DNA from: a virus
Lineage: Duplodnaviria; Caudoviricetes
IMG/VR virus record: IMGVR_UViG_2930337131_000001
Coordinates: 64,054-128,053 of that record
Direction: 5' to 3' (one strand)
DNA: 64,000 nt
The notes beneath the pieces are model-generated. The model saw nothing but the letters and a program-made list of their open reading frames with translations. It did not search any database and was not told the origin of the DNA. A program made the translations under genes and the position numbers. Positions within the stretch are counted from its first letter, which is position 1. Every line of letters starts with the position of its first letter. Shown here one piece after another: positions 1-64,000 of the stretch.

Positions 1-38
1 TGCGTCAGGGCCTCGGCCCGGAGGACGAGCTCCGCGTC

Positions 39-3000
39 ATGGCGGAGATGGACCGCCGCGACGGCTACGTCGACGAGCGGGTCCGTGCCGCCGCGCAGGC
101 CACACCGCCGGCGAACGCCGACGAGGCGGAGCGCGAAGGCCGCGCCATGGACGAGGCACTTCGGTTCGGCGACACGGACGTCACGCAGCCTGCTCCGGCC
201 ACCCCCGGACGTCTGCGCCGTGAGTTCGACGCCCTCGACGAGGAGCGGTTCCAGGCCGCCATGCAGGCCACCGGCGGGCGGATGCTCAGCCCCGAGGCCG
301 AGGCCCAGGGCATCGACCCGCGCGCCCTGTTCTCCGGTGGCAAGTACAGCAACAAGCAGGCGAAGGCACTGGCCTCGCCCGAGCTGAAGCACTGGTTCGA
401 CGGCGACGACACCACCCCCGGCAACGGCCGACTCACCTACCCGCAGTACCGGGCGCGGGAGGCCGACCGTGCTCTGCGCGCAGAGTTCGCCGACTGGGAC
501 GAGGCCCGCTACCGGCAGGCCGTGGACTTCACGAACGGCTACTTCTTCCGCCGGGAGTACAAGTTCGGCGGCACCGACTTCAACGAGCGGGAACTGTTCT
601 CCGGCGGCAGCCTGAGCGCCCGAGACCGGTGGAGGCAGTACGCCAGCGACGAATTGCAGGAGTGGTACGACCTCAACGGCGGCCGCCAGACCTTCGCCCA
701 GTTCCGCGAGGCCCGCCGCGCCAACGACCGCGCCGAGCGGCACCAGCACGAGGAGGAGGAGCTGCAGCGCGCCGCCGGGGGCACCCCCGAAGGCGGAGCC
801 CCCGACGGGGTGGCACCCCTCACCGACGACGACGTCACCCCGGCGCCGCCCTTCAACGCTGCGACCCCCGAGAGCGAGGCCGACGCCGCGTTCCGCTTCG
901 GCGGCCGCGACCGTATGCAGGAGTTCGCCGACCGGGCCGAGGTGCGCCCGGACGGGGCCACCTCCGAAGGCGTGTGGCTCGACGGCAGGCAGATCGGCAC
1001 CATCCGGAGCGTCAACGGCGGCAATGGCGACGGGGAACCGGTCTGGGACGCCAGCCCGTTCTACGGCCTGGACCACTCGGCCAACAGCCGTTCCCAGAGC
1101 CGGGACACGGCCATCGCCAACCTGGTCGCCCGCGCCCTGCAGAACGGCCCCGCGGACTCCTCGAACCCGAACGAGGACATGTGGGACTCGGTGACCCTGC
1201 ACCTGGCAGGCCTCACCCACCCGCTGCCCGAGCTGCCGGAGTCCCTCCGTAACGACCCGGAGGCGCGCGCCCGGTACGACCGGCTGTCCAGCATGGTCGA
1301 CTCCTTCCGGGACCAGCAGTCGCCCACCGGCGACCTGCGCCAGGACCTGACGCAGGCTCGCGACGACTTCGCGTGGCTGCACGACGCCCTCGAGGGGCGG
1401 GCGCGTACCCAGCAGCAGCGCGAGGAGCTGTCCGACCTCAAGACCCGCACCTTCTGGGCGGACCGTCTCCAGCAGGGTCTCGGCGAGCCGGACAGCGGCC
1501 CGGAACGCCCCCACGCCCCCGGCGAGCCGCAGGGCGACGGAGATGCCCCGGCCCCGGCGGCGCCGACGCCGGAGCCGGTAAACGCCCCGGACGACACCGT
1601 CGATCCGTCGGCGACGCCCGAACCTACGCCGGAGCCGGACCCGGACCCGATCAGCGGCCAGCCCGCGCACTGGGCCCGCGTTGGGGACCTGCAGCAGGGC
1701 GACATGGTCCGCATGAACGGCACCACCAGGAGGGGCCGGCCGGTCCAGCGCGCCGGATACGTGCAGACCACTCCGCAGTTGGTCGACGTCACCCGCCGCG
1801 GCCGCACCGACCAGATGTGGCGTACCTGGGTCACCGAGAACCCGGACGGCACCGGCGCGGCCGGGAACGTCTACACGTCCGCCAACGCCACCGCGGCGCG
1901 CGCCGAGGCGCCGGACAACGTCGTGCCCGGGTCCCCGGTCAGCGGCGCCCAGGCATCGCTGCGCTCGGGTGACCTGCCCGACCAGATCCCGGCCGACCGT
2001 GACGGCAACGGCCTGTTTCCCGGCAGCACCGTCCGCGGCACCGACGACCGGGAAGGCACCGTCACCGGCGCTGCTCCCACCACCGTGTCGGTGCACTGGT
2101 CCGACGGCAACGACGACGACGCGCTCCCGGCGACCACGCTGACCGTGACCAACGGCCAGCGCCCCGACGGCTGGACCGCCGACGGGCACCGGGTGACCAC
2201 GCAGAACATCGTCAGCGACAGTGACGGCGCCCTCCTCGGCCCCGTCGACGACGTCGACGGAGACAACGTCACCGTCCACACGGCCGACGGCACCATCACC
2301 CGCAGCGCGGGCGACCTCCGCGTCACCGGCCAGGTGCGCGACGACGAGCCCGCGACCGCACCGGTGACCGGCATCGACGAGCCCGCGGCCGCGGACCTCA
2401 AGGACGGCGACGTCGTCGTCCTGGACCTCGACGGCCAGCTCTCTACCGTCGCGATCACCAGCCCGCCCCACCGGGACGGCGACCGCGTCACCCTGCAGTA
2501 CGCCGACACCACCACCGGCGAGATGGGCGAGATCGACGTCGACGCCCGCGCGGTCCTCCCGCGCGCCCAGGGCCCGGACGGTGGCGCCCCGGACCTCGGC
2601 CCGGACAACGCGCCGGAGCCGGCCGACGACCTGACCGTGCACCCGACCCCGCGCACCGTGGACCCGGTGACCGGCCCGACCGTCGACCCGGAGCTCGACT
2701 CGAGCGACCGGAACGTCATCGGCGACCACGCCGACGGCCCGGACACCGACCCGGACGCCCACCAGGCGGCCGTGCGCATCACCAGCGACCTGCCCGTCAC
2801 CCCGGAGCAGGCGCAGGCCCTGGCGACGCAACTGCGCTCCGCCGCGGACCCGTCGACGCCGGAGGGCCGTGCCGCACTACGCGCCGCGGACCACCTCGAC
2901 CGGGCTGCCGGCCGGACCCCGCCCGCGGGCCTGGACCGGCCCCGGGCGTCGAACGCCGCGCAGATCGGTGAGGGCGACCTGGTGGCCATGCCGGACGAGC

Positions 3001-5507
3001 GCCACGGCAACGAGGTGCGTGTCTTCCGCGTCATCGACGCCGAGGACGGCCCCGGAGGCGTGCGCAGCTTCCTCCTGGAGGACGAGAACCAGCAGTGGCG
3101 GCGCCGCGTCGTCCACGGGGCCATGCCCGTGTGGCAGCTCCCCGAGGCCGAGCCGGAGCCCGTCAACCCGCCCGACGTCGACGACACCGACGGCGCCCCG
3201 GACCCCGCGGGCGACCCCGGATTCGGTATCCCCGGCGGCCCGATGCGCCGGGCTGGAGACGGCCCCGCCGCCCCGGCCGCCCCGACGACCACCGCCGCGC
3301 CGGACGACTCGAGCACGCCGGACAGCCCGAGCACGCCTGACGAGCCCACGGCGCCCGTCGCCCAGGTCCGCCCGGGAAGCCTGCGCCGCGGCGACGTCAT
3401 CGACGCGCCCGTGAGCCGGACCGGTTACCAGTTCAACGGCCACCGGCGGCTGACCATCATCAGCGAGCCGCAGCGCAACGGCTGGTGGATGCAGCTCACC
3501 GGCGTCGACGAGGACGGCAACGTCCACGACTTCGGGCTGCACAACGGCCGCGCCGTGAACGTCTACGACAGGAACCGGCCCACCCCGGCTCTGCCCCCGG
3601 CCGGTACGCCCCGCGACCCCAACCAGGTGCCGCAGACCGACCTCAACCAGCTCGTCACCGACCACGGCCGCGCCCACGCCGCCCGCATCATCGACGAGGC
3701 CATCGCAGGCACGGAGCCGCCCGGCGACATCCACGCCCTGCGTGAGGGCATCGCCCAGCGCCTCACCCCGGACGCCCTGGCCAACGCCCGCCAGGCGACC
3801 CGCCAGGACGGCATCGCTGCCCTCGACGCCGCGGGCATTACCGGCCGGGACCGGGCGAGCGCCCAGCGCCGCCTGCGCACCACCCGCAACCGGGCCCACG
3901 ACGACACCGTGCGCGCGGCCCTGCGGACCATCAACGACCTCGAGCCGCTCGATGGGGAGAGTAACGAGGACCTGGCGGCCCGCGCCCGGGACCTGCTGCG
4001 CCTCATCCCGGACCAGGTCGCCGGCCGCCCGGACGCCGACCCCGACGCCGACCCGGACGTCACCCGGGCTGTGACGGGACACGCGGACGCCGCGGTGAAC
4101 GCTCTCCTGCAGCAGCTCCAGGCCGCGGGCGTGGACCCGGGCGACGCCGAGCGGATCGCCCGCATCCTCACCCAGCAGATGGCCGGTTCCCGGCAGGCCA
4201 CGGCCCGCCGGATCGCGCGCCGGGTCGCCGCGGCGAACCCCGACGCGGGACAGCAGTCGGGCCTCCTCGCCCGGATCGTCGCCGCCCTGGTCCGACTGGC
4301 CAAGCGGTTCGGGGAGCTGGTGAAGCAAGGCGCCCGCGCAATCGCCGAGAAGTACCGGGACACCCGCGATCGGCTGGCCCGCCTGCGTGCCTTCCTGGGT
4401 CGCATGGTGCGCCGTGTCCGGCAGTGGCCGGAGTCCCGCCGCCTGGCCCGTCTGCACCGCGCGGTGAACCTGCCGGCCGCGGACGGCGAGTCGCTGGCCG
4501 CACGGATCAGCCACTGGGCCGGACTCATGCCGGAGCCGGGCCGGTTCGGGCAGGCGCAGCGGCGCCTCACGTTCTGGCGGCCGACCACGTGGGCGCGCCT
4601 CGCGTCCGGTCGTCTCCCGGACCGGTCGGACCGGATCCAGTGGACCCCGGACCGTGCGGCCGACGGCGGCCCCGGCCTGACCGGGCTCCGCCACATGGCG
4701 GCCCTGCGGATGGCCGGCCAAGACGTCGACACCGACGTGACCCGTCGTCTGTCCGCCGCTCTCGGCGACGACTTCGGGGACGACCCGCACGCCACGCTGC
4801 AGCACGCCGACGACTACGTGGCCGCGAGCGAGCGCCGTCTGGTCAACCTGCAAGCGGCCCGCAGCAGTGCGACCATTCCGGACGACCCCGACCTGGACAT
4901 CGAGATCACGGCCGCCCGCTCCGAGCTCGCGGCCGCCCGCCGGGAGTACTCGGACCTGCGGGACCGGTACGCCGCCGCGGTGCCCGACGCCGTGGCCGCG
5001 TCCCTGGCCGACATCCGCGACATGGGCCCCGAGGGCAACTCCGCGATCGTGTTCGGCCCGGACACCGACCCGGACGCCGAACGGGCCGTGCGAGGCGTTC
5101 AGCGGCTCATCCCCCGGTCGTGGCTCAACACCCCCGAGGCGCGCCGCTTGACGGCCGTGGACGGCACCCAGGGCCGGTACGAGCCGGAGGGGCAGCGGGT
5201 CACGGTTGCCGACCTGGCCGACGAGGGACTTGGCACGGCCGGGTTCGCCCTGGGCCAGCACTTCGCCGGGCACCTGGGCGACCTCGACGCCGCGCAGCGC
5301 GCGTTCCAGTTCAGCCGGACGCACACCGGCCGGCCGGGCGCCCGTCGGATGCAGCGCAGCCCGTGGGACCGGCTCCGGCGACGGCAGCAGACGCAACCGG
5401 AGACCGGTGACACCCTCGCGCGATCCATTCAGGCGATGTTCAGTGGCGACTGGTACCAGGACGACGACATGCGCGCGTTCCTCCTGGGCCTGCTCGCCAC
5501 GCGATAG
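39..5507 (+). CDS. Giant multidomain (large polyvalent-type) phage protein, probably 5'-truncated by the window edge
   Basis: 1822-aa ORF with GC3-rich codons. Duplicated LFSGG..ASxEL..W.D..R.T..Q module, several L..GD.V SH3/KOW-like units, Pro/Asp linkers and a C-terminal zincin-like region lacking HExxH. Confidence 0.7.
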   Translation: MAEMDRRDGYVDERVRAAAQATPPANADEAEREGRAMDEALRFGDTDVTQPAPATPGRLRREFDALDEERFQAAMQATGGRMLSPEAEAQGIDPRALFSGGKYSNKQAKALASPELKHWFDGDDTTPGNGRLTYPQYRAREADRALRAEFADWDEARYRQAVDFTNGYFFRREYKFGGTDFNERELFSGGSLSARDRWRQYASDELQEWYDLNGGRQTFAQFREARRANDRAERHQHEEEELQRAAGGTPEGGAPDGVAPLTDDDVTPAPPFNAATPESEADAAFRFGGRDRMQEFADRAEVRPDGATSEGVWLDGRQIGTIRSVNGGNGDGEPVWDASPFYGLDHSANSRSQSRDTAIANLVARALQNGPADSSNPNEDMWDSVTLHLAGLTHPLPELPESLRNDPEARARYDRLSSMVDSFRDQQSPTGDLRQDLTQARDDFAWLHDALEGRARTQQQREELSDLKTRTFWADRLQQGLGEPDSGPERPHAPGEPQGDGDAPAPAAPTPEPVNAPDDTVDPSATPEPTPEPDPDPISGQPAHWARVGDLQQGDMVRMNGTTRRGRPVQRAGYVQTTPQLVDVTRRGRTDQMWRTWVTENPDGTGAAGNVYTSANATAARAEAPDNVVPGSPVSGAQASLRSGDLPDQIPADRDGNGLFPGSTVRGTDDREGTVTGAAPTTVSVHWSDGNDDDALPATTLTVTNGQRPDGWTADGHRVTTQNIVSDSDGALLGPVDDVDGDNVTVHTADGTITRSAGDLRVTGQVRDDEPATAPVTGIDEPAAADLKDGDVVVLDLDGQLSTVAITSPPHRDGDRVTLQYADTTTGEMGEIDVDARAVLPRAQGPDGGAPDLGPDNAPEPADDLTVHPTPRTVDPVTGPTVDPELDSSDRNVIGDHADGPDTDPDAHQAAVRITSDLPVTPEQAQALATQLRSAADPSTPEGRAALRAADHLDRAAGRTPPAGLDRPRASNAAQIGEGDLVAMPDERHGNEVRVFRVIDAEDGPGGVRSFLLEDENQQWRRRVVHGAMPVWQLPEAEPEPVNPPDVDDTDGAPDPAGDPGFGIPGGPMRRAGDGPAAPAAPTTTAAPDDSSTPDSPSTPDEPTAPVAQVRPGSLRRGDVIDAPVSRTGYQFNGHRRLTIISEPQRNGWWMQLTGVDEDGNVHDFGLHNGRAVNVYDRNRPTPALPPAGTPRDPNQVPQTDLNQLVTDHGRAHAARIIDEAIAGTEPPGDIHALREGIAQRLTPDALANARQATRQDGIAALDAAGITGRDRASAQRRLRTTRNRAHDDTVRAALRTINDLEPLDGESNEDLAARARDLLRLIPDQVAGRPDADPDADPDVTRAVTGHADAAVNALLQQLQAAGVDPGDAERIARILTQQMAGSRQATARRIARRVAAANPDAGQQSGLLARIVAALVRLAKRFGELVKQGARAIAEKYRDTRDRLARLRAFLGRMVRRVRQWPESRRLARLHRAVNLPAADGESLAARISHWAGLMPEPGRFGQAQRRLTFWRPTTWARLASGRLPDRSDRIQWTPDRAADGGPGLTGLRHMAALRMAGQDVDTDVTRRLSAALGDDFGDDPHATLQHADDYVAASERRLVNLQAARSSATIPDDPDLDIEITAARSELAAARREYSDLRDRYAAAVPDAVAASLADIRDMGPEGNSAIVFGPDTDPDAERAVRGVQRLIPRSWLNTPEARRLTAVDGTQGRYEPEGQRVTVADLADEGLGTAGFALGQHFAGHLGDLDAAQRAFQFSRTHTGRPGARRMQRSPWDRLRRRQQTQPETGDTLARSIQAMFSGDWYQDDDMRAFLLGLLATR

Positions 5508-5515
5508 GAGGCAGC

Positions 5516-5785
5516 GTGTTCACCGTCACCGGCGCATTCGATGACGGTGCGACCTACACCGTGCAGATCACCGGGCGGGCAGACCGCCCGGTGATCGGGT
5601 CGCACCGGGCCGCGGCCCTCGTGGAGCTCCACCTGGGCGAGAAGGTCCTCCTGTCCCCGACCGGCCCCCTGGCGGCCGTTGCCGGGGACGACGGGGCGTC
5701 TGTGCTCGCAGTGCTGCGCGAGCACACCAACGTGATCGAGGAGAGCGGCCGCGTACCCCGGCAGGCGAGCGTGCCCGGGAGCTGA
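5516..5785 (+). CDS. Hypothetical protein (89 aa)
   Basis: AGGAGG RBS before GTG, directly after the giant gene's stop codon. Confidence 0.7.
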   Translation: MFTVTGAFDDGATYTVQITGRADRPVIGSHRAAALVELHLGEKVLLSPTGPLAAVAGDDGASVLAVLREHTNVIEESGRVPRQASVPGS

Positions 5786-5794
5786 TCCCGGGCG

Positions 5795-5822
5795 CTTGCC
5801 CAATTGGGCAAGAATGATCTTG
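5795..5822 (-). repeat. parS-like 28-bp element, copy 1 (inverted)
   Basis: Perfect palindrome CTTGCCCAATTGGGCAAG plus AATGATCTTG flank; matches the copies at 12917 and 55894. Confidence 0.75.
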
Positions 5823-5845
5823 GTCAGGGGTGCGGCGGGGTGGCG

Positions 5846-5875
5846 GCGACACAAGCCGCTCCGCTCGCTCATCCT
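5846..5875 (+). promoter_or_regulatory. Late-promoter motif (leaderless)
   Basis: GCGACA-N18-CATCCT, 7 nt before GTG 5883. Confidence 0.65.
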
Positions 5876-5882
5876 CCGCCCC

Positions 5883-6521
5883 GTGACCAGATACGGATTC
5901 GCCATCAAGGCTCTCCCCAAGGGCGCCAAGCCTTTCGGGCAGGAAGACGACGAGAACGAGGAGACCCCGGGGCTCGAGACATCCAGCCCCGGCGCCTCCG
6001 ACAGCGACACCTCCCTGGACCCTGCGGACGAGCTGCCCGAGGATCCGACAGCGGCCCCGGCCGCACCCGCCGAGGACCCCACCGCACCCCCGGAGGACCC
6101 TTCAGCCTCCCCGGCCGGGGACGCTCCACCGGAGGGAGACGGCACCGGCCAGGAGCCGGCGGACGCCCCGCCGCAGCCCGAAGACGACTCCCGCCCCTGG
6201 GCCGGAGACGAGTACAACGAGGGCGACGAGACCGACCCCAACGGCCCCCAGTCGTGGTCTGCGTTCACCGGCAGCAACGGGGAACAGGCTTGGCTCGACA
6301 AAGCCCAGGACGGCACACTGACCGGATGGGTGCGGGACTCCAGCGGCCAGGTGTGGCGCTACACCGACCCCGACGCGTGGGCGCTCGACGTCGACGGCGC
6401 CCAGATGACGCAGACGCACCACAACGGCGAGGACAACGCCCAGGCGGCCGGGGACGGCACGCAGGGCGGACAGGCCCCGGACGACCGGGGCAAGCAAGAC
6501 CTGATGTTCGCGGGCCAGTGA
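5883..6521 (+). CDS. Acidic Pro-rich hypothetical head-region protein
   Basis: In-frame GTG start within ORF 5796-6521; low-complexity N-half and Trp-rich C-domain. Confidence 0.7.
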   Translation: MTRYGFAIKALPKGAKPFGQEDDENEETPGLETSSPGASDSDTSLDPADELPEDPTAAPAAPAEDPTAPPEDPSASPAGDAPPEGDGTGQEPADAPPQPEDDSRPWAGDEYNEGDETDPNGPQSWSAFTGSNGEQAWLDKAQDGTLTGWVRDSSGQVWRYTDPDAWALDVDGAQMTQTHHNGEDNAQAAGDGTQGGQAPDDRGKQDLMFAGQ

Positions 6522-6533
6522 GGAGAGTCGAGA

Positions 6534-6749
6534 GTGCAGCTCAACCGGCAGGCGTTCCAGGACCTGCTCAACGAGGGCAAGGCCGCGTACGCGGCGGGAG
6601 ACCCCTCCGACTCGTGCCCGTACAACATGTACGGCGCCGACGTGGAGGAGCGGTTCGGATACCGCTACTGGACCCGCGGTTGGGTCATGGCCCGGTCTGA
6701 GGCCGAGGCCCAGGCCGCCCAGCCTGTAGGAGCCAGCGCAGGACAGTAA
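6534..6749 (+). CDS. Rmf/CrpP-fold small protein
   Basis: EGKAAYAAG...CPY...YWTRGW matches the ribosome-modulation-factor-like G..A...G..CPY...W..GW pattern; GAGGAG RBS. Confidence 0.65.
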   Translation: MQLNRQAFQDLLNEGKAAYAAGDPSDSCPYNMYGADVEERFGYRYWTRGWVMARSEAEAQAAQPVGASAGQ

Positions 6750-6769
6750 GGCACTCCACTCGGCACGGT
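6740..6769 (+). promoter_or_regulatory. Late-promoter motif
   Basis: AGGACA-N18-CACGGT upstream of the protease gene. Confidence 0.5.
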
Positions 6770-6808
6770 GCCCGGCGGCCCACTGTCCACCGCCGGAGGT
6801 TCCCCGCC

Positions 6809-9010
6809 GTGCCGAGCGCTGCTCCACCCACCAGATCCACCCGTCCCAGCACCACCCAGCGAGGCACCAGCCGGGCAATCTACGCCGTGACGGGCGTGGT
6901 CGACGAGGTCGAGGACCTCATCCTGCCTGGTGCTTTCACCCGCACCCTGGCTTCACGGCCCGTCAAGTCCGTGTGGCATCACGGGTGGAAGGACCCTGTC
7001 GGCGTCGTCCTCGAGTGCGAGGAGTGGATGCCCGGGGACGTCCGATTCAAGAGCATCCCCGACTGGCCGCCCGAGGCCGGCGCGCTCGTCGCCACCGTGC
7101 TCTACAACCTGCGCACACAGCAGGGCCGCGACGCCTACGAGCAGGTCAAACAGTGGCATGAGCACAAGCAGGCCGCGTTCTCCATCGGCTTCCGCGTCCC
7201 CGAGTGGGGCGCCACCATGCGCAACAAGACCCGCATCATTCACGACATGGACCTGTTCGAGGTCTCGCCCGTGCTGCACGGAGCGCACCCGATGACCCGC
7301 AGCCTCGAGGTGAAGTCCGCCGCCGGCAGCGGGCACGACGGGCTCGAGTACAAGTCCACGCCCGGCACCGCGGAGATCGACGTCGTCGCCCCGAAGGACG
7401 ACACCGCCATCAAGGTCGCCGGCCTGGTCGTCAAGGCCGCCGACACCGGCCGCGTCCTGATGATCCAGCGCGCGCTCGACGACGAGGACCCGGCCGCGGG
7501 TACGTGGGAGTTCCCCGGCGGGCATGGAGAGGACGACGAGGACCCGCTGCAGACCGCGATCCGCGAGTGGGGTGAGGAGACCGGCTCGACGCTCCCCGGC
7601 ACCGCCAGCGTCGTCGGATCCTGGACGGCCCCGAACGGCATCTACCGGCTCTACGTGGCCGTGGTCCCGACCGAGGCGTCCGTGCCGATCAACACTCCGC
7701 ACGACGAACGCCGGATCGCCAACCCGGACGACCCGGACGGCGACGCAACCGAGGTCACCGCCTGGTGGCCGATCACGGCCCTACCCGACATGCCGCTCCT
7801 GCGGCAGGAGTGCCGCGAAACCCCGTGGGACCTCCTGGCCGGCGCCGCCCTGCCGAAGCCCTCCGGGCCGAGCCTCGACCCCGTGAAGGTCGCGGCCGGG
7901 ACCGTCGCCGCCCAAGACTTCGCCGACGGCGTGCTGTCCCGCTACCGGGCCCTGGCCGCCGCCGAGAAGAAGTCCGCGCACGCCGCGGTGCAGGGCGCTC
8001 GTACGCGGCCGCACCTCGAGCACAAGTCCGCCCGGGTCATCGTCTCCGAGGCCAAGGCCGCCGGCGGCGCGGACCAGAACCGCGGGGACGCCGAGCAGTT
8101 GCGGCACTGGTACGTCCGCGGTGAGGGCGCAGCTCAAATCGGCTGGGGCACTCCCGGCGACTTCGACCGCTGCGTGTCCATCGCCGGACGCCACATGAGC
8201 CCGGAGAACGCCAAGGGTTACTGCAATCTCCGCCACAAGGACGCCCTGGGCATCTACCCCGCCACCCACGCGGCCGAGAGCAAGAGCGCTCGCCGCGCGG
8301 TCCTCGAAGCCAAAGCACTCAGCGCCAGCACTGGAGACCCCATGGACCCGATCCAGCCCCTGCCCCAGTCGTTCGAGCAGATTCGCGACCGCCTCGGCCA
8401 GGCCGTCCGCGTGCTGCTCGCTCCCGATGACGACACCTGGGCGTGCATCCACGGCACCTACCCGGACCACGTCATCGCCTCGGTGCACTCCGGCGAAGAG
8501 GGAGAGGAGCACTACCTGGTGCCGTACACCCTCGACGGCGACGACGTGACCCTGGGCACGCCGAAGCCGGTCACGCTGGCCACCGTCGTCGTCTCCGACG
8601 AGGACGACGACGAGCCGCGCGAGGCCGACGAGGACGAGGAGGCCGAAGCCCGCGTCGTCCAGCCCACGGTCGACGCACTCAGCGACGCGACCGCGCGGAT
8701 CAGCACCACCACCGCGGGCCCGAAGCAGCTCCAGGGAGTCCGAGACAAGGTCCGCGACCTGATCGCCGCCCTGTCGGCGAAGGGACTCGACGTCGCCGAC
8801 GCACAGCCCGCGCGCCGGATGGGGCTGGACCTGTGGGAGGAGGACGACGAAGAGACGCCCGACGACACCGGGGACGGCGAGCCCGAGGGCGACCCCGCGG
8901 GCGACGACCCGGACGGCGACCAGGACGACCCGACCCTCAAGTCGGACGACGACACCGTCCGCCTGGACCCCGAAGAAGTGAAGGCCGCACTCGCCGCACT
9001 GCGGAGCTGA
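6809..9010 (+). CDS. HK97-type prohead protease fused to a Nudix hydrolase and two further domains
   Basis: Protease motifs VWHH...PVG, FSIGF and LFEVSPV. Nudix box GGHGEDDEDPLQTAIREWGEETG. GGAGG RBS; immediately upstream of the major capsid gene. Confidence 0.85.
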   Translation: MPSAAPPTRSTRPSTTQRGTSRAIYAVTGVVDEVEDLILPGAFTRTLASRPVKSVWHHGWKDPVGVVLECEEWMPGDVRFKSIPDWPPEAGALVATVLYNLRTQQGRDAYEQVKQWHEHKQAAFSIGFRVPEWGATMRNKTRIIHDMDLFEVSPVLHGAHPMTRSLEVKSAAGSGHDGLEYKSTPGTAEIDVVAPKDDTAIKVAGLVVKAADTGRVLMIQRALDDEDPAAGTWEFPGGHGEDDEDPLQTAIREWGEETGSTLPGTASVVGSWTAPNGIYRLYVAVVPTEASVPINTPHDERRIANPDDPDGDATEVTAWWPITALPDMPLLRQECRETPWDLLAGAALPKPSGPSLDPVKVAAGTVAAQDFADGVLSRYRALAAAEKKSAHAAVQGARTRPHLEHKSARVIVSEAKAAGGADQNRGDAEQLRHWYVRGEGAAQIGWGTPGDFDRCVSIAGRHMSPENAKGYCNLRHKDALGIYPATHAAESKSARRAVLEAKALSASTGDPMDPIQPLPQSFEQIRDRLGQAVRVLLAPDDDTWACIHGTYPDHVIASVHSGEEGEEHYLVPYTLDGDDVTLGTPKPVTLATVVVSDEDDDEPREADEDEEAEARVVQPTVDALSDATARISTTTAGPKQLQGVRDKVRDLIAALSAKGLDVADAQPARRMGLDLWEEDDEETPDDTGDGEPEGDPAGDDPDGDQDDPTLKSDDDTVRLDPEEVKAALAALRS

Positions 9011-9120
9011 GTTGCACCCCCGCGACCACTCCACCCCGCCGGCCCCGCTCTACCGCAGTTAACAAAACCGCAGGTCAAACCCCATGCGCTGCCCGCTCTT
9101 GACGTCTCGAGCGGGCAGCG

Positions 9121-9148
9121 CGCGACGTTAACCCCCCTCTCCCACTTT
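9121..9148 (+). promoter_or_regulatory. Late-promoter motif upstream of the capsid gene (variant spacing)
   Basis: CGCGACGTTAACC is identical to the copies at 17381 and 43475; CACTTT lies at a 15-nt spacing. Confidence 0.55.
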
Positions 9149-9235
9149 CATCCCGCCTCGCGTTGAGGCGTCCCGGTGCTGGCCGGGCGAACGGCGCACG
9201 TCAACCGCCACCCCAGCATCAGGGAGAGCCCCGCA

Positions 9236-10528
9236 ATGCCCACCAGCCGTATCCAGGAGCTGCAGAAGGCGCTCGAGCTCAAGAGCAACGAGGCCGAGCG
9301 CATCAGCCAGAGTTTCAAGGTCGAGGACGGCGGTCAGTTCGTCGTCTCCAGCGAGCAGGCGAAGGCCTTCAAGAAGGTCTCCGGCGAGGCGCAGGAGATC
9401 AAGGCGCTCATCGACGCCGAGCAGGGCCTGACCGAGATCAAGCAGTACCTCGACGCCCCGGACGCCCCGCCGGCCGCGGCCGCGCACTACGCCCAGCGTC
9501 ACATGGGCGTCGAGGAGAAGTCCCTCGGCGACCTGTTCGTCGAGTCCAGCTCCTTCCAGCGCGCCACGCAGGCCGAGTTCCGTGACAAGCCGTACATCCG
9601 CGCCGACATCGAGGGAAAGAGCATCTTCTCCCTGTCGGCCGGCACCGTGACCCACCAGGTCCTCGGCTCCGCGCAGAACCTCGGCATCGCCGAGCGCCCG
9701 TTCCGCAAGTTCCACATCCGCGACCTCTTCCCGAAGTCGACGACCAAGAACCCGGTCCTGTACGGCGCACGTGAGACCGGCTGGACCAACTCCGCCCGCC
9801 AGGTCAAGGAGCGGTACGCCGCGGACGGCGTCTCGCCGGCCACCGGGGCGGACACCGACACCTGGGGTCGGGCCCCGCGGTCCAAGCTGACCCTGACGCC
9901 GGTGATGTACCCGGTCGCAGAGGTCGCCCACCTCCTGGACGCGCACAAGAACATCCTGTCCGACGAGCCACGCCTGAAGACCTTCATCAACACGCGCATG
10001 GTCGAGGGCGTCAAGTACGCGGAGGACTGGGACCTCCTGCACTCCGTCGGCGACGGCCAGTCCCTCACCGGCATCTACAACACCCCCGGCGTCCAGCAGT
10101 ACACGGGCCTCGCGGCCGACCAGTACTCCGTCCAGATCCGCCGCGCCATCACCAAGGCGCTGCTGGCCGAGTACGACCCGACCGGCATCGTCCTGTCGCC
10201 CACGATGTGGGAGCACGTCGAGGTCGAGGAGGACAAGAACGGCGCCTTCCGCGTCGCCATCGCCGTCGCCATCGGCGCCGAAAAGAAGGTCTGGAGGCTG
10301 AACGTCGTCGAGACGACCGCGATGGCCGACACCGACTTCCTGATCGGCGCCTTCGGCCTCGGCGCGCAGCTCCACGACCGCGAGAACGTCTCCGTGACCG
10401 TCTCCTCGGAGAACGCGGACAACTACGAGAAGGGCCTCATCACCTTCCGTGCCGACGAGCGCCTGGCGCTCGAGGTCCCCCGGCCGGAGAGCTTCGTCAT
10501 CGGCACCTGGACCCAGCCGACCGGCTGA
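9236..10528 (+). CDS. Major capsid protein (HK97 fold)
   Basis: N-terminal coiled delta domain; LLHSVGDGQSLTGI; C-terminal NYEKGLITFRADERLALEVPRPESFV; GGGAGAG RBS. Confidence 0.9.
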   Translation: MPTSRIQELQKALELKSNEAERISQSFKVEDGGQFVVSSEQAKAFKKVSGEAQEIKALIDAEQGLTEIKQYLDAPDAPPAAAAHYAQRHMGVEEKSLGDLFVESSSFQRATQAEFRDKPYIRADIEGKSIFSLSAGTVTHQVLGSAQNLGIAERPFRKFHIRDLFPKSTTKNPVLYGARETGWTNSARQVKERYAADGVSPATGADTDTWGRAPRSKLTLTPVMYPVAEVAHLLDAHKNILSDEPRLKTFINTRMVEGVKYAEDWDLLHSVGDGQSLTGIYNTPGVQQYTGLAADQYSVQIRRAITKALLAEYDPTGIVLSPTMWEHVEVEEDKNGAFRVAIAVAIGAEKKVWRLNVVETTAMADTDFLIGAFGLGAQLHDRENVSVTVSSENADNYEKGLITFRADERLALEVPRPESFVIGTWTQPTG

Positions 10529-10541
10529 TCCACGCCGCAGT

Positions 10542-10575
10542 GAGGGGGTGCACCCGGGCACGGGTGCGCCCCCTC
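10542..10575 (+). terminator. Stem-loop after the capsid gene
   Basis: GAGGGGGTGCACCCG-ggca-CGGGTGCGCCCCCTC. Confidence 0.6.
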
Positions 10576-10608
10576 CCCCGTACCACCACACGACGACGGA
10601 GGACCCTG

Positions 10609-10881
10609 GTGATCGAGAAGCAACTCACTGGACTCGCGGCAGACCTGGACGCACTCACCAGCGCCCCGGCCGCTCACCGGGGGCCGCGGTGCCATATCGG
10701 GCTCCTCCTGGAGGGCGCGGACGCCGACGTGGCCGAGTCGCTGCGCGCCGTCCTGGAGACCACCGTGTCCGCCACGGTCATTGCGGAAGCCCTCGGCCGG
10801 CACGGCAACCAGGTCACAGCCTGGACGGTCAACCGGCACCGCAGACGCGGAACCCCCAACGGATGCAGGTGCCCCCGATGA
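10609..10881 (+). CDS. Small HTH-like, probably Zn-binding protein
   Basis: GGAGG RBS then GTG; RCH...HRRR...CRC motif; overlaps the next gene at ATGA. Confidence 0.65.
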   Translation: MIEKQLTGLAADLDALTSAPAAHRGPRCHIGLLLEGADADVAESLRAVLETTVSATVIAEALGRHGNQVTAWTVNRHRRRGTPNGCRCPR

Positions 10882-12125
10882 GCCTGAGCACAGAACTGCA
10901 GGCGCTCCTCGAGCCGGCCGCCCCGCAGCAGAGCCAGCCCGCCCAGTCGCAGCGCCCGCAGCAGGCCGCGCCCCGCGGCTGGGAGTCCGGGGTGCGATAC
11001 GAGCCGGGCGGCACGATGGTCGTCACGGCCCCGCCCGCAGACAGCCCGCCCGCCGGAGAGGCCGACTGGCGCGAGCGCGTCGAGGAGATGGGCCTCGCCA
11101 TCCCCGAGGGCTTCCGCGTCCGCCTGGTCGAGGCCAAGCACGACCCGGCCGCCTGGCACCGTGACGCCCAGGGCGACGACGCCGTCACCCGCGCGGTGTG
11201 GCGCTGCAGGTACGTGATCGAACCCGCTGCGCCCGCATGGATGTCCGCCGGCGACGTCGACGCCCTGGTCCGCGACGCGATGCGCCGCCGCCGCAAGGCG
11301 CGTCCGGCCGTCGACACCGCGGAGCGCGCCCTGGTGGTGGTGTACGCCGACGCCCAGGCCGGGAAGGTGGGCCGGGACGGAGGTACGCCGGAGCTCATCG
11401 CCCGGATCGCCGAGCGGTTCGACCGACTCGACGACCACGTCCGGGACCTGAAGGCCGTGGGCCGCGGCCCGTCCGTCGCCTACTGGGCCGACGCCGGAGA
11501 CTGTGTCGAAGGCTTCGAGAACACCACGCAGCAGGCGTTCACCAACGACCTGACCTTGACCGAGATGATCCGCGTCCACCGGCGCGTGACCTTCGAGGGC
11601 CTGGACCGTCTCGCCGGGAAGTTCGGCCGCGTCGTCGCCGCGACCTGCGGCAGCAACCACGGCCGCGTGCGCCGCGGGAAGGACGCTGTGGGCCCGCCGG
11701 TCGACGACTGGGGCATAGAGGTCATGTCCCAGGTGGCAGACGCCTACGCCCGCAACGAGGACGCGTACGGGCACGTCTCGTTCGTGATGCCGGAGCGGTG
11801 GCGGGACACCGTGAGCCTGGACGTCGCCGGGAAGATCGTGGGCCTGTCCCACGGCCACCAGTACCCGCGGCCGGAGAAGGCCGGCGACTGGTGGAGGGGC
11901 CAGACCTTCGGGCGGCAGCCCGTCGCGGACGCCGACATCCTGATCACGGGGCATTACCACCACTTCCGCACCCAGCAGATGGGCAACGGCAGGCTCTGGA
12001 TTCAGGCCCCGACTCTCGACAACGGCTCCGACTGGTACGCGGTCCGCTCCGGCGAGGTCTCCACGTCTGGCCTGCTCGTGTTCAGCGTCGGCCCCGAGGG
12101 CTGGGACGACCTCCGCATCTTGTGA
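10878..12125 (+). CDS. Calcineurin-like metallophosphoesterase / nuclease
   Basis: Motifs ADAQ (variant DxH), GDCVEG, GSNHG, SHGH and TGHYHH. Confidence 0.8.
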   Translation: MSLSTELQALLEPAAPQQSQPAQSQRPQQAAPRGWESGVRYEPGGTMVVTAPPADSPPAGEADWRERVEEMGLAIPEGFRVRLVEAKHDPAAWHRDAQGDDAVTRAVWRCRYVIEPAAPAWMSAGDVDALVRDAMRRRRKARPAVDTAERALVVVYADAQAGKVGRDGGTPELIARIAERFDRLDDHVRDLKAVGRGPSVAYWADAGDCVEGFENTTQQAFTNDLTLTEMIRVHRRVTFEGLDRLAGKFGRVVAATCGSNHGRVRRGKDAVGPPVDDWGIEVMSQVADAYARNEDAYGHVSFVMPERWRDTVSLDVAGKIVGLSHGHQYPRPEKAGDWWRGQTFGRQPVADADILITGHYHHFRTQQMGNGRLWIQAPTLDNGSDWYAVRSGEVSTSGLLVFSVGPEGWDDLRIL

Positions 12126-12127
12126 AG

Positions 12128-12157
12128 AAGACGTAAAGGAGACCGGAAGTTCACCGT
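12128..12157 (+). promoter_or_regulatory. Late-promoter motif (leaderless)
   Basis: AAGACG-N18-CACCGT, 6 nt before ATG 12164. Confidence 0.55.
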
Positions 12158-12163
12158 CCGCGG

Positions 12164-12907
12164 ATGACTTCCACACGCCGGTGGCTCCTGACCACCTACA
12201 AGGGATCCGACTACGCCAACACCTACAAGTGGACCCTGCCCGCGTGGGCAGGGACCCTCCCCGACGGCCGCAACTACAACACCTGTCCTGGCGCCTCTGT
12301 CTGCGCCCCCCTCTGCTACGCCCGGACGGGGACCTACCAGTTCCGCACCGTCAAGGCCGCCCACGAGGCGAACCTGATGATGGTCCTGGACGACCTGCCC
12401 GGCTGGGAGGCGGCGATGACCGCCGAGCTCCAGCACAAGCGCTACCGAGGCGGGAAGTTCGTCCGCTGTCACGACGCCGGCGACTTCTTCAGCCCGGAGT
12501 ACACCGCCGCCTGGATGCGCGTGATGCGCTCCGCCCCCGACGTCACGTTCTACGCGTACACCAAGAGCGTCAGCCTGTTCCGCGAGTGCGTGGAACCGGA
12601 CCCGCCCGCGAACTTCAAGTGGGTGTACTCCCTCGGCGGCCGCGAGGACCACCTGATCGACCTCGAGACCGAGCGGCACGTCGACGTCTTCCCCGACGAG
12701 GAAGCCGTCGAGGCGGCCGGCTACACCTCCCGGGGCGACCTGGGGGACCTGATCTCGATTCTCGGCCCGCAGAAGGTGGGACTGCCCGCCAACAACATCC
12801 GCCACCTCAAGACCAAGCAGGGCGGCAAGCGGTTCAGCGAGCTCGAGCGCGAACGGAAGGCGCAGCGCCGCGGGCCCGGCAAGCAGTTCCGCGGCGGGCG
12901 CCCGTAG
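12164..12907 (+). CDS. Gene product 88 (GP88) family, radical-SAM-like
   Basis: TCPGASVCAPLCYA, VRCHDAGDFFS and FYAYTK motifs. Confidence 0.75.
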   Translation: MTSTRRWLLTTYKGSDYANTYKWTLPAWAGTLPDGRNYNTCPGASVCAPLCYARTGTYQFRTVKAAHEANLMMVLDDLPGWEAAMTAELQHKRYRGGKFVRCHDAGDFFSPEYTAAWMRVMRSAPDVTFYAYTKSVSLFRECVEPDPPANFKWVYSLGGREDHLIDLETERHVDVFPDEEAVEAAGYTSRGDLGDLISILGPQKVGLPANNIRHLKTKQGGKRFSELERERKAQRRGPGKQFRGGRP

Positions 12908-12916
12908 CTACAGGCT

Positions 12917-12944
12917 CAAGATCGTTCTTGCCCAATTGGGCAAG
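12917..12944 (+). repeat. parS-like 28-bp element, copy 2
   Basis: CAAGATCGTT-CTTGCCCAATTGGGCAAG. Confidence 0.75.
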
Positions 12945-12962
12945 TGCCCCACCCGGCAGGGC

Positions 12963-12992
12963 GCGACCGTAACCGTCCGGGTGGGGCACGGT
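12963..12992 (+). promoter_or_regulatory. Late-promoter motif
   Basis: GCGACC-N18-CACGGT. Confidence 0.6.
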
Positions 12993-13031
12993 GCCCGCGC
13001 CCAACACAGACACGAGAGAGGGGCGTGGAGC

Positions 13032-13523
13032 ATGGGGCTCTACAAGGCGGACGGAAGCCGGATCACGAAGTCGGCGTTCCCTTCCACCACGGCGGGCATC
13101 ACCGACCCCGAGGTGATCGTCACGCAGGACGTATACGCCACCCGTCACAGCGACGAGGGCAGCTACTACCCCGGCACCAGCAACGACTCGAAGCCCGAGG
13201 GGTCCGTTAAGACCCTCGCCTTCAAGGCCGGGCAGGTCGTCCGACAGTCGGCGATCAATGCCCTGTACCCCGCGGCGGTGATCGACAGCATCAGTCCGGC
13301 AACCGGTGGTGTCGCCGGAGGCACGGTCGTGACCATCACCGGCAAGAACCTGGACGGTGTCACCTCGGTGACCTTCAACGGAGTCGCGGGCACTGCCCTG
13401 AACGTCGTCTCCGCCACGAAGCTGACCGTCACCACGCCGGCCGTCGCGGCAGGCGTGAGGGACGTCGTCCTGGTCGACGACGCGGGCAACACGACCAAGA
13501 CCGGCGGGTTCACCTACGCCTGA
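13032..13523 (+). CDS. IPT/TIG (Ig-like) domain virion protein
   Basis: IDSISPATGGVAGGTVVTITGKNL...VTFNG...LTVTTP...FTY is a canonical IPT/TIG pattern. Confidence 0.8.
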   Translation: MGLYKADGSRITKSAFPSTTAGITDPEVIVTQDVYATRHSDEGSYYPGTSNDSKPEGSVKTLAFKAGQVVRQSAINALYPAAVIDSISPATGGVAGGTVVTITGKNLDGVTSVTFNGVAGTALNVVSATKLTVTTPAVAAGVRDVVLVDDAGNTTKTGGFTYA

Positions 13524-13533
13524 CCCGCACCAC

Positions 13534-13567
13534 GAGGGGCGGCTTCCTACCCAGGAGGCCGCCCCCT
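13534..13567 (+). terminator. Stem-loop
   Basis: AGGGGGCGGCTTCCT-accc-AGGAGGCCGCCCCCT. Confidence 0.55.
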
Positions 13568-13577
13568 GTCGTACCGC

Positions 13578-13607
13578 GCGACACAAGCCGTACCCGACGT
13601 GCAGGGT
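13578..13607 (+). promoter_or_regulatory. Late-promoter motif
   Basis: GCGACA-N18-CAGGGT. Confidence 0.6.
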
Positions 13608-13647
13608 GCGCGCCGTCCGGACCGAACCCCCCGAGAGGGAGCCACCC

Positions 13648-14238
13648 ATGGCAGGCACCACCGCCCGCACCCGCAAGACCACGGCCAAGACCACCGAGGC
13701 CGCCCCCGCAGAGGAGACCACCGCCGAGGCTGCTCCCGCGCAGGAGACCGCCCCCGCCGAGACCACCGCCCCGGCGGCCGCCGAGGAGACGACCGCGGCG
13801 GCCCCCGCCGAGGAGGCGGCGCCCGTGGCCGAGGACACCCCGGCCGCCGACAGCACCCCGAAGGCGCCCGAGGCTGCCCCGCTCGAGCCTCCGGCCGTCC
13901 AGGAAGCCCCGGAGGCGCCTGCAGAGCCCGGCTACGCCAGCCCCACCGAGGTCATCCCCGACGACGCCAACCTGGCCGAGGTGATCATCGACGACGCCAC
14001 CAAGCAGCCCCCGGCCGACCCGAGCAGCGTGTTCCGACCGCTCACCCCCTACGGCTCCACCCTCGTGTGCACCCTGCGCCTGATCGAGCGGACGCACGTC
14101 GGGCCGCACTCCAACCCCATCGAGCGTCTCCTGCAGCCCGCGGGCGCTCAGGTCTCCGAGGGCGTCGCCGCACGCATCCAGGAGCGACTCGACGCCCAGG
14201 CCGCCCGGCTCGCCGCCCGCAACGGCGACGACGACTAA
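13648..14238 (+). CDS. Hypothetical protein with Ala/Glu/Pro/Thr-rich N-terminus
   Basis: GAGGGAG RBS; AAPAEETT repeats. Confidence 0.7.
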   Translation: MAGTTARTRKTTAKTTEAAPAEETTAEAAPAQETAPAETTAPAAAEETTAAAPAEEAAPVAEDTPAADSTPKAPEAAPLEPPAVQEAPEAPAEPGYASPTEVIPDDANLAEVIIDDATKQPPADPSSVFRPLTPYGSTLVCTLRLIERTHVGPHSNPIERLLQPAGAQVSEGVAARIQERLDAQAARLAARNGDDD

Positions 14239-14249
14239 GGGGGCGCGGG

Positions 14250-15110
14250 GTGGTCTTCGACTATGAACCCATGTACGGCGGGGCGCAGTACGACCCCGAA
14301 CCGGCCGGCGGAGCTGTCAGCCGCCTGGACCTGTACGGCACGGCCGATCGAGGCGGGCCGGTAGTCGCCGCGGCGACGACGGTCACCCGGCTCCGCGCTG
14401 GGGTGTACCGGTTCGACCTGCCCGAGGTCCCGCCCGGCCGCTACTGGGGGATGGTCACCTTCACCCCGAACGACGGGGCCCAGCCGGTCAAGGACACGAG
14501 TCCGCGCCTGGACCTGCCCATGGGCATGGGCCTCGTCACCTCCCCCGAGGCCGTCGCCGACGAACTCGGTGTCCCCCTGCCCGTCACGCCGGAGCAGCGC
14601 GGCGCGCTGGAGACTGCCATCCGCAACGCGCAGGCCGACGTGGTGGGCCACATCAACCGGCCCATCGTGCCGCGGGCACTCACCCTGCGCGCCGTGATGC
14701 CGTTCTACACCGGCCGTCTCGACGACGCCGACACCTGGCCCCTGCCTGAGCAGGACGACAACGTCGTGGTGAGCGCCTACCGAGCCAACCCGGATGGCAC
14801 GTACGACGTCGACTTCCTCATCGGCCTCAACGGGGCCCGCGAGGAGACGATCGTCCGCTACGTCACCGCGGCGGCCGCGGAGTCCGAGCGGCAACGCCCC
14901 GGCGGAGTCGGCGCCACCGGCCGCCGGGTGACCTCCGTGAGCGCCGAGGGACAGTCCATCTCCTACGAGAGCGCACCCACCGAAGGACAGGCCGGAGCAG
15001 CGCCCACGCTGGCCTCCCTCAACCGGCTGCGCCGCAGCCTGTACCAGCCCCTCAACCGCCCGGCCCGCCCGCCGTGGCCGTACTCCACGTACCGCGGCCG
15101 CGGTCGCTGA
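14250..15110 (+). CDS. Putative head-tail connector/adaptor
   Basis: GTG start after AAGGGGG; SPEAVADELG...AIRNAQADV and VTSVSAEGQSISY resemble gp15/gp19-type connectors; synteny. Confidence 0.55.
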   Translation: MVFDYEPMYGGAQYDPEPAGGAVSRLDLYGTADRGGPVVAAATTVTRLRAGVYRFDLPEVPPGRYWGMVTFTPNDGAQPVKDTSPRLDLPMGMGLVTSPEAVADELGVPLPVTPEQRGALETAIRNAQADVVGHINRPIVPRALTLRAVMPFYTGRLDDADTWPLPEQDDNVVVSAYRANPDGTYDVDFLIGLNGAREETIVRYVTAAAAESERQRPGGVGATGRRVTSVSAEGQSISYESAPTEGQAGAAPTLASLNRLRRSLYQPLNRPARPPWPYSTYRGRGR

Positions 15111-15129
15111 TCCGAAAGGAGCGTCTCCG

Positions 15130-15765
15130 ATGGGCGACCTCTACCAGTCCTACAGCGAGCTGACCGGCGGCCAGATCGAGGGCATCGACTACCAACGGAC
15201 CTGGCGCACGTCCGAGGTGTCCACGCTGCTGCACCTGGCTATCCACGGGGGCGGCATCGAGACCGGTACCACCGAACTCGCCGATGCGGCCGCGGCCGAC
15301 ATCCACGACTTCTACACCCTGGACGCCTTCAAGGCCGCCGGCAGCAACGGTGACCTGCACATCACGTCGACCCGGTACGACGAGCCGCAGGCCCTCGCCA
15401 TGGCCGCGGCCGCCACGCACATCGTGTCGTGGCACGGCGCCACGGGCACCACCGCGTTCACCGACCTGGGTGGGCGGGACTCCAACCTCCGCGACCAGAT
15501 CGGCCAGTGCCTCCGCGACGCGGGGTTCACGGTGCAGCTCGCCACGGAGGAGCTGAACGGGAACGACCCGGCGAACATCTGCAACAAGAACCGGCGCGGC
15601 ATGGGCGTCCAGCTCGAGATCAGCACCACCCAGCGCGCCGCGTTCTTCGTGGGCGGCGACATGACCCGGGCCAATCGCAAGAACACCACGGCGGCGTTCA
15701 CCTCGTACGTCGCCGCGGTGAAGCTGGGCATCTCCAAGGCCCTCGTCACGGCCGGGGCGGGCTGA
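15130..15765 (+). CDS. Poly-gamma-glutamate hydrolase family protein (PghP-like)
   Basis: AIHGGGIETGTTELA, LHITSTRYDEP, SWHG and NICN...GVQLEIS motifs; AAGGAG RBS. Confidence 0.85.
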   Translation: MGDLYQSYSELTGGQIEGIDYQRTWRTSEVSTLLHLAIHGGGIETGTTELADAAAADIHDFYTLDAFKAAGSNGDLHITSTRYDEPQALAMAAAATHIVSWHGATGTTAFTDLGGRDSNLRDQIGQCLRDAGFTVQLATEELNGNDPANICNKNRRGMGVQLEISTTQRAAFFVGGDMTRANRKNTTAAFTSYVAAVKLGISKALVTAGAG

Positions 15766-15767
15766 CC

Positions 15768-16103
15768 ATGGCTGTCGTCCTCCCGAACGCCGTACTGACC
15801 GTGTACGCCCTCGCCCACCCCTGGGGGAGGGACGCCAACGGGGTGCCCGTCCCCCCGAACCCGAACCAGAAGCCGGCCCCGCGCGGCACCTGGCCCGGGT
15901 CGGTCCTGCTGCAGGACGACGGCTCATGGTCGGTGCGCCTCGACCCGCGGGCCTGGCCGGTGAAGGACGGCGACACCATCAGCGACGAGACGGGCCGCTC
16001 TTGGACGTTGACCGGCTCGCCCCGCAACCACGCGGTGCCCGGCTGCCCTGATGTCGACTACGTCCAGGCAGTCGCCACCCTCAACCCGCCCGAGGTGCTG
16101 TGA
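15768..16103 (+). CDS. Putative head-closure/stopper protein
   Basis: 111 aa; RDANG...VKDGDTI..W pattern; synteny. Confidence 0.5.
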   Translation: MAVVLPNAVLTVYALAHPWGRDANGVPVPPNPNQKPAPRGTWPGSVLLQDDGSWSVRLDPRAWPVKDGDTISDETGRSWTLTGSPRNHAVPGCPDVDYVQAVATLNPPEVL

Positions 16104-16639
16104 TGGCGGACGCGAAGTTCACGCCGCGCCAGGGTCTCGAGGAGGCCCTGGCCCGGATGCTCGCCCCGTACGTGCAGCGCATCGCGCACCAGGTGGAGAT
16201 CGAGGCGAAGCGCCTGGCGCCGCCCACCAAGCGGTGGGTGACCGTCGGCGACGACAAGGTCCGCCCCACCCACGTCGCGGCCCAGGGCCAGGAGGTCCCC
16301 GGGAACCTGCGCTTCACGATCAACTCCATGCGTTGGGACATGGAACATCGGGGAGTCGGGCCCAGCACGTACATGCTCGAGCCCCGCGACGAGAGCTCCC
16401 GGGCCGTGGCCAACATCAAGAACTGCCGCTGCACCACGCACAAGGACCCGCAGGGCATCGCCCGGCACATCAACACTGGCCAGCCGGTCGTGGCCGGGAA
16501 GAAGGTCACCGTCACCGTGTCCGTTCAGGCCCCCCAGGTCGTCGAGGCCGAGGTGGGCACCGTGTACCCGGGCAACCTGCGTGCGGACGGTACGCACTTC
16601 ATGTCCCGCGCGGCCGCGATCGTCGCCGCCCGTCGCTGA
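16103..16639 (+). CDS. Neck (HK97 gp10-like) protein containing a MuF-type motif
   Basis: AKRLAP...VEAEVGT....GTHFMSRA frame (gp10-like) interrupted by KRWVTVGDDKVRPTH...P.D...IKNCRC. Confidence 0.6.
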   Translation: MADAKFTPRQGLEEALARMLAPYVQRIAHQVEIEAKRLAPPTKRWVTVGDDKVRPTHVAAQGQEVPGNLRFTINSMRWDMEHRGVGPSTYMLEPRDESSRAVANIKNCRCTTHKDPQGIARHINTGQPVVAGKKVTVTVSVQAPQVVEAEVGTVYPGNLRADGTHFMSRAAAIVAARR

Positions 16640-16643
16640 CCGC

Positions 16644-16672
16644 GCGACACAAGCCGGCCGGGCGCCCACAGT
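16644..16672 (+). promoter_or_regulatory. Late-promoter motif (leaderless)
   Basis: GCGACA-N17-CACAGT, 7 nt before ATG 16680. Confidence 0.65.
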
Positions 16673-16679
16673 GCCCGGC

Positions 16680-16952
16680 ATGGCTACGAACCCCACCACC
16701 AGGAAGCCCGCCGCTGAGGCGGAGGAGAACACCGAGCCGGTCATCGAGACCGCTGAGGCCCGCCCGGAGCGCGCCCGCCGCGCACCCGACGTCGTTGGGC
16801 CGCCCCTCGGTGACGGCGAGAAGGCGGTCACCGTCACCCTGTCCCACCACCTGCGGATCGACGGCGCCGACTATCTGCCGGGCGTCGAGATCCGCGTGTC
16901 CCCCGACTACGCCCGCGGCCTGCGCGGTCAGGGCTACGTCGCCCGCACCTGA
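16680..16952 (+). CDS. Hypothetical virion-region protein
   Basis: In-frame ATG; TGATG overlap with the next gene. Confidence 0.65.
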   Translation: MATNPTTRKPAAEAEENTEPVIETAEARPERARRAPDVVGPPLGDGEKAVTVTLSHHLRIDGADYLPGVEIRVSPDYARGLRGQGYVART

Positions 16953-17377
16953 TGACCGAGCCGACCCTTGCCGACGCCGACCCGGTCTCCGTGCTCCTGG
17001 CGTGGCTTCTGCAGAGCGATGAGGTCGCCGACGCACTCGGTGGCCCCAATCGCGTGTCCGGCGTCGCCGAGGCGCCGTGGCCGCACCTGGTCATCGACCA
17101 CGGCGCCGGCGGGGACCTGCGTGACCTGAACTGGGCCATGGCACCGGAGGTGACGCTCGAGGTGCACGGGGACCCGGGCGGCTGGCCGGGGAAGGCCGAA
17201 CTGCGGAAGATCCTCGTGCGCTGCGCCACGGCCGCCAAGGGCATCGTCGAGGCGCCGCACACGCCCGGCCAGCCCGTCATCAACGGGGTGAAGCCCTCCG
17301 GCCTCTTGGTCTGGTCGCCGCTCGTCAACGGCCAACCCAGGTGGCTGATGAACCTCTCGGTGACCCTGCACCCGTGA
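16952..17377 (+). CDS. Putative tail terminator
   Basis: 141 aa, directly before the major tail protein gene. Confidence 0.55.
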   Translation: MTEPTLADADPVSVLLAWLLQSDEVADALGGPNRVSGVAEAPWPHLVIDHGAGGDLRDLNWAMAPEVTLEVHGDPGGWPGKAELRKILVRCATAAKGIVEAPHTPGQPVINGVKPSGLLVWSPLVNGQPRWLMNLSVTLHP

Positions 17378-17380
17378 CGA

Positions 17381-17411
17381 CGCGACGTTAACCACTCCCG
17401 CTCTCCAAGGT
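17381..17411 (+). promoter_or_regulatory. Late-promoter motif
   Basis: CGCGACGTTAACC; GCGACG-N18-CAAGGT. Confidence 0.65.
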
Positions 17412-17450
17412 GTCCGCGCCCTGACACCGGACACCTTGGAGAGCCCCGTC

Positions 17451-18044
17451 ATGAGTGGCGAGACGATCAACAACAACGAAATCGTTGTCCCCAGCATCAC
17501 CCGCGTCTACCTGGGGCCCGTCGGCACGGCCGCGCCCGCCGACGCAACCGTGGCGATGCCGGCCGCTCTGCGGAGCGTCGGCCTCACCACTGAGGACTCG
17601 CTCAAGTTCAACTCCGAACCGAACTTCGAGCAGGTCAAGAGCGCGCAGAGCTCCTACCCGACCCGCACCTTCCAGACCTCCGACGCGGCGACCATCGAGG
17701 TCGACCTGCAGCAGTGGTCCGGCGAGAACTTCAAGGCCGTGTACGGCGGCGGCACCATCGCCGAGATCACGCCGAGCGGCGGCACCGGCACCCCCAAGCA
17801 CTACAAGTTCACGCCGCCCCGCATCGGTTCTCGTACCGAGGTGATGGCCGTGGTCGAGGTCATCGACGGCGGCAAGCACTACCGCTACGTCATCCCCCGC
17901 TGCATGCAGATGGAGGGCGTCGCCTCCGACCTCGCGAAGACGAAGGAGGCCGTCCTCCCGCTGCGCCTGGCCGTCCAGGGCGGCGACGACCTGGATGCCT
18001 TCTACGTCCTCACCGACGACCCCGCGTTCGCGCCCGCGGCGTGA
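17451..18044 (+). CDS. Major tail (tube) protein
   Basis: VYLGPVGTAAP...VGLTTEDSL...YRYVIPR, typical of actinophage tail tube proteins; synteny. Confidence 0.8.
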   Translation: MSGETINNNEIVVPSITRVYLGPVGTAAPADATVAMPAALRSVGLTTEDSLKFNSEPNFEQVKSAQSSYPTRTFQTSDAATIEVDLQQWSGENFKAVYGGGTIAEITPSGGTGTPKHYKFTPPRIGSRTEVMAVVEVIDGGKHYRYVIPRCMQMEGVASDLAKTKEAVLPLRLAVQGGDDLDAFYVLTDDPAFAPAA

Positions 18045-18060
18045 CCTCCCGCGGCAGCGC

Positions 18061-18090
18061 GCGACACAAGCCCCACCGGCTTGGCACTGT
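18061..18090 (+). promoter_or_regulatory. Late-promoter motif
   Basis: GCGACA-N18-CACTGT. Confidence 0.6.
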
Positions 18091-18142
18091 CCGCGCGCTG
18101 CCGCACCCCGGCAACCCAGCTACTCAAGAAGAGGTCACCCAC

Positions 18143-18667
18143 ATGTCGTTCGTCATCGACCTGGACGCCGAGCGCCGCGAGGTCCAGTACCCCGACGGCA
18201 TCCCCGTGAAGTTCGGCGGGGAACAGTTCATCTTCCCGGCCGAGCTGCCGGCCGAAGCTCTCGACCCGATCCTGTCCGACGAGCTGGACCTGGTCGGCCT
18301 CCTGGGCGAGGTCCTCGAGTCGTCCGACGGCGACGCCGGCATCAAGGAAGTCGTCAACGCCCTGTTCCGGCGCCCGTCCCTGCCGCGCAAGTTCCTCGAG
18401 GCGATCCGCCAGACGTACGCGATCCTCCTCGGTGACCAGCACGAGGAGTTCCTCAAGCGCCGCCCGTTCATCGGCGACTACGTCCGCCTCACGACCGGCC
18501 TGACCAAGGTCTACGGGGTTGAGCTGGGGAAACTCTTTCGGTCGGCCGACTCCTCCGAGAGCGATTCGGAGACCTCGAGTCCGACCTCTCCCGATACCAC
18601 CGGATCGACGCCCGACGAGTCTGGCTCCGCCCCGGACAGCCCGGATTCCTCGGACTCCGACGGCTGA
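18143..18667 (+). CDS. Tail assembly chaperone (G)
   Basis: Lies between the major tail and tape measure genes; AAGAGG RBS; contains a slippery site. Confidence 0.75.
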   Translation: MSFVIDLDAERREVQYPDGIPVKFGGEQFIFPAELPAEALDPILSDELDLVGLLGEVLESSDGDAGIKEVVNALFRRPSLPRKFLEAIRQTYAILLGDQHEEFLKRRPFIGDYVRLTTGLTKVYGVELGKLFRSADSSESDSETSSPTSPDTTGSTPDESGSAPDSPDSSDSDG

Positions 18668-18975
18668 TCTCCCTCGTCGACGGCCTGCCTGACGACTCCC
18701 AGGTCCGCTCTGCCCCCATGGGGGGCTGGAACCGGTACCTCGAGCTCCTGGCGATGGTCGTCGAGGAGATCGGACTCCTTGCCTCCGACCGACGGCGCGA
18801 GGAGCCCACCACCATCGTTCGTCCGCCGCGCCCCGGCACAGCGACGCGCAGCAGCTCCGGCACCCCACGCCAGCAGCTCCCGCCGCCCGAGCCGGAACCG
18901 CAGGCGCCCCGCATGACCGGCCACCGCCAGATGCTCATGGCCGCCATGCAGAGAGGAATGGTCCGCAGTGGGTGA
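18526..18975 (+). other. Programmed -1 frameshift (G GGG AAA) and G-T extension frame
   Basis: The -1 frame reads FGDLESDLSRYHRID...LRRLISLVDGLPDDS and runs open into ORF 18718-18975. Confidence 0.75.
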
Positions 18976-21900
18976 GGGCCTACAGGCTGGCCGCCTCGAT
19001 GTGCCGGTCGTCGCTGACCTCGCAGGGTTCGCGGCGAAGCTGCGCAGCGAGGTTGAGGCGGCCGCCGAGGGCCTGGCCGCGAAGATCAAGGTCGAGGTCG
19101 ACTCCAAGGGTCTGCGCAAGCAGATCAAGAAGGCAGTCGAGGAAGCCTCCAAGGGCATCACGGCGAAGATCAAGGTCAAGGTCGACGAGGAGCGGTTCCG
19201 GTCCGAGCTGGACGGGCTGCGGCGCCGCCTCGATGACGAGGAGCTGCACGTTCCCGTCCGGCCGAACGGTGACGGCGACGGCCGCCGTGACGGTCTCCGC
19301 GACGGCCTACGCCGCATGATCCGCGGCGCCCAGGACGACGCCGACCGTAGCCCCGTCAACGTCCCCGTGAAGCCGAAGCTGCCCGGCGGCCGCGGGGCGT
19401 TGATCGGCGGCATCCTCACCCTCCTCGAGCCGGCCGTCGCGCTGATCACCCAGTACGGCGCAGGCCTTACCGCGTTGGTGTCCGCGGCCGCGCCCGCGGT
19501 CGGTGTCCTAGGCGCGATACCGGGGCTGATCGCCGCGGCGGGTACCGCGGCGATCGGCACGAAGATCGCTTTCTCTGGGTTCGGCGACGCCCTCAAGGAG
19601 ACGCTGAAGATCCAGCAGCAGCAGGCCGACGGAACCAAAATCACGAAGGCCGAGCAGCAGAAGCTGGACCAGGCCGTGGGCAAGCTGGGCACCTCGGCCC
19701 GCAAGTCCGTGAAGGACATCGCGTCACTGTCCCCGGCCTGGGCCAAGGTCAAGAAGTCCATCAGTGAACGGTTCTTCTCCCAGATCGAGGGGGACATCAA
19801 GCCGCTCGCGAAGACCACACTCCCCCTGCTGAAGAGTGCCCTCGGCGACTCGGCCTCCCAGATGGGCAAGCTCGCCGACCGCGGCGCCCAGTTCATGAAG
19901 TCCAGCATCTTCCGCCGGGACTTCAAGACGATCGCGGGCACCAACTCCCGCGTCATCGGCAGCATGACCAACGGCCTGGCCAACATGGGCCACGCCACGC
20001 TCGATTTCCTCGTCGCGAGCGGTCCGTTCGTCGAGCGGGTCGGCCGCGGTACCGAGCGCATGACCCAGTGGGTCCGCGCCCAGGTCCAGGCCGGCAGAGA
20101 GACGGGCAGCCTCGCCAAGTTCCTCGACCACGCAGGCGACGCGGCCGGACAGCTCGGGCGCGCCACCGGGAGCCTGATCAAGGGACTCGGCGGTATCGGC
20201 CGCGCGGCCCAGGACACCGGCGGCGCCCTGCTCGACGGCCTCGAGGGCAGCATGAAGCGCTTCGAGCGCTACGCCCAATCAGGCGCCGGCCAGAAGGCGA
20301 TGAAGCAGTATTTCTCCGACTCTGCGCCTGCCTTCCACGAGGTCAACCTCCTGTTCGGCGACATGATGCGCGGGCTTGGCAAGTCCATGAAGGACGGCGG
20401 CATCGTCGACCTGGTCCGGCAGATCCGCCTCCAACTGATGCCCGCGCTGGGGACGTTCTTCAACAACCTCGGCCAGACCGTCGGCCCCGCGATCATCTCG
20501 GTCATCTCGAACATCGCCGAGGCCATCGGGAACCTTTCTGCGGCCGGCAGCGGTCTCGGGGTACTGCTCGTGGCCTTCAACGGTCTCTTGCACGGCATCA
20601 ACGCGCTGACGAGCGCGTTCCCCGCCCTGAACACCGTGGCAGCGATCCTCCTCGGCACGATGGTGTCGCTCAAGGTCGTCAGCGCTGTCGCCACCATGCT
20701 GCGCGGCTTCGGCACGTCGGTCGTGACCGCAGGCTCCAACATCACCCGTTTGAACAACACGCTGCGCGGCACGGCAACCGCGAGCGGCTCGAGTCTGAGC
20801 GTCTGGGGCCGTATGACCGGCGTCTACGGCCGGGTGTCCCAGCAGGGCAACCGCCTGACCGGCACCCTGCGCGGTATCGGCGCCGCCAACAAGGTAGCCA
20901 TGCGGGCGCTCGGCGGTGTCACCGGAGCGCTCGGCGGCCCTCTCGGTATCGCCATCGCCGCGGCGACGATCGGTCTCGGCTGGCTCGCCTCCAAGCAGGA
21001 GGCCGCGGCCCGCGCCGCCCAGGCGCACGAGGAGCAGGTGCAGAACCTGGCCCAGGCCCTGGCGCAGTCCAACGGCGTCGTCGACGCCAACGTCCGGGCG
21101 CAGGCAGCGACCTACCTTCAGGACGTCAAACTCGCCGACGGCAAGGGGAAGCTCGTCGACGTCCTGCGCGACGCCGACGTGAGCCTCAAGGACGTCACGA
21201 ACGCCTACCTCTCCCAGGGCGGTTCGATCGACGACCTGCAGAAGAAGCTGATGACCCTCGCCGACGCCACCAAGTACTACAAGAGCTACGCCGGCGACAA
21301 GGCGTCCAAGCTCGTGTACACGGAGCAGGGCGAGGCGTACAAGGCCGCGGCCGACGCCCTCGGGGATATGAGCGGCACCCTCGCGGAGACGAAGAAGAAG
21401 CAGAAGGAACTCAACGACGCGACGAACGGCGGCACCGCCACCGGCACGACGGCATACGACCGACTGCAGACGGCCGTCCAAGGCTTCTCCGACAAGACCA
21501 AGTCGGCGGACGAGCGGACCCAGGCGCTCAAGTCGGCACTGGACGCCCTCAACGGCAACACCCAGTCGTTCCACGACGCCGAGGCACAGCTCAACTCCGT
21601 GATGCTCCAGATCGACGACACGATGAAGTCGAACATCGACCACGCGGACGGCTGGGGCAAGGCGCTCGTCGGCAACGACAAGCTGGTCGACACGAGCACC
21701 AAGAACGGCCAGACCCTGAACAGCCAGCTCACCGACCTGCGCGACAACATGCTGTCCGTCGCTACCAAGGCGCAGGAAGCCGGGGAACAGGGCCTGATCC
21801 CCATGTCCGCGGCCATGGACAAGAGCCAGGCCGCCATGGAGAAGGCCCGGAAGAAAGCCATCGAGCTCGCCCGGGACATGGGCATCCCGAAGGAGCAGGC

Positions 21901-22981
21901 CAAGGCACTCGCCGACCAGATGGGTTTTGTGCCGTCCGAGATTCAGACGGTGGTCATGGGCAACATGCCCCAGGCGACCCAGCAGGTCCTCGCGCTGCGC
22001 AACCAGCTCGACGGCCTGAAGCCCGGCAAGACCATCAAGATCGACGCCCCCACGGCCGATGCCCAGGCGCAACTCCGTGCCCTGGGTTTCACGGTGGAGA
22101 AGGTCCCCCACAGCAAGAAGATTTCGGTCACCGCTCCGACCACCGGCGCGCGTGTCGACCTCGCGGCTCTCGTCTCGGACATGGCCAAGGCGCCGAAGAA
22201 GAAGCAGGTCACGGTCCAGGCGATCATCAAGCAGGCCGCGGGCGACCTGAAGGGGATCCAGGACAAGGTCGCGAGCCTCAAGCCGAAGAAGTCCATCACG
22301 GTGACGGCACCGACGGCCGTGGCCCAGAAGGCGCTCAAGGATCTCGGATACAAGATCACGAACGTCGACAAGGGCGGCAAGAAGGTCAAGATCACCGCGC
22401 CGAACGCCACCCCGCTCGCCCAGGTCCAGCGCGTCCAGACCGCGATCAACAACCTGACCGGCAAGACGGTGCACGTCACCGTGCAGTACAGCGAGTCAGG
22501 CAAGCCGGCTGTGGTCCGCACGCACGCGGACGGCGGCATCGTGCAGTACGCCAACGGCGGTATCCGCGCGGCAGTCGGCCGGATCAAGGCGTTCGCGGCC
22601 GGCGCCGAGAACCACATCGCGCAGATCGGCAAGCCCGGCGAGTGGCGGCTGTGGTCGGAGCCGGAGACCGGTGGCGAGGCGTACATCCCCCTGGCCCCCG
22701 GCAAGCGCAAGCGCAGCGAGGCAATCCTGCAGAAGGTCGCGGAGATGTTCGGCGGCCGGGTCGTCTACTTCGCCAATGGCGCGCTGCGCCAGTACGCCCA
22801 GGGCGGCGTCCGCGCGCGGGCCGCCACCGTCCGTCAGCGAGCATCGGCCGCGCAGGCAGCGGCCTCCCTCGTCGGCGGTGACCTGAACCTCAACATCGGT
22901 GCCGTGGACTCCACGGGCACCGCACTGGACGACGCCATGTTCGAGCTGCGTCGGATTCGCCTGGGAGGCAGCTATGCGTGA
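18968..22981 (+). CDS. Tape measure protein
   Basis: 1337 aa, Ala/Gly/Lys-rich helical protein with hydrophobic segments; C-terminal HADGG...EPETGGEAYIP. Confidence 0.9.
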   Translation: MGEGLQAGRLDVPVVADLAGFAAKLRSEVEAAAEGLAAKIKVEVDSKGLRKQIKKAVEEASKGITAKIKVKVDEERFRSELDGLRRRLDDEELHVPVRPNGDGDGRRDGLRDGLRRMIRGAQDDADRSPVNVPVKPKLPGGRGALIGGILTLLEPAVALITQYGAGLTALVSAAAPAVGVLGAIPGLIAAAGTAAIGTKIAFSGFGDALKETLKIQQQQADGTKITKAEQQKLDQAVGKLGTSARKSVKDIASLSPAWAKVKKSISERFFSQIEGDIKPLAKTTLPLLKSALGDSASQMGKLADRGAQFMKSSIFRRDFKTIAGTNSRVIGSMTNGLANMGHATLDFLVASGPFVERVGRGTERMTQWVRAQVQAGRETGSLAKFLDHAGDAAGQLGRATGSLIKGLGGIGRAAQDTGGALLDGLEGSMKRFERYAQSGAGQKAMKQYFSDSAPAFHEVNLLFGDMMRGLGKSMKDGGIVDLVRQIRLQLMPALGTFFNNLGQTVGPAIISVISNIAEAIGNLSAAGSGLGVLLVAFNGLLHGINALTSAFPALNTVAAILLGTMVSLKVVSAVATMLRGFGTSVVTAGSNITRLNNTLRGTATASGSSLSVWGRMTGVYGRVSQQGNRLTGTLRGIGAANKVAMRALGGVTGALGGPLGIAIAAATIGLGWLASKQEAAARAAQAHEEQVQNLAQALAQSNGVVDANVRAQAATYLQDVKLADGKGKLVDVLRDADVSLKDVTNAYLSQGGSIDDLQKKLMTLADATKYYKSYAGDKASKLVYTEQGEAYKAAADALGDMSGTLAETKKKQKELNDATNGGTATGTTAYDRLQTAVQGFSDKTKSADERTQALKSALDALNGNTQSFHDAEAQLNSVMLQIDDTMKSNIDHADGWGKALVGNDKLVDTSTKNGQTLNSQLTDLRDNMLSVATKAQEAGEQGLIPMSAAMDKSQAAMEKARKKAIELARDMGIPKEQAKALADQMGFVPSEIQTVVMGNMPQATQQVLALRNQLDGLKPGKTIKIDAPTADAQAQLRALGFTVEKVPHSKKISVTAPTTGARVDLAALVSDMAKAPKKKQVTVQAIIKQAAGDLKGIQDKVASLKPKKSITVTAPTAVAQKALKDLGYKITNVDKGGKKVKITAPNATPLAQVQRVQTAINNLTGKTVHVTVQYSESGKPAVVRTHADGGIVQYANGGIRAAVGRIKAFAAGAENHIAQIGKPGEWRLWSEPETGGEAYIPLAPGKRKRSEAILQKVAEMFGGRVVYFANGALRQYAQGGVRARAATVRQRASAAQAAASLVGGDLNLNIGAVDSTGTALDDAMFELRRIRLGGSYA

Positions 22982-24017
22982 CGGCGACTGGTACATCGGC
23001 TACTACGCCGCCGACAACTATCCGGGCGCGCTGATGCACTTCGGGCGGGAGGACTCGGGCGTCTACTGCCTGTCGGAGCCGGACATCGCGTTCGCGGACG
23101 TCGACGTCGCGGACGCGGCGCTCCCGGGCGAGGACGGCGTCCGCATGGGACGCGACTACCAGCGCAGCGCCACGGCCACCTTCGAACTGGGCATAGACGG
23201 CAGCCGGACGGTCATTGACCGGCACTGGCCCCTGCGCCCCGGCCCAGGCGACCGGGTCGGTGACTGGTCCGAGATGGAAGCCATCATGGCGCTCGTGAAG
23301 AAGCACGACGACGGCCCCGCCGTGCGGGGCCTGGACGGCGTGAACCTGATGCGCCAGGTGTGGCGGGCCGACGCCATCCGCGGCAAGGCAGGGCGCGTCT
23401 CCTGGCTCGCGCACAAGACCGCAGGGCGCACCCGCCGGCTGTACGGCCGCCCGCGGAAGTTCGCGGTCTCGCACTCCCGGCTCTCGTCCCAGGGGTACAC
23501 CCCCGTCGTTGCCGACTTCGTCGCGGTCGACGATCGCTTCTACGACGAGACGGAGCAGCAGGTCGAGCTCTACGACCACATAGCCATCGGCCTGCCGTGG
23601 CGGCCGGGCCGGGGACACCTGCCTGACTGGCTGTACACGTCGAAGAAGACCGTCGCGTTCCAGCAGCGGGGCACGGTGAACACCTTCCCCTACATAGACA
23701 TCTACGGGCCGTGCAAGAACCCCAAGCTCACGATCAACCGTGACCTGTGGGCGGTGCAGCTCAGCATGACGATCGCCGCGGGGGACTACGTCCGTATCGA
23801 CCCGCGGCCATGGGTCCGCACGGTCACCCTCTACACCAAGTCGGACTCCAAATCGGTGGCGGACAAGCTGACCCGGGCCTCGCCCCGCCTGGCGCAGATG
23901 TTCATTCCGCCCGGCCGCTGGTCGGCGTCGCTGTCGTACACCAAGACGGCCGGCGCCACCTCCCACGACGGGCCGCGCATCCTCATCAACTGGCGGGACG
24001 CCTTCAACTGGTGGTGA
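22974..24017 (+). CDS. Distal tail (Dit-like) minor tail protein
   Basis: First gene after the tape measure; GGAGG RBS; LYGRPRK, IYGPCKNP and terminal WRDA motifs. Confidence 0.65.
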   Translation: MRDGDWYIGYYAADNYPGALMHFGREDSGVYCLSEPDIAFADVDVADAALPGEDGVRMGRDYQRSATATFELGIDGSRTVIDRHWPLRPGPGDRVGDWSEMEAIMALVKKHDDGPAVRGLDGVNLMRQVWRADAIRGKAGRVSWLAHKTAGRTRRLYGRPRKFAVSHSRLSSQGYTPVVADFVAVDDRFYDETEQQVELYDHIAIGLPWRPGRGHLPDWLYTSKKTVAFQQRGTVNTFPYIDIYGPCKNPKLTINRDLWAVQLSMTIAAGDYVRIDPRPWVRTVTLYTKSDSKSVADKLTRASPRLAQMFIPPGRWSASLSYTKTAGATSHDGPRILINWRDAFNWW

Positions 24018-24021
24018 CCGG

Positions 24022-24051
24022 GCGACGTTAGCCCCCGCGGCCGCCCACTCT
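24022..24051 (+). promoter_or_regulatory. Late-promoter motif
   Basis: GCGACG-N18-CACTCT. Confidence 0.6.
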
Positions 24052-24081
24052 CTCCCCTCCCGTACGGAGAAGGAGAGCAGC

Positions 24082-25053
24082 ATGACGTGGGACCCGATCC
24101 CCTGGTTCGTGGAGAACACCGCGGCGTCCGAGGAGGTGCTGCGCCTGATCGCCGACGTCGCCGCGTGCGGCGGGGAAGGCATCATCAGCCCCGCGGACCT
24201 CCTCGTCACCGCACTGGACGTCCCGGCCGGCTCGGTCCAGGTCGGACCGGGCGCCATGGTCGCGATACGCCGCGCGGCGGCAGGCGGGGGCAGCCAGAGC
24301 TACGCCGCGCGGATGCCGACGACGGAGCAGGTGGACATCGAGCCGACGTCGGTGGACGGCGCCCGCTCGGACCTGATCATCGCCCGCGTCGAGGACCCGT
24401 ACGGCGGGGAGTCGTGGCCGACGCCGGAGGACCCGAGCGTCGGCCCGTACGTCTTCACGCGGGTCATCTCCGACGTGCCGGTGGGCACCACCAGCATCCT
24501 CGACATCGACCCTGACTCCACCGCGGTCACCCTGGCCCGGGTCGACATACCGGCGGGGACGACGAACATCACTGCGGCGATGGTCACCGACCTGCGGCAG
24601 CTCGCGCGGCCGCGGTCGCAGACCTCCCGCCGCTACCTGCCCGGCGCCTGGGCGACCACGGACGACGTCGGCGCGATCACTGACACCTGGGAGGGCTTCC
24701 CGCTCGGCGCCACCTGGACGGAGAAGGTCCCGGAGTGGGCCACCCACGTGTCGGTGCACGTGTCCATCACGGGCCTGCTCCACCCGGACACGACGGAGGC
24801 CCGCGGGCAGCTCCGGGTGTCGTTCGCCGACACCCAGCACGGTGTGGGGATGCCGTTCAGCGCCACCCAGGCCGGCCGCCTCGCGGTGCAGGCGGGAGCC
24901 AAGTTCACCCTTGCCCCGGCCGACCGCGGGGAGATGCGCGACATCGACGTCGAGGGCACCGGCACCGCAGGCTTCACGGGCGTACTGCGCGCGGACGCCT
25001 ACACGGTGCTGTCGCTCGAGGTGACCTACTCGCAGGAGCCGGTGAGCGCCTGA
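24082..25053 (+). CDS. Minor tail protein
   Basis: RSDLIIARVEDP...LARVDIPAGTTNITAAMVTDLR, an actinophage minor tail motif. Confidence 0.7.
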   Translation: MTWDPIPWFVENTAASEEVLRLIADVAACGGEGIISPADLLVTALDVPAGSVQVGPGAMVAIRRAAAGGGSQSYAARMPTTEQVDIEPTSVDGARSDLIIARVEDPYGGESWPTPEDPSVGPYVFTRVISDVPVGTTSILDIDPDSTAVTLARVDIPAGTTNITAAMVTDLRQLARPRSQTSRRYLPGAWATTDDVGAITDTWEGFPLGATWTEKVPEWATHVSVHVSITGLLHPDTTEARGQLRVSFADTQHGVGMPFSATQAGRLAVQAGAKFTLAPADRGEMRDIDVEGTGTAGFTGVLRADAYTVLSLEVTYSQEPVSA

Positions 25054-26255
25054 TGAGCGGGTGGCGGTACATCGCGATGCGCGCGGTGTCGGGCGACTTC
25101 CTGGACTGGGACGTCCCGTTCGTCGCCGACTCCCCGCCGCGGCGGGAGCTGAACGGGCCGGGCCAGATGACGGGGACGATCTCACCGGAGTACATGCGGC
25201 TGATGGCCAAGCCCGACGGCCTGCCCGTCCTCGCGGAGTGGTCGACCGCGCTGTTCGCGGAGTTCGAGGGCCGCATCCGGTGGGGTGGGTTGATCACGAA
25301 CCTCGCCTTCGAGAACCAGTCGATGAAGGTCACGTGCGCGGGCTACACCGCCTACCCGGCCGGGATGCCGTACCTCGGGAGCGTGATCCGCTCCGGCGCC
25401 ACAATCCCGCAAAAGTGGGCGTACGACGGAAAAGACAAAAATCACGACGGATACATCGACGGCACCCACCCGAAGCGGAAGATGCCGAAGAAGCCGAAGG
25501 ACAAGATCAGCAGCCGGGTGGACGCCTTCGACGTCGTCCGGACCATCTGGAGCCACCTGCAGAGCTACAAGATGGGCGCCCTGGGCGTCACCCTCGACAA
25601 GCACGACTCCGGCTATCTCCTCGGCGCGGCCAGCGGCAAGGACCCGTGGGAACTGCTGTGGTGGGACTCCCCCGACTGCGGCTCCACCATCACCGACGTG
25701 ATGAACCTGGCGAAGGGCGATTTCCTCGAGCGGCACTACTGGGACGGCAGCAAGGAGAAGATCCTCCACCACATCGACCTCGGCAAGAGGCGCCTCGGCA
25801 AGGCCCGCTCCGACCTCCGCTTCGCCCAGGGCGAGAACGTCATCGAGATCGCGACCCCCTCCTACCAGGGCGACTTTTTCGCGAACAACGTCTACGTCCT
25901 GGGCAAGGGCAGCGGCCAGAAGACCGCCCGCGTCCGCGTCGTCGTCGACGACAAGCGCCTCCGCCGGGCGAAGATCATCACCCGGAAGTCCACGGCGCAC
26001 GCCAAGACGCTCACCGAGTACGGCAAGAAGGAGCGCGCAAAGCACTCCGAGCAGCTCACGATCCCGTCCATCGCAGTCCGCCACCACCCCAACGCGCCCC
26101 TGGGCTCATGGGCCCTGGGGGACCGCATCCTCGTCCAGGTCGAGATCCCGTGGGTGGGTGAGCTCGCGATCTGGCACCGCATCACGGCCGAGGAGATCGA
26201 CCCGGCCGGCGGCACCGCAGTTCTGTCCCTGACCCGCTCCGACTTCTACGGATGA
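25053..26255 (+). CDS. Minor tail / baseplate hub (Tal-like) protein
   Basis: WRYIA...RELNGPG...IRWGG pattern; translational coupling; synteny. Confidence 0.65.
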
Positions 26256-26262
26256 CCAGCAC

Positions 26263-26292
26263 GCGACACTAACCCGCTCTCCCCTCCACTCT
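26263..26292 (+). promoter_or_regulatory. Late-promoter motif
   Basis: GCGACA-N18-CACTCT. Confidence 0.6.
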
Positions 26293-26343
26293 CCGCCTGC
26301 CCCGGACATCCCGGCGGCCGCGGAGACACGGAGGGGAGGACGG

Positions 26344-29300
26344 GTGTCGTCCTTCAACCTGGACGAGCGGGAGAAGCGCAGGCAGTTCGCCACCTACTTC
26401 AAAGAGCTCGAGGACCGGATCGCCAACCTCGAGCGGACCAACCAGCTCAACAACGCGAGCATCGAGGGCGGCGCCCTCGACATCTACGACGAGGACGGTG
26501 CCCTCAAGGGCTCCGTCGGCGTGCAGGACGACGGCACGGTCGCCCTGGTCCCCCACCCGGAGAACACCGACCCGCCCCCCACACCGACCGCACCGACCGT
26601 CGACTCCGCCCTGGCAGGGCTGGACATCACATGGTCCGGCCAGTGGGCCAACTCCGAGACCGCGCCCAACGACTTCGCCCTGGTCCAGGTCCACGTCGGC
26701 ACACCCGCCGACTTCACCCCGAACGCCGCCACCCAGGTCTCGCAGATCAACGACGTGACCGGCGGCAAGACGACCGTGCACGTCGAGGGCTACGACCCCG
26801 TGTGGGTGCGCCTGGTCGCGGTGAACACCGCGGCGCTGACAGGTGATCCGTCGGACGCGGTGCAGGGGCAGGCGAGGCAGGCCGTCAGCCAGGACCTGAT
26901 CGACAACATCATCACGGACGTCAAGATCGCGAACGAGGCGATCACCGAGGCCAAGATCGCGCTGTCGGCTGTGACCAGCGACAAGATTGCGGCCGGCTCG
27001 GTGAACGAGCTGCTCCTGGCCGACGACGCGGTCACCGCGGCGAAGCTCGCGGCCGCTTCCGTGGGGACGGTTGCCCTCGCCGATGGGGCGGTGCTGGCGG
27101 AAAAGCTCGCCGACAACGCGGTCACGCAGTCCAAGGTGGCGGCGAACGCGGTCACGGAACTCGCCCTCGCGAACTCGGCGGTCACCTCGGCGAAGGTGGC
27201 CGTGGGCGCGATCGACTCCACGAGGATCGCGGACGCGGCCGTCACGGCAGTGAAGATCGGGCAGAACGCGGTCACCGCGGCGAAGCTAGCCGACGGCGCC
27301 GTGGGCGCGCTGGCCCTGGCGGACTCCGCGGTCACGGCGGCGAAGGTCGCCGTCAACGCGATCGACTCCACGAAGATCACGGACGCGGCCGTGACAGCGG
27401 CAAAGATCGGCGCGGCCGCAGTCACCACGGGCAAGCTCGCCGCCCAGGCCGTCACGCTCGCCAACCTGTCCGGGGCGCTCGCCGACGTCGCCTCCCAGCG
27501 CTGGGTCGACACGATGGGCGACCCGTCCACCTGGACGGTGGCCGCCCTCAGCACCGGCGGCGCCTTCGACTTCCTCACCGGCGTCACCGACGCCCAGACC
27601 GGACAGACCGTCGGCCAGGCCACCGGATTCGCCCGGCTGCGCGGCAACACCCTGATCCCGTACGACCCCGACGTCCTCTATCGCATCTCCGCCCGGGTCC
27701 GGATGCCGCAGGCCGGCACCTCCGACGCGGTCTATGTCGGCGTCCTCGGCATCGGCGCGGACGGCGTGACGCTGGTCAACCGCGACGGCTCCAACTCCGT
27801 GAACAGCCACTACTACCCGGCCGCGTCGGGGAAGGCCGTCGCGAACACGGACGGCTGGGTCACGGTCATCGGGTTCATGAAGGGCCGGGCGGCCTCGGGT
27901 GTCTCAGGCAGCGCCGGCCCGAACAACGACCCCCGCTCCCCGGGCCTGGTGAACGCGGGCGTGCGGTTCATCAGCCCGTACATCTGGCTCAACTACAACC
28001 AGCAGTCCAGCGGGTCCTCAAAGATGCAGATGGACTACGTCGCGATCGAGGCCCTGAAGACCGGCGTGGTCGACACGATCAACCTGTCGTCCGGCGCGGT
28101 CACGGCCCCGGCCATCGCGACGGACGCTGTGATCGCCGGGAAGATCGCGGCCGACGCCATCACCGCGCGAGAACTCGCGGCGAACTCGGTCACGGCCGCG
28201 GAGTTGTCCGCCGGATCGGTCACGGCGGCCGCCATTGCGGCGAACACCATCACGGCCGGGCAGCTCGCCGCGAACTCCGTCACGGCGGCGCAGATAGCCG
28301 CGGGCAGCGTGCAGACGGCGGCCCTGGCCGCGGACGCGGTGGCGGCCGGGAAGATCGCGGCTGACGCGGTCACCGCGCGGGAGCTGGCCGCGAACTCGGT
28401 CACGGCCGCGGAGCTGTCCGCCGGGTCCGTCACGGCGGCCGCCATCGCGGCGGGAACCATCACGGCCGGACAACTGGCCGCGAACTCCGTCACGGCGACG
28501 CAGATAGCTGCCGGGGCGGTGCAGGCCGGAGCCCTGGCCGCGGACGCCGTGGCGGCCGGAAAGATCGCGGCGGACGCAGTCACCGCGCGGGAGCTCGCGG
28601 CGTCCTCCGTCACGGCATCGGAGCTCTCCGCGGGGTCCGTCACGGCCAACGCCATCGCGGCCGGGTCGGTCACCACCGACAAGCTGACCGTCGCGGGCGG
28701 CGCCAATCTCATGTCCGACCCCTCGTTCGAGGGAGCGTTCAGCGCCGCCCTCGTCGCCGGCAGCAACAACTTCTCCATCGACACGATCGGAAACGGGTCC
28801 GCCAAGTCCCTCAAGCTGAACGCAGTTGCCGGAGCTGCCACCACCAAGTCGCAGATGATCACTCGGGTGCCGATCCTCGCCGGTGATCAGCTCTATCTCG
28901 CGTTCGACTACCTGGCCTCCAGCGACTACACCAGCACTGCCACCCCGAAGTTCTACGCCCGGTGGGAGGACTCCACCGGGACAACGATCGGCTACGGCGT
29001 GGCAGCGGCCTCCCCGCCCGTCCTCGGCGGCAGCACGTGGAACCGGCCCACCGCCACCGTCACCGCCCCCGCCGGGACCGTGCAGGCATCCATCTGGGCG
29101 GAATCCTTCAATGCCTCGGCCGGAACCCTTTGGTTCGACAACATCGCCGTTCGCCCGGTCGTGGCGGGCGTGCAGATCGCCGACGGTGCGATCACCACGC
29201 CCAAGATGGTCGCCGGGTCCATCCAGGGCGACCGGATCGCGGTCAACACCCTGAACGCCGACCGCATCGTGTCCGGCTCGATTACTACGAGCCAGCTCAA

Positions 29301-31857
29301 CGTCACCACCGCGGCGAGCGTGCTGCAGAAGTTCTACGACGTCGGCGCGGACGCCGGGAAGTGGCGCACCGGCGGCTCGAGCACCACCACGGTCACCACC
29401 CCCTCGAACCTGGCCTCGGTCCAGGTGGCCGATGCCCAGGCCGGCGGATCGGTCATGCGCGCGGTCGGCGGAGTCGTTGCCGCCTGGCGGCCGGATGTGC
29501 TCATCCCGTTCGACCCGAACATCCTCTATCGGGTCTCCGTCGTCGCCCGGCAGACCGTCGCGGGCAGCGACACCTCGCAGCAGCGGCTCTACATGGGCGT
29601 GGCCGGCGTGGCAGCGGACGGCACCACCCTGGTCAACACCACCGGCGCAGCCTCCGCAGCCACCCAGCACTACATCGCCGCGGCCTCGCAGAACCTCACC
29701 GCGGGCAGCGGATGGCAGCGCTTCACCGGCTACCTCAAGGGCTATGCGGCGACCGGCGCCACCGCCACCCAGGGCGCCACCACCTCGCCCACCACGCCGG
29801 GCGTGCTCCACGCGAACGCCCGCTACATAACGCCGCTGTTCTACCTGAACTACAGCGGCGGGACCGGCACCGCCGAGATCAGCTCCATCACGGTCGAAGT
29901 CATCGAGACCGGCGCAGTGCAGACCGTCAACATCGCCGATGGCGCCATCACGGCGAACAAGATCCTGGCCAACACCATCACGGCCGACAAGATCGTCGGC
30001 CTGACCATCACGGGCGACAAGCTCGCGGCGAACACCATCACGGCCGACAAGATCCAAGCCCTGTCCATCACGGCGGCGCAGCTCGCGGCGAACTCGGTCA
30101 CGGCGACGGCCATTCAGGCGGGCTCCATCGACGCCACCCACATCAAGGCTGGGGCAATTACCGCCGACCGGCTGTCCCTCGGCACTGACGGCAACCTCAT
30201 CGCCGACCCCAGCTTCGAGGGCGCCGTCTCCGTCGGTCGGGCGTCCACTAGTACGTACTGGTCCATCGTCAGCCCCGGCAACAACACCCCGCAGGCCCTT
30301 CAGGTGAATGCGGCCAACGCCACGGCCATCACCCGATCCCTGACGCTGGCCACGGTGCCAGGGATGCCCGGTCAAAAGCTGTGGCTGTCCATCGACTACT
30401 ACGCCTCCACCGACTGGAACGGCCTCCGGATCAGCTTCTACGGGCAGTGGCTGGACGCGGCCAGCAACATCCTCGGATACAGCACCATCACCACCGGCGA
30501 CAACGCGGCCGTCAAGGGCGCATGGACCACCCTGAGCGGCGTTCCCGACGATGCCGCCCCCGCTGGCACCACCCAGCTCCGCATCGCGTGCTCCACCACC
30601 AACTCCAGCGCGGGCACCGTCCAGTTCGACAACACGACCGCGCGCATCGTCCTCGCCTCCGGTTTTGCTGGGGCCCGCTCCGAGATCAGCCCTCGAGGCC
30701 TGCAGCTCTTTGACGACAACGGCGAGGAAGCCGTCTCTCTCCTGACCGGCCGGCCCAACTACCTGACGCTCAGCTCCGACGGACTGCCCGTCGCGACGAT
30801 CGACCAGACCGGCGGCGCCTACTTCCAGAGCCTGGCGGTCGCCGACACCCTCACCGTGGGCGGGGACCCCTTGACCGCGGTCCTCGACCAGCGGCCGCGC
30901 GGAATCATCTCGTACGGCGTGCCCGCCACGACTGTGACGGCCACCGGCACAGAGCTCGGCTACTTCGAGCTGCCCGTCACGGTCGAGTCCGGCCGGATGT
31001 ACCGCATCAAGTTCCACGCGACCGCGGATTTCGACAACAACAACGATGGAGAGGCCCGCCTGTACCTCCGCGACGGCGGGGCTTCCACGCCCTCGATCTC
31101 GTCGACGCTGCGCCAGCACGTCATCCTCACCCCGTCACACACGGGCCGGTACTGGACGGCAGAGCTCGAGTACATCGTTCCTGGAAGCACCCTCGGCGCC
31201 GGCCTGCACCGATTCCTGCTCTCCTTCGAGAACTCCGGCAGCACCAGCGGTACGACGTTCGAACTGGGGTTGGCCACCACCGGCCGGAGTTGCGTCTTCT
31301 ACGCCGAGGACATCGGCCCGGAGATCCCGAAGACCGGCGGATACAACACCGGAGGTGGCACGGCCACCCCGCCTGTCGTCCAGTACACCAAGACCTACTC
31401 CGCGACCTGGTCCGGGTCGTACTCGAACCGTGGCTCGTACAACAGCTACTACGGCAACTCCTGTTATCAGGGCTACTACAGCTCCACGAACGGCATGCAG
31501 GCGAGCCTCATCGGCTTCTCGTCGTCCCTGGGCACCGACCTGTCGGGCGCGACCATCCAGAAGGCCGAGGTCTATCTGTATTTCGATCACTGGTACTACA
31601 ACAACGGCGGTAGCGCCGTGATCAAGGCGCACAGCTTCACGTCCCGCCCGTCCACGTTCTCCTCCGATCCCGAGTCCAAGACGATCTCTTGGGCGAAGAA
31701 CGAGGGCAAGTGGGTCGACATCACATCGGTGTTCGACTCCACGAAGTGGCGGGGCATTGCCCTGGACCCAAACAGCTCGAGCCTGACCTACTACGGCCGC
31801 GCGCGTGGCTACGGCCAGACCAACCCCCCGAAGCTCCGCGTCACCTACACGAAGTGA
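26344..31857 (+). CDS. Long tail fibre / receptor-binding protein
   Basis: 1837 aa with many AVTAAKIA/NSVTA decapeptide repeats and duplicated CBM-like modules (NL.SDPSFEG; IP.DP..LYR). Confidence 0.85.
28135..28680 (+). repeat. ~210-bp tandem repeat (x2.6) in the tail fibre
   Basis: GCCGG(G/A)AAGATCGCGGC recurs at 28135, 28345 and 28555. Confidence 0.8.
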
Positions 31858-31866
31858 GGAGGCCCC

Positions 31867-32247
31867 GTGCCCACACTGCCACTGCCGCTTAGCGCCCTCT
31901 GCGGTCTCGCCGATGAGCCGACGTTACTGCCGCGGGTCCGCCTGGCCATTGCGATGATCGCGCAGGAGGTCTTTGCCGAGCCTCCCGAAACTCCCGGCTA
32001 CCCACTGCGCTGGAACCTGGCCAAGACCGTGTTGAGCCCTACAGCGGCACAGACGATGCAGATGATGGTCGGCATCGTCGCCTCGCCCCCCATGGTCGCC
32101 GCGGCGGCCGCCACCGGTGCGACGGGCGCGTCAGCCATGGCCGCCGCGATCACGGACGACCAGATCCTCGGAGCGATCCGCCTTGGCTGGAACGCAGTCG
32201 CCGGCGTCAGCCCGACGGCAGCGGAGCCGATGGTGGTTGAGACGTAA
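31867..32247 (+). CDS. Hypothetical protein (possible tail-fibre-associated); contains a TTA codon
   Basis: GAGGAGG RBS; TTA at 31924. Confidence 0.65.
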   Translation: MPTLPLPLSALCGLADEPTLLPRVRLAIAMIAQEVFAEPPETPGYPLRWNLAKTVLSPTAAQTMQMMVGIVASPPMVAAAAATGATGASAMAAAITDDQILGAIRLGWNAVAGVSPTAAEPMVVET

Positions 32248-32268
32248 GCGGTCGCAGTGGTGCAGGGT
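32239..32268 (+). promoter_or_regulatory. Late-promoter motif
   Basis: GAGACG-N18-CAGGGT. Confidence 0.5.
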
Positions 32269-32349
32269 CCCCGGCTGCGGGGAGCCGCGGGCTTTCGGGC
32301 CCCGGCTCCCGCGCATCCCACCCGACGACCGATGACCGAGGAGGCGCTC

Positions 32350-32757
32350 ATGGAGTGGCTCACCTCTCTGGCGCCTGTCCTCGCCCCCCTGTCCGGCATG
32401 GTTGGCGTGCTGGGCGGGGCCTGGATGGTGTACCGGCAGACGAAACACAAGACCGACACCGACGCCCGCACCGCGGAAGCCAACACCGCAGTCACCGCTG
32501 TGACGACCGTGACAGAGGGCTTCACCAAGCTGCTGGAGCAGCAGCGCGAGACCAACGCGAAGACCCTCGAGCGGCTCACCACCGTGGAGGCCCGCGTGGA
32601 GCGCCTCGAGGAGGAACAACGGCAGTGGCGGAGGTGGAAGGCCGCCGCGGTGGAGTACATCCACCAGCTCCGCGCGCTGGTCGGCCGGCTCCGTGAGAGT
32701 CCCGCCCCGGCCCCGCCGCGGGAGCTCGCCGAGGACCTGGGCGACAACGCGACGTAA
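32350..32757 (+). CDS. Single-TM coiled-coil lysis-cassette membrane protein
   Basis: GAGGAGG RBS; N-terminal TM segment followed by a coiled coil. Confidence 0.65.
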   Translation: MEWLTSLAPVLAPLSGMVGVLGGAWMVYRQTKHKTDTDARTAEANTAVTAVTTVTEGFTKLLEQQRETNAKTLERLTTVEARVERLEEEQRQWRRWKAAAVEYIHQLRALVGRLRESPAPAPPRELAEDLGDNAT

Positions 32758-32778
32758 GCCGTCGGCCGCGCGCACAGT
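32749..32778 (+). promoter_or_regulatory. Late-promoter motif
   Basis: GCGACG-N18-CACAGT. Confidence 0.6.
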
Positions 32779-32799
32779 CCGCCCGTCAAGCATCCCCGC

Positions 32800-33138
32800 A
32801 TGAAGGGCAACCCCATGTCTCCAGTGCTCGAAGCACTCTCCACCGGTGGCCAGGTGGGCGCCGTACTGCCGCTGCTCACCGCGGTCGTACAGCGCCCCGC
32901 CTGGTCCGCCCGGTACAAGCAGGTCGTCGCGGTCGTCGCCGCAGTCGTCGCCGGCGTCGCGGCCGTAGCGGCAGACGGCGGCTGGGATCAGTTCCAGCAC
33001 GGCAAGCTCACCCTGGCCACCTTCCTCGGCGTCCTGGCGGCCGCCCAGACGTCCTATGACCTGATCTGGAAGCCCTCCAAGATCGCCCCCGTGATCGAGG
33101 CCCTGACCACGCGGAAGGGGGCACAGCAGACCGAATAG
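32800..33138 (+). CDS. Holin-like membrane protein
   Basis: 112 aa with about 3 hydrophobic helices, at the end of the tail module. Confidence 0.65.
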   Translation: MKGNPMSPVLEALSTGGQVGAVLPLLTAVVQRPAWSARYKQVVAVVAAVVAGVAAVAADGGWDQFQHGKLTLATFLGVLAAAQTSYDLIWKPSKIAPVIEALTTRKGAQQTE

Positions 33139-33142
33139 GGAC

Positions 33143-33179
33143 CATGGGGCCCGCCGGCCCTTCAACTGGCGGGTACCAT
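33143..33179 (+). terminator. Stem-loop after the holin-like gene
   Basis: ATGG.GCCCGCCGG...CTGGCGGGT.CCAT. Confidence 0.5.
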
Positions 33180-33185
33180 CGGCAA

Positions 33186-33454
33186 CTGAGGTGGTCGCAC
33201 GACTACCGCGGAGACGCGTTCGAGGCTCCGGTCAAGGGTTCTTGGGACTGACAACACACCTCTAGTTCAGATGGGAGTGTTCCTCTTCCCGTGGTCGCCC
33301 TTGATCACACAGGAGTCGATTAACCGGGTGCGTGTAGAGCACTCGGGGCCGGGGAGCGGATGCTCCTGCGACGAACCGGCCTCGTCCTTCGCGACCGTGC
33401 GGCCGCCTCGCCTTGTCTCAGCAGGCACCACCCAGGGACCGAGAGCACGGCCCT
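33186..33454 (+). ncRNA. Candidate structured RNA / long 5' leader
   Basis: Nested complementary segments: TCAAGGG/CCCTTGA, GGGA/TCCC, AACAC/GTGTT, CCGGGTGC/GCACTCGG, GGAGC/GCTCC, GACGA/TCGTC, GGTCGC/GCGACC and CTGAG/CTCAG. Confidence 0.4.
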
Positions 33455-33479
33455 ACCCGAACCGGAGGAACACTCGCCC

Positions 33480-34301
33480 ATGAGCATCGCGCAGAAGGTC
33501 GCCGCCGAGACCGGATACCTGTCCCGGATGTCCGATGAGACGTTCATGGACGTCGTCGTCGCCTACGTCATGGGGGACACGGACCCGCGCGTACACCGGG
33601 CCGTCCAGGGCGAGGCACTCGGATCGCCGCGGCTCGCATCCCGCACTCTCGACGCCCTCGAGACCGCCCTGCGCCGCGCGCGGCAGTACAACCCCCTCCA
33701 GGAGGGCGAGACCAAGCGGGAGCAGCAGGCCCGCATCGCGCCGTGGCGGGCGAGGATCCAGGCCGCGATGGGCCCGCTCCAGGACGTCGTCGACGACCTG
33801 GCCCACGAGCACGCGAAGCAGTTGGCCGCCCTCGACGACGATTCGTTCACCGACCGGTTCACCGACTTCGTCCTCGGCGAGCCTGCCCCCGCGCCGACGT
33901 CCCAGCGGATTGAGGCTCTCGGCTTCCGGTCACACAGAGTGGCTAAGAGGGCGGCGGCACTCTGCCGCCTGATGGACGAGGACCCGGGCCAGTTCCTGCC
34001 CGAGCCCGCTCCGGGCGAGAGCCGCACCGCGCGGCAGAAGCGGGTCGAGGAGTTCCGCCGGCGCGTGGAGGCCGAGGCCGCGTTCCTGCGGTACGGCGTC
34101 CAGTACGCGGAGGCGCGCCAGGGCCGGATGCCCAGCGAACCGAACCACCGGCTGCAGGCGCTCAAGCTCCTCGGCCAGGCCCACCCCCAGGAGCTGCTCG
34201 AGCTCCTGCGCCGGGTCCGCGGCGAGGCCCGCGCCGCCAAGCAGGAAGCGCGCCGCGACGCCCGGGACGTTCGGCGCGCGGCCCAGACCGGCGCGCGCTG
34301 A
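33480..34301 (+). CDS. Hypothetical helical protein (273 aa)
   Basis: GGAGG RBS before ATG 33480; internal duplication (MSDETFMDVV / LDDDSFTDRF). Confidence 0.7.
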   Translation: MSIAQKVAAETGYLSRMSDETFMDVVVAYVMGDTDPRVHRAVQGEALGSPRLASRTLDALETALRRARQYNPLQEGETKREQQARIAPWRARIQAAMGPLQDVVDDLAHEHAKQLAALDDDSFTDRFTDFVLGEPAPAPTSQRIEALGFRSHRVAKRAAALCRLMDEDPGQFLPEPAPGESRTARQKRVEEFRRRVEAEAAFLRYGVQYAEARQGRMPSEPNHRLQALKLLGQAHPQELLELLRRVRGEARAAKQEARRDARDVRRAAQTGAR

Positions 34302-35074
34302 GGCGCGCTCCTGGCCGACCGCTCCACCTTCAAGGGCGCGCCCGATGGCGCGCCCTTCTCCATGTCCGGGCGCGCCTGGGCACCGCGCCGCGCGCGCGGA
34401 CTCGGCGCGGTCCTCGGCGCGCGGCCGGCCGGTGGGCGCGCCGCGCGCCACCTATCGCGCGGATGGGCGCGCGCGCTCGAGCGGTCAGGGGCGCGGTAGT
34501 CCTGCGCGCCGTTCCGGAGCCCGCGCGGGGCTCCCCCCGGGGCCGCGCTCGAGGGCGCGCCACGGCCAGGCGCGGGGCGCGCCCTCGAGAAAGGGCAGGT
34601 CAGATGGCGCGCGCCCTGGCGCGCTTGCTGTGGCGCGCGTGCGCGCGGTGGCCATGGCGCGGGCGCGCGGCGCGGTCGGATCGGGCGCGCGCGCGATCGT
34701 CAGGAGGGCGCGCGGCGCGGCGCGGGTATGGCGCGCGCTCACTGGATCGGCGCGCTTGGGCGCGCGCCCGGCGGCGCGCCTGGGTCCGCGCGCGCGGCGC
34801 GGTACGGGATGGCGCGCGCTCCCTCTGGGCGCGCCTGGGCGCGCGCGGATCGGCGCGCTTGGGGAGCGGCGCGGGCGCGCCTGGCAGGCGCGCCCAGGGG
34901 AAGGCGCGCAGTGCCTGGGCGCGCGCTTGGGGGAGGGACGGCGCGGCGCGCGGGCGCGCCTCGAGGTGATGTGACGTGACGAGAGAAGGGGGAGCGGCGC
35001 GCGCCGTGGAAGCGCGCCCGAGGGGGCCGGGCGCGCGTCACGTCACGTCACGTCACTGTCCGGCGGGCGCGCCC
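34273..35074. repeat. Non-coding GCGCGC-dense array
   Basis: About 40 GCGCGC-containing blocks by hand count in ~800 bp between convergent genes, with GTGAC/GTCAC pentamer repeats at the right end. Confidence 0.8.
34332..34357. terminator. Perfect 11-bp stem-loop
   Basis: AAGGGCGCGCC-cgat-GGCGCGCCCTT. Confidence 0.55.
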
Positions 35075-36768
35075 TCGAAGTACGGCGCGAACCGCCTGGC
35101 GAGCTTCGGGTCGACCGGCGGGGCCTTCCGGTAGTACTCGGCGAGCTCCGTCTCTCCAGCCGCCTCGAGGTACTCGACGAGTCCCGGGCGGTGGCCGAGG
35201 ACGTAGTTCCGCAGCTCGGGCAGCTCCGGGTCGCCGGTCTCGGAGATCGGCCCCAGGTGCTCACCCTTAGTCATCATCAGGAGTCGGGCCTGAACCTCGG
35301 CCTCCTCGTACAGGGCCTTGAATGCGAGCTCCTCGCCCCTGTTCCTCCGGGAGGCCGGACGCGCGGCGGCGGGGGGCGGGACGTCCTGGGGCTCCTCGGC
35401 CTGGCTGGTCTCCTCCGGGTTCTCGTCGATCGGGGGCTCCTCGTGCTCCGGGTCCGGCGGCGGGGGCGCGGAGTCGTACTCGGCCGGCGGCTCCGGCTCC
35501 TCGTGGGCCTGGTGCTCGCGGGCCTGCTCCGGCCGCTGGTCCTGCGGGGCCGGGGCGGTGCTCGGTGCCTGCTGGGGCGGCTGGGTTCCCTGCCCGGCGG
35601 CGGCCGCCTCCGCCTTCTTCTTGGCCTGCTCCCTGACTGCGGTCAGGGCGCGGGTGATCAGGGCGTCGGCGTTCATCTCCCCCCACAGCTTCGTGCGGGT
35701 GGGAATCCGCTCGAGGGTCCGCTTGCCCCACGTCTCGCGGATGTCGACCAGGCGCGCCTCCGGATCGGTCGGGTCGTTGAGCGCCTGGTGCACGAGACTG
35801 ACGGCCCCCTGGCCGGTGAGCTCGGATGACTGGGGCGCATGCTGCTGGGGCTGGGCTCCCTGCTGGGGCGGGCGCTGCTGAGACTGGTTCGGCCCCTGCT
35901 GCCGCTGGTTCTGCTGCTGCGGCGGCCGCTCCCCCTGCTCGTCCAGGTACGCGTCCGGCCGGGTCTCGGTGACCTGGCGGGTGGCGGCGGCCTCGTGGAA
36001 ACCCATGCGGCGGAGCAGGCTGTCGATGCTGAAGTCCCGGTACCGCTCCGTCTCGCCGGGCTTCATCTCCCAGTGCAGCGTGCGGACCCCCGTCAGGTAG
36101 GCGTCGCCCAGGCCGTGCAGTTCCACGATGGCGTCGACGGCGGCCGGAAGGTTCTTCTCGGCCTTGATCTTTCGGGTGGTGTTCCGGGTGGGCTTGTCGT
36201 TCTCGAACGCGGTCACGATCTCCTGGCGGGCGATCATCACCACGGGGCCGGAGTGCCGGCGGAGCAGCCACAGGAACTCGCCCCACCGGTCCTTCGCCCG
36301 GTTCCACAGGTCGGCGTCGATGACGACCGGGTCGTCCAGCGAGGGCCCGCGGCGCTTGTTCTCCTGCGCCTTCCGCACGGCGCGGCGGCGCGCGTACAGG
36401 GCCTGCTCGTCGCCGAGCATCTCCCACAGGTTCGAGCCGTTGTCGACGACGATCATGTTGGGCTTACCGTCGACACGGGGCTGCGCGACGATCCAGCGGA
36501 CGGCGTCGAGGATGTCCTGATAGGTGCCGTCGTGCTCGACGATCTCGTACCGGGCCCCGGGGATCTTGCCGTAGTAGTCCGCGGTGCCCTCGGACCCACC
36601 GATCTCGAGCCAGTACGTCATGCCGATGAGGTCGGAGCGCGAGCCGACAGCGGCCTCGTAGCTCTTGCCGCACTTCTCGGGCCCGCACAGCAGGATGAAC
36701 GGCGGGTTGGGGAGGCAAGTCGGCTTCCGGGACGTACGGGCGCGCTGCGGCGCGGTGATACCAGGCAT
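35053..36768 (-). CDS. Sak4/AAA_24-like ATPase (recombination/annealing) with long Gln/Pro-rich extension
   Basis: Walker A GPEKCGKS, Walker B MIVVDN and VVMIAR; GAGG RBS. Confidence 0.7.
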   Translation of the reverse strand: MPGITAPQRARTSRKPTCLPNPPFILLCGPEKCGKSYEAAVGSRSDLIGMTYWLEIGGSEGTADYYGKIPGARYEIVEHDGTYQDILDAVRWIVAQPRVDGKPNMIVVDNGSNLWEMLGDEQALYARRRAVRKAQENKRRGPSLDDPVVIDADLWNRAKDRWGEFLWLLRRHSGPVVMIARQEIVTAFENDKPTRNTTRKIKAEKNLPAAVDAIVELHGLGDAYLTGVRTLHWEMKPGETERYRDFSIDSLLRRMGFHEAAATRQVTETRPDAYLDEQGERPPQQQNQRQQGPNQSQQRPPQQGAQPQQHAPQSSELTGQGAVSLVHQALNDPTDPEARLVDIRETWGKRTLERIPTRTKLWGEMNADALITRALTAVREQAKKKAEAAAAGQGTQPPQQAPSTAPAPQDQRPEQAREHQAHEEPEPPAEYDSAPPPPDPEHEEPPIDENPEETSQAEEPQDVPPPAAARPASRRNRGEELAFKALYEEAEVQARLLMMTKGEHLGPISETGDPELPELRNYVLGHRPGLVEYLEAAGETELAEYYRKAPPVDPKLARRFAPYFEGAPAGQ

Positions 36769-36885
36769 CGGTGTTCCTCGCTTCGTGGTCTCCCCGGGTG
36801 CTCTCCCGCGGAGGATGCAACGGCGAAGGGGTTAACCTCTCGCCGTTGTCCCTGGCTTACTATTCTACCCGCTTGGTGGGGTAGA

Positions 36886-37299
36886 TCAATGCCGGTTCAG
36901 CAGATCCGCGACGGGAGTTGCAAGTTTCGGGTCCTGGTCCTCGCGGTGCCGCTTATACCAGGCGTCGAGGGCCTCGAGCCCGTCGGCCGCGGCCGCCTTC
37001 TGGTCCTCGGGCATGGCTTCCCACTCGGCGACTGCGTCCTCGTACTCGCCGCGGACCGTGTCCGGGTCCTGGCGATTGAGGGCCTCCGTGATCTCCTGCC
37101 ATGAGGCGCCGCCCAGGGCCTCGGCGAGGACGACGCGGTCGACGATCTCGTTGGCCAACTGGCGAAGCCGGCGGGCTTGCAGGATGCGGTCGGCCGGGCT
37201 GGTGGTCTCGGCGGTGGTCGCGACTGTCTGCCGGGCGAGGTCGGACAGGTCGCGGGCTGCGCGGGCGGTGGTGATCCGGGCCAGGATCTCCGGTTCCAT
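36886..37299 (-). CDS. Hypothetical protein (HTH-like GASWQEITEALN)
   Basis: 137-aa ORF with typical codon bias. Confidence 0.6.
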   Translation of the reverse strand: MEPEILARITTARAARDLSDLARQTVATTAETTSPADRILQARRLRQLANEIVDRVVLAEALGGASWQEITEALNRQDPDTVRGEYEDAVAEWEAMPEDQKAAAADGLEALDAWYKRHREDQDPKLATPVADLLNRH

Positions 37300-37377
37300 G
37301 GAAGGGTCCGATCATGCGGGCGGCGGGCGCCCCAGGTCGGGGGCCCGCCGCTTCGGTACGGGTAGAGGCAGGATGCC

Positions 37378-38619
37378 TTACGAGCCGGTTGCCGTCAGCG
37401 CCTGGTCGAACGCAGCGAAGACAGCATCGACGGTCGCGGGCTGCGGGAGGAGGACCCCCTTCTGCGCGGCGTACTCCTTGATGATGCGGCCGCGTGTCCT
37501 GCGGCCGCTCCCTTCGTGCTGGCCGAGGACCTCCGCAATCGCGGCGCCGGTCAAAGGCCCGTCGAAGACGTCGCGGTGTCCACCGTCGATGACCTCGGCG
37601 ATGATCGCGCGCAGCTCCTCCTCCGTGCTCCACGCGGGGACCACGTACGGCTGGGGCGCGCCCTGCGCCTCTCCGGCCGGGGCGGCGGGTGCGGGCTCCG
37701 GCGCGGCCATCGGCTCGAGAGCCATGGTCGGCTGCGCGGGAACGGTGGCCGTGACCCGGCGCGGCTTCGGGGCAGCGGCCGGAGCGACCGCGGCCGGAGC
37801 CGGTGCGAGAGCTGCAGCGGGCGGGAGCACCGGGGCCGCGGCGGGGGCCGGAGCCTCGAGCGCCTCGACCTCGACCGGCTCAGCGAAGATGCCCGTGGGG
37901 TCGATGCCCGCCGCGCGCAGACCGGCCGCGGCCGTCTCCGCGAGGGGGACGCCGGCGCTGACGAGCTGCAGCGGGAGCAGCGAAGCCACTGGCGCCTTCC
38001 GGCGCCAGGCTCGACCGAACCGGCCGCGGAGCTGCGCCTGGTAGACGAGTCGCTCCTGCTCGAGCTTGAGGACCGTGTCGTACGAGGTGAGTTCCCACAG
38101 CTTCATGCGGCGCCACAGCAGGAAGGTGGGCAGCGGAGAGAGGACCCAGCGCGCCCACCGAACCTTGTCCATCTGACGGCGGCGGCCGGTGGCAGCGCCG
38201 ATACGGACGGCGTAGGTGTGCGTAGCGATCTCGGAGACGATGACCCAGAGCAGGGCCATCGCTCCGTGCGCGATCTTGGACCAGAGGGATTCGCCGGACG
38301 CGACGTTCAACGCGCAGGACGTCAGGCTCAGCACCCAGGGGACGAGCCGCGCCCACCACAGCGGCATCCCCGTGCGGATCAGGAACAGGTGGGCCCCGGT
38401 GAACACGGGGATAGCGGAGTCGATGGCGGTGGGCAGGACCCACGGCTCGGTGAAACCCCAGTCTTCGGCTGCTTTGGACACGGCGTCGAATGATGCGAAG
38501 AAGCCCAGTCCGCCGACGGCGGCTCCGCCAACTGCGGTCAGGCCCGCGCCGAAGCGCTCCCAACGGCTGAGCGGCGGGACGCCGGAGTCGTCCTCGCGGG
38601 TATGGGGGAACTGGCTCAC
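37378..38619 (-). CDS. DUF2637-family membrane protein (Streptomyces plasmid/AICE spread-associated type)
   Basis: Four TM helices, then RWARWVLSPLPTFLLWRRMKLWELTSY, an Ala/Pro linker and a C-terminal HTH. Confidence 0.75.
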   Translation of the reverse strand: MSQFPHTREDDSGVPPLSRWERFGAGLTAVGGAAVGGLGFFASFDAVSKAAEDWGFTEPWVLPTAIDSAIPVFTGAHLFLIRTGMPLWWARLVPWVLSLTSCALNVASGESLWSKIAHGAMALLWVIVSEIATHTYAVRIGAATGRRRQMDKVRWARWVLSPLPTFLLWRRMKLWELTSYDTVLKLEQERLVYQAQLRGRFGRAWRRKAPVASLLPLQLVSAGVPLAETAAAGLRAAGIDPTGIFAEPVEVEALEAPAPAAAPVLPPAAALAPAPAAVAPAAAPKPRRVTATVPAQPTMALEPMAAPEPAPAAPAGEAQGAPQPYVVPAWSTEEELRAIIAEVIDGGHRDVFDGPLTGAAIAEVLGQHEGSGRRTRGRIIKEYAAQKGVLLPQPATVDAVFAAFDQALTATGS

Positions 38620-38771
38620 GGACACCTTTCCTCTCGTTCGGGTCTCCCCGGTCGGCTTATGCTCGTGGCCTTCCGGGTCGACCAAACGATATAGCGTCTT
38701 CCGCCTGTTGTGCCTGAATCAGTTCCCACAGTGCGTCAGGGACGCGGTCATACCGGGTGTTTTGGGGCCGG

Positions 38772-39611
38772 TCACCAGTCGAGGGGCTCCGCCGGCTTCC
38801 GCCGGTCGGGGCCGACGATCCGAGCGACGTGCGCGGAGGACTCGAGCCGGGACAGCAGCCGCTCCCCCAGGATGTCGACCACGCCCAGGCCCGGACTGTC
38901 GGGCGTCCGGCGGCTGCGCAGGTTCGTGGTGTACGCCGTGGGCCGCCCGGCCGAGATGCGGGCGTCGATCAGGTCGATGGTCTCCCGCCGTGCGAACTCC
39001 GTGGCGGTCATGTCCATCTCTCCGCACAGTTCGTCGAGGATCAGCAGCTCGCACGTTACGAACTTCTTGCGGACCTCCCACGCCTTCAAGTTGTGCGGGG
39101 CCGAGTCCGGGCGTCGCCACGTCAGGTACGTCGCGTGCTTGATCATCAGGGTGTCCACGCCCGCGATGACGGCCTCGTTGCCCAGGGCGAACGCCGCGGC
39201 GGTCTTCCCGCTGCCGATGTTCCCCGGGATGATCATGTTCAGGGTCTCCGGGCGGGAGCCGGACCGCTTCGCCTCCACCAGGGAGTGAAGCCAGTTCTGC
39301 AGGGTCTGCGGCTTCTGGTTCTTGTCCAGCTTGAGGGGGCCGGTGGTGAACCGGAAGCCGAGGTACTCCTGGTGGGCCGCGTCCTCGACGCTCCGCTCCC
39401 ATGCGAGTCGTCGCGCGTGAGCCTTCGGCACGGCCGTGTCCTCCCAGAGCTCTATCTCTGATCTGTCGGTGCGGCGGTCGGGGACGCCGAGCTGGGACAT
39501 GTCGGCGCCACCGCGGCGCAGGATCGCGAACATGTGGTCGGTCACGGCGCCTGCCAGGTTCAGGCCGCGCTCGGGGCCCGGGGTCACCGGGGCATCCACC
39601 GTGAGGGACAT
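38772..39611 (-). CDS. DnaC/IstB-like ATPase (helicase loader)
   Basis: GNIGSGKT, LLILDELCGE, AYTTN and GERLLSRL motifs. Confidence 0.8.
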   Translation of the reverse strand: MSLTVDAPVTPGPERGLNLAGAVTDHMFAILRRGGADMSQLGVPDRRTDRSEIELWEDTAVPKAHARRLAWERSVEDAAHQEYLGFRFTTGPLKLDKNQKPQTLQNWLHSLVEAKRSGSRPETLNMIIPGNIGSGKTAAAFALGNEAVIAGVDTLMIKHATYLTWRRPDSAPHNLKAWEVRKKFVTCELLILDELCGEMDMTATEFARRETIDLIDARISAGRPTAYTTNLRSRRTPDSPGLGVVDILGERLLSRLESSAHVARIVGPDRRKPAEPLDW

Positions 39612-39616
39612 CGAGA

Positions 39617-40612
39617 TCACACTCCCTGCGTGCGGTTGACCACGCCGAACGTGGCGTCGTCGGAGTCGTCGTGTTCGGGGGCTTCGGGGGTGCCGGGTGG
39701 GGTCTCGCCCTGCTTGCCCCAGGTCGCCGAGTCGCTGTACGGAACGGCGCCGTTGGAGCGGGTCGGGGTGATGTGGTTGGTGACGACGCCCAGGGCGTCC
39801 TGCCACTGCTGCGCGCTGGGCAGGTGCTTACGCGCGCGGCGGAGGGCGTCCGCGCACTGGCGCTGCGTGTAGCCCGCTTCCAGGGCCTTCTTCACCATGC
39901 CGCGCATAGCGATGTAGCCGTTGGTCTTGCCGACGTACTTGCCCAGGTGCTTCTCAGCGTCCGCCCACCACCACGTGGCGACCTTCTCGGCCGCTTCGTC
40001 GATGGCCTTCTTCTCCGCGGCCTTCTTGTCCGCCGCGGCCTGCTTCTCCGCGTCGTCGGCGGCCTTCTGCTCCGGGGTCCGGCGGGTGCGCCGCTTGGGG
40101 GCGGCCGGCGGCTCCTCGGCGGCCGCGGGCTCCTCCTCCGGGGCAGGGGGCTCCTCGTCGCGGGGGTCGGGCTCGAACCCGTCGCTGCCCAGGGTGCCGT
40201 CCGGGTACTCGACGAGGAACGTGCCGTCCTCCTGCTCGATGACGGGGACGGCCGGGTCCTTCTGCGAGCTGAAGATGGCGTGGTCGGCGGCCCACTGGGG
40301 AACGGGGTACTCGGCGACTGACGTGCCCATCACGACCTTGCCGGTGCGCAGACGGCGGCGCTCGAGGCGGTAATACCCCTTCGCGGCGAGCTCGCGCAGC
40401 GCGGTACGGACGGCCTCGCGGCCCTCCCGACCCTCGCCCTTGGAGAGCTGGTCGGAGCGGACCTGCCACCCCTCCTTCTGGTCCAACAGGTAGGTGAGCA
40501 GGCCGAGGGCGCGGAAGCTGATGCTCGTGTCCCGGGCGGTCGTTGACTCGACTCGCACGTGGTAGACGCGCCGGGCGACCCGCACCCCTGTGGGATCGGA
40601 CAGGCGGCTCAT
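39617..40612 (-). CDS. Phage replication initiator (N-terminal wHTH)
   Basis: ISFRALGLLTYLL...GREAVRTALRELAAKGY; upstream of the loader gene. Confidence 0.75.
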   Translation of the reverse strand: MSRLSDPTGVRVARRVYHVRVESTTARDTSISFRALGLLTYLLDQKEGWQVRSDQLSKGEGREGREAVRTALRELAAKGYYRLERRRLRTGKVVMGTSVAEYPVPQWAADHAIFSSQKDPAVPVIEQEDGTFLVEYPDGTLGSDGFEPDPRDEEPPAPEEEPAAAEEPPAAPKRRTRRTPEQKAADDAEKQAAADKKAAEKKAIDEAAEKVATWWWADAEKHLGKYVGKTNGYIAMRGMVKKALEAGYTQRQCADALRRARKHLPSAQQWQDALGVVTNHITPTRSNGAVPYSDSATWGKQGETPPGTPEAPEHDDSDDATFGVVNRTQGV

Positions 40613-40887
40613 GCGGATGCCTCGCTGGGGGTGTCGTTGGTCAGGCGGAAGTCGGTGCGCTTGGAGCGGCGGCCGGACTCGTTGCTCAGGTAGCGGTACC
40701 GGCGCTCGGCCATGCCCGCGTTGCGCAACTCGGTGACGGCGCTGCGGACCTGGTGGGAGTTCAGGCCCAGGCCGGTGTAGATGGACGCGAGGTCGACCCA
40801 CTCGCCGTCGGGGTGGAGGGCGAGCTGGAAGAGAACACGGTGCGCGCGGTCGGACAGGCGCCGGGGGCGGGTCTGCGTGGTGGTCAT
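40609..40887 (-). CDS. Small winged-HTH protein
   Basis: LSDRAHRVLFQL...LGLNSHQVRSAVTELRNAGMAER. Confidence 0.65.
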   Translation of the reverse strand: MTTTQTRPRRLSDRAHRVLFQLALHPDGEWVDLASIYTGLGLNSHQVRSAVTELRNAGMAERRYRYLSNESGRRSKRTDFRLTNDTPSEASA

Positions 40888-40946
40888 GGTGCTGGTCCCT
40901 GGGAAGAGGGGCCCGGCCGCGAGGGGCCGGACCCGGGCGGCTGTCG

Positions 40947-41552
40947 TCACTCGTCGCGCGCGCCGGGCTGCGCCTTGGGCAGCAGCTCCGGCGTCTCCCG
41001 CAGTTCGTCGTCGAGGTCACCGCGCCGGTAGGCGGCCAGCAGAGCGGCCTTGCCTATCGGCTGCTTCTTGAAGGTCTTCCAGGTCCAGGTGACGGTGCCG
41101 GTGGGCTTCCCGCCCGGCACGAACTTGAGACCGGGGATGAGCTCACCGGACCGCGAGTCGAAGATGGCGCCCGTCTCTGGGTCGCGCTGGGCGTGCCGGA
41201 GAACGGCCGTCTCGAACGACTTCTTCCGGACGATGACGACGTCGTACTCGCCCTTCTCCTCCGCGTACTCGTCGAACGCGGCTTCGTCGGCGATCTCGAA
41301 CCGGTCGCGGGTCTTGTTGACCTTGTAGTGACCGACCTCTTCGCCGCCGACGGTGATGGTGAGGTCCGACTGCTTACGCTCGAGGAACGCCTGGACGAGG
41401 GGGTCCTTCGGGGCGTTCACCTTCGGGGTGATTATCGCCGCCTGGTGTTCCGTCATGGCGCGGGCGATTGCCCCGACGAGCCCGAGAGTATGCAGGTCAG
41501 GCCCGGAGTCCGACTCATCGGCCGGGACGGCGTCGGCAACGTCGTGCGACAT
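40947..41552 (-). CDS. Hypothetical phage protein
   Basis: GAGAGG RBS; DPETGAIF...GELIPGL motif common in phage DNA-metabolism proteins. Confidence 0.7.
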   Translation of the reverse strand: MSHDVADAVPADESDSGPDLHTLGLVGAIARAMTEHQAAIITPKVNAPKDPLVQAFLERKQSDLTITVGGEEVGHYKVNKTRDRFEIADEAAFDEYAEEKGEYDVVIVRKKSFETAVLRHAQRDPETGAIFDSRSGELIPGLKFVPGGKPTGTVTWTWKTFKKQPIGKAALLAAYRRGDLDDELRETPELLPKAQPGARDE

Positions 41553-41735
41553 CTCGGTGTTCCTCTCTTTCCCCGGACGCCTGGCCCAGGGTTCTGGTCC
41601 TCCCGGGCTGGTGTTCGGGGCGCGTCACCTTGGGGTACGTCGCCGGCCGATTTTTGTTACACCTAGGCCCAGGTAGCTGGGTTGCTCTCCCAACTGAGCC
41701 GAATAGTACACCCAGGGCAACGCGATGTGGAGCGC

Positions 41736-41764
41736 GCGACACAAGCGCCTCGTCCGTCTACCTT
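41736..41764 (+). promoter_or_regulatory. Late-promoter motif
   Basis: GCGACA-N17-TACCTT (CGCGACACAAGC). Confidence 0.55.
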
Positions 41765-41982
41765 CCTCGCGGCTCTGCAGCATCCGGCGACGTCACCGGG
41801 AGCAGCAGGGCCCCGGCTCCGCCCCATCCGGAACGAGGGCGGAACCGGCCCGGCGGCAGGTGAGGGTCGGCCATGACGGCATCGTCCCGCTTGCGAGGCG
41901 GGGCGCCGCGGTAGGAGTCCGCGGGCTCGCAGCCCTCACCCGCTGCCGGACACCGACCGCATGGGAGAGGAACGCACCAGCC

Positions 41983-42615
41983 GTGACCGAGACGATCGCC
42001 GCGCCGCGCTACATCGCGTACGTGCCGCTCACCGACCTGTCCCCCGCGCCCCGAAACCCGAAGCGGCACGAGCTCGAGCTGATCATCGCGTCGATCGACA
42101 TGCACGGCCTGGTCGAGATACCCGTCGTCGACGAGCGGACCCAGCAGACCCTCCACGGCCACGGCCGGCGCGAGTCCCTGCTGGAGATGCAGAACCGCGG
42201 GATGCGCGTCCCGAGCGGTGTCGTCGTCGACGAAGACGGGGGCTGGCTGGTCCCTATCCTGCGCGGCTGGCACTCGAGGAACGACGCCGAGGCGGAGGCC
42301 TTGGCCATCAAGCTCAACCGGCTGCCCGGCGAGGGCGGATGGGACCCCCGCGAGCTCGCCGAGATCCTCGAGGACCTGGCGACGAACGAGGTGGAGCTGT
42401 TCGACTCCCTGGCCATTCCCCACGACGAGATCGACAAGATGCTCGGCCAGGTCGACCCGGAGACGTTGCCCGGCGGCGGCCGCGAGGACGAGACGCCCCT
42501 GCTCCACCTGCCCGACGACGGAGAGCGCGGCGACGGACTCAGCCCCGACGACGAGGGCCGCGCACCGCACACGACGTGCCCGGCCTGCGGGCACCTGTTC
42601 ACCTCCAGCCGCTGA
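41983..42615 (+). CDS. ParB/Srx N-terminal-domain protein with C-terminal Zn ribbon
   Basis: LSPAPRNPKRH...SIDMHG...PVVD...HGHGR; CPACGH. Confidence 0.75.
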   Translation: MTETIAAPRYIAYVPLTDLSPAPRNPKRHELELIIASIDMHGLVEIPVVDERTQQTLHGHGRRESLLEMQNRGMRVPSGVVVDEDGGWLVPILRGWHSRNDAEAEALAIKLNRLPGEGGWDPRELAEILEDLATNEVELFDSLAIPHDEIDKMLGQVDPETLPGGGREDETPLLHLPDDGERGDGLSPDDEGRAPHTTCPACGHLFTSSR

Positions 42616-42635
42616 CCGCCTCCCGAGGAACGCCC

Positions 42636-43280
42636 ATGTCCACCCGACGCAAGGCACGCCGGCCCGAGGGCCGCAGCGGTCGCCCACGCCTGCTCTCCGA
42701 AGAGGTCGAGTCCCGTCTCGTCGCGGCCTCCCGCACGGGCGTAGCCGTCGAGCTGGCTGCCGAGATGGCCGGCATCTCTCGCTCCACGTTCCTGGCGTGG
42801 ATGGCCCGCGGCCGCGCCGAGGTCGACGCCCGTGAGGAAGGCAAGAAGCCCGACCCGGCCGAGGAGGAGTACGCGGCCCTGTTCGAGAAGGTCCGCACCG
42901 CCCGTGCCACCGCGGGCGCGCGCGCCATGATGAACATTCGCAGGATCGCGGACGGCGGCATCGTCACCAAGATCACCACCCGCAAGTTCCGCGACTCTGT
43001 CACCGGCGAGATCGTCGAGGAGACCGTCGAGGACCGCACGCCCCCGGACTGGCGCGCTGACGCCTGGTACCTCGAGCGGCAACACCGCGACGCCTACGGC
43101 AAGGACGCGACGCTCGCCCTCGAAATCACCGGCCTCGGTGACGTCCCGGCCGGCGCGGACGACGGGGCCGTCGACCTGGCCGCGCTCGCCGAACGCCTGG
43201 ACCGCAGCCTGTTCTCGGTCGAGTACCCGCCGGAGCTCGAGGACGGCAGCGTCGTTGACGCCGAGGTGGTCGACGAGTGA
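42636..43280 (+). CDS. Terminase small subunit-like HTH protein
   Basis: GRPRLL...AAEMAGISRSTFLAW...DWRADAWYLER. Confidence 0.6.
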   Translation: MSTRRKARRPEGRSGRPRLLSEEVESRLVAASRTGVAVELAAEMAGISRSTFLAWMARGRAEVDAREEGKKPDPAEEEYAALFEKVRTARATAGARAMMNIRRIADGGIVTKITTRKFRDSVTGEIVEETVEDRTPPDWRADAWYLERQHRDAYGKDATLALEITGLGDVPAGADDGAVDLAALAERLDRSLFSVEYPPELEDGSVVDAEVVDE

Positions 43281-43459
43281 CCCGGCAACCGCCCGCGCCT
43301 GCCCCGCTCTGCGGCGCCCGCACCGTCTTCTGGCCCGACGACGAGGCGTGCGACGCAGAGTGCTCCTGGCCGCCCGAGCACGGCGGGAGCAGGCACTTTG
43401 ACGAGAGCCTCGGCGAGTGGGACGAGTCCGAACTGCCCACCGTGCTGCGCGACGAGTAG
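43277..43459 (+). CDS. Small Cys/His protein
   Basis: GTGA overlap with the previous gene; C...C...H....H pattern. Confidence 0.5.
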   Translation: MTRQPPAPAPLCGARTVFWPDDEACDAECSWPPEHGGSRHFDESLGEWDESELPTVLRDE

Positions 43460-43474
43460 GGCCGCAAGCCAGCA

Positions 43475-43505
43475 CGCGACGTTAACCACGCACGCCCTGC
43501 ACGGT
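43475..43505 (+). promoter_or_regulatory. Late-promoter motif
   Basis: CGCGACGTTAACC; GCGACG-N18-CACGGT. Confidence 0.65.
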
Positions 43506-43540
43506 GCCCCCTCCTGATCTCCAGCAGCGGAGGAAGCACC

Positions 43541-44458
43541 GTGACAACCGCCTACTACCCGGGCGCCAGCAGGGCGTACGACTTCTCGAAGACCTACCCG
43601 GGCGACCTGATGGACCCCGACAAGGTCCTCTTGCACACGACCGAGGGGACCACCCTCGTCGACTACTCCAAGGGCGCCGTAGCGCCGAACATCACGGCCA
43701 TGCCGAACTTCGCGAAGAAGCGGCTGGAGTGGTACCAGCACTACCCGTTCACCCACTCCGCGCGCGCCCTGGTCAACAAGGCCGGCGGGGTGGAGACCAA
43801 CACGGACGACGTCGCCCAGGTCGAGCTCGTCGGCACGTGCGACCCCGCGCACCGCAAGACGTGGGGCAAGCTGCAGGCGGGCGTGCATTACATCTTCTGG
43901 CCGGAGGCACCGGACTGGGCGCTCGACGACCTGGCCGACTTCCTGGCCTGGCAGAACGTCAACAACGGCGTGCCGCTGACCACGCCGAAGGACTGGCTCC
44001 CGTACCCGTCCTCGTACGGCAACAGCCGCGTGCGGATGACGTTCGCGGAGTGGCGCGCCGCGAAGGGCGTGCTCGGCCACATGCACCCCCCGGAGAACGA
44101 CCACGGCGACCCGGGAAACATCCCCATCGCCGCGCTCCTGTCCTCGGCGAAGATCAAGGCCGCGGCCCTCAAGGGCGGTTCCACCGGCGGCGGCACGTCC
44201 ACCCCGGCGCCGAAGCCCGCGCCGCCGTTCCCGGGCGCCCAGTACTTCGGTCCGGGCAAGAGCAACGCTCACATCACGGCCATGGGCAAGCAGCTCGTGA
44301 AGAAGGGGTTCGGCAAGTACTACACCTCGGGTCCCGGCCCGACGTGGAGCGATGCGGACCGCAAGAATGTCCGTGCCTTCCAGCTCGCGCACGCCTCCCT
44401 CGCGGGTGACGCCGACGGCATCCCCGGCCCGAAGACGTGGAAGCTGCTGTTCTCCTGA
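43541..44458 (+). CDS. Endolysin (amidase + peptidoglycan-binding domain)
   Basis: LLHTTEG, QVELVG and GHMHPPENDHGDPG motifs; C-terminal ADGIPGPKTW. Confidence 0.9.
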   Translation: MTTAYYPGASRAYDFSKTYPGDLMDPDKVLLHTTEGTTLVDYSKGAVAPNITAMPNFAKKRLEWYQHYPFTHSARALVNKAGGVETNTDDVAQVELVGTCDPAHRKTWGKLQAGVHYIFWPEAPDWALDDLADFLAWQNVNNGVPLTTPKDWLPYPSSYGNSRVRMTFAEWRAAKGVLGHMHPPENDHGDPGNIPIAALLSSAKIKAAALKGGSTGGGTSTPAPKPAPPFPGAQYFGPGKSNAHITAMGKQLVKKGFGKYYTSGPGPTWSDADRKNVRAFQLAHASLAGDADGIPGPKTWKLLFS

Positions 44459-44515
44459 CCCTCCTCCGGCCGGCTCGCACCCGCGGGCCGGTCCCCGACT
44501 CCTGAAAGGCCCGCT

Positions 44516-44983
44516 GTGGCAGGCGAGACCGTCATCACCGTCATCGGAAACCTGGTCGACGACCCCGAACTCCGCTTCACTCCCTCCGGCGCCGCGGTGG
44601 CCAAGTTCCGCGTCGCCTCGACTCCCCGCACCTTCGACCGGCAGACGAACGAGTGGAAGGACGGCGAGAGCCTGTTCCTGACCTGTGCCGTGTGGCGGCA
44701 GGCGGCCGAGAACGTCGCCGAGTCCCTGCAGCGCGGGATGCGCGTCATCGTCCAGGGCCGCCTCAAGCAGCGCTCCTACGAGGACCGTGAGGGCGTCAAG
44801 CGCACGGTCTACGAGCTGGACGTCGAGGAGGTCGGCGCGAGCCTGCGCAACGCCACCGCGAAGGTCACCAAGACCAGCGGGGGCGGCGGGGGCAACGGGG
44901 TGCAGCGCTCGACACCGTCCGCTGGCCGTCCGGCCGCTGACGACCCGTGGGCGGGCCCGGCGCCGGACGAGCCGCCGTTCTAG
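44516..44983 (+). CDS. ssb: Single-stranded DNA-binding protein
   Basis: [38 protein letters not shown]...DEPPF. Confidence 0.95.
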
Positions 44984-44995
44984 CCGTACGCACAC

Positions 44996-45031
44996 GAGAG
45001 GGGCCCCGGACCATCGTCCGGGGCCCCTCTC
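44996..45031. terminator. Bidirectional terminator
   Basis: 16-bp perfect stem GAGAGGGGCCCCGGAC/GTCCGGGGCCCCTCTC between convergent genes. Confidence 0.75.
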
Positions 45032-45037
45032 GGCTGT

Positions 45038-46807
45038 TCAGGCCGCGGCGGGCACGGTCCAGGCCGACGGCAGGATGAGCAAGTCGTCGGCGTCGGCCTG
45101 GCCCTCGTCGTCGGTCGCCTTCTGCTCCTGGCCGGGAGGGTTGGCGGACTCCGAGTTGGTGTCCTGCCCCGGCGGTGTGGCCCCTTCGGCGGGCGTCTCC
45201 ACTGGGGCCGGGGTCTCCTCCACCGGCGGCGCGGGGGTCTCCTCCACCGGCGTGTCGGTGACCGGGGGCGGCGTCTCCTCGTCCGGCGGGGTGGCCGTCC
45301 CGTCCGGCTCGCTCGGCACGGGGTCCGCGCTCGGCGGCGGCGTCGTGTCTGCCGGCGGCGGGGTCGTCCCCTCCGGCTGGCTCGGCGTGGGGTCCGCGGT
45401 CGGCGGCGGGGTCGTCTCGACCGGCGGCGGGGTCGTCTCTACCGGCGGTGGGGTCGTCCCCTCCGGCTGGCTCGGCGTGGGGTCCGCGGTCGGCGGCGGG
45501 GTCGTCTCGACCGGCGGCGGGGTCGTCTGCGCGGGCGGGGTGGTGGTCGTGTCCGTCGGCGGCGTCGGCGGCGTCGTCGGGGTGCTCGGCGTGGACGGGG
45601 TCGACGTCGGTGTGGTGGTGGGCGTGGACGGGGCCGTCGGGGTGGAAGGCGTGGTCGTCTGCACGGGCGGCGGCGTGGTCGTCTGCGCCGGCGGCTCGGG
45701 CGTTGTCACCAGCACCACACCGCCACCAGTGGCGGCCGGGGGCCGCTCAATGCCGATGGCGAGTGCCACGATGTCGTCACCGCCGGGGCCGCCGTACACG
45801 GGCGTCGCGTCCACCAGGCCGAGCACCAGGCGGGCCGCGACCATCGACGGCGCGTCCGACGTCGCTACCGCGGGTTGGGCGATGATCTGGTGCACTTCCT
45901 GGCTGTTCAGGCCGAGGGTGCCCAGGGTGAGGGCTGCGAGCCGCGGCGGGAGCGGGGTGGACCCGCCCATCACGTTCGGGCCCGCGTCCTTGTCCGCCTG
46001 CTGCAGCAGCTTCATGTACTCGGCGATGCGCGCCTGGTCGGTGCCCCACAGCACGTACCGGCCGTGCACCTTCATGTCCTGGTACAGCTCCTGCGACCCG
46101 TCCTGACGTGCCCATGTGCGGGCATAGTCGGCGTCGTAGAAGATGCGCAGGCCGATCTGCTCCTTGCCGTAGGAGAACGTGAAGATCGTACTGTCCGGGC
46201 CGGTCGCGGCCTTGGTCGACATCACCATGCCGTCGGCATCGGTGCACTCGGCCTCGAGCGCACTCACCGGGTTGCACTCGATCTTGCTCGCGCCGGAGAA
46301 ATAGTCGAACTTGTCGTCGGTGAACGGGGCGTTCTCGACCTTGGTCCCGGCCGCGTCCGGCGTGACGTCCGGCGCGCTGGCCTTCGCGTGCACGGGCGCG
46401 TCGTCGACGATGTTCGTGTACCGGCCCAGGGCCCAGCTCGCCGCCAGCGCAGGGAGCAGTGCGGCGACGACGACCGCCTTGCGCCGCCGCTTGCCCGCGG
46501 GCGGGAGCTTCTCCGTGGCGACGTCGTCCTTGAGGTCGACCGGCGGGCGCTCGACGCTCGGCGGGGCCGGGGCGTTCAGCCCCAGCATGTCGTCGAGGTC
46601 CTTGAACTCCGGGCACTGCTCCCGGATCATCCGCTCGGCGGCCTCCCGGGTGATCCCGGGCAGCACGTTGAGCACGTTGTCCACGGCCCGGGTGAAGGTC
46701 TGCCCCTGGCCCATGAACAGCGTGCGCACACCGTGCATCCTGAACAGCGCCGCGTCGGCCGGGAAGTCGCCGACGACGATGTCGATTTTCTCCGCCGGGC
46801 TGCTCAC
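45038..46807 (-). CDS. Single-TM protein with extracellular domain and long Pro/Thr-rich tail
   Basis: KRRRK followed by a TM segment; ETTPPP repeats; 90-bp DNA duplication at 45360/45450. Confidence 0.7.
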   Translation of the reverse strand: MSSPAEKIDIVVGDFPADAALFRMHGVRTLFMGQGQTFTRAVDNVLNVLPGITREAAERMIREQCPEFKDLDDMLGLNAPAPPSVERPPVDLKDDVATEKLPPAGKRRRKAVVVAALLPALAASWALGRYTNIVDDAPVHAKASAPDVTPDAAGTKVENAPFTDDKFDYFSGASKIECNPVSALEAECTDADGMVMSTKAATGPDSTIFTFSYGKEQIGLRIFYDADYARTWARQDGSQELYQDMKVHGRYVLWGTDQARIAEYMKLLQQADKDAGPNVMGGSTPLPPRLAALTLGTLGLNSQEVHQIIAQPAVATSDAPSMVAARLVLGLVDATPVYGGPGGDDIVALAIGIERPPAATGGGVVLVTTPEPPAQTTTPPPVQTTTPSTPTAPSTPTTTPTSTPSTPSTPTTPPTPPTDTTTTPPAQTTPPPVETTPPPTADPTPSQPEGTTPPPVETTPPPVETTPPPTADPTPSQPEGTTPPPADTTPPPSADPVPSEPDGTATPPDEETPPPVTDTPVEETPAPPVEETPAPVETPAEGATPPGQDTNSESANPPGQEQKATDDEGQADADDLLILPSAWTVPAAA

Positions 46808-47193
46808 GGCTGGTGGTCCTTCGCCCTGCGCTGTATCACCTCGGCCATGGCCGCGGCGAGGTTCTGCAGGCGGTCGGGGGTGATCTCCTCGATGTCGGAG
46901 ACCACGAGCTCGCCACCGCCGGGCAGGGCGATCTCCTCGCGGTGGAGGCTCACGTCCTCCAGGCCGTCGTCGGTGCCGGCGTCGTCGCGGGTCTCAAGCG
47001 GGTTCAAGGTCCGCATGAAGGCCGCCATCATCGCGTCGTGCGTCTGCTTGATCCGCTCGGGGCTCCGTGTGTGGCCCGGGGCCAGGGCTCCCGCGGCCGC
47101 CATCGCGCGGCGCGTCTCGATGTCGTGAGGGACTGGGCCGCCCTCGAGCGCACGTTCCAGGCGCTCGGCTTCCCTGTCAGCGCGTCCGAACAT
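46804..47193 (-). CDS. Putative anti-sigma factor (resembles the RsbN N-terminal domain)
   Basis: Overlaps the sigma gene 3' end; REAERLERALEG...AAAGAL...HDAMMAAF. Confidence 0.45.
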   Translation of the reverse strand: MFGRADREAERLERALEGGPVPHDIETRRAMAAAGALAPGHTRSPERIKQTHDAMMAAFMRTLNPLETRDDAGTDDGLEDVSLHREEIALPGGGELVVSDIEEITPDRLQNLAAAMAEVIQRRAKDHQP

Positions 47194-47881
47194 GATGCGC
47201 CCTCTCCCTCTCCAGCACGGCCTCGACACGAACACCTACGACTCTTCCTCTGCTTGCTGCGATGGTCAGCAGCATCTCCACCAGGTCGGCGGAGGACTCC
47301 CCTTCGGGCAAGACCTTCGCCAGCCGCTTCAAGGAGCGATGTTGCAGAGTACGCACTGCACTCTCGGTCTTTCCCATGATCTGCGCAGTATGCGCAGGAG
47401 TGCACCCGTCAAAAAATCGGAGCTGCAGGCACTTACGTTGGTCGGGCTTCAATTCGTTCATGCCCTGGGCGATGGCTTCGGCCACCTGCTTCTGCTCGAG
47501 CTGCTGCGCGACGGACGCTCCCGGCCGTGGCCGGTCCAGCATCAGGTCGTCGGCCTGCAGAACCTCGGTGGGCCGACGCTGCTCCTTGCGCAGGTAGTCG
47601 ACGGCGGTGTTGCGCGTGATGGTCGCGAGCCAGGCCATGGGCTTCGTGCCCGGCTGGTATCGCGCCACGTTTTGCGCCACCTTGATCCAGACCTCTTGCG
47701 CGAGGTCCTCGGAGATGTGCGGGTCGCGGACGTACTGGCGGACCCAGTTATGGACCACGGAGTGCAGCCGCATGTAGAGCTCGCTGATGGCCTCTGGCGC
47801 TTTGGCGCCTCCGGAGGCTGCACGTGCCATGAGCTGGTCAACGGTTACGGATCGGTCGGTCACGGCGTGAAGTCCCCCCAT
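47177..47881 (-). CDS. ECF sigma factor, BldN-like
   Basis: Region 2 EDLAQEVW...AWLATITRNTAVDYLR; region 4 QRKCLQLRFFDG...TAQIMGKTESAVRTLQHRSLKRLAKVLP. Confidence 0.85.
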   Translation of the reverse strand: MGGLHAVTDRSVTVDQLMARAASGGAKAPEAISELYMRLHSVVHNWVRQYVRDPHISEDLAQEVWIKVAQNVARYQPGTKPMAWLATITRNTAVDYLRKEQRRPTEVLQADDLMLDRPRPGASVAQQLEQKQVAEAIAQGMNELKPDQRKCLQLRFFDGCTPAHTAQIMGKTESAVRTLQHRSLKRLAKVLPEGESSADLVEMLLTIAASRGRVVGVRVEAVLERERAHHVRTR

Positions 47882-48113
47882 GTGCCGTCTGGGCGCCCGA
47901 CGTGCGGGTCCGAGGACTCAGAACACCCAACCCGGTACAGGAGGATCGTCTTCCGCTGTGGCGCTCAGGAAGCATAACCGGCCACTCTCCGGGCGTCACC
48001 GTACGGATGTGCGATGTTCGATTGCCCTGGGCTTACTGTAATCTCGCCGTTGCAGGCGAGCGTCGCGGAGAGCACCGCGGCGGGAGCCAGACCTAAAGAG
48101 AAGGAGCACCCCC

Positions 48114-48374
48114 GTGATCACGCCGCCCGCAGTTGACCAGCCGTCCCACATCGACCTGGCCCTGATGCGGTTCCCCCACCAGCAGTGGATCCCGGCGCCG
48201 GCCGCGGCCGCGCACGTGGAGAACGTGGGACTACCTCGTGAAATCCTCCGGCTGGTGATCCGCACCGGCAAACGCCGTGGTGTCCTACGTATCAAGCGCG
48301 TGCCCGACCACGTCGGGTTCTACGTGATGAGGGTCTCCAAGATGCACCCCGATGAGGTCACGGCCACGGCCTGA
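48114..48374 (+). CDS. Small hypothetical protein (possible wHTH)
   Basis: AAGGAG RBS; divergent from the sigma gene. Confidence 0.55.
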   Translation: MITPPAVDQPSHIDLALMRFPHQQWIPAPAAAAHVENVGLPREILRLVIRTGKRRGVLRIKRVPDHVGFYVMRVSKMHPDEVTATA

Positions 48375-48556
48375 CTGATTCTTTGGATAACGGGCCTGGG
48401 CGCCCCTCCCTCCTTGCCAGCCGCGCCGCGAGGCGCGTGGGCTGTGCGCGCGAAAAGCACCTAGGAGGAGGGGGCGCCCAGGCCCGTTATCCGGATCCAC
48501 TCAGACGGTAGTAGCTTGGCACCTCCGACCGACCCGACGTGGGTAGGAGCCACACC

Positions 48557-49084
48557 GTGTCTGACCCGTTCGCCGTGCCCGCCGGCCCGCTGTTCCAGCA
48601 GATCGACCAGGCCCGCGCCGCAGGCGACGAGCGCGCCGCGGCCGCGGCCCTCGAGGAGCTGCTCGCCCTGTACGTACGGCTCGGCAGACGCGAGCTGGGC
48701 ACGATCCCCGAGCAGAACGACTACATCGTCGCCCGACACCTCGGCTTCGTGCCCGAGGCCCTGCAGCGCCTGGGCGTGACGCCCGCCGATCTCCCGGAGC
48801 CTCCCGGCCGCCGGCGCCCACTCCCCCCGCACTCGGCCCCGGCCGACCCGGACAGAGCCGAGATCGCCGAACAGTTCGCCCGCATCGGCGCAGCCGGCGA
48901 CGGGCCGCCGGAACGCTTCGGCGTCGCCTTCCGCCCCCAGGACAACGTCGTGCGGAAGGGGCGGCTGCAGCCCTTCGCCGTCGTCGACACGGACGAGGAC
49001 GGCCTGCCGGTCGCCTGGTACGACACCAGCGAGTGGGCCGAGGTCGTGGCCGACACCGCCAACCGGCTCCGCCTGCTCGACTGA
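48557..49084 (+). CDS. Hypothetical protein
   Basis: AGGAG RBS before GTG. Confidence 0.6.
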   Translation: MSDPFAVPAGPLFQQIDQARAAGDERAAAAALEELLALYVRLGRRELGTIPEQNDYIVARHLGFVPEALQRLGVTPADLPEPPGRRRPLPPHSAPADPDRAEIAEQFARIGAAGDGPPERFGVAFRPQDNVVRKGRLQPFAVVDTDEDGLPVAWYDTSEWAEVVADTANRLRLLD

Positions 49085-49122
49085 CCGCCCGCCCCGGAAC
49101 CCTCCGAGGCGGGCGGCGCTGT

Positions 49123-50514
49123 TCACGCGCTGGGGACGACGCACTGGAAGCACGCCGTGCCCTGGACGAACCGGTCCCCGTGCTCCTCGCACACCTCGAA
49201 CACCACCTCGTCCGGGCGGACCTCGCAGGACTCGCACGCGGTGCCCGGCTGGGCATACTTCTGGCACAGCGGGCAGCGGGGCCAGCCCTCGCACTTCACG
49301 CACCGGTCCGTGCCCGTGGGCGTGGTGATCGGGTCCCGGCACTCCTTGCAGTCCGAGAACCTCGTGCGGCGAAGAAGCATCCCGTCGACGTCCTCGCCGG
49401 GCATCATCGCGTCGGGCTGCCAGACGCTGCTGTTCTTGATCTCCTCGTAGCGCTCCCAGTAGCCGGGGGCGTTCTCCGGGTCGCGGGGAGCGGGCATCAC
49501 CGCGCGGCGCGGCACAGGCGTCGACGCGAGGTCCGACAGGCGCCGGGCGATGACAGCTCCCACCGACCGGGTGTCCGTCGGCAGCGGCCGCAGCAGCACG
49601 GTGAGGATGAGATCGCGGGGGAAGTCGTCCAACAGGAGCCCATCGACGGCGCGGCCCTGGTCCTGCAGAACCTTCCCCGTCAGCAGCAGCTCCGGCCTCT
49701 CGTGGCCGAGACCGAGCAGCAGGTCGACGCCGGGTGTCCTCTCCACGGCTCGAGCCTTCTTCTTCTGGGTACGGATATCGACAGCCTGGCCGTCCTTCCT
49801 TCCCTCCCCGGCTGCAGGAGCTGCAGCGCTGGAACCTACGGAGGGAAGGGGCGAGTCAGTGGTGCGGGTAGTAGGGGAGGGTTGGGTGACTTCAAGTCGC
49901 CCCCCCTCGGACTTGTAGTCACCCCTCTCGGGACTTGTAGTCACCCCCTGACTTGTAGTCGCCCCCTTTTCGGGGTTCTCCACAGGGGTGACTTCCTGTC
50001 GCCCCCCCTCGGAGGGGGTGTTTTCCACAGGGGTGACTTCCAGTCGCCCCTCCTGTTCGCCCTCCGCGGGGGCCGACTCGGGGGCCTGCTTCGGCTTGGG
50101 CTTGCCCTTGTCGGCGCGGGTCTTCTTCGGCGGGGCCGGGGCGATGGCCGGACGATCCTCGCGGGTCAGCGGCCTGCGGCCGAGGCGGGCGCGGAAGGCG
50201 TTCGTGCGCTCGATGTCACGGAACCACTCGTGAGGGATCAGCAGGTCGTACACCGTGGGCCGTCGGTGTTCGGGGATGTACATGGCCGCGCGCTGGTCGC
50301 CCTCGGCGATGAGCTTGCGCTCCTCCATCGCGGCCAGGGCGCGCTGCACGGTGCGCGTGCTGATCTTGGCGTAGCTCGCGATCGTCTTGACCGACGGGAA
50401 GGCGTTGCAGCCGTCTTCGTCGGCCGCTTCGGCGAGGCAGCAGAGGGTGCCCCACTCGTTGATGTCTGCCGTGGGCGCGTCCTTCATCGCCCACAGGATC
50501 GGGTCGAGACTCAC
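49123..50514 (-). CDS. Second replication initiator (HTH_36-like) with intragenic iterons and C-terminal Cys-rich Zn fingers
   Basis: AFPSVKTIASYAKISTRTVQRALAAME; several CxxC pairs at the C-terminus. Confidence 0.75.
   Translation of the reverse strand: MSLDPILWAMKDAPTADINEWGTLCCLAEAADEDGCNAFPSVKTIASYAKISTRTVQRALAAMEERKLIAEGDQRAAMYIPEHRRPTVYDLLIPHEWFRDIERTNAFRARLGRRPLTREDRPAIAPAPPKKTRADKGKPKPKQAPESAPAEGEQEGRLEVTPVENTPSEGGRQEVTPVENPEKGATTSQGVTTSPERGDYKSEGGRLEVTQPSPTTRTTDSPLPSVGSSAAAPAAGEGRKDGQAVDIRTQKKKARAVERTPGVDLLLGLGHERPELLLTGKVLQDQGRAVDGLLLDDFPRDLILTVLLRPLPTDTRSVGAVIARRLSDLASTPVPRRAVMPAPRDPENAPGYWERYEEIKNSSVWQPDAMMPGEDVDGMLLRRTRFSDCKECRDPITTPTGTDRCVKCEGWPRCPLCQKYAQPGTACESCEVRPDEVVFEVCEEHGDRFVQGTACFQCVVPSA
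49888..50050. repeat. Six iterons GACTTNNWGTCRCCCC (putative origin)
   Basis: Copies start at 49888, 49910, 49932, 49950, 49990 and 50035. Confidence 0.8.
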
Positions 50515-50777
50515 AATCGCTCTCTCTGAGGTTCATGGGTCCAGAGAGGCAGGAACCGCGCATCGCGAATATCACAGCCTGGCGCGGAAACGAGTGGCCG
50601 CGCCGAGGTGCCTGTATGCTCGATGCCAAGCAGTCCCTACCCCCTTTGGCGAGGACCGGGTAGGAAGTTGGGGCGTCAACCGGGCCAGGTTGATGCCCCT
50701 TCTGCATGTCTGCCGCTAATTTCGGTGGCGGCGATCACACCTTACACCTGCGTCATCCGAACGGTAGGATGGTTGGC

Positions 50778-50999
50778 ATGACGACACCACGGACGCCTGC
50801 GAGGAAGAAGGTCAGCATCACGCTGCCGTTCGAACTCGAGGCTCGCGGCCAGGCTGCGGCCGGCGACAACTTCTCCGCCTACATGGAGCAGGCCCTGGAG
50901 GAGAAGCTCATCAACGACGGGATGCTCGAGTACAACCGGCTGCGCGCCCTGGACCCGGCGGAGGACCTGTTCGAGGCCGCCGAGGCGGACGCCGCGTGA
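50778..50999 (+). CDS. RHH-type antitoxin (leaderless)
   Basis: RKKVSITLP...NFSAYMEQAL; TAGGAT -10 element 7 nt before ATG. Confidence 0.65.
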   Translation: MTTPRTPARKKVSITLPFELEARGQAAAGDNFSAYMEQALEEKLINDGMLEYNRLRALDPAEDLFEAAEADAA

Positions 51000-51313
51000 C
51001 CGACATCCAGCGCGGTTCGGTGTGGCGCATCCCCACCGTGGGTCGCGAACGCACGGTCCTGGTCATCGAGAACAACGCGGTGATCCGACTGCACCCGGGC
51101 GGCATCCTGTGTGCCCTGATCCAAGAGGTCGCGGACGCTCGGGACACCCTCGTCACCGTCCCGATCCAGGAGCCTGTGGCCGGCGTCGTCATGGCTCCCG
51201 ACATCTCCGCGTTCCGGCCGCAGCGCTTCGAGCAGGGAAAACTCGAGGGCTACGTCTCGGCCGCCGACATGGAGCGCGTAGACCGCGCCGTCCGGGCCGT
51301 TCTCGACCTGTAG
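50996..51313 (+). CDS. PemK/MazF-family toxin
   Basis: IQRGSVW...ERTVLVIENN...GYVSAADMERVDRAVRAVLDL. Confidence 0.75.
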   Translation: MTDIQRGSVWRIPTVGRERTVLVIENNAVIRLHPGGILCALIQEVADARDTLVTVPIQEPVAGVVMAPDISAFRPQRFEQGKLEGYVSAADMERVDRAVRAVLDL

Positions 51314-51358
51314 ATCGCTGATCCTGCGCGCCCCCTGCCGACGTGGCCGGGGGCGTCG

Positions 51359-51835
51359 TCATGCCCGGGTCCTGATCGCGGCCCAGGTGACGCGGCCGCC
51401 GTGGTCGCCGATGTTCTGGCCCACCTCGGCGGCGACGCCATGCACCAGGTACAGGCCCGGCTCCTCCTCGGGCGCGGGCAGAGGGCAGTTCATCTCCCCC
51501 ACCGACAGCATCACGTGCCATCCGTCGTACGCGATCCGTGCGACCAGGCCGGCGCCGACCGTGTGCCGGGCGGTGACGTCCACCAGCTCGACGAGGACGG
51601 CCTGGACGTCGGCGGAGATCGTGGTGACGTCGCGCACGCCCTCGAGCATCCGAGGCAGTGCCAGCGCGGCGAGCGCACGGGCCTGCTCCATCGCGTTGAC
51701 GGGCGAGACCTCGGAGCCGATCACGAAATCGACCGAGTTCTCCACGCCGAACAGCAGCGCGGGGTCGCTCTCGGTACCTCTCTCCGTGAGCGTGCGCGGA
51801 GAGAGGTCGTGGGGCCCGATGTCAGAGATCGTCAC
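51359..51835 (-). CDS. Degenerate HATPase_c_2 (anti-sigma-kinase-like) protein
   Basis: LVELVDVTARH (N-box Asn lost); GLYLVHGVA...GRVTWA. Confidence 0.55.
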   Translation of the reverse strand: MTISDIGPHDLSPRTLTERGTESDPALLFGVENSVDFVIGSEVSPVNAMEQARALAALALPRMLEGVRDVTTISADVQAVLVELVDVTARHTVGAGLVARIAYDGWHVMLSVGEMNCPLPAPEEEPGLYLVHGVAAEVGQNIGDHGGRVTWAAIRTRA

Positions 51836-52182
51836 GTTGATCCGTTCCGTCGATGGCTCGTTCTCGAATGTTAGTTCGATACCGAGTAGCGTGCGAGGGG
51901 TCTAAGCGGGTGGAACCGACTGGGTGGTCGGACAGTGAGGGCGGAGGAGAGGTAGCGATGCCACGGGGGGCCTTCCGGGGGGATACGTGCGGTTATCCAG
52001 GGCAAACGGCAGCACTTCCGGTAACCAAGCGTTGCAGGATCGTGCCGTTCCGCCACCCATCAAAGATGGTCACCAGGGTCATCGTCAAACGATTCGTGGT
52101 CGAAACCTCTGCAGCGCCAACCGATTGTTGGATTGGAGCTAGGGTGAGAACCTCACGTCCCGCCAGGAGAGACCACCACACC

Positions 52183-52683
52183 GTGACCTCAGCCACCCCC
52201 CCTCCCCGCTCGTTCAGCGAAGTGCTGAACCTCCTCCTCGAGTCACAGGCCCAGGAGGATCCGAAGAACCCCGGCACGTTCGTTCCCCCGACGAACACCG
52301 AGGTCGCCGAGGCGATCAACGCCAAATTCGGCCCCGGGTCCATCACCGGCGAGTACGTCCGCCGACTCCGCAAGGGCGACATCAAGAGCCCCAGCGTGCA
52401 GGCCGCCTCCCTGCTCGCCGCCTTCTTCGGCCTGCCCCTGGACGTGTTCAACGCCACTGGCAGCGAGACCTCGAAAAAGGTCATGGAAGAAGTGCAACGT
52501 TTGACCGCCTACAGGCGTCGAACCCTTGACGACGAACCACCGACTGTCGCCGTGCTGGCGCGGGCCGCACGCCGCCTGTCTCCCGCCGGCCAGAAACGCG
52601 TCGTCCAGTACGCCCAGCGGCTCGAGGAGATCGAAGACATGGAACGCGGCGCCGGTGAGCCCATGGCACCGTCCAGCGACTAG
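52183..52683 (+). CDS. EspR-like XRE transcriptional regulator
   Basis: FSEVLNLL...EVAEAI...ITGEYVRRLRKG..SPS....LAAFFG; C-terminal ARAARRLSPAGQ; AGGAG RBS. Confidence 0.75.
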   Translation: MTSATPPPRSFSEVLNLLLESQAQEDPKNPGTFVPPTNTEVAEAINAKFGPGSITGEYVRRLRKGDIKSPSVQAASLLAAFFGLPLDVFNATGSETSKKVMEEVQRLTAYRRRTLDDEPPTVAVLARAARRLSPAGQKRVVQYAQRLEEIEDMERGAGEPMAPSSD

Positions 52684-52706
52684 CCCCCCACAAGGTACGC
52701 ACTCAG

Positions 52707-53249
52707 GTGATCCGATACTCCAACGACCGCGAGGTGCGCCAGACTCTGGCGGCCTTGACCGTCCCGAACCCGCTCACAGTCGACTCTCTCTTCGCAGTCA
52801 TGCGGGACCACTACCAGACGTGCTACTCACGTGCTCTCGAGCTGTGGCGTGGAGCTTCCCCATTCCCCCAGATCCACGCCAACGCCCTGTGGCTGACCCG
52901 CCCTCACGCTGACAGCGACGTGGTGTGGCTCGACCCCGCGCTCACCGGCGCGGCCGCCGTGCACTCCCTCGGCCACGAGTTCGGCCACCAGGCCCTACGG
53001 CACAAGCCCCTCGAGCTCCCCACCGAGCCACGGCAGGCCGAGACGTACGAATTCCTCAGCTCCGAGTTCCTGGACGGCTGCCTGTTCGGCCGTGCCCGCT
53101 CCCACGACGGGCCCCAGGATCCGGAGTACGTGCGCGTCGAGGACGCGGCGGAACGGTTCGCGTTCCTCCTGCGCCGCACGGCCGCGGACCAGGCCCGCGA
53201 CACCCGGCACCACGACCCGCTGGTCGGCCGGCTGCACGACAGCCTGTGA
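52707..53249 (+). CDS. ImmA/IrrE-like zinc metallopeptidase
   Basis: HSLGHEFGH (HExxH) and downstream EDAAERFA. Confidence 0.7.
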   Translation: MIRYSNDREVRQTLAALTVPNPLTVDSLFAVMRDHYQTCYSRALELWRGASPFPQIHANALWLTRPHADSDVVWLDPALTGAAAVHSLGHEFGHQALRHKPLELPTEPRQAETYEFLSSEFLDGCLFGRARSHDGPQDPEYVRVEDAAERFAFLLRRTAADQARDTRHHDPLVGRLHDSL

Positions 53250-53282
53250 CCCTCCCCCGCCCACCCCTCGCCGAAGGCCCCC

Positions 53283-54539
53283 GTGTCCACTGACGACCTC
53301 ATAGACCTGTTCACCACCATCCCCCTCTGGGTGGTGGTCGCGGTCCGTACCTACTACTGGCCCAAGACCCCGGGGAAGCGGGCGATCCTCGCCACCTTCA
53401 CCGCCCTCACCGTCGGCGCCACCCTGCGACTCGCTTTCATCGACGACGCCCTGGCCCGCCTGTTCCACTTCAAGGACGCGGCCGTCCTGCCCAAGCACCT
53501 GTGCGTGATGCTCGCCAGCATCCTCCTGGTGGGCTGGCTCAAGTCGGTCGTCCCACCCCGTGACAAAGAGCCTGCCTGGCTCCGCTGGATCGACTTCAAG
53601 CCCCGCATGGTCTTCGTGGCCGTCATGAGCATCGCGGCCTCCGCCGTCTTCCCGTACGTCCGGCCCTCGATCACCGCGCCCGACGGCTCCCCCGACTTCG
53701 CCTCCGCCCAGTACGGCGACGTCGCCGGCACCGTGCACCTGGCCGCCTACCTCCTGACCATGGGTGTGGCCCTGGCCCCCTCCGCGGTGCTCTGCCTCAC
53801 CGTGGCCAGGCGCACCGATGACCGCCTCCTGCGCGTCTGCATGCGCCTCATGGCCGCGGGCGCGGCCGCGGGTGCCTTCTACCCGGTGTACCGGATCGCG
53901 TTCCTGATCTGCGGGTTCACGCACTGGACGTTCCCGCTGAACGAGGCCGAGTTCCACCGCGGCGGGTCGCTCATCCAGCTCGTGACCATCCTGTTCATCA
54001 TCGTCGGCAGCTCCGTGCGCGCCGTGGAGATCGTCCTCCGCGCGGTCCGTATGCGCCGGGCCCTGATCGACCTCCGCCCCCTGTGGGCCGAGCTCGTCTC
54101 CGTCCTCCCGCCGGACGTCATCAAGCGCCGCTTTCAGGAGCCGACGGGCGCCCTGGCCGACCGCTACACCTTCACCGACCTGTACGGCCGCCTGGACGCC
54201 CGCATCGTCGACATCTCCGACGCCGCGTTCGAGCTGCTCCCGTGGGTCGAGGAGGACCTCCCCGGCCGGGCGCTCGAGGAAGCCCGCACGGCCGGCCTCT
54301 CCGGCGGGGAGGCCGAGGCAGCAAAGCAGGCCCTGTGCCTGCGCGTCGCCCGCCAGCGGGCCGTCGACGGCGAGCCCCACGCTAGGACCCCCGCCGTATC
54401 TCTGCTGTCCCTGCGCGACGACCTGGCGTCGAACACCCGATGGCTGGCCCGGGTCGCCCGCCACTACGCCTCGCCCGCATTCGACGACGCGGCCAACCGC
54501 CTCGCCGGACACCTCGTTCTCCAGGAAGCCACCGCATGA
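53283..54539 (+). CDS. MAB_1171c-family multi-pass membrane protein with C-terminal cytoplasmic (DUF6545-like) domain
   Basis: About 7 TM helices, then LRPLWAELVSVLP...RIVDISDA...WLARVAR; follows the XRE and peptidase genes. Confidence 0.75.
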   Translation: MSTDDLIDLFTTIPLWVVVAVRTYYWPKTPGKRAILATFTALTVGATLRLAFIDDALARLFHFKDAAVLPKHLCVMLASILLVGWLKSVVPPRDKEPAWLRWIDFKPRMVFVAVMSIAASAVFPYVRPSITAPDGSPDFASAQYGDVAGTVHLAAYLLTMGVALAPSAVLCLTVARRTDDRLLRVCMRLMAAGAAAGAFYPVYRIAFLICGFTHWTFPLNEAEFHRGGSLIQLVTILFIIVGSSVRAVEIVLRAVRMRRALIDLRPLWAELVSVLPPDVIKRRFQEPTGALADRYTFTDLYGRLDARIVDISDAAFELLPWVEEDLPGRALEEARTAGLSGGEAEAAKQALCLRVARQRAVDGEPHARTPAVSLLSLRDDLASNTRWLARVARHYASPAFDDAANRLAGHLVLQEATA

Positions 54540-55153
54540 GCAGCACCACCGCACCCGCCCCGGCCCCCGTCGAGAACCGGGCCGCCCGGCTCATCACCGA
54601 CCGCGCCGAGCCCCGCAACGTCATCATCCTGGTGTCCCTGGGCGTCGGCCTCGCCCAGGACAACCCGCTCACCGGCGCGCTGTGGGCGCTCGAGGCCATC
54701 CTGTTCGCCGCGGCGATCCCCATGGCGTACATCAAGAAGGGGATGCGCGCGGGGAAGTGGGCCGACCGGCACGTCGGCCAGGTTCAGCGCCGCACCCTGC
54801 TGATACCCGTCATCATGGCGTCCGTCGCCACCGGCATCGGCGCCATGCTCGTCTTCCACGCCCCCCGCGCGATGCTCGCCCTGGTCCTCGCGATGCTCGC
54901 CACCCTCGCCGTGCTCCTGGTCCCCACCGCCGTGTGGAAGTGGAAGATCAGCGTGCACACCGCGGTCGCCGGCGGAGCCCTGGCGATGCTCGCCCTCACC
55001 TGGGGCCCGCTGGTCTGGCTCGCCTACCCGCTGCTGGCCATCCTCGCCTGGTCCCGCATCAGCCTGCGTGACCACACCCTCGCCCAGACCATCGCAGGCG
55101 CGGCCGCGGGCACCATCACGGCGGGCCTGGTCTTCGCCGCCCTCACCGCATGA
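54536..55153 (+). CDS. PAP2-superfamily membrane phosphatase
   Basis: KISVH and WSRISLRDHTLAQ motifs; multi-TM; ATGA overlap. Confidence 0.7.
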   Translation: MSSTTAPAPAPVENRAARLITDRAEPRNVIILVSLGVGLAQDNPLTGALWALEAILFAAAIPMAYIKKGMRAGKWADRHVGQVQRRTLLIPVIMASVATGIGAMLVFHAPRAMLALVLAMLATLAVLLVPTAVWKWKISVHTAVAGGALAMLALTWGPLVWLAYPLLAILAWSRISLRDHTLAQTIAGAAAGTITAGLVFAALTA

Positions 55154-55166
55154 CGTAAGGCGCACC

Positions 55167-55892
55167 GTGTCTGTACTCCTCCCGGCCATGCAGACGTCTT
55201 CCGCACCCGTAGCCCCGACCGCCCGCCACCTCGCCGTCATCGCCGACGGCAACCGCCGGTGGGCGGCCGCCAACGGTCACACCGTCGAACACGGCTTCCG
55301 TCAGGGCGCGGCCGTCGTCCACCAGGTCCTCGACCACTGCCGCGCCCGCGGCCTCGAGGTCGCGTCCGTGTTCCTCATGTCCGACCGGAACTTCGGCCGC
55401 GCCGAGGCCGAGGTGCAGATCCTCACCGACGTGATGGTCGACATCCTGGAGAAGGAGACCGCCGCGACGACCGGCCCGATCCGTGTCCTGCGCCAGTTCT
55501 CCGGCAACTACCTGATCCCCGGCCGGCTCCTGGCCGCCATCGACCGCGCGGAGCAGGCCACGGCCGACCGGACGGGGATGACCGTCTGCCTGGGCATCGG
55601 CTACGACGGCCGCGCCGACATCCGCCAGGCCGTCGCCCACGCCCTCTACGCGCCGGACTACGACGAGCGCGAGGAACTGCCCGTCGAGCGGTACCTGTCC
55701 ACCGCGGGACTGCCCGACCCCGACGTGGTCATCCGCACCAGCGGCGAGCGCCGCCTGTCCGGATTCCTGCTCTACCAGGCCGCGGACGCCACCCTGCACT
55801 TCGATGACCGGTACTGGCCCGAGTACAACGCCGACGCGGTCGAGGAGGCCCTCGCCGTGCACGCGGTACAGAACCTCACGTACGGCCGCTGA
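55167..55892 (+). CDS. cis-prenyltransferase (UppS family)
   Basis: HLAVIADGNRRWA, SDRNFGR, GYDGR and DPDVVIRTSGERRLSGFLLYQ motifs. Confidence 0.9.
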   Translation: MSVLLPAMQTSSAPVAPTARHLAVIADGNRRWAAANGHTVEHGFRQGAAVVHQVLDHCRARGLEVASVFLMSDRNFGRAEAEVQILTDVMVDILEKETAATTGPIRVLRQFSGNYLIPGRLLAAIDRAEQATADRTGMTVCLGIGYDGRADIRQAVAHALYAPDYDEREELPVERYLSTAGLPDPDVVIRTSGERRLSGFLLYQAADATLHFDDRYWPEYNADAVEEALAVHAVQNLTYGR

Positions 55893-55893
55893 C

Positions 55894-55920
55894 CAAGATC
55901 GTTCTTGCCCAATTGGGCAC
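55894..55920 (+). repeat. parS-like element, copy 3 (upstream of parA)
   Basis: CAAGATCGTT-CTTGCCCAATTGGGCAC. Confidence 0.75.
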
Positions 55921-55976
55921 GCCCCCGGGCCCCGTGCGAGTGACGTGCGGGGCCCTATCACGCGCCGCGGCCGGTA

Positions 55977-56023
55977 CCGATACGGGCTAGGTGCCCGATA
56001 CGGGCCGACGGTCTGACTATCGT
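55977..56023 (+). promoter_or_regulatory. parA promoter with CCGATACGGGC direct repeat (x2), leaderless
   Basis: Repeats at 55977 and 55995; TATCGT 7 nt before ATG 56031. Confidence 0.5.
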
Positions 56024-56030
56024 CCCTCCC

Positions 56031-56873
56031 ATGAAGACACCCACAACTGATCTCGAGTGGATCCGGGCAGGCACGTTGCCGCTCCCCCGGCCCGACGAGA
56101 CACGCATCATCGTGATGTGCAATCAGAAGGGCGGCGTCGGTAAGACGACGACGACCATCAACCTCGCCGGGGCTCTCGCCTTCTACGGCAAGAGAGTCCT
56201 GATCGTGGACGGCGACCCCTCCGGCAACGCCTCGGACGCCTACAAGGTCGAGATGCTCGACGAGGACGAAGGCGACACGCAGACGAAGTGCATCCTCGAA
56301 GGGAAGGACCCCCACGACCTGGTGGCCAGGCCGTTCGAGAACATCCACGTTCTGCCGGCCAGCCCGGACATGCAGTTCCTCGCCCCGCGCCTGCGCGAGC
56401 AGGGCGATGCACTGCACGCCTACCGCCACATGCTGGACTTCTTCCGGGGTGAGTACGACTACATCCTCGAGGACACCCGGCCGGCCGTCGACACAGACAC
56501 CAACTCGATGACCGCGGCCGCGGACGCTGCGGTCACCATGGTCGACGTCGACCGCTGGGCGATGAAGGCCGTCGGTACCCAGCTCGCCCAGCACGAAAAG
56601 ATCATGAAGCAGCTCCGGCGCGACGACTTCCTCGAACTGGGCCTGGTCATCAGCACTGCCAAGATGAGCGGCGGCGACTTCGACAAAGCGGTCCTCAAGA
56701 ACCTGCACAACCACCCCATGCTGCCGGTCCTGTCCGAGGTTCCGTACCGCGGCGCAGACCTCAAGGAAGCCCGCGCCATGGGCCAGCCCGTACAGATGTA
56801 CCGTCCGAAGTCCGACACGGCGGGCTTCTTCCGAAACGTCGCAGTCAAGTCAGGGCTGGTGGAGGCAGCGTGA
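56031..56873 (+). CDS. parA: ParA/Soj partition ATPase
   Basis: NQKGGVGKTTT, LIVDGDPSGN and YDYILEDTRP motifs. Confidence 0.9.
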   Translation: MKTPTTDLEWIRAGTLPLPRPDETRIIVMCNQKGGVGKTTTTINLAGALAFYGKRVLIVDGDPSGNASDAYKVEMLDEDEGDTQTKCILEGKDPHDLVARPFENIHVLPASPDMQFLAPRLREQGDALHAYRHMLDFFRGEYDYILEDTRPAVDTDTNSMTAAADAAVTMVDVDRWAMKAVGTQLAQHEKIMKQLRRDDFLELGLVISTAKMSGGDFDKAVLKNLHNHPMLPVLSEVPYRGADLKEARAMGQPVQMYRPKSDTAGFFRNVAVKSGLVEAA

Positions 56874-57826
56874 GCAAGCCCAAGGACTGGGAAGCAGAGA
56901 CCGACTGGGGCAGCCTCGGCGGCGGTGGCTCCGGCAAGACGGCCGAGAAGCTGGCGAAGAACGAGAAGACGACCGAGGAGCAGCGTGCGGCCGCACGCGC
57001 ATCCCAGATCGAGAAGGCCGTCGCCGAAGCTATCGAGGACGCCAGGCCCGGACTGCACAAGGTTCCCGACCCCGTTGAGCCCGCCGGGGAGGGCGCGCTC
57101 ACCGACGAGGAACAAGTGCGGTACCGGGAATGCCTCGAGGGCGTCGACCTGGGCAATCAGGCATGGTTCATCCAGGGCAAGGCGCTCGACACGATCGCCG
57201 TGGGCCGGCTGTTCCGCGACACCCCGCACAAGCTCGAGCCGCACCGCAACTACGAGACGATCGAGGAGTGGGCGCCGCTGGAGAAGGGCGTGTCGGTCGG
57301 CCAGTGCAGCAAGCTGCGCGCGGCCTGGGCGATCGGGGAGGTCCTCGCGGCGCGTGGCTACGACGCCAACCCTGGCCAGGTCCGGGAGATCGTGCCGGTC
57401 CGCAACGCCTTCAACCTGAACGCGGCCGTCGCGCTGTACGTCCTGGTCGCCGACACCTGGGGCCAGGACAAGGTCACGGCCGAGCGGCTGCGCAACACCG
57501 TCAAGATGCTGCCCGGCGACCTGGAGCTCGACGAGGACGAGGACGTCGACGCCCTGGCGAAGACCATCAAGGGCGTGCTCGTCGAGGAGCTGCAGCCGCC
57601 CGTCTCGCACGCGATCCCGGCCGCGGTGACCCGGGCCGTCGACAAGCGGGCCATCGGCATCGCGGACGCCCTCAACCGGCCGCGGATTCCCCGCTCGGAG
57701 GTGACCCGCCAACTCATGCAGGCGTTCGCCGACCCGGAGGACTCCACGGTCTTCGACATCGTCCTCGAGCGGATGAAGGCGGAGGAGGCGGCCGCGAAGA
57801 AGGCCGCGAGGAAGGCGCTGGAGTAG
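56870..57826 (+). CDS. Non-canonical ParA partner (putative centromere-binding protein)
   Basis: GTGA overlap with parA; disordered N-terminus; no GxxR CTPase motif seen. Confidence 0.6.
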   Translation: MSKPKDWEAETDWGSLGGGGSGKTAEKLAKNEKTTEEQRAAARASQIEKAVAEAIEDARPGLHKVPDPVEPAGEGALTDEEQVRYRECLEGVDLGNQAWFIQGKALDTIAVGRLFRDTPHKLEPHRNYETIEEWAPLEKGVSVGQCSKLRAAWAIGEVLAARGYDANPGQVREIVPVRNAFNLNAAVALYVLVADTWGQDKVTAERLRNTVKMLPGDLELDEDEDVDALAKTIKGVLVEELQPPVSHAIPAAVTRAVDKRAIGIADALNRPRIPRSEVTRQLMQAFADPEDSTVFDIVLERMKAEEAAAKKAARKALE

Positions 57827-57846
57827 CCGCACGGCGCCCGAAGACA

Positions 57847-57881
57847 CGGAGGCCCGGCCATAGGTGGTGGCCGGGCCTCCG
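57847..57881. terminator. Hairpin repeat, copy 1
   Basis: CGGAGGCCCGGCCA-taggtgg-TGGCCGGGCCTCCG. Confidence 0.7.
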
Positions 57882-57894
57882 CGCGCGTACAGCG

Positions 57895-58584
57895 TCAGTT
57901 CCGGCGCGCCATACGGGACAGCTCGTGCGCCTTCCCCGGCTTCTTCCACTCGGCGAACCGGGCGCCGTACACCTGATCGACCTTGCCGTCGGTCATCTTC
58001 ACCGCGTATCCGCCCTCGGCGATCTCGAACGGCTTGGTCAGCTTCTCCAGGAAGTCGTACGCCTCGCCCGTCGACTGCGAGTCGAACCAGGCCTGCGTCA
58101 CGAAGTCCGACACGCTGACCTTCCGGCCGCCCACCTTCACCTCGTACGCGAAGTTCTCGACCGGGTCGCACACCTCGTACGCCCACAGCGCGCCGTCCGC
58201 GTCCGACGCCCAGAGCTGCACCCGCGGGTCCAGGTACGCCTCGAGGACCTCGTGCGACAGCACCGCGGACACCGACAGCTCCCCCTCCAGGGCACTGCCC
58301 CCGTTGTCGAACACGGGGCCCGCGAACACCTTGCCGTAGATCGCGTCACCGTCCTTCGTGTGCCAGCCCAGGGCGCCGGCCTGGTCGGAGTCGTCGAACA
58401 CCCCGATGACGTAGGCGCCCGGCGGGACGGGCGCGTTCTTCTCCATGTAGACCACCGACAGCGGCTTGACGCCCCACTCCGGCGCGACGTCCCGGCGTAC
58501 CTGCGTGGCGCAGGCCCGCGCGGCGAGCTGGACGTCCCCGTCGCTGATACGGGACGAGTGGTTGACGACCGCGATGAACACCAT
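57895..58584 (-). CDS. Putative zinc metallopeptidase-like protein
   Basis: ALGWH, SHEVLEAYLDP and EVCDPV motifs; GAGG RBS. Confidence 0.6.
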   Translation of the reverse strand: MVFIAVVNHSSRISDGDVQLAARACATQVRRDVAPEWGVKPLSVVYMEKNAPVPPGAYVIGVFDDSDQAGALGWHTKDGDAIYGKVFAGPVFDNGGSALEGELSVSAVLSHEVLEAYLDPRVQLWASDADGALWAYEVCDPVENFAYEVKVGGRKVSVSDFVTQAWFDSQSTGEAYDFLEKLTKPFEIAEGGYAVKMTDGKVDQVYGARFAEWKKPGKAHELSRMARRN

Positions 58585-58682
58585 GCGTATGCCTCACAAA
58601 CTGGCTCCGCCCCGGCCTGGTTGCCGGAAGCGGACCGCACGGTGACCCGGGCGGGGGCATTGCGTCGCGTGCCCGGACGCAC

Positions 58683-58717
58683 CGAGGGCCCGGCCATAGG
58701 TGGTGGCCGGGCCCTCG
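58683..58717. terminator. Hairpin repeat, copy 2
   Basis: CGAGGGCCCGGCCA-taggtgg-TGGCCGGGCCCTCG. Confidence 0.7.
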
Positions 58718-58768
58718 TGGGTTCTTCTCACGCAGGATAGGGCAGTTGATGGGGCGTTGGGCCAGGGG

Positions 58769-59821
58769 TCAGAACTCGTCGTCCTCCGGGTCCGTGATCA
58801 CGCCGAGCTCCAGGTCGTAGCGCACGGCCGTGTGGACGTACCCGGCCTCGTCGATCCGCCACCTTGCCCGTTGAACGGCCTTGACCGGCACCGGCACGCA
58901 CGCCTCCTCGACGCGGGCCGGGCCGCCCGCCGACGGCTTGTAGCCCTCCTCGACGGGGTCGAGGACCACCAGGAGACAGTGCCCGCTGTCCTTGACGTAG
59001 CAGTGCCACGGCGCCAACTCGGCGGGCAGTTCCCCGGGGTACGGGCGATCGAGGAGCAGACCGGCCAGCGTCCGCCGCACGATCGTCTGCGGGGACGTCG
59101 CAGTGCCGCCCGTCGCCGACGGGGTGAAGCACCGCACCGGCGGGGCCTCCAACTGGAAGTGCCGGCGGGCCTGCTTCCGCACCCTGGGCAGCGGCGCCAT
59201 CTGCTCCTCGTCGACGGCCCCGGTGTCGATGGCCGTCCACGCCCCGAACAGCCCGCGGAACATGCCGTACGCCGGATCGGCGGGGTTGCTGACCTGGACG
59301 GGCCACGCCTGCGGGGGAAGGTGCACCTCCTCGTGGTAGGTCAGCGGCCCGTTCACACCCAGCGCGGTCGGCGAGCACAAGCCGAGCCGGTCGGCGACCT
59401 GGGTGTCGCTCCACCACGACGCCCACGTCCCGCCGTCGTACGCCACGCCCCAGCTCGCGGCCCGGATCGGGATACCGCTGCGCAGGTACATCGGAGGCTT
59501 CTCCCACACCAGGAACCCGGCCGGGGACGGGAGGAGCTGCTCGACGGCCTGGTGCCGGAGCTCAACCGCGGCCGCCACCTCGCAGGCCGCCGCGTCGAAG
59601 TAGTACAGATCCGCCGTCGACAGCCGCTCCCGCTCCGCGGCCGCCAACGCCGCGGCGCGGTCCTCGAGCCGGGGCAGGGCCGCCACCTGCGGAGGCATCA
59701 CGAACCGCACCCCTTGGCCCATCATGTGGGCCCACGCAAGAGCGGCGTTGGCCCGTGTGAAGTCCAGGGTCGGCACCCACAGCTCGTGAGTGGACTCCGG
59801 GGGGTACTCGCGGTCAGACAC
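58769..59821 (-). CDS. Hypothetical protein
   Basis: GAGGAG RBS before GTG; LPSPAGFLVW motif. Confidence 0.65.
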   Translation of the reverse strand: MSDREYPPESTHELWVPTLDFTRANAALAWAHMMGQGVRFVMPPQVAALPRLEDRAAALAAAERERLSTADLYYFDAAACEVAAAVELRHQAVEQLLPSPAGFLVWEKPPMYLRSGIPIRAASWGVAYDGGTWASWWSDTQVADRLGLCSPTALGVNGPLTYHEEVHLPPQAWPVQVSNPADPAYGMFRGLFGAWTAIDTGAVDEEQMAPLPRVRKQARRHFQLEAPPVRCFTPSATGGTATSPQTIVRRTLAGLLLDRPYPGELPAELAPWHCYVKDSGHCLLVVLDPVEEGYKPSAGGPARVEEACVPVPVKAVQRARWRIDEAGYVHTAVRYDLELGVITDPEDDEF

Positions 59822-59928
59822 AGGTTCTCCTCGATACTGATGCGGGGCGGAGCCGCTATCACCGGTTCCGCCCCGCTCACTTTGCCGCAGTGCACTGACA
59901 CCGTGGGCCGGGTCAGTGGAACGCCTCA

Positions 59929-60213
59929 TCAGGGCGCGTCGTCGACCAGCGCGGTGTAGAAGTCGGGCGCCGTGCCGGGGCCGGGGTGGTGCGGCTCCCA
60001 CTCGACGTCAACGTCCCGGCTCTCGAGCGTCTTGCCCAGGTAGTCCTCGGCCCAGCGCTTCGCGGACTCCACGTCGTCGGGGCCGATCCTGTCCGTCGTC
60101 TCGTACACGATCGTGTCGGCGCCGGCGCCGTGCCGGATGGTCCATGCGGCGTCCGGGCTCCCCTCCGCCTCGTACCCGAGCGTCCAACGCGGCTGCTGTG
60201 TCGCCTCGTTCAT
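59929..60213 (-). CDS. Hypothetical protein
   Basis: GAGG RBS; 94 aa. Confidence 0.6.
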   Translation of the reverse strand: MNEATQQPRWTLGYEAEGSPDAAWTIRHGAGADTIVYETTDRIGPDDVESAKRWAEDYLGKTLESRDVDVEWEPHHPGPGTAPDFYTALVDDAP

Positions 60214-60282
60214 GTCCGTCCTCTCACGGTGCGTGCAGTGTGCGCGTCATACTGCCGGGCGGCGCTGACACCGCCCGGCTGA

Positions 60283-60783
60283 TCAGGCAATTTCCATCCC
60301 GGCGTAGCACGCCGAGTGATCCCAGTCGTCGGCCACCGGGTAGCCGCAGAAGCACTCCCCCTCGAGCGCGGGCAGGCCGCGCATACGGCGCTGCAGCGCG
60401 GCCATCAGGTCGGTGCGGTGGATCCACCCGCGCTCGCTGACCATGTCCAGGAGCTGCGCCTGGCCGCGGTTGTACGCGTCCCATGCCACGTCTCCGCTGG
60501 GCTCCGGCCCGTGGGTCGCCTCCCACGCCAGGTGAGTACCGGTCTCCTCCTCGAGCCGGGCGACGAACCCATAGATCCGGCTGCAGCGCATCCCGTCGAG
60601 CTCGTCCAGGCGCCAGATGTTCCGCTCAGCGTCCTGCCACCAAGTCGACTGGAACAGCAGGTCCGACCAGTGGTCCACGGGCTGCCGCCGGCCGCGGAGG
60701 ATCTCGAAGTGGTCGTCGAACCACTGCTCCTCGAGCTGGGCCCGGCGCTCGGCTCGCCCGCGGGCCAGGTAGGAGCTATGCAC
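60283..60783 (-). CDS. Hypothetical protein with C-terminal CxC..H..C
   Basis: GGAGG RBS. Confidence 0.6.
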   Translation of the reverse strand: MHSSYLARGRAERRAQLEEQWFDDHFEILRGRRQPVDHWSDLLFQSTWWQDAERNIWRLDELDGMRCSRIYGFVARLEEETGTHLAWEATHGPEPSGDVAWDAYNRGQAQLLDMVSERGWIHRTDLMAALQRRMRGLPALEGECFCGYPVADDWDHSACYAGMEIA

Positions 60784-61096
60784 GGCGCGCCCTCCTGCCG
60801 TACCCGCGCTCGGCCAGGTCCGCGGCGGCCTTCATGATGGCGACCCCGTCCGGGTGGTCGTACACGGCGCGGACGATCGCGTCGTGCCACGCCTGTTGGC
60901 CGCGCAGCACCCGGGCCGACGCGGCGTCCTTGCGGCGCGCGGCCTCGAGCTGCTGCTCGATCGTGGGGCAGTGGCAGACCTCGAGGTCCGGGTTCTCCAC
61001 CCGGGCGTGACACCCGGGGATGAGGTACCGGCCGCCGTGCTCGTCCTCCCACCAGTGGCAGACCAGCGTGCGGCCCTCGGCTCGCTTACCGGCCAC
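60776..61096 (-). CDS. Hypothetical Cys-containing protein
   Basis: Overlaps both neighbours in the operon; start codon uncertain. Confidence 0.5.
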   Translation of the reverse strand: MAGKRAEGRTLVCHWWEDEHGGRYLIPGCHARVENPDLEVCHCPTIEQQLEAARRKDAASARVLRGQQAWHDAIVRAVYDHPDGVAIMKAAADLAERGYGRRARRA

Positions 61097-61736
61097 GGCG
61101 CGGCGTCCCGTTCCGCACGTCCCGGCGGGCGCGCATCGCCGCACTGGCAGCCGCCTCGTCCTCGGCGCTGGGCGGCTGGATGTTGAGAGCGGCCAGGACG
61201 GCGCTCAGGATCGTGCCCGGGTCGGCGCCCGGCTCACCGGCGGCGCCCTCGATCGCGTGCCAAGCGCGGTCGTGCTCGCCCGGGGTGAGCACCCGCGGCG
61301 GCTGCACGTTCCCGGCCGCTCGCTGCTGCGCGTACTGGGCAGCCGCGGTGAGCGCGTCGCGCAGCTCCGGCAGCCGGCCCGTGAGGACGACGACGCGCAC
61401 CGTGGCGCCCTCGTCGTCATCGTTCGCCTGCCTGGTCACCTCGAACGTGGTCCAGGTGCCGCCCGGCAACACGGTCAGGCTGTCACCGGTGTGGTCGGTG
61501 GCGTGGTACTCACGCCGGGCGTGGAGCGCGGCGTCGAGCTCGTCGGCCTGCTCGATCGTGAGCCACATACTGACGACGTCGCCGCCGAGGGCGAGGTTCT
61601 CGCCCTCGACCCACACGTACGGGCGCTTAGACGCGTCGGTCGCGGTGCGCAGGATCAGCCGGTGGTTCTGTCCGTCGGTGTAGCAGTACGGGAACGTGGG
61701 CTGCTCGAGGACGGCGGCGGTCAGGTCGTTGGGCAT
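61086..61736 (-). CDS. Hypothetical protein
   Basis: AGGAG RBS. Confidence 0.6.
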   Translation of the reverse strand: MPNDLTAAVLEQPTFPYCYTDGQNHRLILRTATDASKRPYVWVEGENLALGGDVVSMWLTIEQADELDAALHARREYHATDHTGDSLTVLPGGTWTTFEVTRQANDDDEGATVRVVVLTGRLPELRDALTAAAQYAQQRAAGNVQPPRVLTPGEHDRAWHAIEGAAGEPGADPGTILSAVLAALNIQPPSAEDEAAASAAMRARRDVRNGTPRRGR

Positions 61737-61763
61737 GGTCGTCTCCTGATGACGGGCGGGCGG

Positions 61764-61895
61764 TCAGGCGGGCTGCGGGACGGACAGGCTGGGGAGCTCG
61801 AGGGGCCACGGCCGGCGGCGGGCGAACTCGACGCGGTCCGGCTTCCATCGGCCGCTGTTCGGCTTGCGGCGGCGGGGCGTGACGTTCCATCGCAT
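61764..61895 (-). CDS. Small basic 43-aa protein (not in the ORF track)
   Basis: AGGAAGG RBS; MRWNVTPRRRKPNSGRWKPDRVEFARRRPWPLELPSLSVPQPA. Confidence 0.4.
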   Translation of the reverse strand: MRWNVTPRRRKPNSGRWKPDRVEFARRRPWPLELPSLSVPQPA

Positions 61896-61922
61896 GGCGG
61901 TGCCTTCCTGGGCAGGTGGTGG

Positions 61923-62255
61923 TCAAGCGGCTTGAGTGCCGGGGCGGGTCTGGTCCGCGGCCGGGGACGGCAGGAGACGGAGGTGACGGCGCAGTTCCGC
62001 GGTCTCGCGGGCGTGCGCGCGGTTGTACTCGCGGCGCCGCTCTGCGGCCGGGGACTTGTCCTGCCATCCGTCCAGGGCGGCGAGGAGGTCGGCCATGTGC
62101 TGCGCCTGCTCCTCCGGCGTCCACCGGCGGATGGGGCGGGGCTCCGGCGGGCGTGTGGGGAGCGGCGGCAGCGTTGCGGGGCGCTGGACGGGCTCGCCGC
62201 GGCCGAACTTGCCGGTGGGCCACTGCTCGGCCATCAGGCGCTCGTACGGGTCCAT
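61923..62255 (-). CDS. Hypothetical protein
   Basis: AGGAG RBS before ATG 62255. Confidence 0.55.
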   Translation of the reverse strand: MDPYERLMAEQWPTGKFGRGEPVQRPATLPPLPTRPPEPRPIRRWTPEEQAQHMADLLAALDGWQDKSPAAERRREYNRAHARETAELRRHLRLLPSPAADQTRPGTQAA

Positions 62256-62326
62256 CTCGCATCTCCTGCCGGTTGTGCGGGTGGTGGAGCAGGGGCCGGG
62301 CGCGCGGCGGCGCCCGGCCGGTGGGT

Positions 62327-62839
62327 CTACTTGGCGGGGGCCTCGGGGGCGCGGCTGCACTTGCACTTGTGGCCGCAGCGGTCGCAGTCCTCGCAGAGCT
62401 CGTGCGGGCAGCAGCCGCACGGCAGGCGGCGGGTGGGCGGCAGCGTGCAGCGGTGCGCCGCGTCCTCCTCGGCGGCCGCGTCGACCTGGTCCAGGAGGGC
62501 CATGGCGGCGCGCACGGCGACGGGGTCGGCGAGGGTCTCGGCCCGCACTGCGGACTCGTGGGCGTCGAGCATGGCCTTCGCCTCGTCGTGGTAGACGGGC
62601 CCGCCGGCGAACGGGGCGACGAGGTGGTTGAAGATCGGGCGGCGCGTCTCCCGGGACGGGGTCGGCGGCGCGGCGCCCAGCTCGTCGGCCTGGTGGTCCA
62701 GCCACATCGCGGACGCGAGCACGCCCGTGTGCGTGTTGGAGTGCGCGGTGTCCGGGAGCTGCAGTTCCCTCTCGCGCAGGAAGCGGGCGGCCATGCGCAA
62801 GACGCGGGCGTCCTGCTGGGTGAAGACGACGGGGTCCAT
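62327..62839 (-). CDS. Hypothetical protein with Cys-rich C-terminus
   Basis: CGCCPHELCEDCDRCGHKCKC; GAAGG RBS. Confidence 0.6.
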   Translation of the reverse strand: MDPVVFTQQDARVLRMAARFLRERELQLPDTAHSNTHTGVLASAMWLDHQADELGAAPPTPSRETRRPIFNHLVAPFAGGPVYHDEAKAMLDAHESAVRAETLADPVAVRAAMALLDQVDAAAEEDAAHRCTLPPTRRLPCGCCPHELCEDCDRCGHKCKCSRAPEAPAK

Positions 62840-62917
62840 CAGGGGTTGTCCTTCCAGGGACAGGAGTGGTGGAAGTGCCGGACCGCCTGGGGGAACGTCG
62901 CGGCCCGGACGGCTGTG

Positions 62918-63370
62918 TCAGAACAGGCCGGACTGTCCGGCGGCCTCGAGCTCCTGGCGCGCCGTCTCGGTGGCCTTCTCGGCCTCCTGGCGGCGGAGCT
63001 GCGCGACGAGCGGGGCCTGGCGCTGCGCCTCGGCCGTCTTGCGGGCCTGCAGCTCCGCGGACGTCGCCCAGCGCGTCATCACCTCGTGGTCGGCGAGCTC
63101 GGGCACGTCACCGAGCGCGGTGCACCTGACGTGCGGGCTCTCGAGACGGCCGGTGACCTCGGCGAGGGTCCGGAGCCAGTTCGGGCCGTACGCGCCGACG
63201 ATGACGACGAGCGTCCCGGCCGCGTCGAAGCCCTGCCGCAGGGAGAACCCGTCGGCCGCGTGCTGGTCGGGCCCGCCGGCCTTCTGCTCGTAGACGTCAA
63301 GGCCGAGGTCGACCAGCCCGCCCTCGACGAGATGGCGGCGGATCGTGGACGTGCGCGTGGCTCGAGACAT
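62918..63370 (-). CDS. Hypothetical protein ending in QSGLF
   Basis: GAGG RBS; C-terminus resembles a clamp-binding motif. Confidence 0.6.
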   Translation of the reverse strand: MSRATRTSTIRRHLVEGGLVDLGLDVYEQKAGGPDQHAADGFSLRQGFDAAGTLVVIVGAYGPNWLRTLAEVTGRLESPHVRCTALGDVPELADHEVMTRWATSAELQARKTAEAQRQAPLVAQLRRQEAEKATETARQELEAAGQSGLF

Positions 63371-63504
63371 GGGTGTCCTCGCTTCGTGGTCTGGGCCGGT
63401 GCTCTCCGGCCCGGGGCGGTGCGCCCTGCTCCTGCGCCGGGTGGGCCGGTTCAGGGGCGGAGCGCACCGCCCGCCGTGGGGTGGCGGGCGATGCTGGGGG
63501 CGGG

Positions 63505-63831
63505 CTACGCCAGGGCGACGGTGACCAGGACGTCGGAGAAGTACGTGTCGGGGTGCTCGCCGTCGTTGATCTCGAGGCCCTGGAACTCCCAGTCCGCGGC
63601 GATGTCCGCGGCGAGCTCGGCGCGGCCCTTGCGCAGCGCGTCACCGTGGCTGACGGCCTCCACGGAGAACCAGTCGAGACCGGAGTCACGCAGCGACACC
63701 CACGCGGCGTTGGAGTTGTCGCCGACGCGGACGGCCTCCGGCAGGATGCGGCGGATCTCGAACCCGGCGACGGGGCGGTCGGTGTAGACGACGGTGAAGC
63801 TGCGCAGGGTCTTGTGCAGGGTCAGGGACAT
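63505..63831 (-). CDS. Hypothetical protein
   Basis: GAGG RBS after an AGAGCA hairpin leader. Confidence 0.6.
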   Translation of the reverse strand: MSLTLHKTLRSFTVVYTDRPVAGFEIRRILPEAVRVGDNSNAAWVSLRDSGLDWFSVEAVSHGDALRKGRAELAADIAADWEFQGLEINDGEHPDTYFSDVLVTVALA

Positions 63832-63920
63832 GGGGTTCCTCACTTCGTGGTGGGGGGCCGGTGCTCTCCGGCCCCGGGGGTGGGGCGCCCACGGCGGGCG
63901 CCCCTGGGGAGCTGCCGCGG

Positions 63921-64000
63921 TCAGGCGGCGAGCAGAAGCTGGGGGTCGTCCGGCAGGCTGTTGAGGAGCGCGTTCCGCCAGGCGATGGCGTACTTGGGGC
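63921..64000 (-). CDS. 3' end of a gene entering from beyond the window
   Basis: ...PKYAIAWRNALLNSLPDDPQLLLAA*. Confidence 0.4.
   Translation of the reverse strand, partial: PKYAIAWRNALLNSLPDDPQLLLAA

Follow-up and report, generated by a model that had tools for sequence, protein, structure and literature searches.

Three overlapping genes lie on the minus strand of the 64-kb window (the whole stretch of DNA that was analysed). One encodes a 234-aa ECF sigma factor (47177..47881) whose phage-specific lineage is akin to BldN and ShbA. The others are the gene of a 129-aa cytoplasmic protein (46804..47193), which we propose to be the anti-sigma of the adjoining sigma, and the gene of a 589-aa single-pass membrane protein (45038..46807), a proposed tether or sensor for the small protein. 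The source element is a complete, temperate, Gilgamesh-like Streptomyces phage of 128 kb. An earlier interpretation made from the letters only, hereafter the sequence-only reading, was right to call the trio phage-borne, and it had described the three open reading frames, the Pro/Thr tail of the membrane protein and both overlaps correctly. The ATG of the small gene is situated 17 nt inside the sigma gene, with its ribosome-binding site GGGAGAGGG also within the sigma gene, and the GTG of the membrane gene shares 4 nt with the TGA of the small gene (GTGA). Judged from these junctions, the trio is a single operon with coupled translation.

The same gene order is found in Gilgamesh (genes 92-91-90) and in three out of three chromosomal relatives, at 48-59% identity. 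The trio is kept together, in unchanged order, in free elements of ~125-130 kb as well as in integrated relatives, and the membrane gene accompanied the sigma and small genes in every locus examined. As a family, these phages appear as ~125-130-kb contigs in dozens of Streptomyces assemblies. Gilgamesh gene 92 is annotated as 'RNA polymerase sigma factor', and genes 90 and 91, the membrane and small partners, as 'hypothetical protein'. Literature searches found no published description of the phage sigma/anti-sigma module.

The true start of the sigma gene is probably GTG 47863, which is preceded by GGGGGGA, gives a protein of 228 aa, and agrees with the start in Gilgamesh and in most homologs. 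Both canonical regions were recognized by Pfam (Sigma70_r2, PF04542, 70.8 bits; r4, PF08281, 44.6 bits). The protein belongs to the ECF (group IV) sigma factors, with 100.4 bits on the ECF superfamily model TIGR02937 for a cut-off of 42.9, and it also matched phrog_1740 (E 9e-29). Its top PDB match was BldN as solved in complex with RsbN (6dxo_A, E 1.1e-18), mainly through region 4 (47.9 bits, 25 of 58 residues identical), with a smaller contribution from region 2 (21.7 bits). In three out of three host genomes the best chromosomal paralog was BldN, at 80-82 bits, the next one scoring about 71. By these comparisons, BldN is the nearest cellular relative of the phage sigma.

The likeness of region 4 to BldN, on which the sequence-only reading had been built, is thus real, but it does not amount to orthology. 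On TIGR02952, the equivalog model of the BldN family, the phage sigma reached 94 bits, below the curated cut-off of 206.45, whereas host BldN proteins scored 261.5-261.7 bits. The ECF phylogeny that the same reading had called for placed the phage sigma in a supported group (97/93) with BldN and ShbA, but in a clade of its own (support 100/99). In a second tree, the cellular BldN family, represented by 3 Streptomyces and 10 other actinomycete sequences, formed one clade (support 98) and the phage sigmas another (99), so that the phage protein falls outside the cellular BldN clade. The branching order of the phage, BldN and ShbA groups is not fixed by the tree, and a single clade uniting phage sigmas and the BldN family was not rejected (p-AU 0.28). 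The two proteins also differ at their ends. The N-terminal extension of BldN, which is a pro-sequence, is absent from the phage sigma (the alignment begins at residue 17 of 234, versus 89 of 263 for host BldN), and the phage sigma has a conserved C-terminal extension of ~40 aa that BldN does not have in the alignment.

In the predicted fold of the small protein (pLDDT 81, pTM 0.35), three linker-joined helices (3-16, 25-37, 45-63) come first. A further linker, which carries a DAGxxDG motif, leads into a beta-hairpin (84-100), and a helix (106-126) forms the C-terminus. The small protein has no transmembrane segment, and its family consists almost wholly of stand-alone proteins of ~100-144 aa. 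The N-terminal part of the model conforms to the RsbN-type class III anti-sigma domain, RsbN being described, in the available text of PMC6101532, as three helices joined by flexible linkers. Compared directly with Streptomyces RsbN, the similarity was not significant by BLASTP (E 11) or by hhalign (0.5% for narrow profiles, 3-4.5% for wide ones), and a search of the PDB with the close-family profile brought up no RsbN chain.

The similarity became significant only by way of RsbN-type proteins from other actinobacteria, which served as a bridge. The small-protein profile had matches in 14 of 400 other actinomycete genomes. Eleven of these 14 were directly downstream of an ECF sigma gene, and all 11 adjoining sigmas had TIGR02952, the BldN family, as top match (164-220 bits). 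DUF5667, which RsbN also carries, was present in 8 of the 9 matched long proteins. Aligned by hhalign with the BldN-adjacent DUF5667 proteins, the small protein gave 96.4% over 57 columns (E 1.2e-9), with a score of 59.7 versus 13.7 for the best of 40 column shuffles; with the combined family it gave 94.9%, and the bridge to Streptomyces RsbN itself gave 96.8% (E 2.3e-10). Profile comparison thus makes the three N-terminal helices homologs of the RsbN-type class III anti-sigma domain, and the resemblance to the RsbN N-terminus claimed earlier is upheld through the bridge but not by direct comparison. In a structure search, RsbN (6dxo_D) came 5th of 48,161 chains. The alignment covered 60 of its 61 residues (23% identity), and the Z was low (3.9) and tied with that of unrelated chains.

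The RsbN alpha-3 contact residues named in the available text of PMC6101532 (K63/V64/V65/R67/A68) were not conserved in the phage protein in the hhalign alignment, a point against the preferred explanation given below. The same text has BldN E11 and D20 form salt bridges to RsbN R67; the aligned residues are G25 and M37 in the phage sigma and H52 in the small protein. These unmatched salt-bridge positions suggest that the phage sigma and small protein are a separately co-evolved pair. The available part of that source describes the RsbN class of anti-sigma domain as apparently limited to Streptomyces; here it is found free-standing in a phage, and also beside BldN-family sigmas in other actinomycetes.

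The membrane protein is predicted to span the membrane once, with its N-terminus inside. A cytoplasmic beta3-alpha2 domain (~1-75) precedes a hydrophobic, KRRRK-flanked transmembrane helix (106-128), an alpha/beta ectodomain with two invariant Cys (~175-335), a Pro/Thr stalk of 210 residues (356-565, 59% P+T) and a conserved C-terminal motif, DDLLILxSAWTVxAA. No family was found for it in Pfam, NCBIfam or PHROG, its fold matches were weak (Z 4.8 or less), and in BLASTP against RsbN only the Pro/Thr-rich tails matched. The suggestion that RsbN had simply been cut into two genes had to be abandoned, because the membrane protein has no DUF5667 ectodomain (none was found by Pfam). Modules have moreover been added on both sides, a C-terminal hairpin plus helix in the small protein, and in the membrane protein a cytoplasmic domain of its own and a different, alpha/beta ectodomain. 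The full RsbN architecture, with anti-sigma domain, transmembrane segment and DUF5667 in one polypeptide, is therefore not present. From gene order and coupling alone, we propose that the membrane protein tethers the small protein or senses for it.

Upstream of the operon lies a candidate housekeeping-type (sigma-HrdB-like) promoter, TGACG-N17-TATGCT (47971..47999, minus strand), which we compared with the consensus YSWMS-N16-18-YANNNT quoted in PMC12019637. The upstream region that contains it is conserved in 4 of 4 aligned elements, with a mean column identity of 82%; a generic sigma-70 scan gave no match at this position. ECF sigmas usually autoregulate. Autoregulation was not seen here, because the whole-phage scan found no copy of the late motif described below upstream of the sigma operon.

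In the phage genome, a two-block motif, GCGACRYWARCC-N12-CAyrGTsC, is present in 18 copies for ~2 (2.1) expected. The pattern had been derived from this genome prior to counting there; strand bias, location, Gilgamesh, related loci and the host-genome control are its only independent support. All 18 sites are on the plus strand, which is the late-gene strand, and 14 of them are intergenic. The window contains 11 sites versus 1.16 expected, and none of 100 shuffles reached 11. In Gilgamesh all 14 sites were likewise on the plus strand (1.9 expected), 9 of them within annotated intergenic gaps.

Five of the 11 open reading frames that follow the window sites, all on the plus strand, encode virion or lysis proteins: major head protein (site 9122..9153, gene at 9176), major tail protein (17382..17413, 17436), minor tail protein (24022..24053, 24082), a 1,837-aa tail fibre (26263..26294, 26344) and endolysin (43476..43507, 43541). 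The endolysin site reads GCGACGTTAACC-N12-CACGGTGC; in 9 of 13 related loci this lysin-type site has kept both blocks around a spacer that varies, and Gilgamesh lysin A also has the motif upstream. The other six open reading frames had no PHROG match. They include those of 212 aa (site 5846..5877, start 5883), 210 aa (13578..13609, 13606) and 112 aa (32749..32780, 32800), and one of 163 aa (12963..12994, 13032) whose site is the sole copy reading CGTAAC-N16-GGTGCC. The site before a 174-aa frame (18061..18092, 18143) has a Gilgamesh counterpart that precedes the tail assembly chaperone. At 16644..16674 an ATG (16680) follows the -10-like block by 5 nt, in leaderless geometry, and in Gilgamesh the corresponding site lies ahead of genes 62 and 63 (tail terminator). 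An ATG 5-6 nt past the -10-like block was seen at two sites in this genome and at Gilgamesh genes 62 and 149, so that several candidate late promoters would yield leaderless mRNAs. A phage-specific promoter motif ahead of virion and lysis genes is what a late-gene sigma would be expected to have, and the motif travels with the sigma, even in relatives where the sigma is only ~55% identical.

The available part of PMC2375139 gives the BldN promoter as CGTAAC-N16-CGTTGA. An AAC-containing -35 block, a spacing of 15-16 nt and a GT-containing -10 block are common to this promoter and the phage motif, but the -10 block CAyrGTsC differs from CGTTGA. The sequence-only reading had seen CGTAAC or CGTTAAC in some late motifs as reminiscent of the BldN -35 element. 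Those sites do belong to a strongly non-random motif family, but CGTAAC itself is not enriched, the two strands of the 128-kb genome having 11 copies together versus ~38 expected from base composition, and in none of the 11 does CGTTGA follow. In ~30 Mb of three host genomes, the strict two-block pattern had 4 copies, all 4 on phage contigs, and the reversed-pattern control had 0. As no phage-type promoter was found in this host DNA outside phage contigs, rewiring of sporulation through the phage sigma gains no support. It had been offered as the alternative to a late-gene role for the sigma; only the latter fits the promoter evidence.

Among known systems, sigma-BldN/RsbN of Streptomyces venezuelae (PDB 6DXO; available text of PMC6101532) is the closest, likewise pairing an ECF sigma with an inhibitor that follows it. 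BldN is both the closest solved structure and the closest host paralog of the phage sigma, the three linker-joined helices are homologous by profile to the RsbN-type domain, and the general logic is shared: a cytoplasmic inhibitor domain, a single-pass membrane segment, an ectodomain and a Pro-rich tail. The phage system differs in its sigma, which is without the ~85-aa N-terminal extension, carries the C-terminal one, and stands beyond the cellular clade and under the family cut-off. Its inhibitor domain is found in a soluble protein of its own, extended by a hairpin-plus-helix module, its membrane protein has a separate cytoplasmic domain and an alpha/beta ectodomain without DUF5667, and its candidate targets are late genes, not chaplin or rodlin genes. 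Sigma-ShbA of Streptomyces, which drives hrdB from the promoter CGTAAC-N16-CGATGA (PMC12019637), is in the same supported ECF group, and its promoter shares the AAC-type -35 block and a similar spacing with the phage motif. It scored lower than BldN against the phage sigma, however, and its -10 element is unlike that of the motif. The classic middle- and late-gene sigmas of phages, T4 gp55 and SPO1 gp28/gp34, are likewise phage gene products that redirect host RNA polymerase to phage promoters, but here there is a recognisable cognate anti-sigma domain with a membrane partner, which speaks for control by a signal and not for a cascade that is temporal only. For CnrH, CnrX is the sensor partner of CnrY. 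If the phage proteins interact as we infer, inhibitor and extracytoplasmic sensor would be separate cooperating polypeptides, as in CnrY/CnrX/CnrH (CnrY-CnrH is mentioned in the available text of PMC6101532); the phage inhibitor differs in being soluble, not membrane-embedded, and no sequence or fold relationship was found.

Our preferred explanation, to which we give a probability of roughly 60%, is that a phage-owned sigma/anti-sigma module gates late transcription in this temperate Gilgamesh-like phage; most likely, what the trio times is the late genes of the phage itself, and the host is not rewired. The operon would be expressed from the conserved housekeeping-type promoter, and the sigma would be kept inactive by the small protein, as BldN is by RsbN. 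The C-terminal hairpin and helix of the small protein may dock on the cytoplasmic domain of the membrane protein, which would rebuild a membrane-anchored anti-sigma out of two polypeptides. A signal at the ectodomain and Pro/Thr stalk would then release the sigma, which would take host RNA polymerase to the candidate late promoters.

The late motif could instead be read by a host ECF sigma (BldN or ShbA) or by another phage DNA-binding protein, while the phage sigma controls different genes, for example in lysogeny or exclusion. The sigma and the motif are linked by sequence context only, BldN and ShbA promoters have an AAC-type -35 block and N16 spacing, the sigma operon has no motif copy upstream, and many helix-turn-helix proteins are encoded by the phage, according to the Gilgamesh annotation. 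We nevertheless consider this unlikely, given that the motif follows the sigma down to ~55% identity, is confined to phage contigs in the host genomes searched, and has a -10 block matching neither CGTTGA nor CGATGA.

Quite unlikely, in our view, is interference with host development, in which the phage sigma would activate BldN targets (chaplins, rodlins, bldM), or the small protein would sequester host BldN and keep the mycelium vegetative. Phage spread is favoured in the vegetative state. The nearest host paralog and its similar region 4, the RsbN-type domain, and the CGTAAC or CGTTAAC within some motif copies would all fit; furthermore, the available text of PMC10117723 reports that BldN-dependent development limits plaque expansion and that delta-bldN plaques stay large. 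However, the strict motif was found only on phage contigs in the three host genomes searched, its -10 block is unlike that of BldN, and the sigma fails the equivalog model and forms its own clade. In addition, translation of the small gene is coupled to that of the sigma encoded by the phage itself, and the E11/D20/R67 salt-bridge positions are unmatched in the phage pair.

A variant that is just as doubtful has a two-faced module, gating late genes and also coupling the phage to the developmental state of the host, through the RsbN-like protein or the wall-spanning stalk. Host BldN could be bound, leaving the mycelium vegetative and phage-permissive, or envelope changes of aerial growth could be sensed, with late genes coming on before the host escapes into spores. 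If true, the phage would encode a relative of a developmental anti-sigma factor.

Least probable is that the sigma alone is regulatory and the other two proteins are passengers on its transcript, one being perhaps a surface or superinfection-exclusion protein and the other its chaperone: for the membrane protein neither a family nor a clear fold match was found, the C-terminal half of the small protein has no RsbN counterpart, and Pro/Thr-rich surface proteins are widespread in actinobacteria, but the N-terminal helices are significantly homologous to anti-sigma domains beside BldN-family sigmas, and the genes overlap and have been retained as a trio over ~50% sequence divergence.

Phage-encoded sigma factors are familiar; far less so is one accompanied by a recognisable cognate anti-sigma domain and by a membrane partner. 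The candidate regulon is defined, at 18 promoters here and 14 in Gilgamesh, which is a cultured phage, and the gating model is therefore directly testable in Streptomyces lividans. The sigma/anti-sigma/promoter set was found only on phage contigs in the hosts searched, which makes it a candidate orthogonal expression switch for Streptomyces engineering. For the phage, the implication is that late transcription, and perhaps prophage induction, would be gated by a cell-envelope signal and not by a fixed timer.

ORF calling of the window placed three minus-strand genes exactly where the sequence-only reading had put them: a sigma factor gene (47177-47881), a small gene (46804-47193, 129 aa) and a membrane protein gene (45038-46807, 589 aa). 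The ATG of the small gene lies 17 nt inside the sigma gene and is preceded by a GGGAGAGGG ribosome-binding site, while the GTG of the membrane gene overlaps the stop codon of the small gene, and the three genes are translationally coupled. The sigma gene itself probably starts at GTG 47863, not at ATG 47881. The region upstream of this operon is conserved in all four elements aligned (82% column identity) and holds a TGAC(G/T)-N17-TATGCT element, which fits the sigma-HrdB consensus as quoted in PMC12019637. A generic sigma-70 promoter scan of 44900-48600 returned no site. In one soil metatranscriptome, three contigs about 98% identical to the window matched a small share of the region, at 45624-45889 (membrane gene), 46875-47069 (small gene) and 47403-47587 (sigma gene). 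Because DNA carry-over is possible in this RNA library, where gaps in coverage carry no meaning, transcription of the trio is no more than hinted at. Just upstream of the operon's neighbourhood, positions 49123-50514 (minus strand) encode a 463-aa protein with an HTH_36 domain, whose matches are to families of phage replication initiation (phrog_1032, E 2e-16).

The virus record is complete, at 128,053 bp with direct terminal repeats, and the window covers its second half (bases 64054-128053). Of the relatives that carry a name, Streptomyces phage Gilgamesh (129,136 bp, host S. lividans) is the nearest; the window matches it at 76.7% DNA identity over 73% of its length. Gilgamesh genes 92, 91 and 90 are the counterparts of the sigma (79% identical in protein), small and membrane genes; the existing annotation calls gene 92 a sigma factor and genes 90 and 91 "hypothetical protein". 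Homologs of all three proteins were found mostly on 121-132 kb contigs, in dozens of Streptomyces assemblies. The source names of two Gilgamesh-like contigs, from S. subrutilus and Streptomyces sp. NBC_01220, include "(plasmid)". Gilgamesh codes for ParA- and ParB-like proteins and two tyrosine integrases. These elements look like a temperate phage family, possibly widespread plasmid-prophages, and integrated chromosomal relatives exist too. The membrane protein was present in 8 of 151 sampled Streptomyces genomes. The order sigma-small-membrane was kept in the three chromosome-sized loci examined, at 48-59% identity, and the neighbours there were homologs of phage SSB, lysin and other phage genes. 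The three genes thus make up a conserved unit that belongs to this phage lineage, rather than a locus of the host core.

The first gene encodes an ECF sigma factor. It had been likened to BldN, the developmental ECF sigma of Streptomyces, and this proved a good lead, as both its best PDB match and its best host paralog are BldN. Among its 15 PDB matches, the best was BldN as solved in complex with RsbN (6dxo_A, E 1.1e-18), with most of the score contributed by region 4 (47.9 bits, 25/58 identical) and less by region 2 (21.7 bits). In each of three element-carrying host genomes, the best chromosomal paralog (80-82 bits, 33-34% identity; next about 71 bits) clears the BldN equivalog model with about 262 bits, and the next gene downstream has a DUF5667 domain, in line with its being rsbN, which encodes the membrane anti-sigma of BldN. 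The phage sigma was rejected as a BldN orthologue: it scores 94 bits in the same model, against a cut-off of 206, is devoid of BldN's N-terminal extension, has a conserved C-terminal extension of about 40 residues of its own, and forms its own clade in trees. In a first tree, built like the second only from paralogs retrieved by the phage sigma itself, this clade (support 100/99) lay within a group (97/93) together with BldN, some unnamed ECFs and ShbA, the Streptomyces ECF sigma that drives hrdB. In the second, to which 10 BldN-family sigmas from other actinomycetes were added and from which three long-branch rows were removed, cellular BldN (98) and the phage sigmas (99) fell into separate clades. 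The trees left the branching order of the phage, BldN and ShbA lineages unsettled, and a single phage-plus-BldN clade was not rejected (delta lnL 1.4, p-AU 0.28).

The small protein had been compared to the N-terminus of RsbN, a likeness that could not be recovered by direct comparison with the Streptomyces protein but was obtained through a bridge of other actinomycetes. A phmmer search of the small protein against the PDB gave no match, its close-family profile retrieved from the PDB only RNase E fragments (E 0.08-0.36) and no RsbN, BLASTP against Streptomyces RsbN gave an E of 11, and hhalign with the narrow profile gave 0.5%. A wider alignment was then made of 43 representatives from 1.84 billion proteins, nearly all of them stand-alone and of about 100-144 aa. 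Its profile aligned with RsbN residues 12-85 co-linearly and weakly (P 0.009-0.015, probability 3-4.5%), at a score of 21-23 versus 12.8 for the best of 40 column shuffles. The wide profile also matched 14 of 400 other actinomycete genomes, and 11 of these matches, in open frames of 324-500 codons, come immediately after an ECF sigma gene. The BldN family was the top NCBIfam match of all 11 adjoining sigmas (164-220 bits, four above cut-off), and DUF5667 was above the Pfam threshold in 8/9 of the long matched proteins, so that these matches are BldN/RsbN-type pairs of other actinomycetes. Against their N-termini, the phage small-protein family reached 96.4% in hhalign (E 1.2e-9, 57 columns), with a score of 59.7 where the best of 40 shuffles gave 13.7, and the same N-termini matched Streptomyces RsbN at 96.8% (E 2.3e-10). 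Loci of this kind (L107-L120), with a BldN-family sigma and a DUF5667 protein having an RsbN-type N-terminus, come from actinomycetes outside Streptomyces whose genomes measure 2.8-7.5 Mb. In the viral contig collection, query P0265 found no distant relative of the small protein and query P0001 found three close relatives only; of 10 distant family members looked up, one was from Tenggerimyces flavus, on an 8.5-Mb contig.

The predicted fold of the small protein consists of three helices (3-16, 25-37, 45-63) on linkers, with good local confidence and the helices unpacked (pLDDT 81, pTM 0.35). The RsbN domain likewise consists of three linker-joined helices, as described in the structure paper (PMC6101532). 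Foldseek against the PDB returned nothing at E 0.001 or better for the model of either the small or the membrane protein. In a Foldseek-independent comparison, 6dxo_D, the RsbN chain of the complex, ranked 5th of 48,161 representative PDB chains (Z 3.9, 60/61 residues aligned, 23% identity), which we take as corroboration only, because the Z is low and unrelated chains score equally. Past the helices follow a low-confidence linker with a conserved DAGxxDG, a beta-hairpin (84-100) and a helix (106-126), none of which has a counterpart in RsbN. The hairpin region (residues 84-114, positions 46804-46950), H-R-E-E-I-A-L-P-G-G-G-E-L-V-V-S-D-I-E-E-I-T, is the part weakly matching (E 0.08-0.36) a segment of RNase E within its catalytic domain, residues about 279-311; this likeness is probably due to chance or to local structure.

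The membrane protein had no sequence match in Pfam, NCBIfam, PHROG or the PDB, and BLASTP against RsbN aligned low-complexity tails and nothing else. From its model and family alignment, it comprises a confidently predicted beta3-alpha2 cytoplasmic domain (about 1-75), a KRRRK-flanked TM helix (106-128) and, further out, an alpha/beta ectodomain, also confidently predicted, with two invariant cysteines (about 175-335) and a variable stalk with 59% Pro+Thr (356-565). Beyond the stalk, the alignment revealed a DDLLILxSAWTVxAA segment (window 45038-45110), conserved to the very C-terminus; it is kept throughout the family, even in integrated relatives that are about 45% identical. VIA-align proposed START/Bet v1-like folds and the PknH sensor domain for the protein, and a mycobacterial regulator for its N-terminal domain, all at Z <= 4.8, too weak for us to name a fold. 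The membrane and outer parts of RsbN are analogous in architecture to this protein, but no homology was found, and the earlier view that RsbN is here split into two genes is for that reason too simple. In the 1.84-billion-protein library, the ORF of P0260 (239 aa) fuses small-protein residues about 24-98 to the membrane protein's basic and TM segment; the C-terminal helix of the former and the cytoplasmic domain of the latter are missing, and the remainder of the ORF is apparently out-of-frame. It is probably a degraded copy; the deletion corresponds exactly to the two modules for which we propose a contact below.

Virion and lysis genes are preceded by a two-block candidate promoter, the late motif, made of a -35-like block, GCGAC[GAC]N[TA]A[AG][CG]C, then 11-12 nt, and a -10-like block, CA(C/T)(G/A)GT(G/C)C or CCACTCTC. 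The CGTAAC and CGTTAAC copies noticed earlier in late motifs do belong to this larger motif family, but CGTAAC itself is not enriched. BldN recognises CGTAAC-N16-CGTTGA (PMC2375139) and ShbA CGTAAC-N16-CGATGA (PMC12019637). In the phage genome there are 11 copies of CGTAAC versus about 38 expected, and it was rejected as an enriched BldN-type -35 element; CGTTGA follows at none of the 11. BldN and ShbA promoters have in common with the phage motif an AAC-containing -35 block, 15-16-nt spacing and a GT-containing -10 block, whereas the -10 sequence itself is unlike. A likeness in the -35 and not in the -10 is consistent with a sigma whose region 4 is closer to BldN than its region 2.

All 18 late-motif sites of the whole phage genome are on the plus strand, for about 2.1 expected on both strands, and 14 are intergenic on a rough gene map, about 16% of the genome being non-coding. 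The window alone has 11 sites (1.16 expected), a number reached in 0/100 dinucleotide-preserving shuffles. As the pattern was derived from the very genome in which it was first counted, independent tests matter. In Gilgamesh, 14/14 sites are on the plus strand (1.9 expected), and nine fall entirely within annotated gaps between genes, ahead of giant gene 48, gene 57, genes 62-63 (tail terminator), gene 64, the tail assembly chaperone, gene 69, membrane protein 74, lysin A and gene 149. Across about 30 Mb, the whole of three host genomes, the strict two-block pattern was found four times, always on phage-element contigs, and its reversed control not once. Among 13 related loci, nine had a motif copy with both blocks kept and a differing spacer, including two relatives with no more than about 55% identity in the sigma; at L097 and L099, the site is just upstream of a mapped lysin homolog. 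In the window, 5 of the 11 sites precede genes for the major head protein, major tail protein, minor tail protein, a 1,837-aa tail fibre and the endolysin, and the ORFs after the other six are without PHROG match. An ATG comes 5-6 nt past the -10-like block at two sites of this genome and, in Gilgamesh, at the annotated starts of genes 62 and 149; promoters of leaderless mRNAs have this geometry. No copy of the motif is on the minus strand of the phage genome, so the sigma operon is not under its control.

A giant ORF of 3,998 codons (genome 57564-69560, window 1-5507) also has a late motif upstream. Its Gilgamesh counterpart is gene 48 (31978-45852, 13,875 bases), annotated "hypothetical protein"; the -10-like block there contains the annotated ATG, and a leaderless mRNA could begin at the in-frame ATG that follows 12 nt further on.

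Our model, to which we give a probability of about 60%, is that of a sigma/anti-sigma module gating the phage late genes. A host-type promoter would drive the trio operon, and the RsbN-type helices of the small protein would keep the sigma inactive, while its extra C-terminal module would dock onto the cytoplasmic domain of the membrane protein. An envelope signal would release the sigma, which, once freed, would activate the late promoters. We are more confident that the sigma and the small protein form a sigma/anti-sigma pair than in the model as a whole, and less so in the role proposed for the membrane protein.

A weaker alternative is that the module acts on BldN-dependent development of the host. 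In its favour, such development limits phage spread (PMC10117723); against it, the phage motif was found in the host genomes searched only on phage contigs. Also against it, BldN E11 and D20, which form salt bridges with RsbN R67 (PMC6101532), align with G25 and M37 of the phage sigma, and R67 with H52 of the small protein. These changed positions suggest that the phage sigma and small protein are a separately co-evolved couple.

We found no literature on Streptomyces phage Gilgamesh by name, and no description of this module in the titles and abstract openings of the papers listed on Streptomyces phage-plasmids and sigma factors or on actinobacteriophage ECF sigmas and anti-sigmas. ECF sigma/anti-sigma pairs of BldN/RsbN type are a known kind of system. 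What would be new here is that the pair is phage-borne, that its inhibitor domain stands alone as a free protein, and that it comes with a new membrane partner and a defined candidate late regulon. RsbN homologs appear confined to Streptomyces according to the structure paper (PMC6101532); the sequences compared here indicate that the BldN/RsbN-type pair may be much more widespread than that genus.

Follow-up and report, generated by a model that had tools for sequence, protein, structure and literature searches.

XRE-family repressors encoded beside HExxH peptidases of the M78 family are known from ImmR/ImmA of ICEBs1, where the pair is the switch of a mobile element, and from DdrO/IrrE of Deinococcus. 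BlaR1/BlaI and MecR1/MecI combine a membrane sensor, a zinc protease and a cleaved repressor with a co-located protective enzyme; in BlaR1 and MecR1 a single polypeptide serves as both sensor and protease, and BlaI and MecI are winged-helix repressors. Excerpts of two reports describe that cleavage of DdrO by IrrE leads to gene derepression (PMC6868357, PMC12828697).

The cassette described here was found in a window of 64,000 nucleotides (positions 64,054 to 128,053) of the IMG/VR virus record IMGVR_UViG_2930337131_000001. An identical five-gene order, followed by ParA, is present in the isolated Streptomyces phage Gilgamesh (gp98–gp102, MN234216; amino acid identities of 61–91%), where the products are annotated merely as an HTH protein, a metalloprotease, two membrane proteins and a hypothetical protein. 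No functional study of gp98–gp102 was found in the literature searched. The phage-plasmid operon appears to couple a common, unstudied repressor–protease–membrane switch with two enzymes that act in prenyl-phosphate lipid metabolism. Our preferred reading, held tentatively and with somewhat less than an even chance of being right, is that of an inducible, protease-relayed operon altering the lysogen's prenyl-phosphate lipid supply.

Genomic context and operon structure

The virus record is complete, with 128,053 bp and terminal repeats, and resembles circular Streptomyces plasmids of 125–130 kb. The nucleotide identity of the cassette to Gilgamesh is 77.6%. It is flanked by maintenance genes, encoding a replication initiator (phrog_1032, 2e-16), a PemK-like toxin and ParA, in the order replication initiator, MazEF-like pair, cassette, parAB. 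These features bear out the label "phage-plasmid" given in an earlier note on this DNA, and support a Gilgamesh-like Streptomyces phage-plasmid as the host element, with the cassette inside its plasmid-maintenance region. The position of the cassette is constant in the phage-plasmid family, including the distant MBT27 element (38% identity of MAB_1171c). Such constancy might reflect a core role in the phage instead of cargo, which counts against the preferred reading.

All five genes are intact and co-oriented, at the coordinates given for each below. Reading the junctions directly from the sequence confirmed that they are tightly packed or overlapping, with gaps of 23 nt (XRE to peptidase), 33 nt (peptidase to MAB_1171c) and 34 nt (PAP2-like to cis-prenyltransferase), and with the MAB_1171c stop and the PAP2-like start overlapping as ATGA. 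As judged from this layout, the genes most probably constitute one operon, in which the PAP2-like gene appears to be translationally coupled to MAB_1171c. The dN/dS values range from 0.31 to 0.60 across all cassette genes.

Divergent to the cassette, and conserved with it, is a gene for a HATPase_c_2-like (anti-sigma-kinase-like) protein of 158 aa, up158 (51359..51835, minus strand), which is monocistronic. A tblastn search located it upstream of the XRE gene in 16 of 21 related loci. Pfam HATPase_c_2 was matched by 8 of 15 up158 family members (best E 6.6e-5); the window's own up158 gave no match to this family.

The divergent promoter/operator region (51836..52182) holds three inverted repeats, TCGAATGTTAGTTCGA (51864–51879), CCATCAAAGATGG (52057–52069) and CCAACCGATTGTTGG (52117–52131), a box GTCAAACGAT (52084–52093), a -10-like TAGGGT (52140–52145) and the ribosome binding site AGGAGAG (52165–52171). 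The latter precedes the GTG start of the XRE gene, and the same start is found in 19 relatives. When the window was aligned with 19 relatives, blocks of this region proved conserved. Each promoter motif is single-copy in the 128,053-bp genome when up to two mismatches are allowed, except the 10-mer box, which has unrelated 2-mismatch matches elsewhere. The XRE protein would be expected to bind the palindromes.

Repressor, peptidase and membrane protein

The first gene (52183..52683, plus strand) is kept in all 21 related loci and encodes a 166-aa HTH protein of the XRE family that presumably acts as the repressor and as the target of the peptidase. Its match to HTH_3 is sub-threshold (16.7 bits against a cut-off of 23; E 0.0075), though the family profile reaches the EspR structures 3qf3, 3r1f and 4ndw at E 3.5e-4 to 6e-4, in agreement with its earlier description as EspR-like.

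The 180-aa product of the second gene (52707..53249, plus strand) is a putative zinc metallopeptidase of the M78 (ImmA/IrrE-like) type. It is predicted to be soluble; hydropathy analysis found no hydrophobic segment in it. Across 18 sequences there is no variation at H86, H90, E91, H94, H99, E145 and E149, and H90-E91-x-x-H94 forms the HExxH motif. The window's own peptidase had no Pfam match. Peptidase_M78 was matched weakly by 9 of its 18 relatives (best E 2.4e-4), and hhalign against M78-positive, MAB-linked peptidases gave 94.3% (E 1e-7). An intact HExxH peptidase of the ImmA/IrrE type, as the earlier note had it, is thus retained, with the M78 kinship coming via relatives.

The third gene (53283..54539, plus strand) encodes a MAB_1171c-family membrane protein of 418 aa, scoring 116.7 bits against NF042915 (cut-off 100) and matching DUF6545 (PF20182) over residues 255–397 (E 3.7e-22). 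Five strong and about two weaker hydrophobic segments are followed by a 167-residue tail, the cytoplasmic DUF6545 tail of approximately residues 252–418. Of the previous description as a protein of about seven transmembrane segments with a cytoplasmic tail, the family and the tail stand and the segment count is approximate. The motifs P266-L267-W268 and D313 are conserved across 46 sequences.

We inspected 35 MAB_1171c neighbourhoods, 30 from a survey of Streptomyces genomes and five more. In 34 of them MAB_1171c has a co-oriented M78-like peptidase gene as its neighbour, upstream in 21 and downstream, in the order MAB–XRE–peptidase, in 13; a same-strand XRE gene was seen within ±1.5 kb in 20 of the 35. 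The triad is therefore a real recurrent unit, as had been proposed, and this almost constant third, membrane partner MAB_1171c/DUF6545 sets it apart from ImmR/ImmA and DdrO/IrrE. These have the XRE-family repressor beside an HExxH M78 peptidase, as here, whereas the window's own peptidase fails Pfam M78 and cleavage is putative. The likeness to BlaR1/BlaI and MecR1/MecI is an analogy of logic; sensor and protease are separate proteins here and belong to unrelated families.

MAB_1171c could instead be a transporter moving a specialised short prenyl product of both enzymes, with XRE and peptidase as ordinary operon control lacking input from the membrane protein. The NCBIfam family name ("putative transporter") and the translational coupling to the PAP2-like gene fit this, as does an excerpt on a M. 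abscessus MAB_1171c mutant, from an antibiotic-susceptibility (MIC) mutant screen, which had about 50% less biofilm (PMC8707978). However, a Pfam search of MAB_1171c matched no transporter family, and signalling is favoured both by the conserved cytoplasmic domain and by the soluble peptidase that is encoded next to MAB_1171c almost without exception, making a transporter improbable.

Distribution of the triad and its neighbours

Of 201 Streptomyces genomes sampled, 171 had NF042915 matches, about 544 in total and up to nine per genome. The triad appears, from these occurrences, to be a common Streptomyces switch of which genes 1–3 represent one copy. Whether it swaps its downstream enzymes, a question raised by the earlier note, is answered by 36 downstream ORFs: the neighbouring enzyme varies, with nine amidohydrolases, three aldo-keto reductases, one P450, one deaminase and one PAP2. 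The pairing of MAB_1171c with a PAP2-like gene recurs as well: MAB_1171c is directly upstream in 18 of the best 30 PAP2-like loci and in 7 of 8 IMG/VR loci. The four-gene core was present in 20 of 21 related loci and the cis-prenyltransferase in 14, so the linkage is kept in related elements, as anticipated. Four loci with the core and without the cis-prenyltransferase (L003, L018, L021 and L023) have no phage genes in common with this genome, and the core is also found on a conjugative plasmid, adjoining CRISPR-Cas.

In a classical phage arrangement, exclusion genes come after a repressor gene. XRE and peptidase might be a phage immunity repressor and anti-repressor of the ImmR/ImmA kind, and the downstream membrane genes would be expressed in lysogeny for superinfection exclusion via surface polymers. 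The XRE–peptidase pair is found in all Gilgamesh-like relatives, adjoining replication and partition genes, and such pairs are known mobile-element switches (IrrE/DdrO, in excerpts of PMC6868357 and PMC12828697). This is nevertheless hard to reconcile with a triad that is so widespread and multicopy and mostly adjoins metabolic enzymes, with a core also carried by a conjugative plasmid, with palindromes unique in the genome and with a divergent promoter serving only a single HATPase-like gene. We give it a low probability.

Because the 128 kb hold no second copy of the palindromes and the core occurs in non-phage contexts, the module looks self-contained and does not look like the phage's lysis–lysogeny switch. 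An operator-motif search of the 128-kb genome and the comparison of loci found no link from it to lysis–lysogeny genes. Control of lysis or lysogeny, as the earlier note had suggested, is not upheld: besides the palindromes and the non-phage loci, the unrelated enzymes beside the triad and the monocistronic divergent gene speak against it.

PAP2-like protein

The fourth gene (54536..55153, plus strand) is the most conserved of the cassette in related loci. Its 205-aa product is an integral membrane protein, divergent but PAP2-like, and probably acts as a lipid-phosphate phosphatase. The protein scores 25.3 bits against Pfam PAP2, below the cut-off of 27.2, and hhalign against canonical Streptomyces PAP2 gave 91.4% (E 9e-7), spanning motifs C2 and C3. 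W75, D77, R78, H79, R86, W136, K137, S139, S173, R174 and H180 are invariant. An AF2 model (pLDDT 89.5) has seven predicted helices; PAP2 proteins head both of its Foldseek lists, with LpxE, B. subtilis PgpB and E. coli PgpB among the top matches, at TM-scores of 0.32–0.48 and with no match at E ≤ 0.001. In PDB entry lines PgpB is listed as a phosphatase of C55-PP. A C2-like S-x-H and the C3 motif SRx5H are shared with PgpB, BcrC and LpxE, PAP2 enzymes acting on C55-PP, from which the protein differs in that the canonical C1 (KX6RP) was not found in it and in the predicted arrangement of its helices. The earlier assignment as a PAP2 phosphatase gains from the hhalign match over C2 and C3 and loses from the sub-cut-off Pfam score and the non-canonical C1. 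Membership appears borderline, which counts against the preferred reading.

The missing C1, a C2 histidine replaced by Asp in a subgroup, the weak fold matches, and three conserved motifs in Lys/Arg-rich loops, which in the AF2 model and hydropathy may face the cytoplasm unlike those of classical PAP2 enzymes, would suit a different role: acting on some other lipid phosphate, or partnering MAB_1171c without catalysis, with the cis-prenyltransferase alone feeding the host pathway. We consider this quite unlikely, as neither SRx5H nor the C2 serine varies among 42 sequences, the hhalign match is to canonical PAP2, and the strict order with the cis-prenyltransferase suggests a common pathway.

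cis-Prenyltransferase

The fifth gene (55188..55892, plus strand) encodes a cis-prenyltransferase of 234 aa. PF01255 was matched at 168.8 bits and TIGR00055 at 151.3 (cut-off 109.55), and both motifs, DGNRRW and RTSGERRLSGF, were read as intact, in accordance with the earlier note. The best NCBIfam family is NF011403, at 159.9 bits far under its equivalog cut-off of 348. The enzyme belongs to a phage-plasmid-specific, monophyletic clade (support 100/99) on its own long branch. Rv1086 is among its best PDB matches (E 1.1e-33), and fold, catalytic motifs and a bulky residue at the Ala site of undecaprenyl synthase (UPPS) are common to both; this site is Leu or Ile in 75 of 75 clade members. The signature reads V-F-L-M-S in this enzyme, V-Y-L-L-S in Rv1086 and V-F-A-F-S in UPPS. 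Identity to Rv1086/NF011403 is only 38–43%, and the C-terminal motif of the clade is R-T-F-G-R, not R-R-F-G. The signature suggests a short-chain enzyme of the Rv1086 type. An enzyme making only C50–55 carrier lipid, an outcome that the earlier note had set against its own proposal, is not what the sequence indicates, because the signature is short-chain and not undecaprenyl.

According to an excerpt of PMC6450523, the product of Rv1086 is E,Z-FPP, which is elongated by Rv2361c. A short-chain product would boost carrier lipid only indirectly, via the host long-chain synthase, and this counts against the preferred reading. So do two properties of the window's enzyme: a Leu (in 3 of 73) at an R-T-F-G-R position that is Arg in 90% or more of the clade, and a dN/dS of 0.60, the highest in the cassette.

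A PAP2-like gene is directly upstream of the cis-prenyltransferase in 19 of 19 distinct clade loci examined, and one locus (L108) keeps this order despite identities of only 43% (PAP2) and 27% (MAB). The cis-prenyltransferase is confined to phage-related copies, that is, loci sharing phage genes with this genome. Such obligate linkage and restriction, the fixed position of the cassette, the short-chain signature with NF011403 as nearest family, and the farnesol formed in engineered E. coli by a cis-FPP synthase with screened phosphatases (excerpt of PMC10303002) are also compatible with the lipid-signal loop of the earlier note. A short Z-prenol or prenyl phosphate, e.g. a (Z,E)-farnesyl derivative, would build up with lysogen density, be sensed by MAB_1171c and be relayed through peptidase to XRE, tuning induction, lysogeny or host development. 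We regard this as rather unlikely, since the core also occurs outside phages and without the cis-prenyltransferase, unrelated enzymes accompany the same triad, operator copies are absent elsewhere in the genome, no exporter is present and the window's enzyme misses the conserved Arg. All that the cassette has in common with arbitrium (AimP/AimR) is the concept of a loop, carried by a phage, of production and sensing; the cassette has no peptide or AimR-type receptor, and the module is not phage-specific.

Proposed mechanism

Under the preferred reading of an inducible operon, XRE would act on the conserved palindromes and thereby repress the promoter of its own gene. A membrane cue perceived by MAB_1171c would release or activate the peptidase via the DUF6545 tail, and the peptidase would cut XRE, like ImmR by ImmA and DdrO by IrrE, thereby derepressing the operon. 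Its cargo would be the PAP2-like membrane phosphatase and, in the phage lineage only, the short-chain-type cis-prenyltransferase; that this cargo is the regulated output of the switch is suggested by analogy. The Z-prenyl diphosphate made by the cis-prenyltransferase would probably be E,Z-farnesyl diphosphate and would prime the host long-chain synthase, and the PAP2-like enzyme would take phosphate off a prenyl diphosphate. The lysogen would thereby change, on demand, its envelope and its supply of polyprenyl-phosphate carrier. If true, this would be a case of lysogenic conversion, e.g. tolerance of carrier-lipid-binding antibiotics or changed surface polymers.

Region between the operon and parA

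A consensus terminator scan found nothing in the gap between the operon and parA. Two features (55906..55955) could be read there from the sequence, a palindrome TGCCCAATTGGGCA (55906–55919) and a GC-rich hairpin (55927–55955), which may mark the end of the operon or a par-region site.

Genomic setting and gene layout

The virus record is 128,053 bp long, carries direct terminal repeats and is rated 100% complete. The window covers its second half and has a G+C content of 66–78%. ORF calls, together with a reading of the gene junctions, bore out the five-gene cassette described in an earlier note: all five genes are present, co-oriented and tightly packed. They encode an XRE regulator (52183–52683, GTG start), a peptidase (52707–53249), a MAB_1171c protein (53283–54539), a PAP2-like protein (54536–55153), whose start overlaps the preceding stop codon in an ATGA, and a cis-prenyltransferase (55188–55892). 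For the last two genes the shorter starts were picked, based on the ATGA overlap, the annotation of Streptomyces phage Gilgamesh and alignments. The GTG at 52183 and its ribosome site AGGAGAG are kept in 19 relatives. A HATPase_c_2-like gene (51359–51835, 158 aa), divergent to the cassette, forms the sixth gene of the unit.

The cassette is flanked by plasmid-maintenance genes. On one side, a replication-initiator-like protein of 463 aa is encoded on the minus strand (49123–50514). It matches phrog_1032 (PHROG replication initiation, E 2e-16), with HTH_36 at the N-terminus and a double-zinc-ribbon-like end at the C-terminus, whereas Gilgamesh has two small HTH genes in this position. Between the initiator and the cassette lies a PemK/MazF-like toxin-antitoxin-like pair (50706–51313) that is common to several relatives; its second ORF (50996–51313) matches a PemK/MazF-like toxin (E 7.6e-7), and its start is overlapped by a 97-aa ORF. 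On the other side are parA (56031–56873) and a gene in the parB position (56870–57826). The complete record, the ParA, the ParB-like gene, the replication initiator, the isolated relative Gilgamesh and the existence of related circular plasmids of 125–130 kb identify the element as a phage-plasmid.

Between the prenyltransferase stop and parA, positions 55906–55955 hold the perfect palindrome TGCCCAATTGGGCA and, after it, a GC-rich hairpin. These could represent the end of the operon, or a partition or operator site. Rfam gave no match at E ≤ 0.1 within 51300–56100. None of the six cassette proteins matches a defence family in PADLOC or has a family in PHROGs.

The XRE regulator, the peptidase and MAB_1171c

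The third gene encodes a member of the MAB_1171c family, as the whole protein scores 116.7 bits against NF042915 (curated cut-off 100) and its C-terminal part (residues 255–397) matches DUF6545 (PF20182, E 3.7e-22). A scan of viral contigs with this single protein found no relative.

The affinity of the peptidase to M78 is visible only at the profile level. The HExxH motif and the downstream Glu residues are invariant in the alignment of the window's protein and its relatives. The window's own peptidase has no Pfam match even at E ≤ 1; nine of 18 relatives match M78 (PF06114, best E 2.4e-4), and hhalign of the peptidase family against M78-positive relatives gave 94.3%. The XRE protein scores 16.7 bits against HTH_3, below the cut-off of 23. 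Its family profile resembles EspR (E 3.5e-4), and the label "EspR-like" proposed in the earlier note therefore holds, as a weak match. The peptidase gene adjoins the XRE gene, as for an M78 peptidase and a putative XRE substrate.

Searching the PDB by sequence gave no match for the single peptidase or the single PAP2-like protein, and profiles of the two gave matches at chance level, save for the G6Pase C3 motif at E 0.31. The ESM Atlas returned the proteins' own families, without structures. No paper was found for the PDB codes 8WU7, 8YLZ and 8WU6.

Switches consisting of a repressor and an M78 protease are known, and their triggers are mostly obscure. Here, such a switch has a near-obligate membrane-protein partner, from a family that ranks among the most expanded uncharacterised ones in Streptomyces. 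The pairing of XRE and peptidase may also be read as an immunity switch of the phage, combined with exclusion, which we consider very unlikely.

Distribution of the triad in Streptomyces

The XRE/M78/MAB_1171c triad is a general Streptomyces device. Of 201 Streptomyces genomes sampled, 171 match NF042915; they hold about 544 matches, as many as nine in a single genome. In an even phylum sample, only 5 of 151 genomes match. We surveyed 35 loci with flanks of ±1.5 kb, namely the best 30 of the about 544 matches and five further loci, three of which are copies of the window's own subfamily, using HMMs built for this analysis and ORFs called by a custom script. An M78-like peptidase adjoins MAB_1171c on the same strand in 34 of the 35; in 21 of these loci it precedes MAB_1171c, and in 13 it follows, the order there being MAB-XRE-peptidase. 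In 20 loci an XRE gene is visible on the same strand within ±1.5 kb. According to Pfam, the 36 ORFs downstream include nine amidohydrolases, three aldo-keto reductases, one P450, one deaminase and one PAP2, and the 30 other neighbouring ORFs include nine TetR proteins and nine M78 peptidases.

The PAP2-like family occurs in 65 of the 201 Streptomyces genomes, and MAB_1171c is directly upstream in 18 of the best 30 PAP2-like loci. PAP2-like genes without MAB_1171c have mixed neighbours (WS/DGAT, TPR, DUF6928, sigma factor, UDG, SDR and others). One Streptomyces genome carries three tandem MAB_1171c-family genes on one strand within 4 kb (G015:C4:725831-729864).

The reading that best fits these comparative data is that the triad regulates the adjoining cargo, as a putative split analogue of systems made up of a membrane sensor, a protease and a repressor. 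MAB_1171c acting as a transporter, rather than in such a regulatory role, is a long shot. The copy on the phage-plasmid is the only triad copy found joined to isoprenoid enzymes, and it offers a compact handle on the triad because it is present in an isolated phage, Gilgamesh, whose host is a laboratory strain.

The PAP2-like protein

The least secure identity of the cassette is that of the PAP2-like protein, a probable phosphatase. With 25.3 bits (E 1.4e-5) it stays below the PF01569 gathering score of 27.2, and about half of the relatives listed carry a precomputed PF01569 match. Of the canonical motifs, C3 (SRX5HX3D) is invariant as S173-R174-x5-H180, with Q184 replacing the aspartate, and C2 (PSGH) takes the form S139-V-H141, in which the serine is invariant and the histidine is changed to aspartate in a subgroup. 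The canonical C1 (KX6RP) was not found in the family alignment; in its place W75-x-D77-R78-H79, R86 and K137 are invariant. hhalign of the family against 14 canonical PAP2 domains from Streptomyces gave 91.4%. In a Foldseek search with the structure model (pLDDT 89.5), PAP2 proteins came first in both libraries, yet none at E ≤ 0.001; locally, a PAP2 from Marseillevirus matched best, with an rmsd of 2.9 A across 102 columns. The gene also has the lowest dN among the cassette genes and parAB. That the protein is something other than a prenyl-diphosphate phosphatase, a question raised by its departures from C1 and C2 and by the weak fold matches, appears very unlikely beside the invariant C3 core and C2 serine and the hhalign match.

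The cis-prenyltransferase

Judged by its sequence, the product of the fifth gene is a clear member of the cis-prenyltransferase family, scoring 168.8 bits against PF01255 (cut-off 27) and 151.3 bits against TIGR00055 (cut-off 109.55). It has the catalytic motifs of the family, and D20, N68, R71, R183, E187, R189 and S191 are invariant in the alignment. Within the clade of phage-type enzymes, DGNRRW is found in 73 of 75 members and an RTSGE-type motif in 71 of 75. In the clade, the C-terminal RxG motif takes the form R-T-F-G-R in place of R-R-F-G. The window's copy reads L-T-Y-G-R; this form, with Leu at a site that is Arg in at least 90% of the clade, occurs in 3 of 73 members. In cis-prenyltransferase gp102 of the isolated phage Gilgamesh we have a relative that is annotated only as a hypothetical protein.

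The best NCBIfam for the clade is NF011403 (Rv1086 type), against which the window's protein scores 159.9 bits and other members 155–199, below the equivalog cut-off of 348 and the 386–402 bits of true members. Identity is 38–43% to NF011403 proteins, 34–36% to the short-type and 27–30% to the long-type paralogue of Streptomyces. The tree shows the clade to be monophyletic (100/99) and separates it, on a long branch, from both host paralogues. With long branches and no root, it does not resolve descent from the short- versus the long-chain host enzymes.

At the site where UPPS has Ala, 67 of the 75 clade members have Leu and eight have Ile; in Rv1086 and the NF011403 proteins the residue is Leu or Met. 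The surrounding motif is V-Y-L-L-S in Rv1086 and V-F-A-F-S in the UPPS of A. baumannii, and L-Y-A-F-S and L-W-M/L-L-S in the long- and short-chain paralogues of Streptomyces. Wang et al. reportedly found in 2008 that the bulky Leu84 of Rv1086, where UPPS has Ala, blocks the elongation tunnel and limits chain length. The bulky Leu or Ile at this site and the likeness to Rv1086 thus make it likely that the enzyme, PRENYLTRANSFERASE, is of a kind that forms a short product. The product of Rv1086 is E,Z-FPP, and Rv2361c elongates it (PMC6450523, PMC13586052). This short-chain signature speaks for the lipid-based, arbitrium-like signal loop suggested in the earlier note.

Relatives and gene linkage

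The cassette is 77.6% identical in nucleotide sequence to gp98–102 of Gilgamesh, an isolated phage of S. lividans, and 72–76% identical to three Streptomyces plasmids of 125–130 kb. Furthermore, 20 of 51 MAB homologues are located on contigs of 124–133 kb. Of 21 related loci, 20 have the four-gene core (XRE-peptidase-MAB-PAP2) and 14 the cis-prenyltransferase; in one of these 14, the chromosomal L019, the prenyltransferase is frameshifted. Four loci (L003, L018, L021 and L023) share no other gene with this phage genome, and all four are without the prenyltransferase. A signal loop would gain from the phage-specific addition of the synthase; the existence of the module outside phages argues against it.

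In every placeable member of the phage-type prenyltransferase clade (19 distinct loci), the PAP2-like gene is directly upstream of the prenyltransferase, including locus L108, in which PAP2 is only 43% and MAB only 27% identical. The clade is rare: at E ≤ 1e-45 it was found in 2 of the 401 Streptomyces genomes that were sampled. In IMG/VR, XRE-peptidase-MAB is upstream in seven of eight PAP2-like loci, three of which also have the prenyltransferase and parAB. Of two matches in a prenyltransferase scan of viral contigs, one was a real locus and the other, L009, was short and spurious. Screening 13 loci without a tblastn match for cis-prenyltransferase motifs found none, with incomplete sensitivity, as the screen missed the true positive L133 (RSAGE).

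dN/dS against 8–13 relatives is 0.31–0.60 for all six cassette genes and parAB. The dS of the PAP2-like and prenyltransferase genes is 0.35–0.38, versus 0.59–0.83 for the genes on either side; this pair may have been exchanged more recently among these elements, or its synonymous sites may be more constrained.

A copy of the whole cassette is located in a chromosome (L019/L061, G001:C1, about 2,321,700–2,324,400 on a 7.46-Mb contig), with the prenyltransferase split into two frames and the other genes intact. The core without prenyltransferase is carried by the conjugative 88.7-kb MOBF plasmid pMDJK44.2 of S. alboflavus (L003, NZ_CP023977), with a type I-E CRISPR-Cas operon about 4 kb away.

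Possible role of the cargo

In this phage-plasmid the cargo would act on prenyl phosphates. The putative short-chain primer synthase and diphosphate phosphatase would bracket the host long-chain synthase in the carrier-lipid pathway, so that the simplest outcome, which we put forward tentatively, would be a lysogen whose polyprenyl-phosphate supply is changed in a regulated way. Should the operon change carrier-lipid supply, lysogenic conversion of antibiotic-producing soil bacteria would gain a new form; should it make a signal, phage communication would gain a new mode. A literature search gave no open paper about bacterial phages that carry a prenyltransferase, and a search on Streptomyces phages and phage-plasmids gave none that names Gilgamesh.

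A more far-reaching version of the signal reading, in which the phage-plasmid makes and senses its own lipid, is distinctly unlikely. It would have the two enzymes make a (Z,E)-farnesyl-type prenol or prenyl phosphate that is read by MAB_1171c and relayed through the M78 peptidase to the XRE, as a density- or envelope-coupled switch. In the broader form of this reading, the hundreds of Streptomyces triads would be three-part sensors of small molecules and, as such, a new class, with the neighbouring enzyme tuning each one.

Promoter region and regulation

The 347-nt gap between the divergent genes contains conserved palindromes and a TAGGGT −10-like box, and the divergent promoter serves only the HATPase-like gene. 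With up to two mismatches allowed, each promoter palindrome has a single occurrence in the 128-kb genome, and the three other CAAC-N4-6-GTTG matches are all within ORFs. A consensus promoter and terminator scan, with a consensus not suited to Streptomyces, returned 0 sites.

If the palindromes are XRE operators, the module would regulate itself and nothing else in the phage. On that condition candidate operators are confined to the module's own promoter region, which goes against the proposal that the cassette exerts arbitrium-like control over lysis and lysogeny. The uniqueness of these putative operators in the genome also weighs against the cassette as a phage signal loop, and we regard that reading as unlikely beside a regulated change of polyprenyl-phosphate supply.

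An extended palindrome similar to the operator-like CAAC..GTTG sites, CAACGAAATCGTTG, is found at window position 17474 (genome 81527), 38 nt within a predicted ORF of 202 aa and near an intergenic gap.
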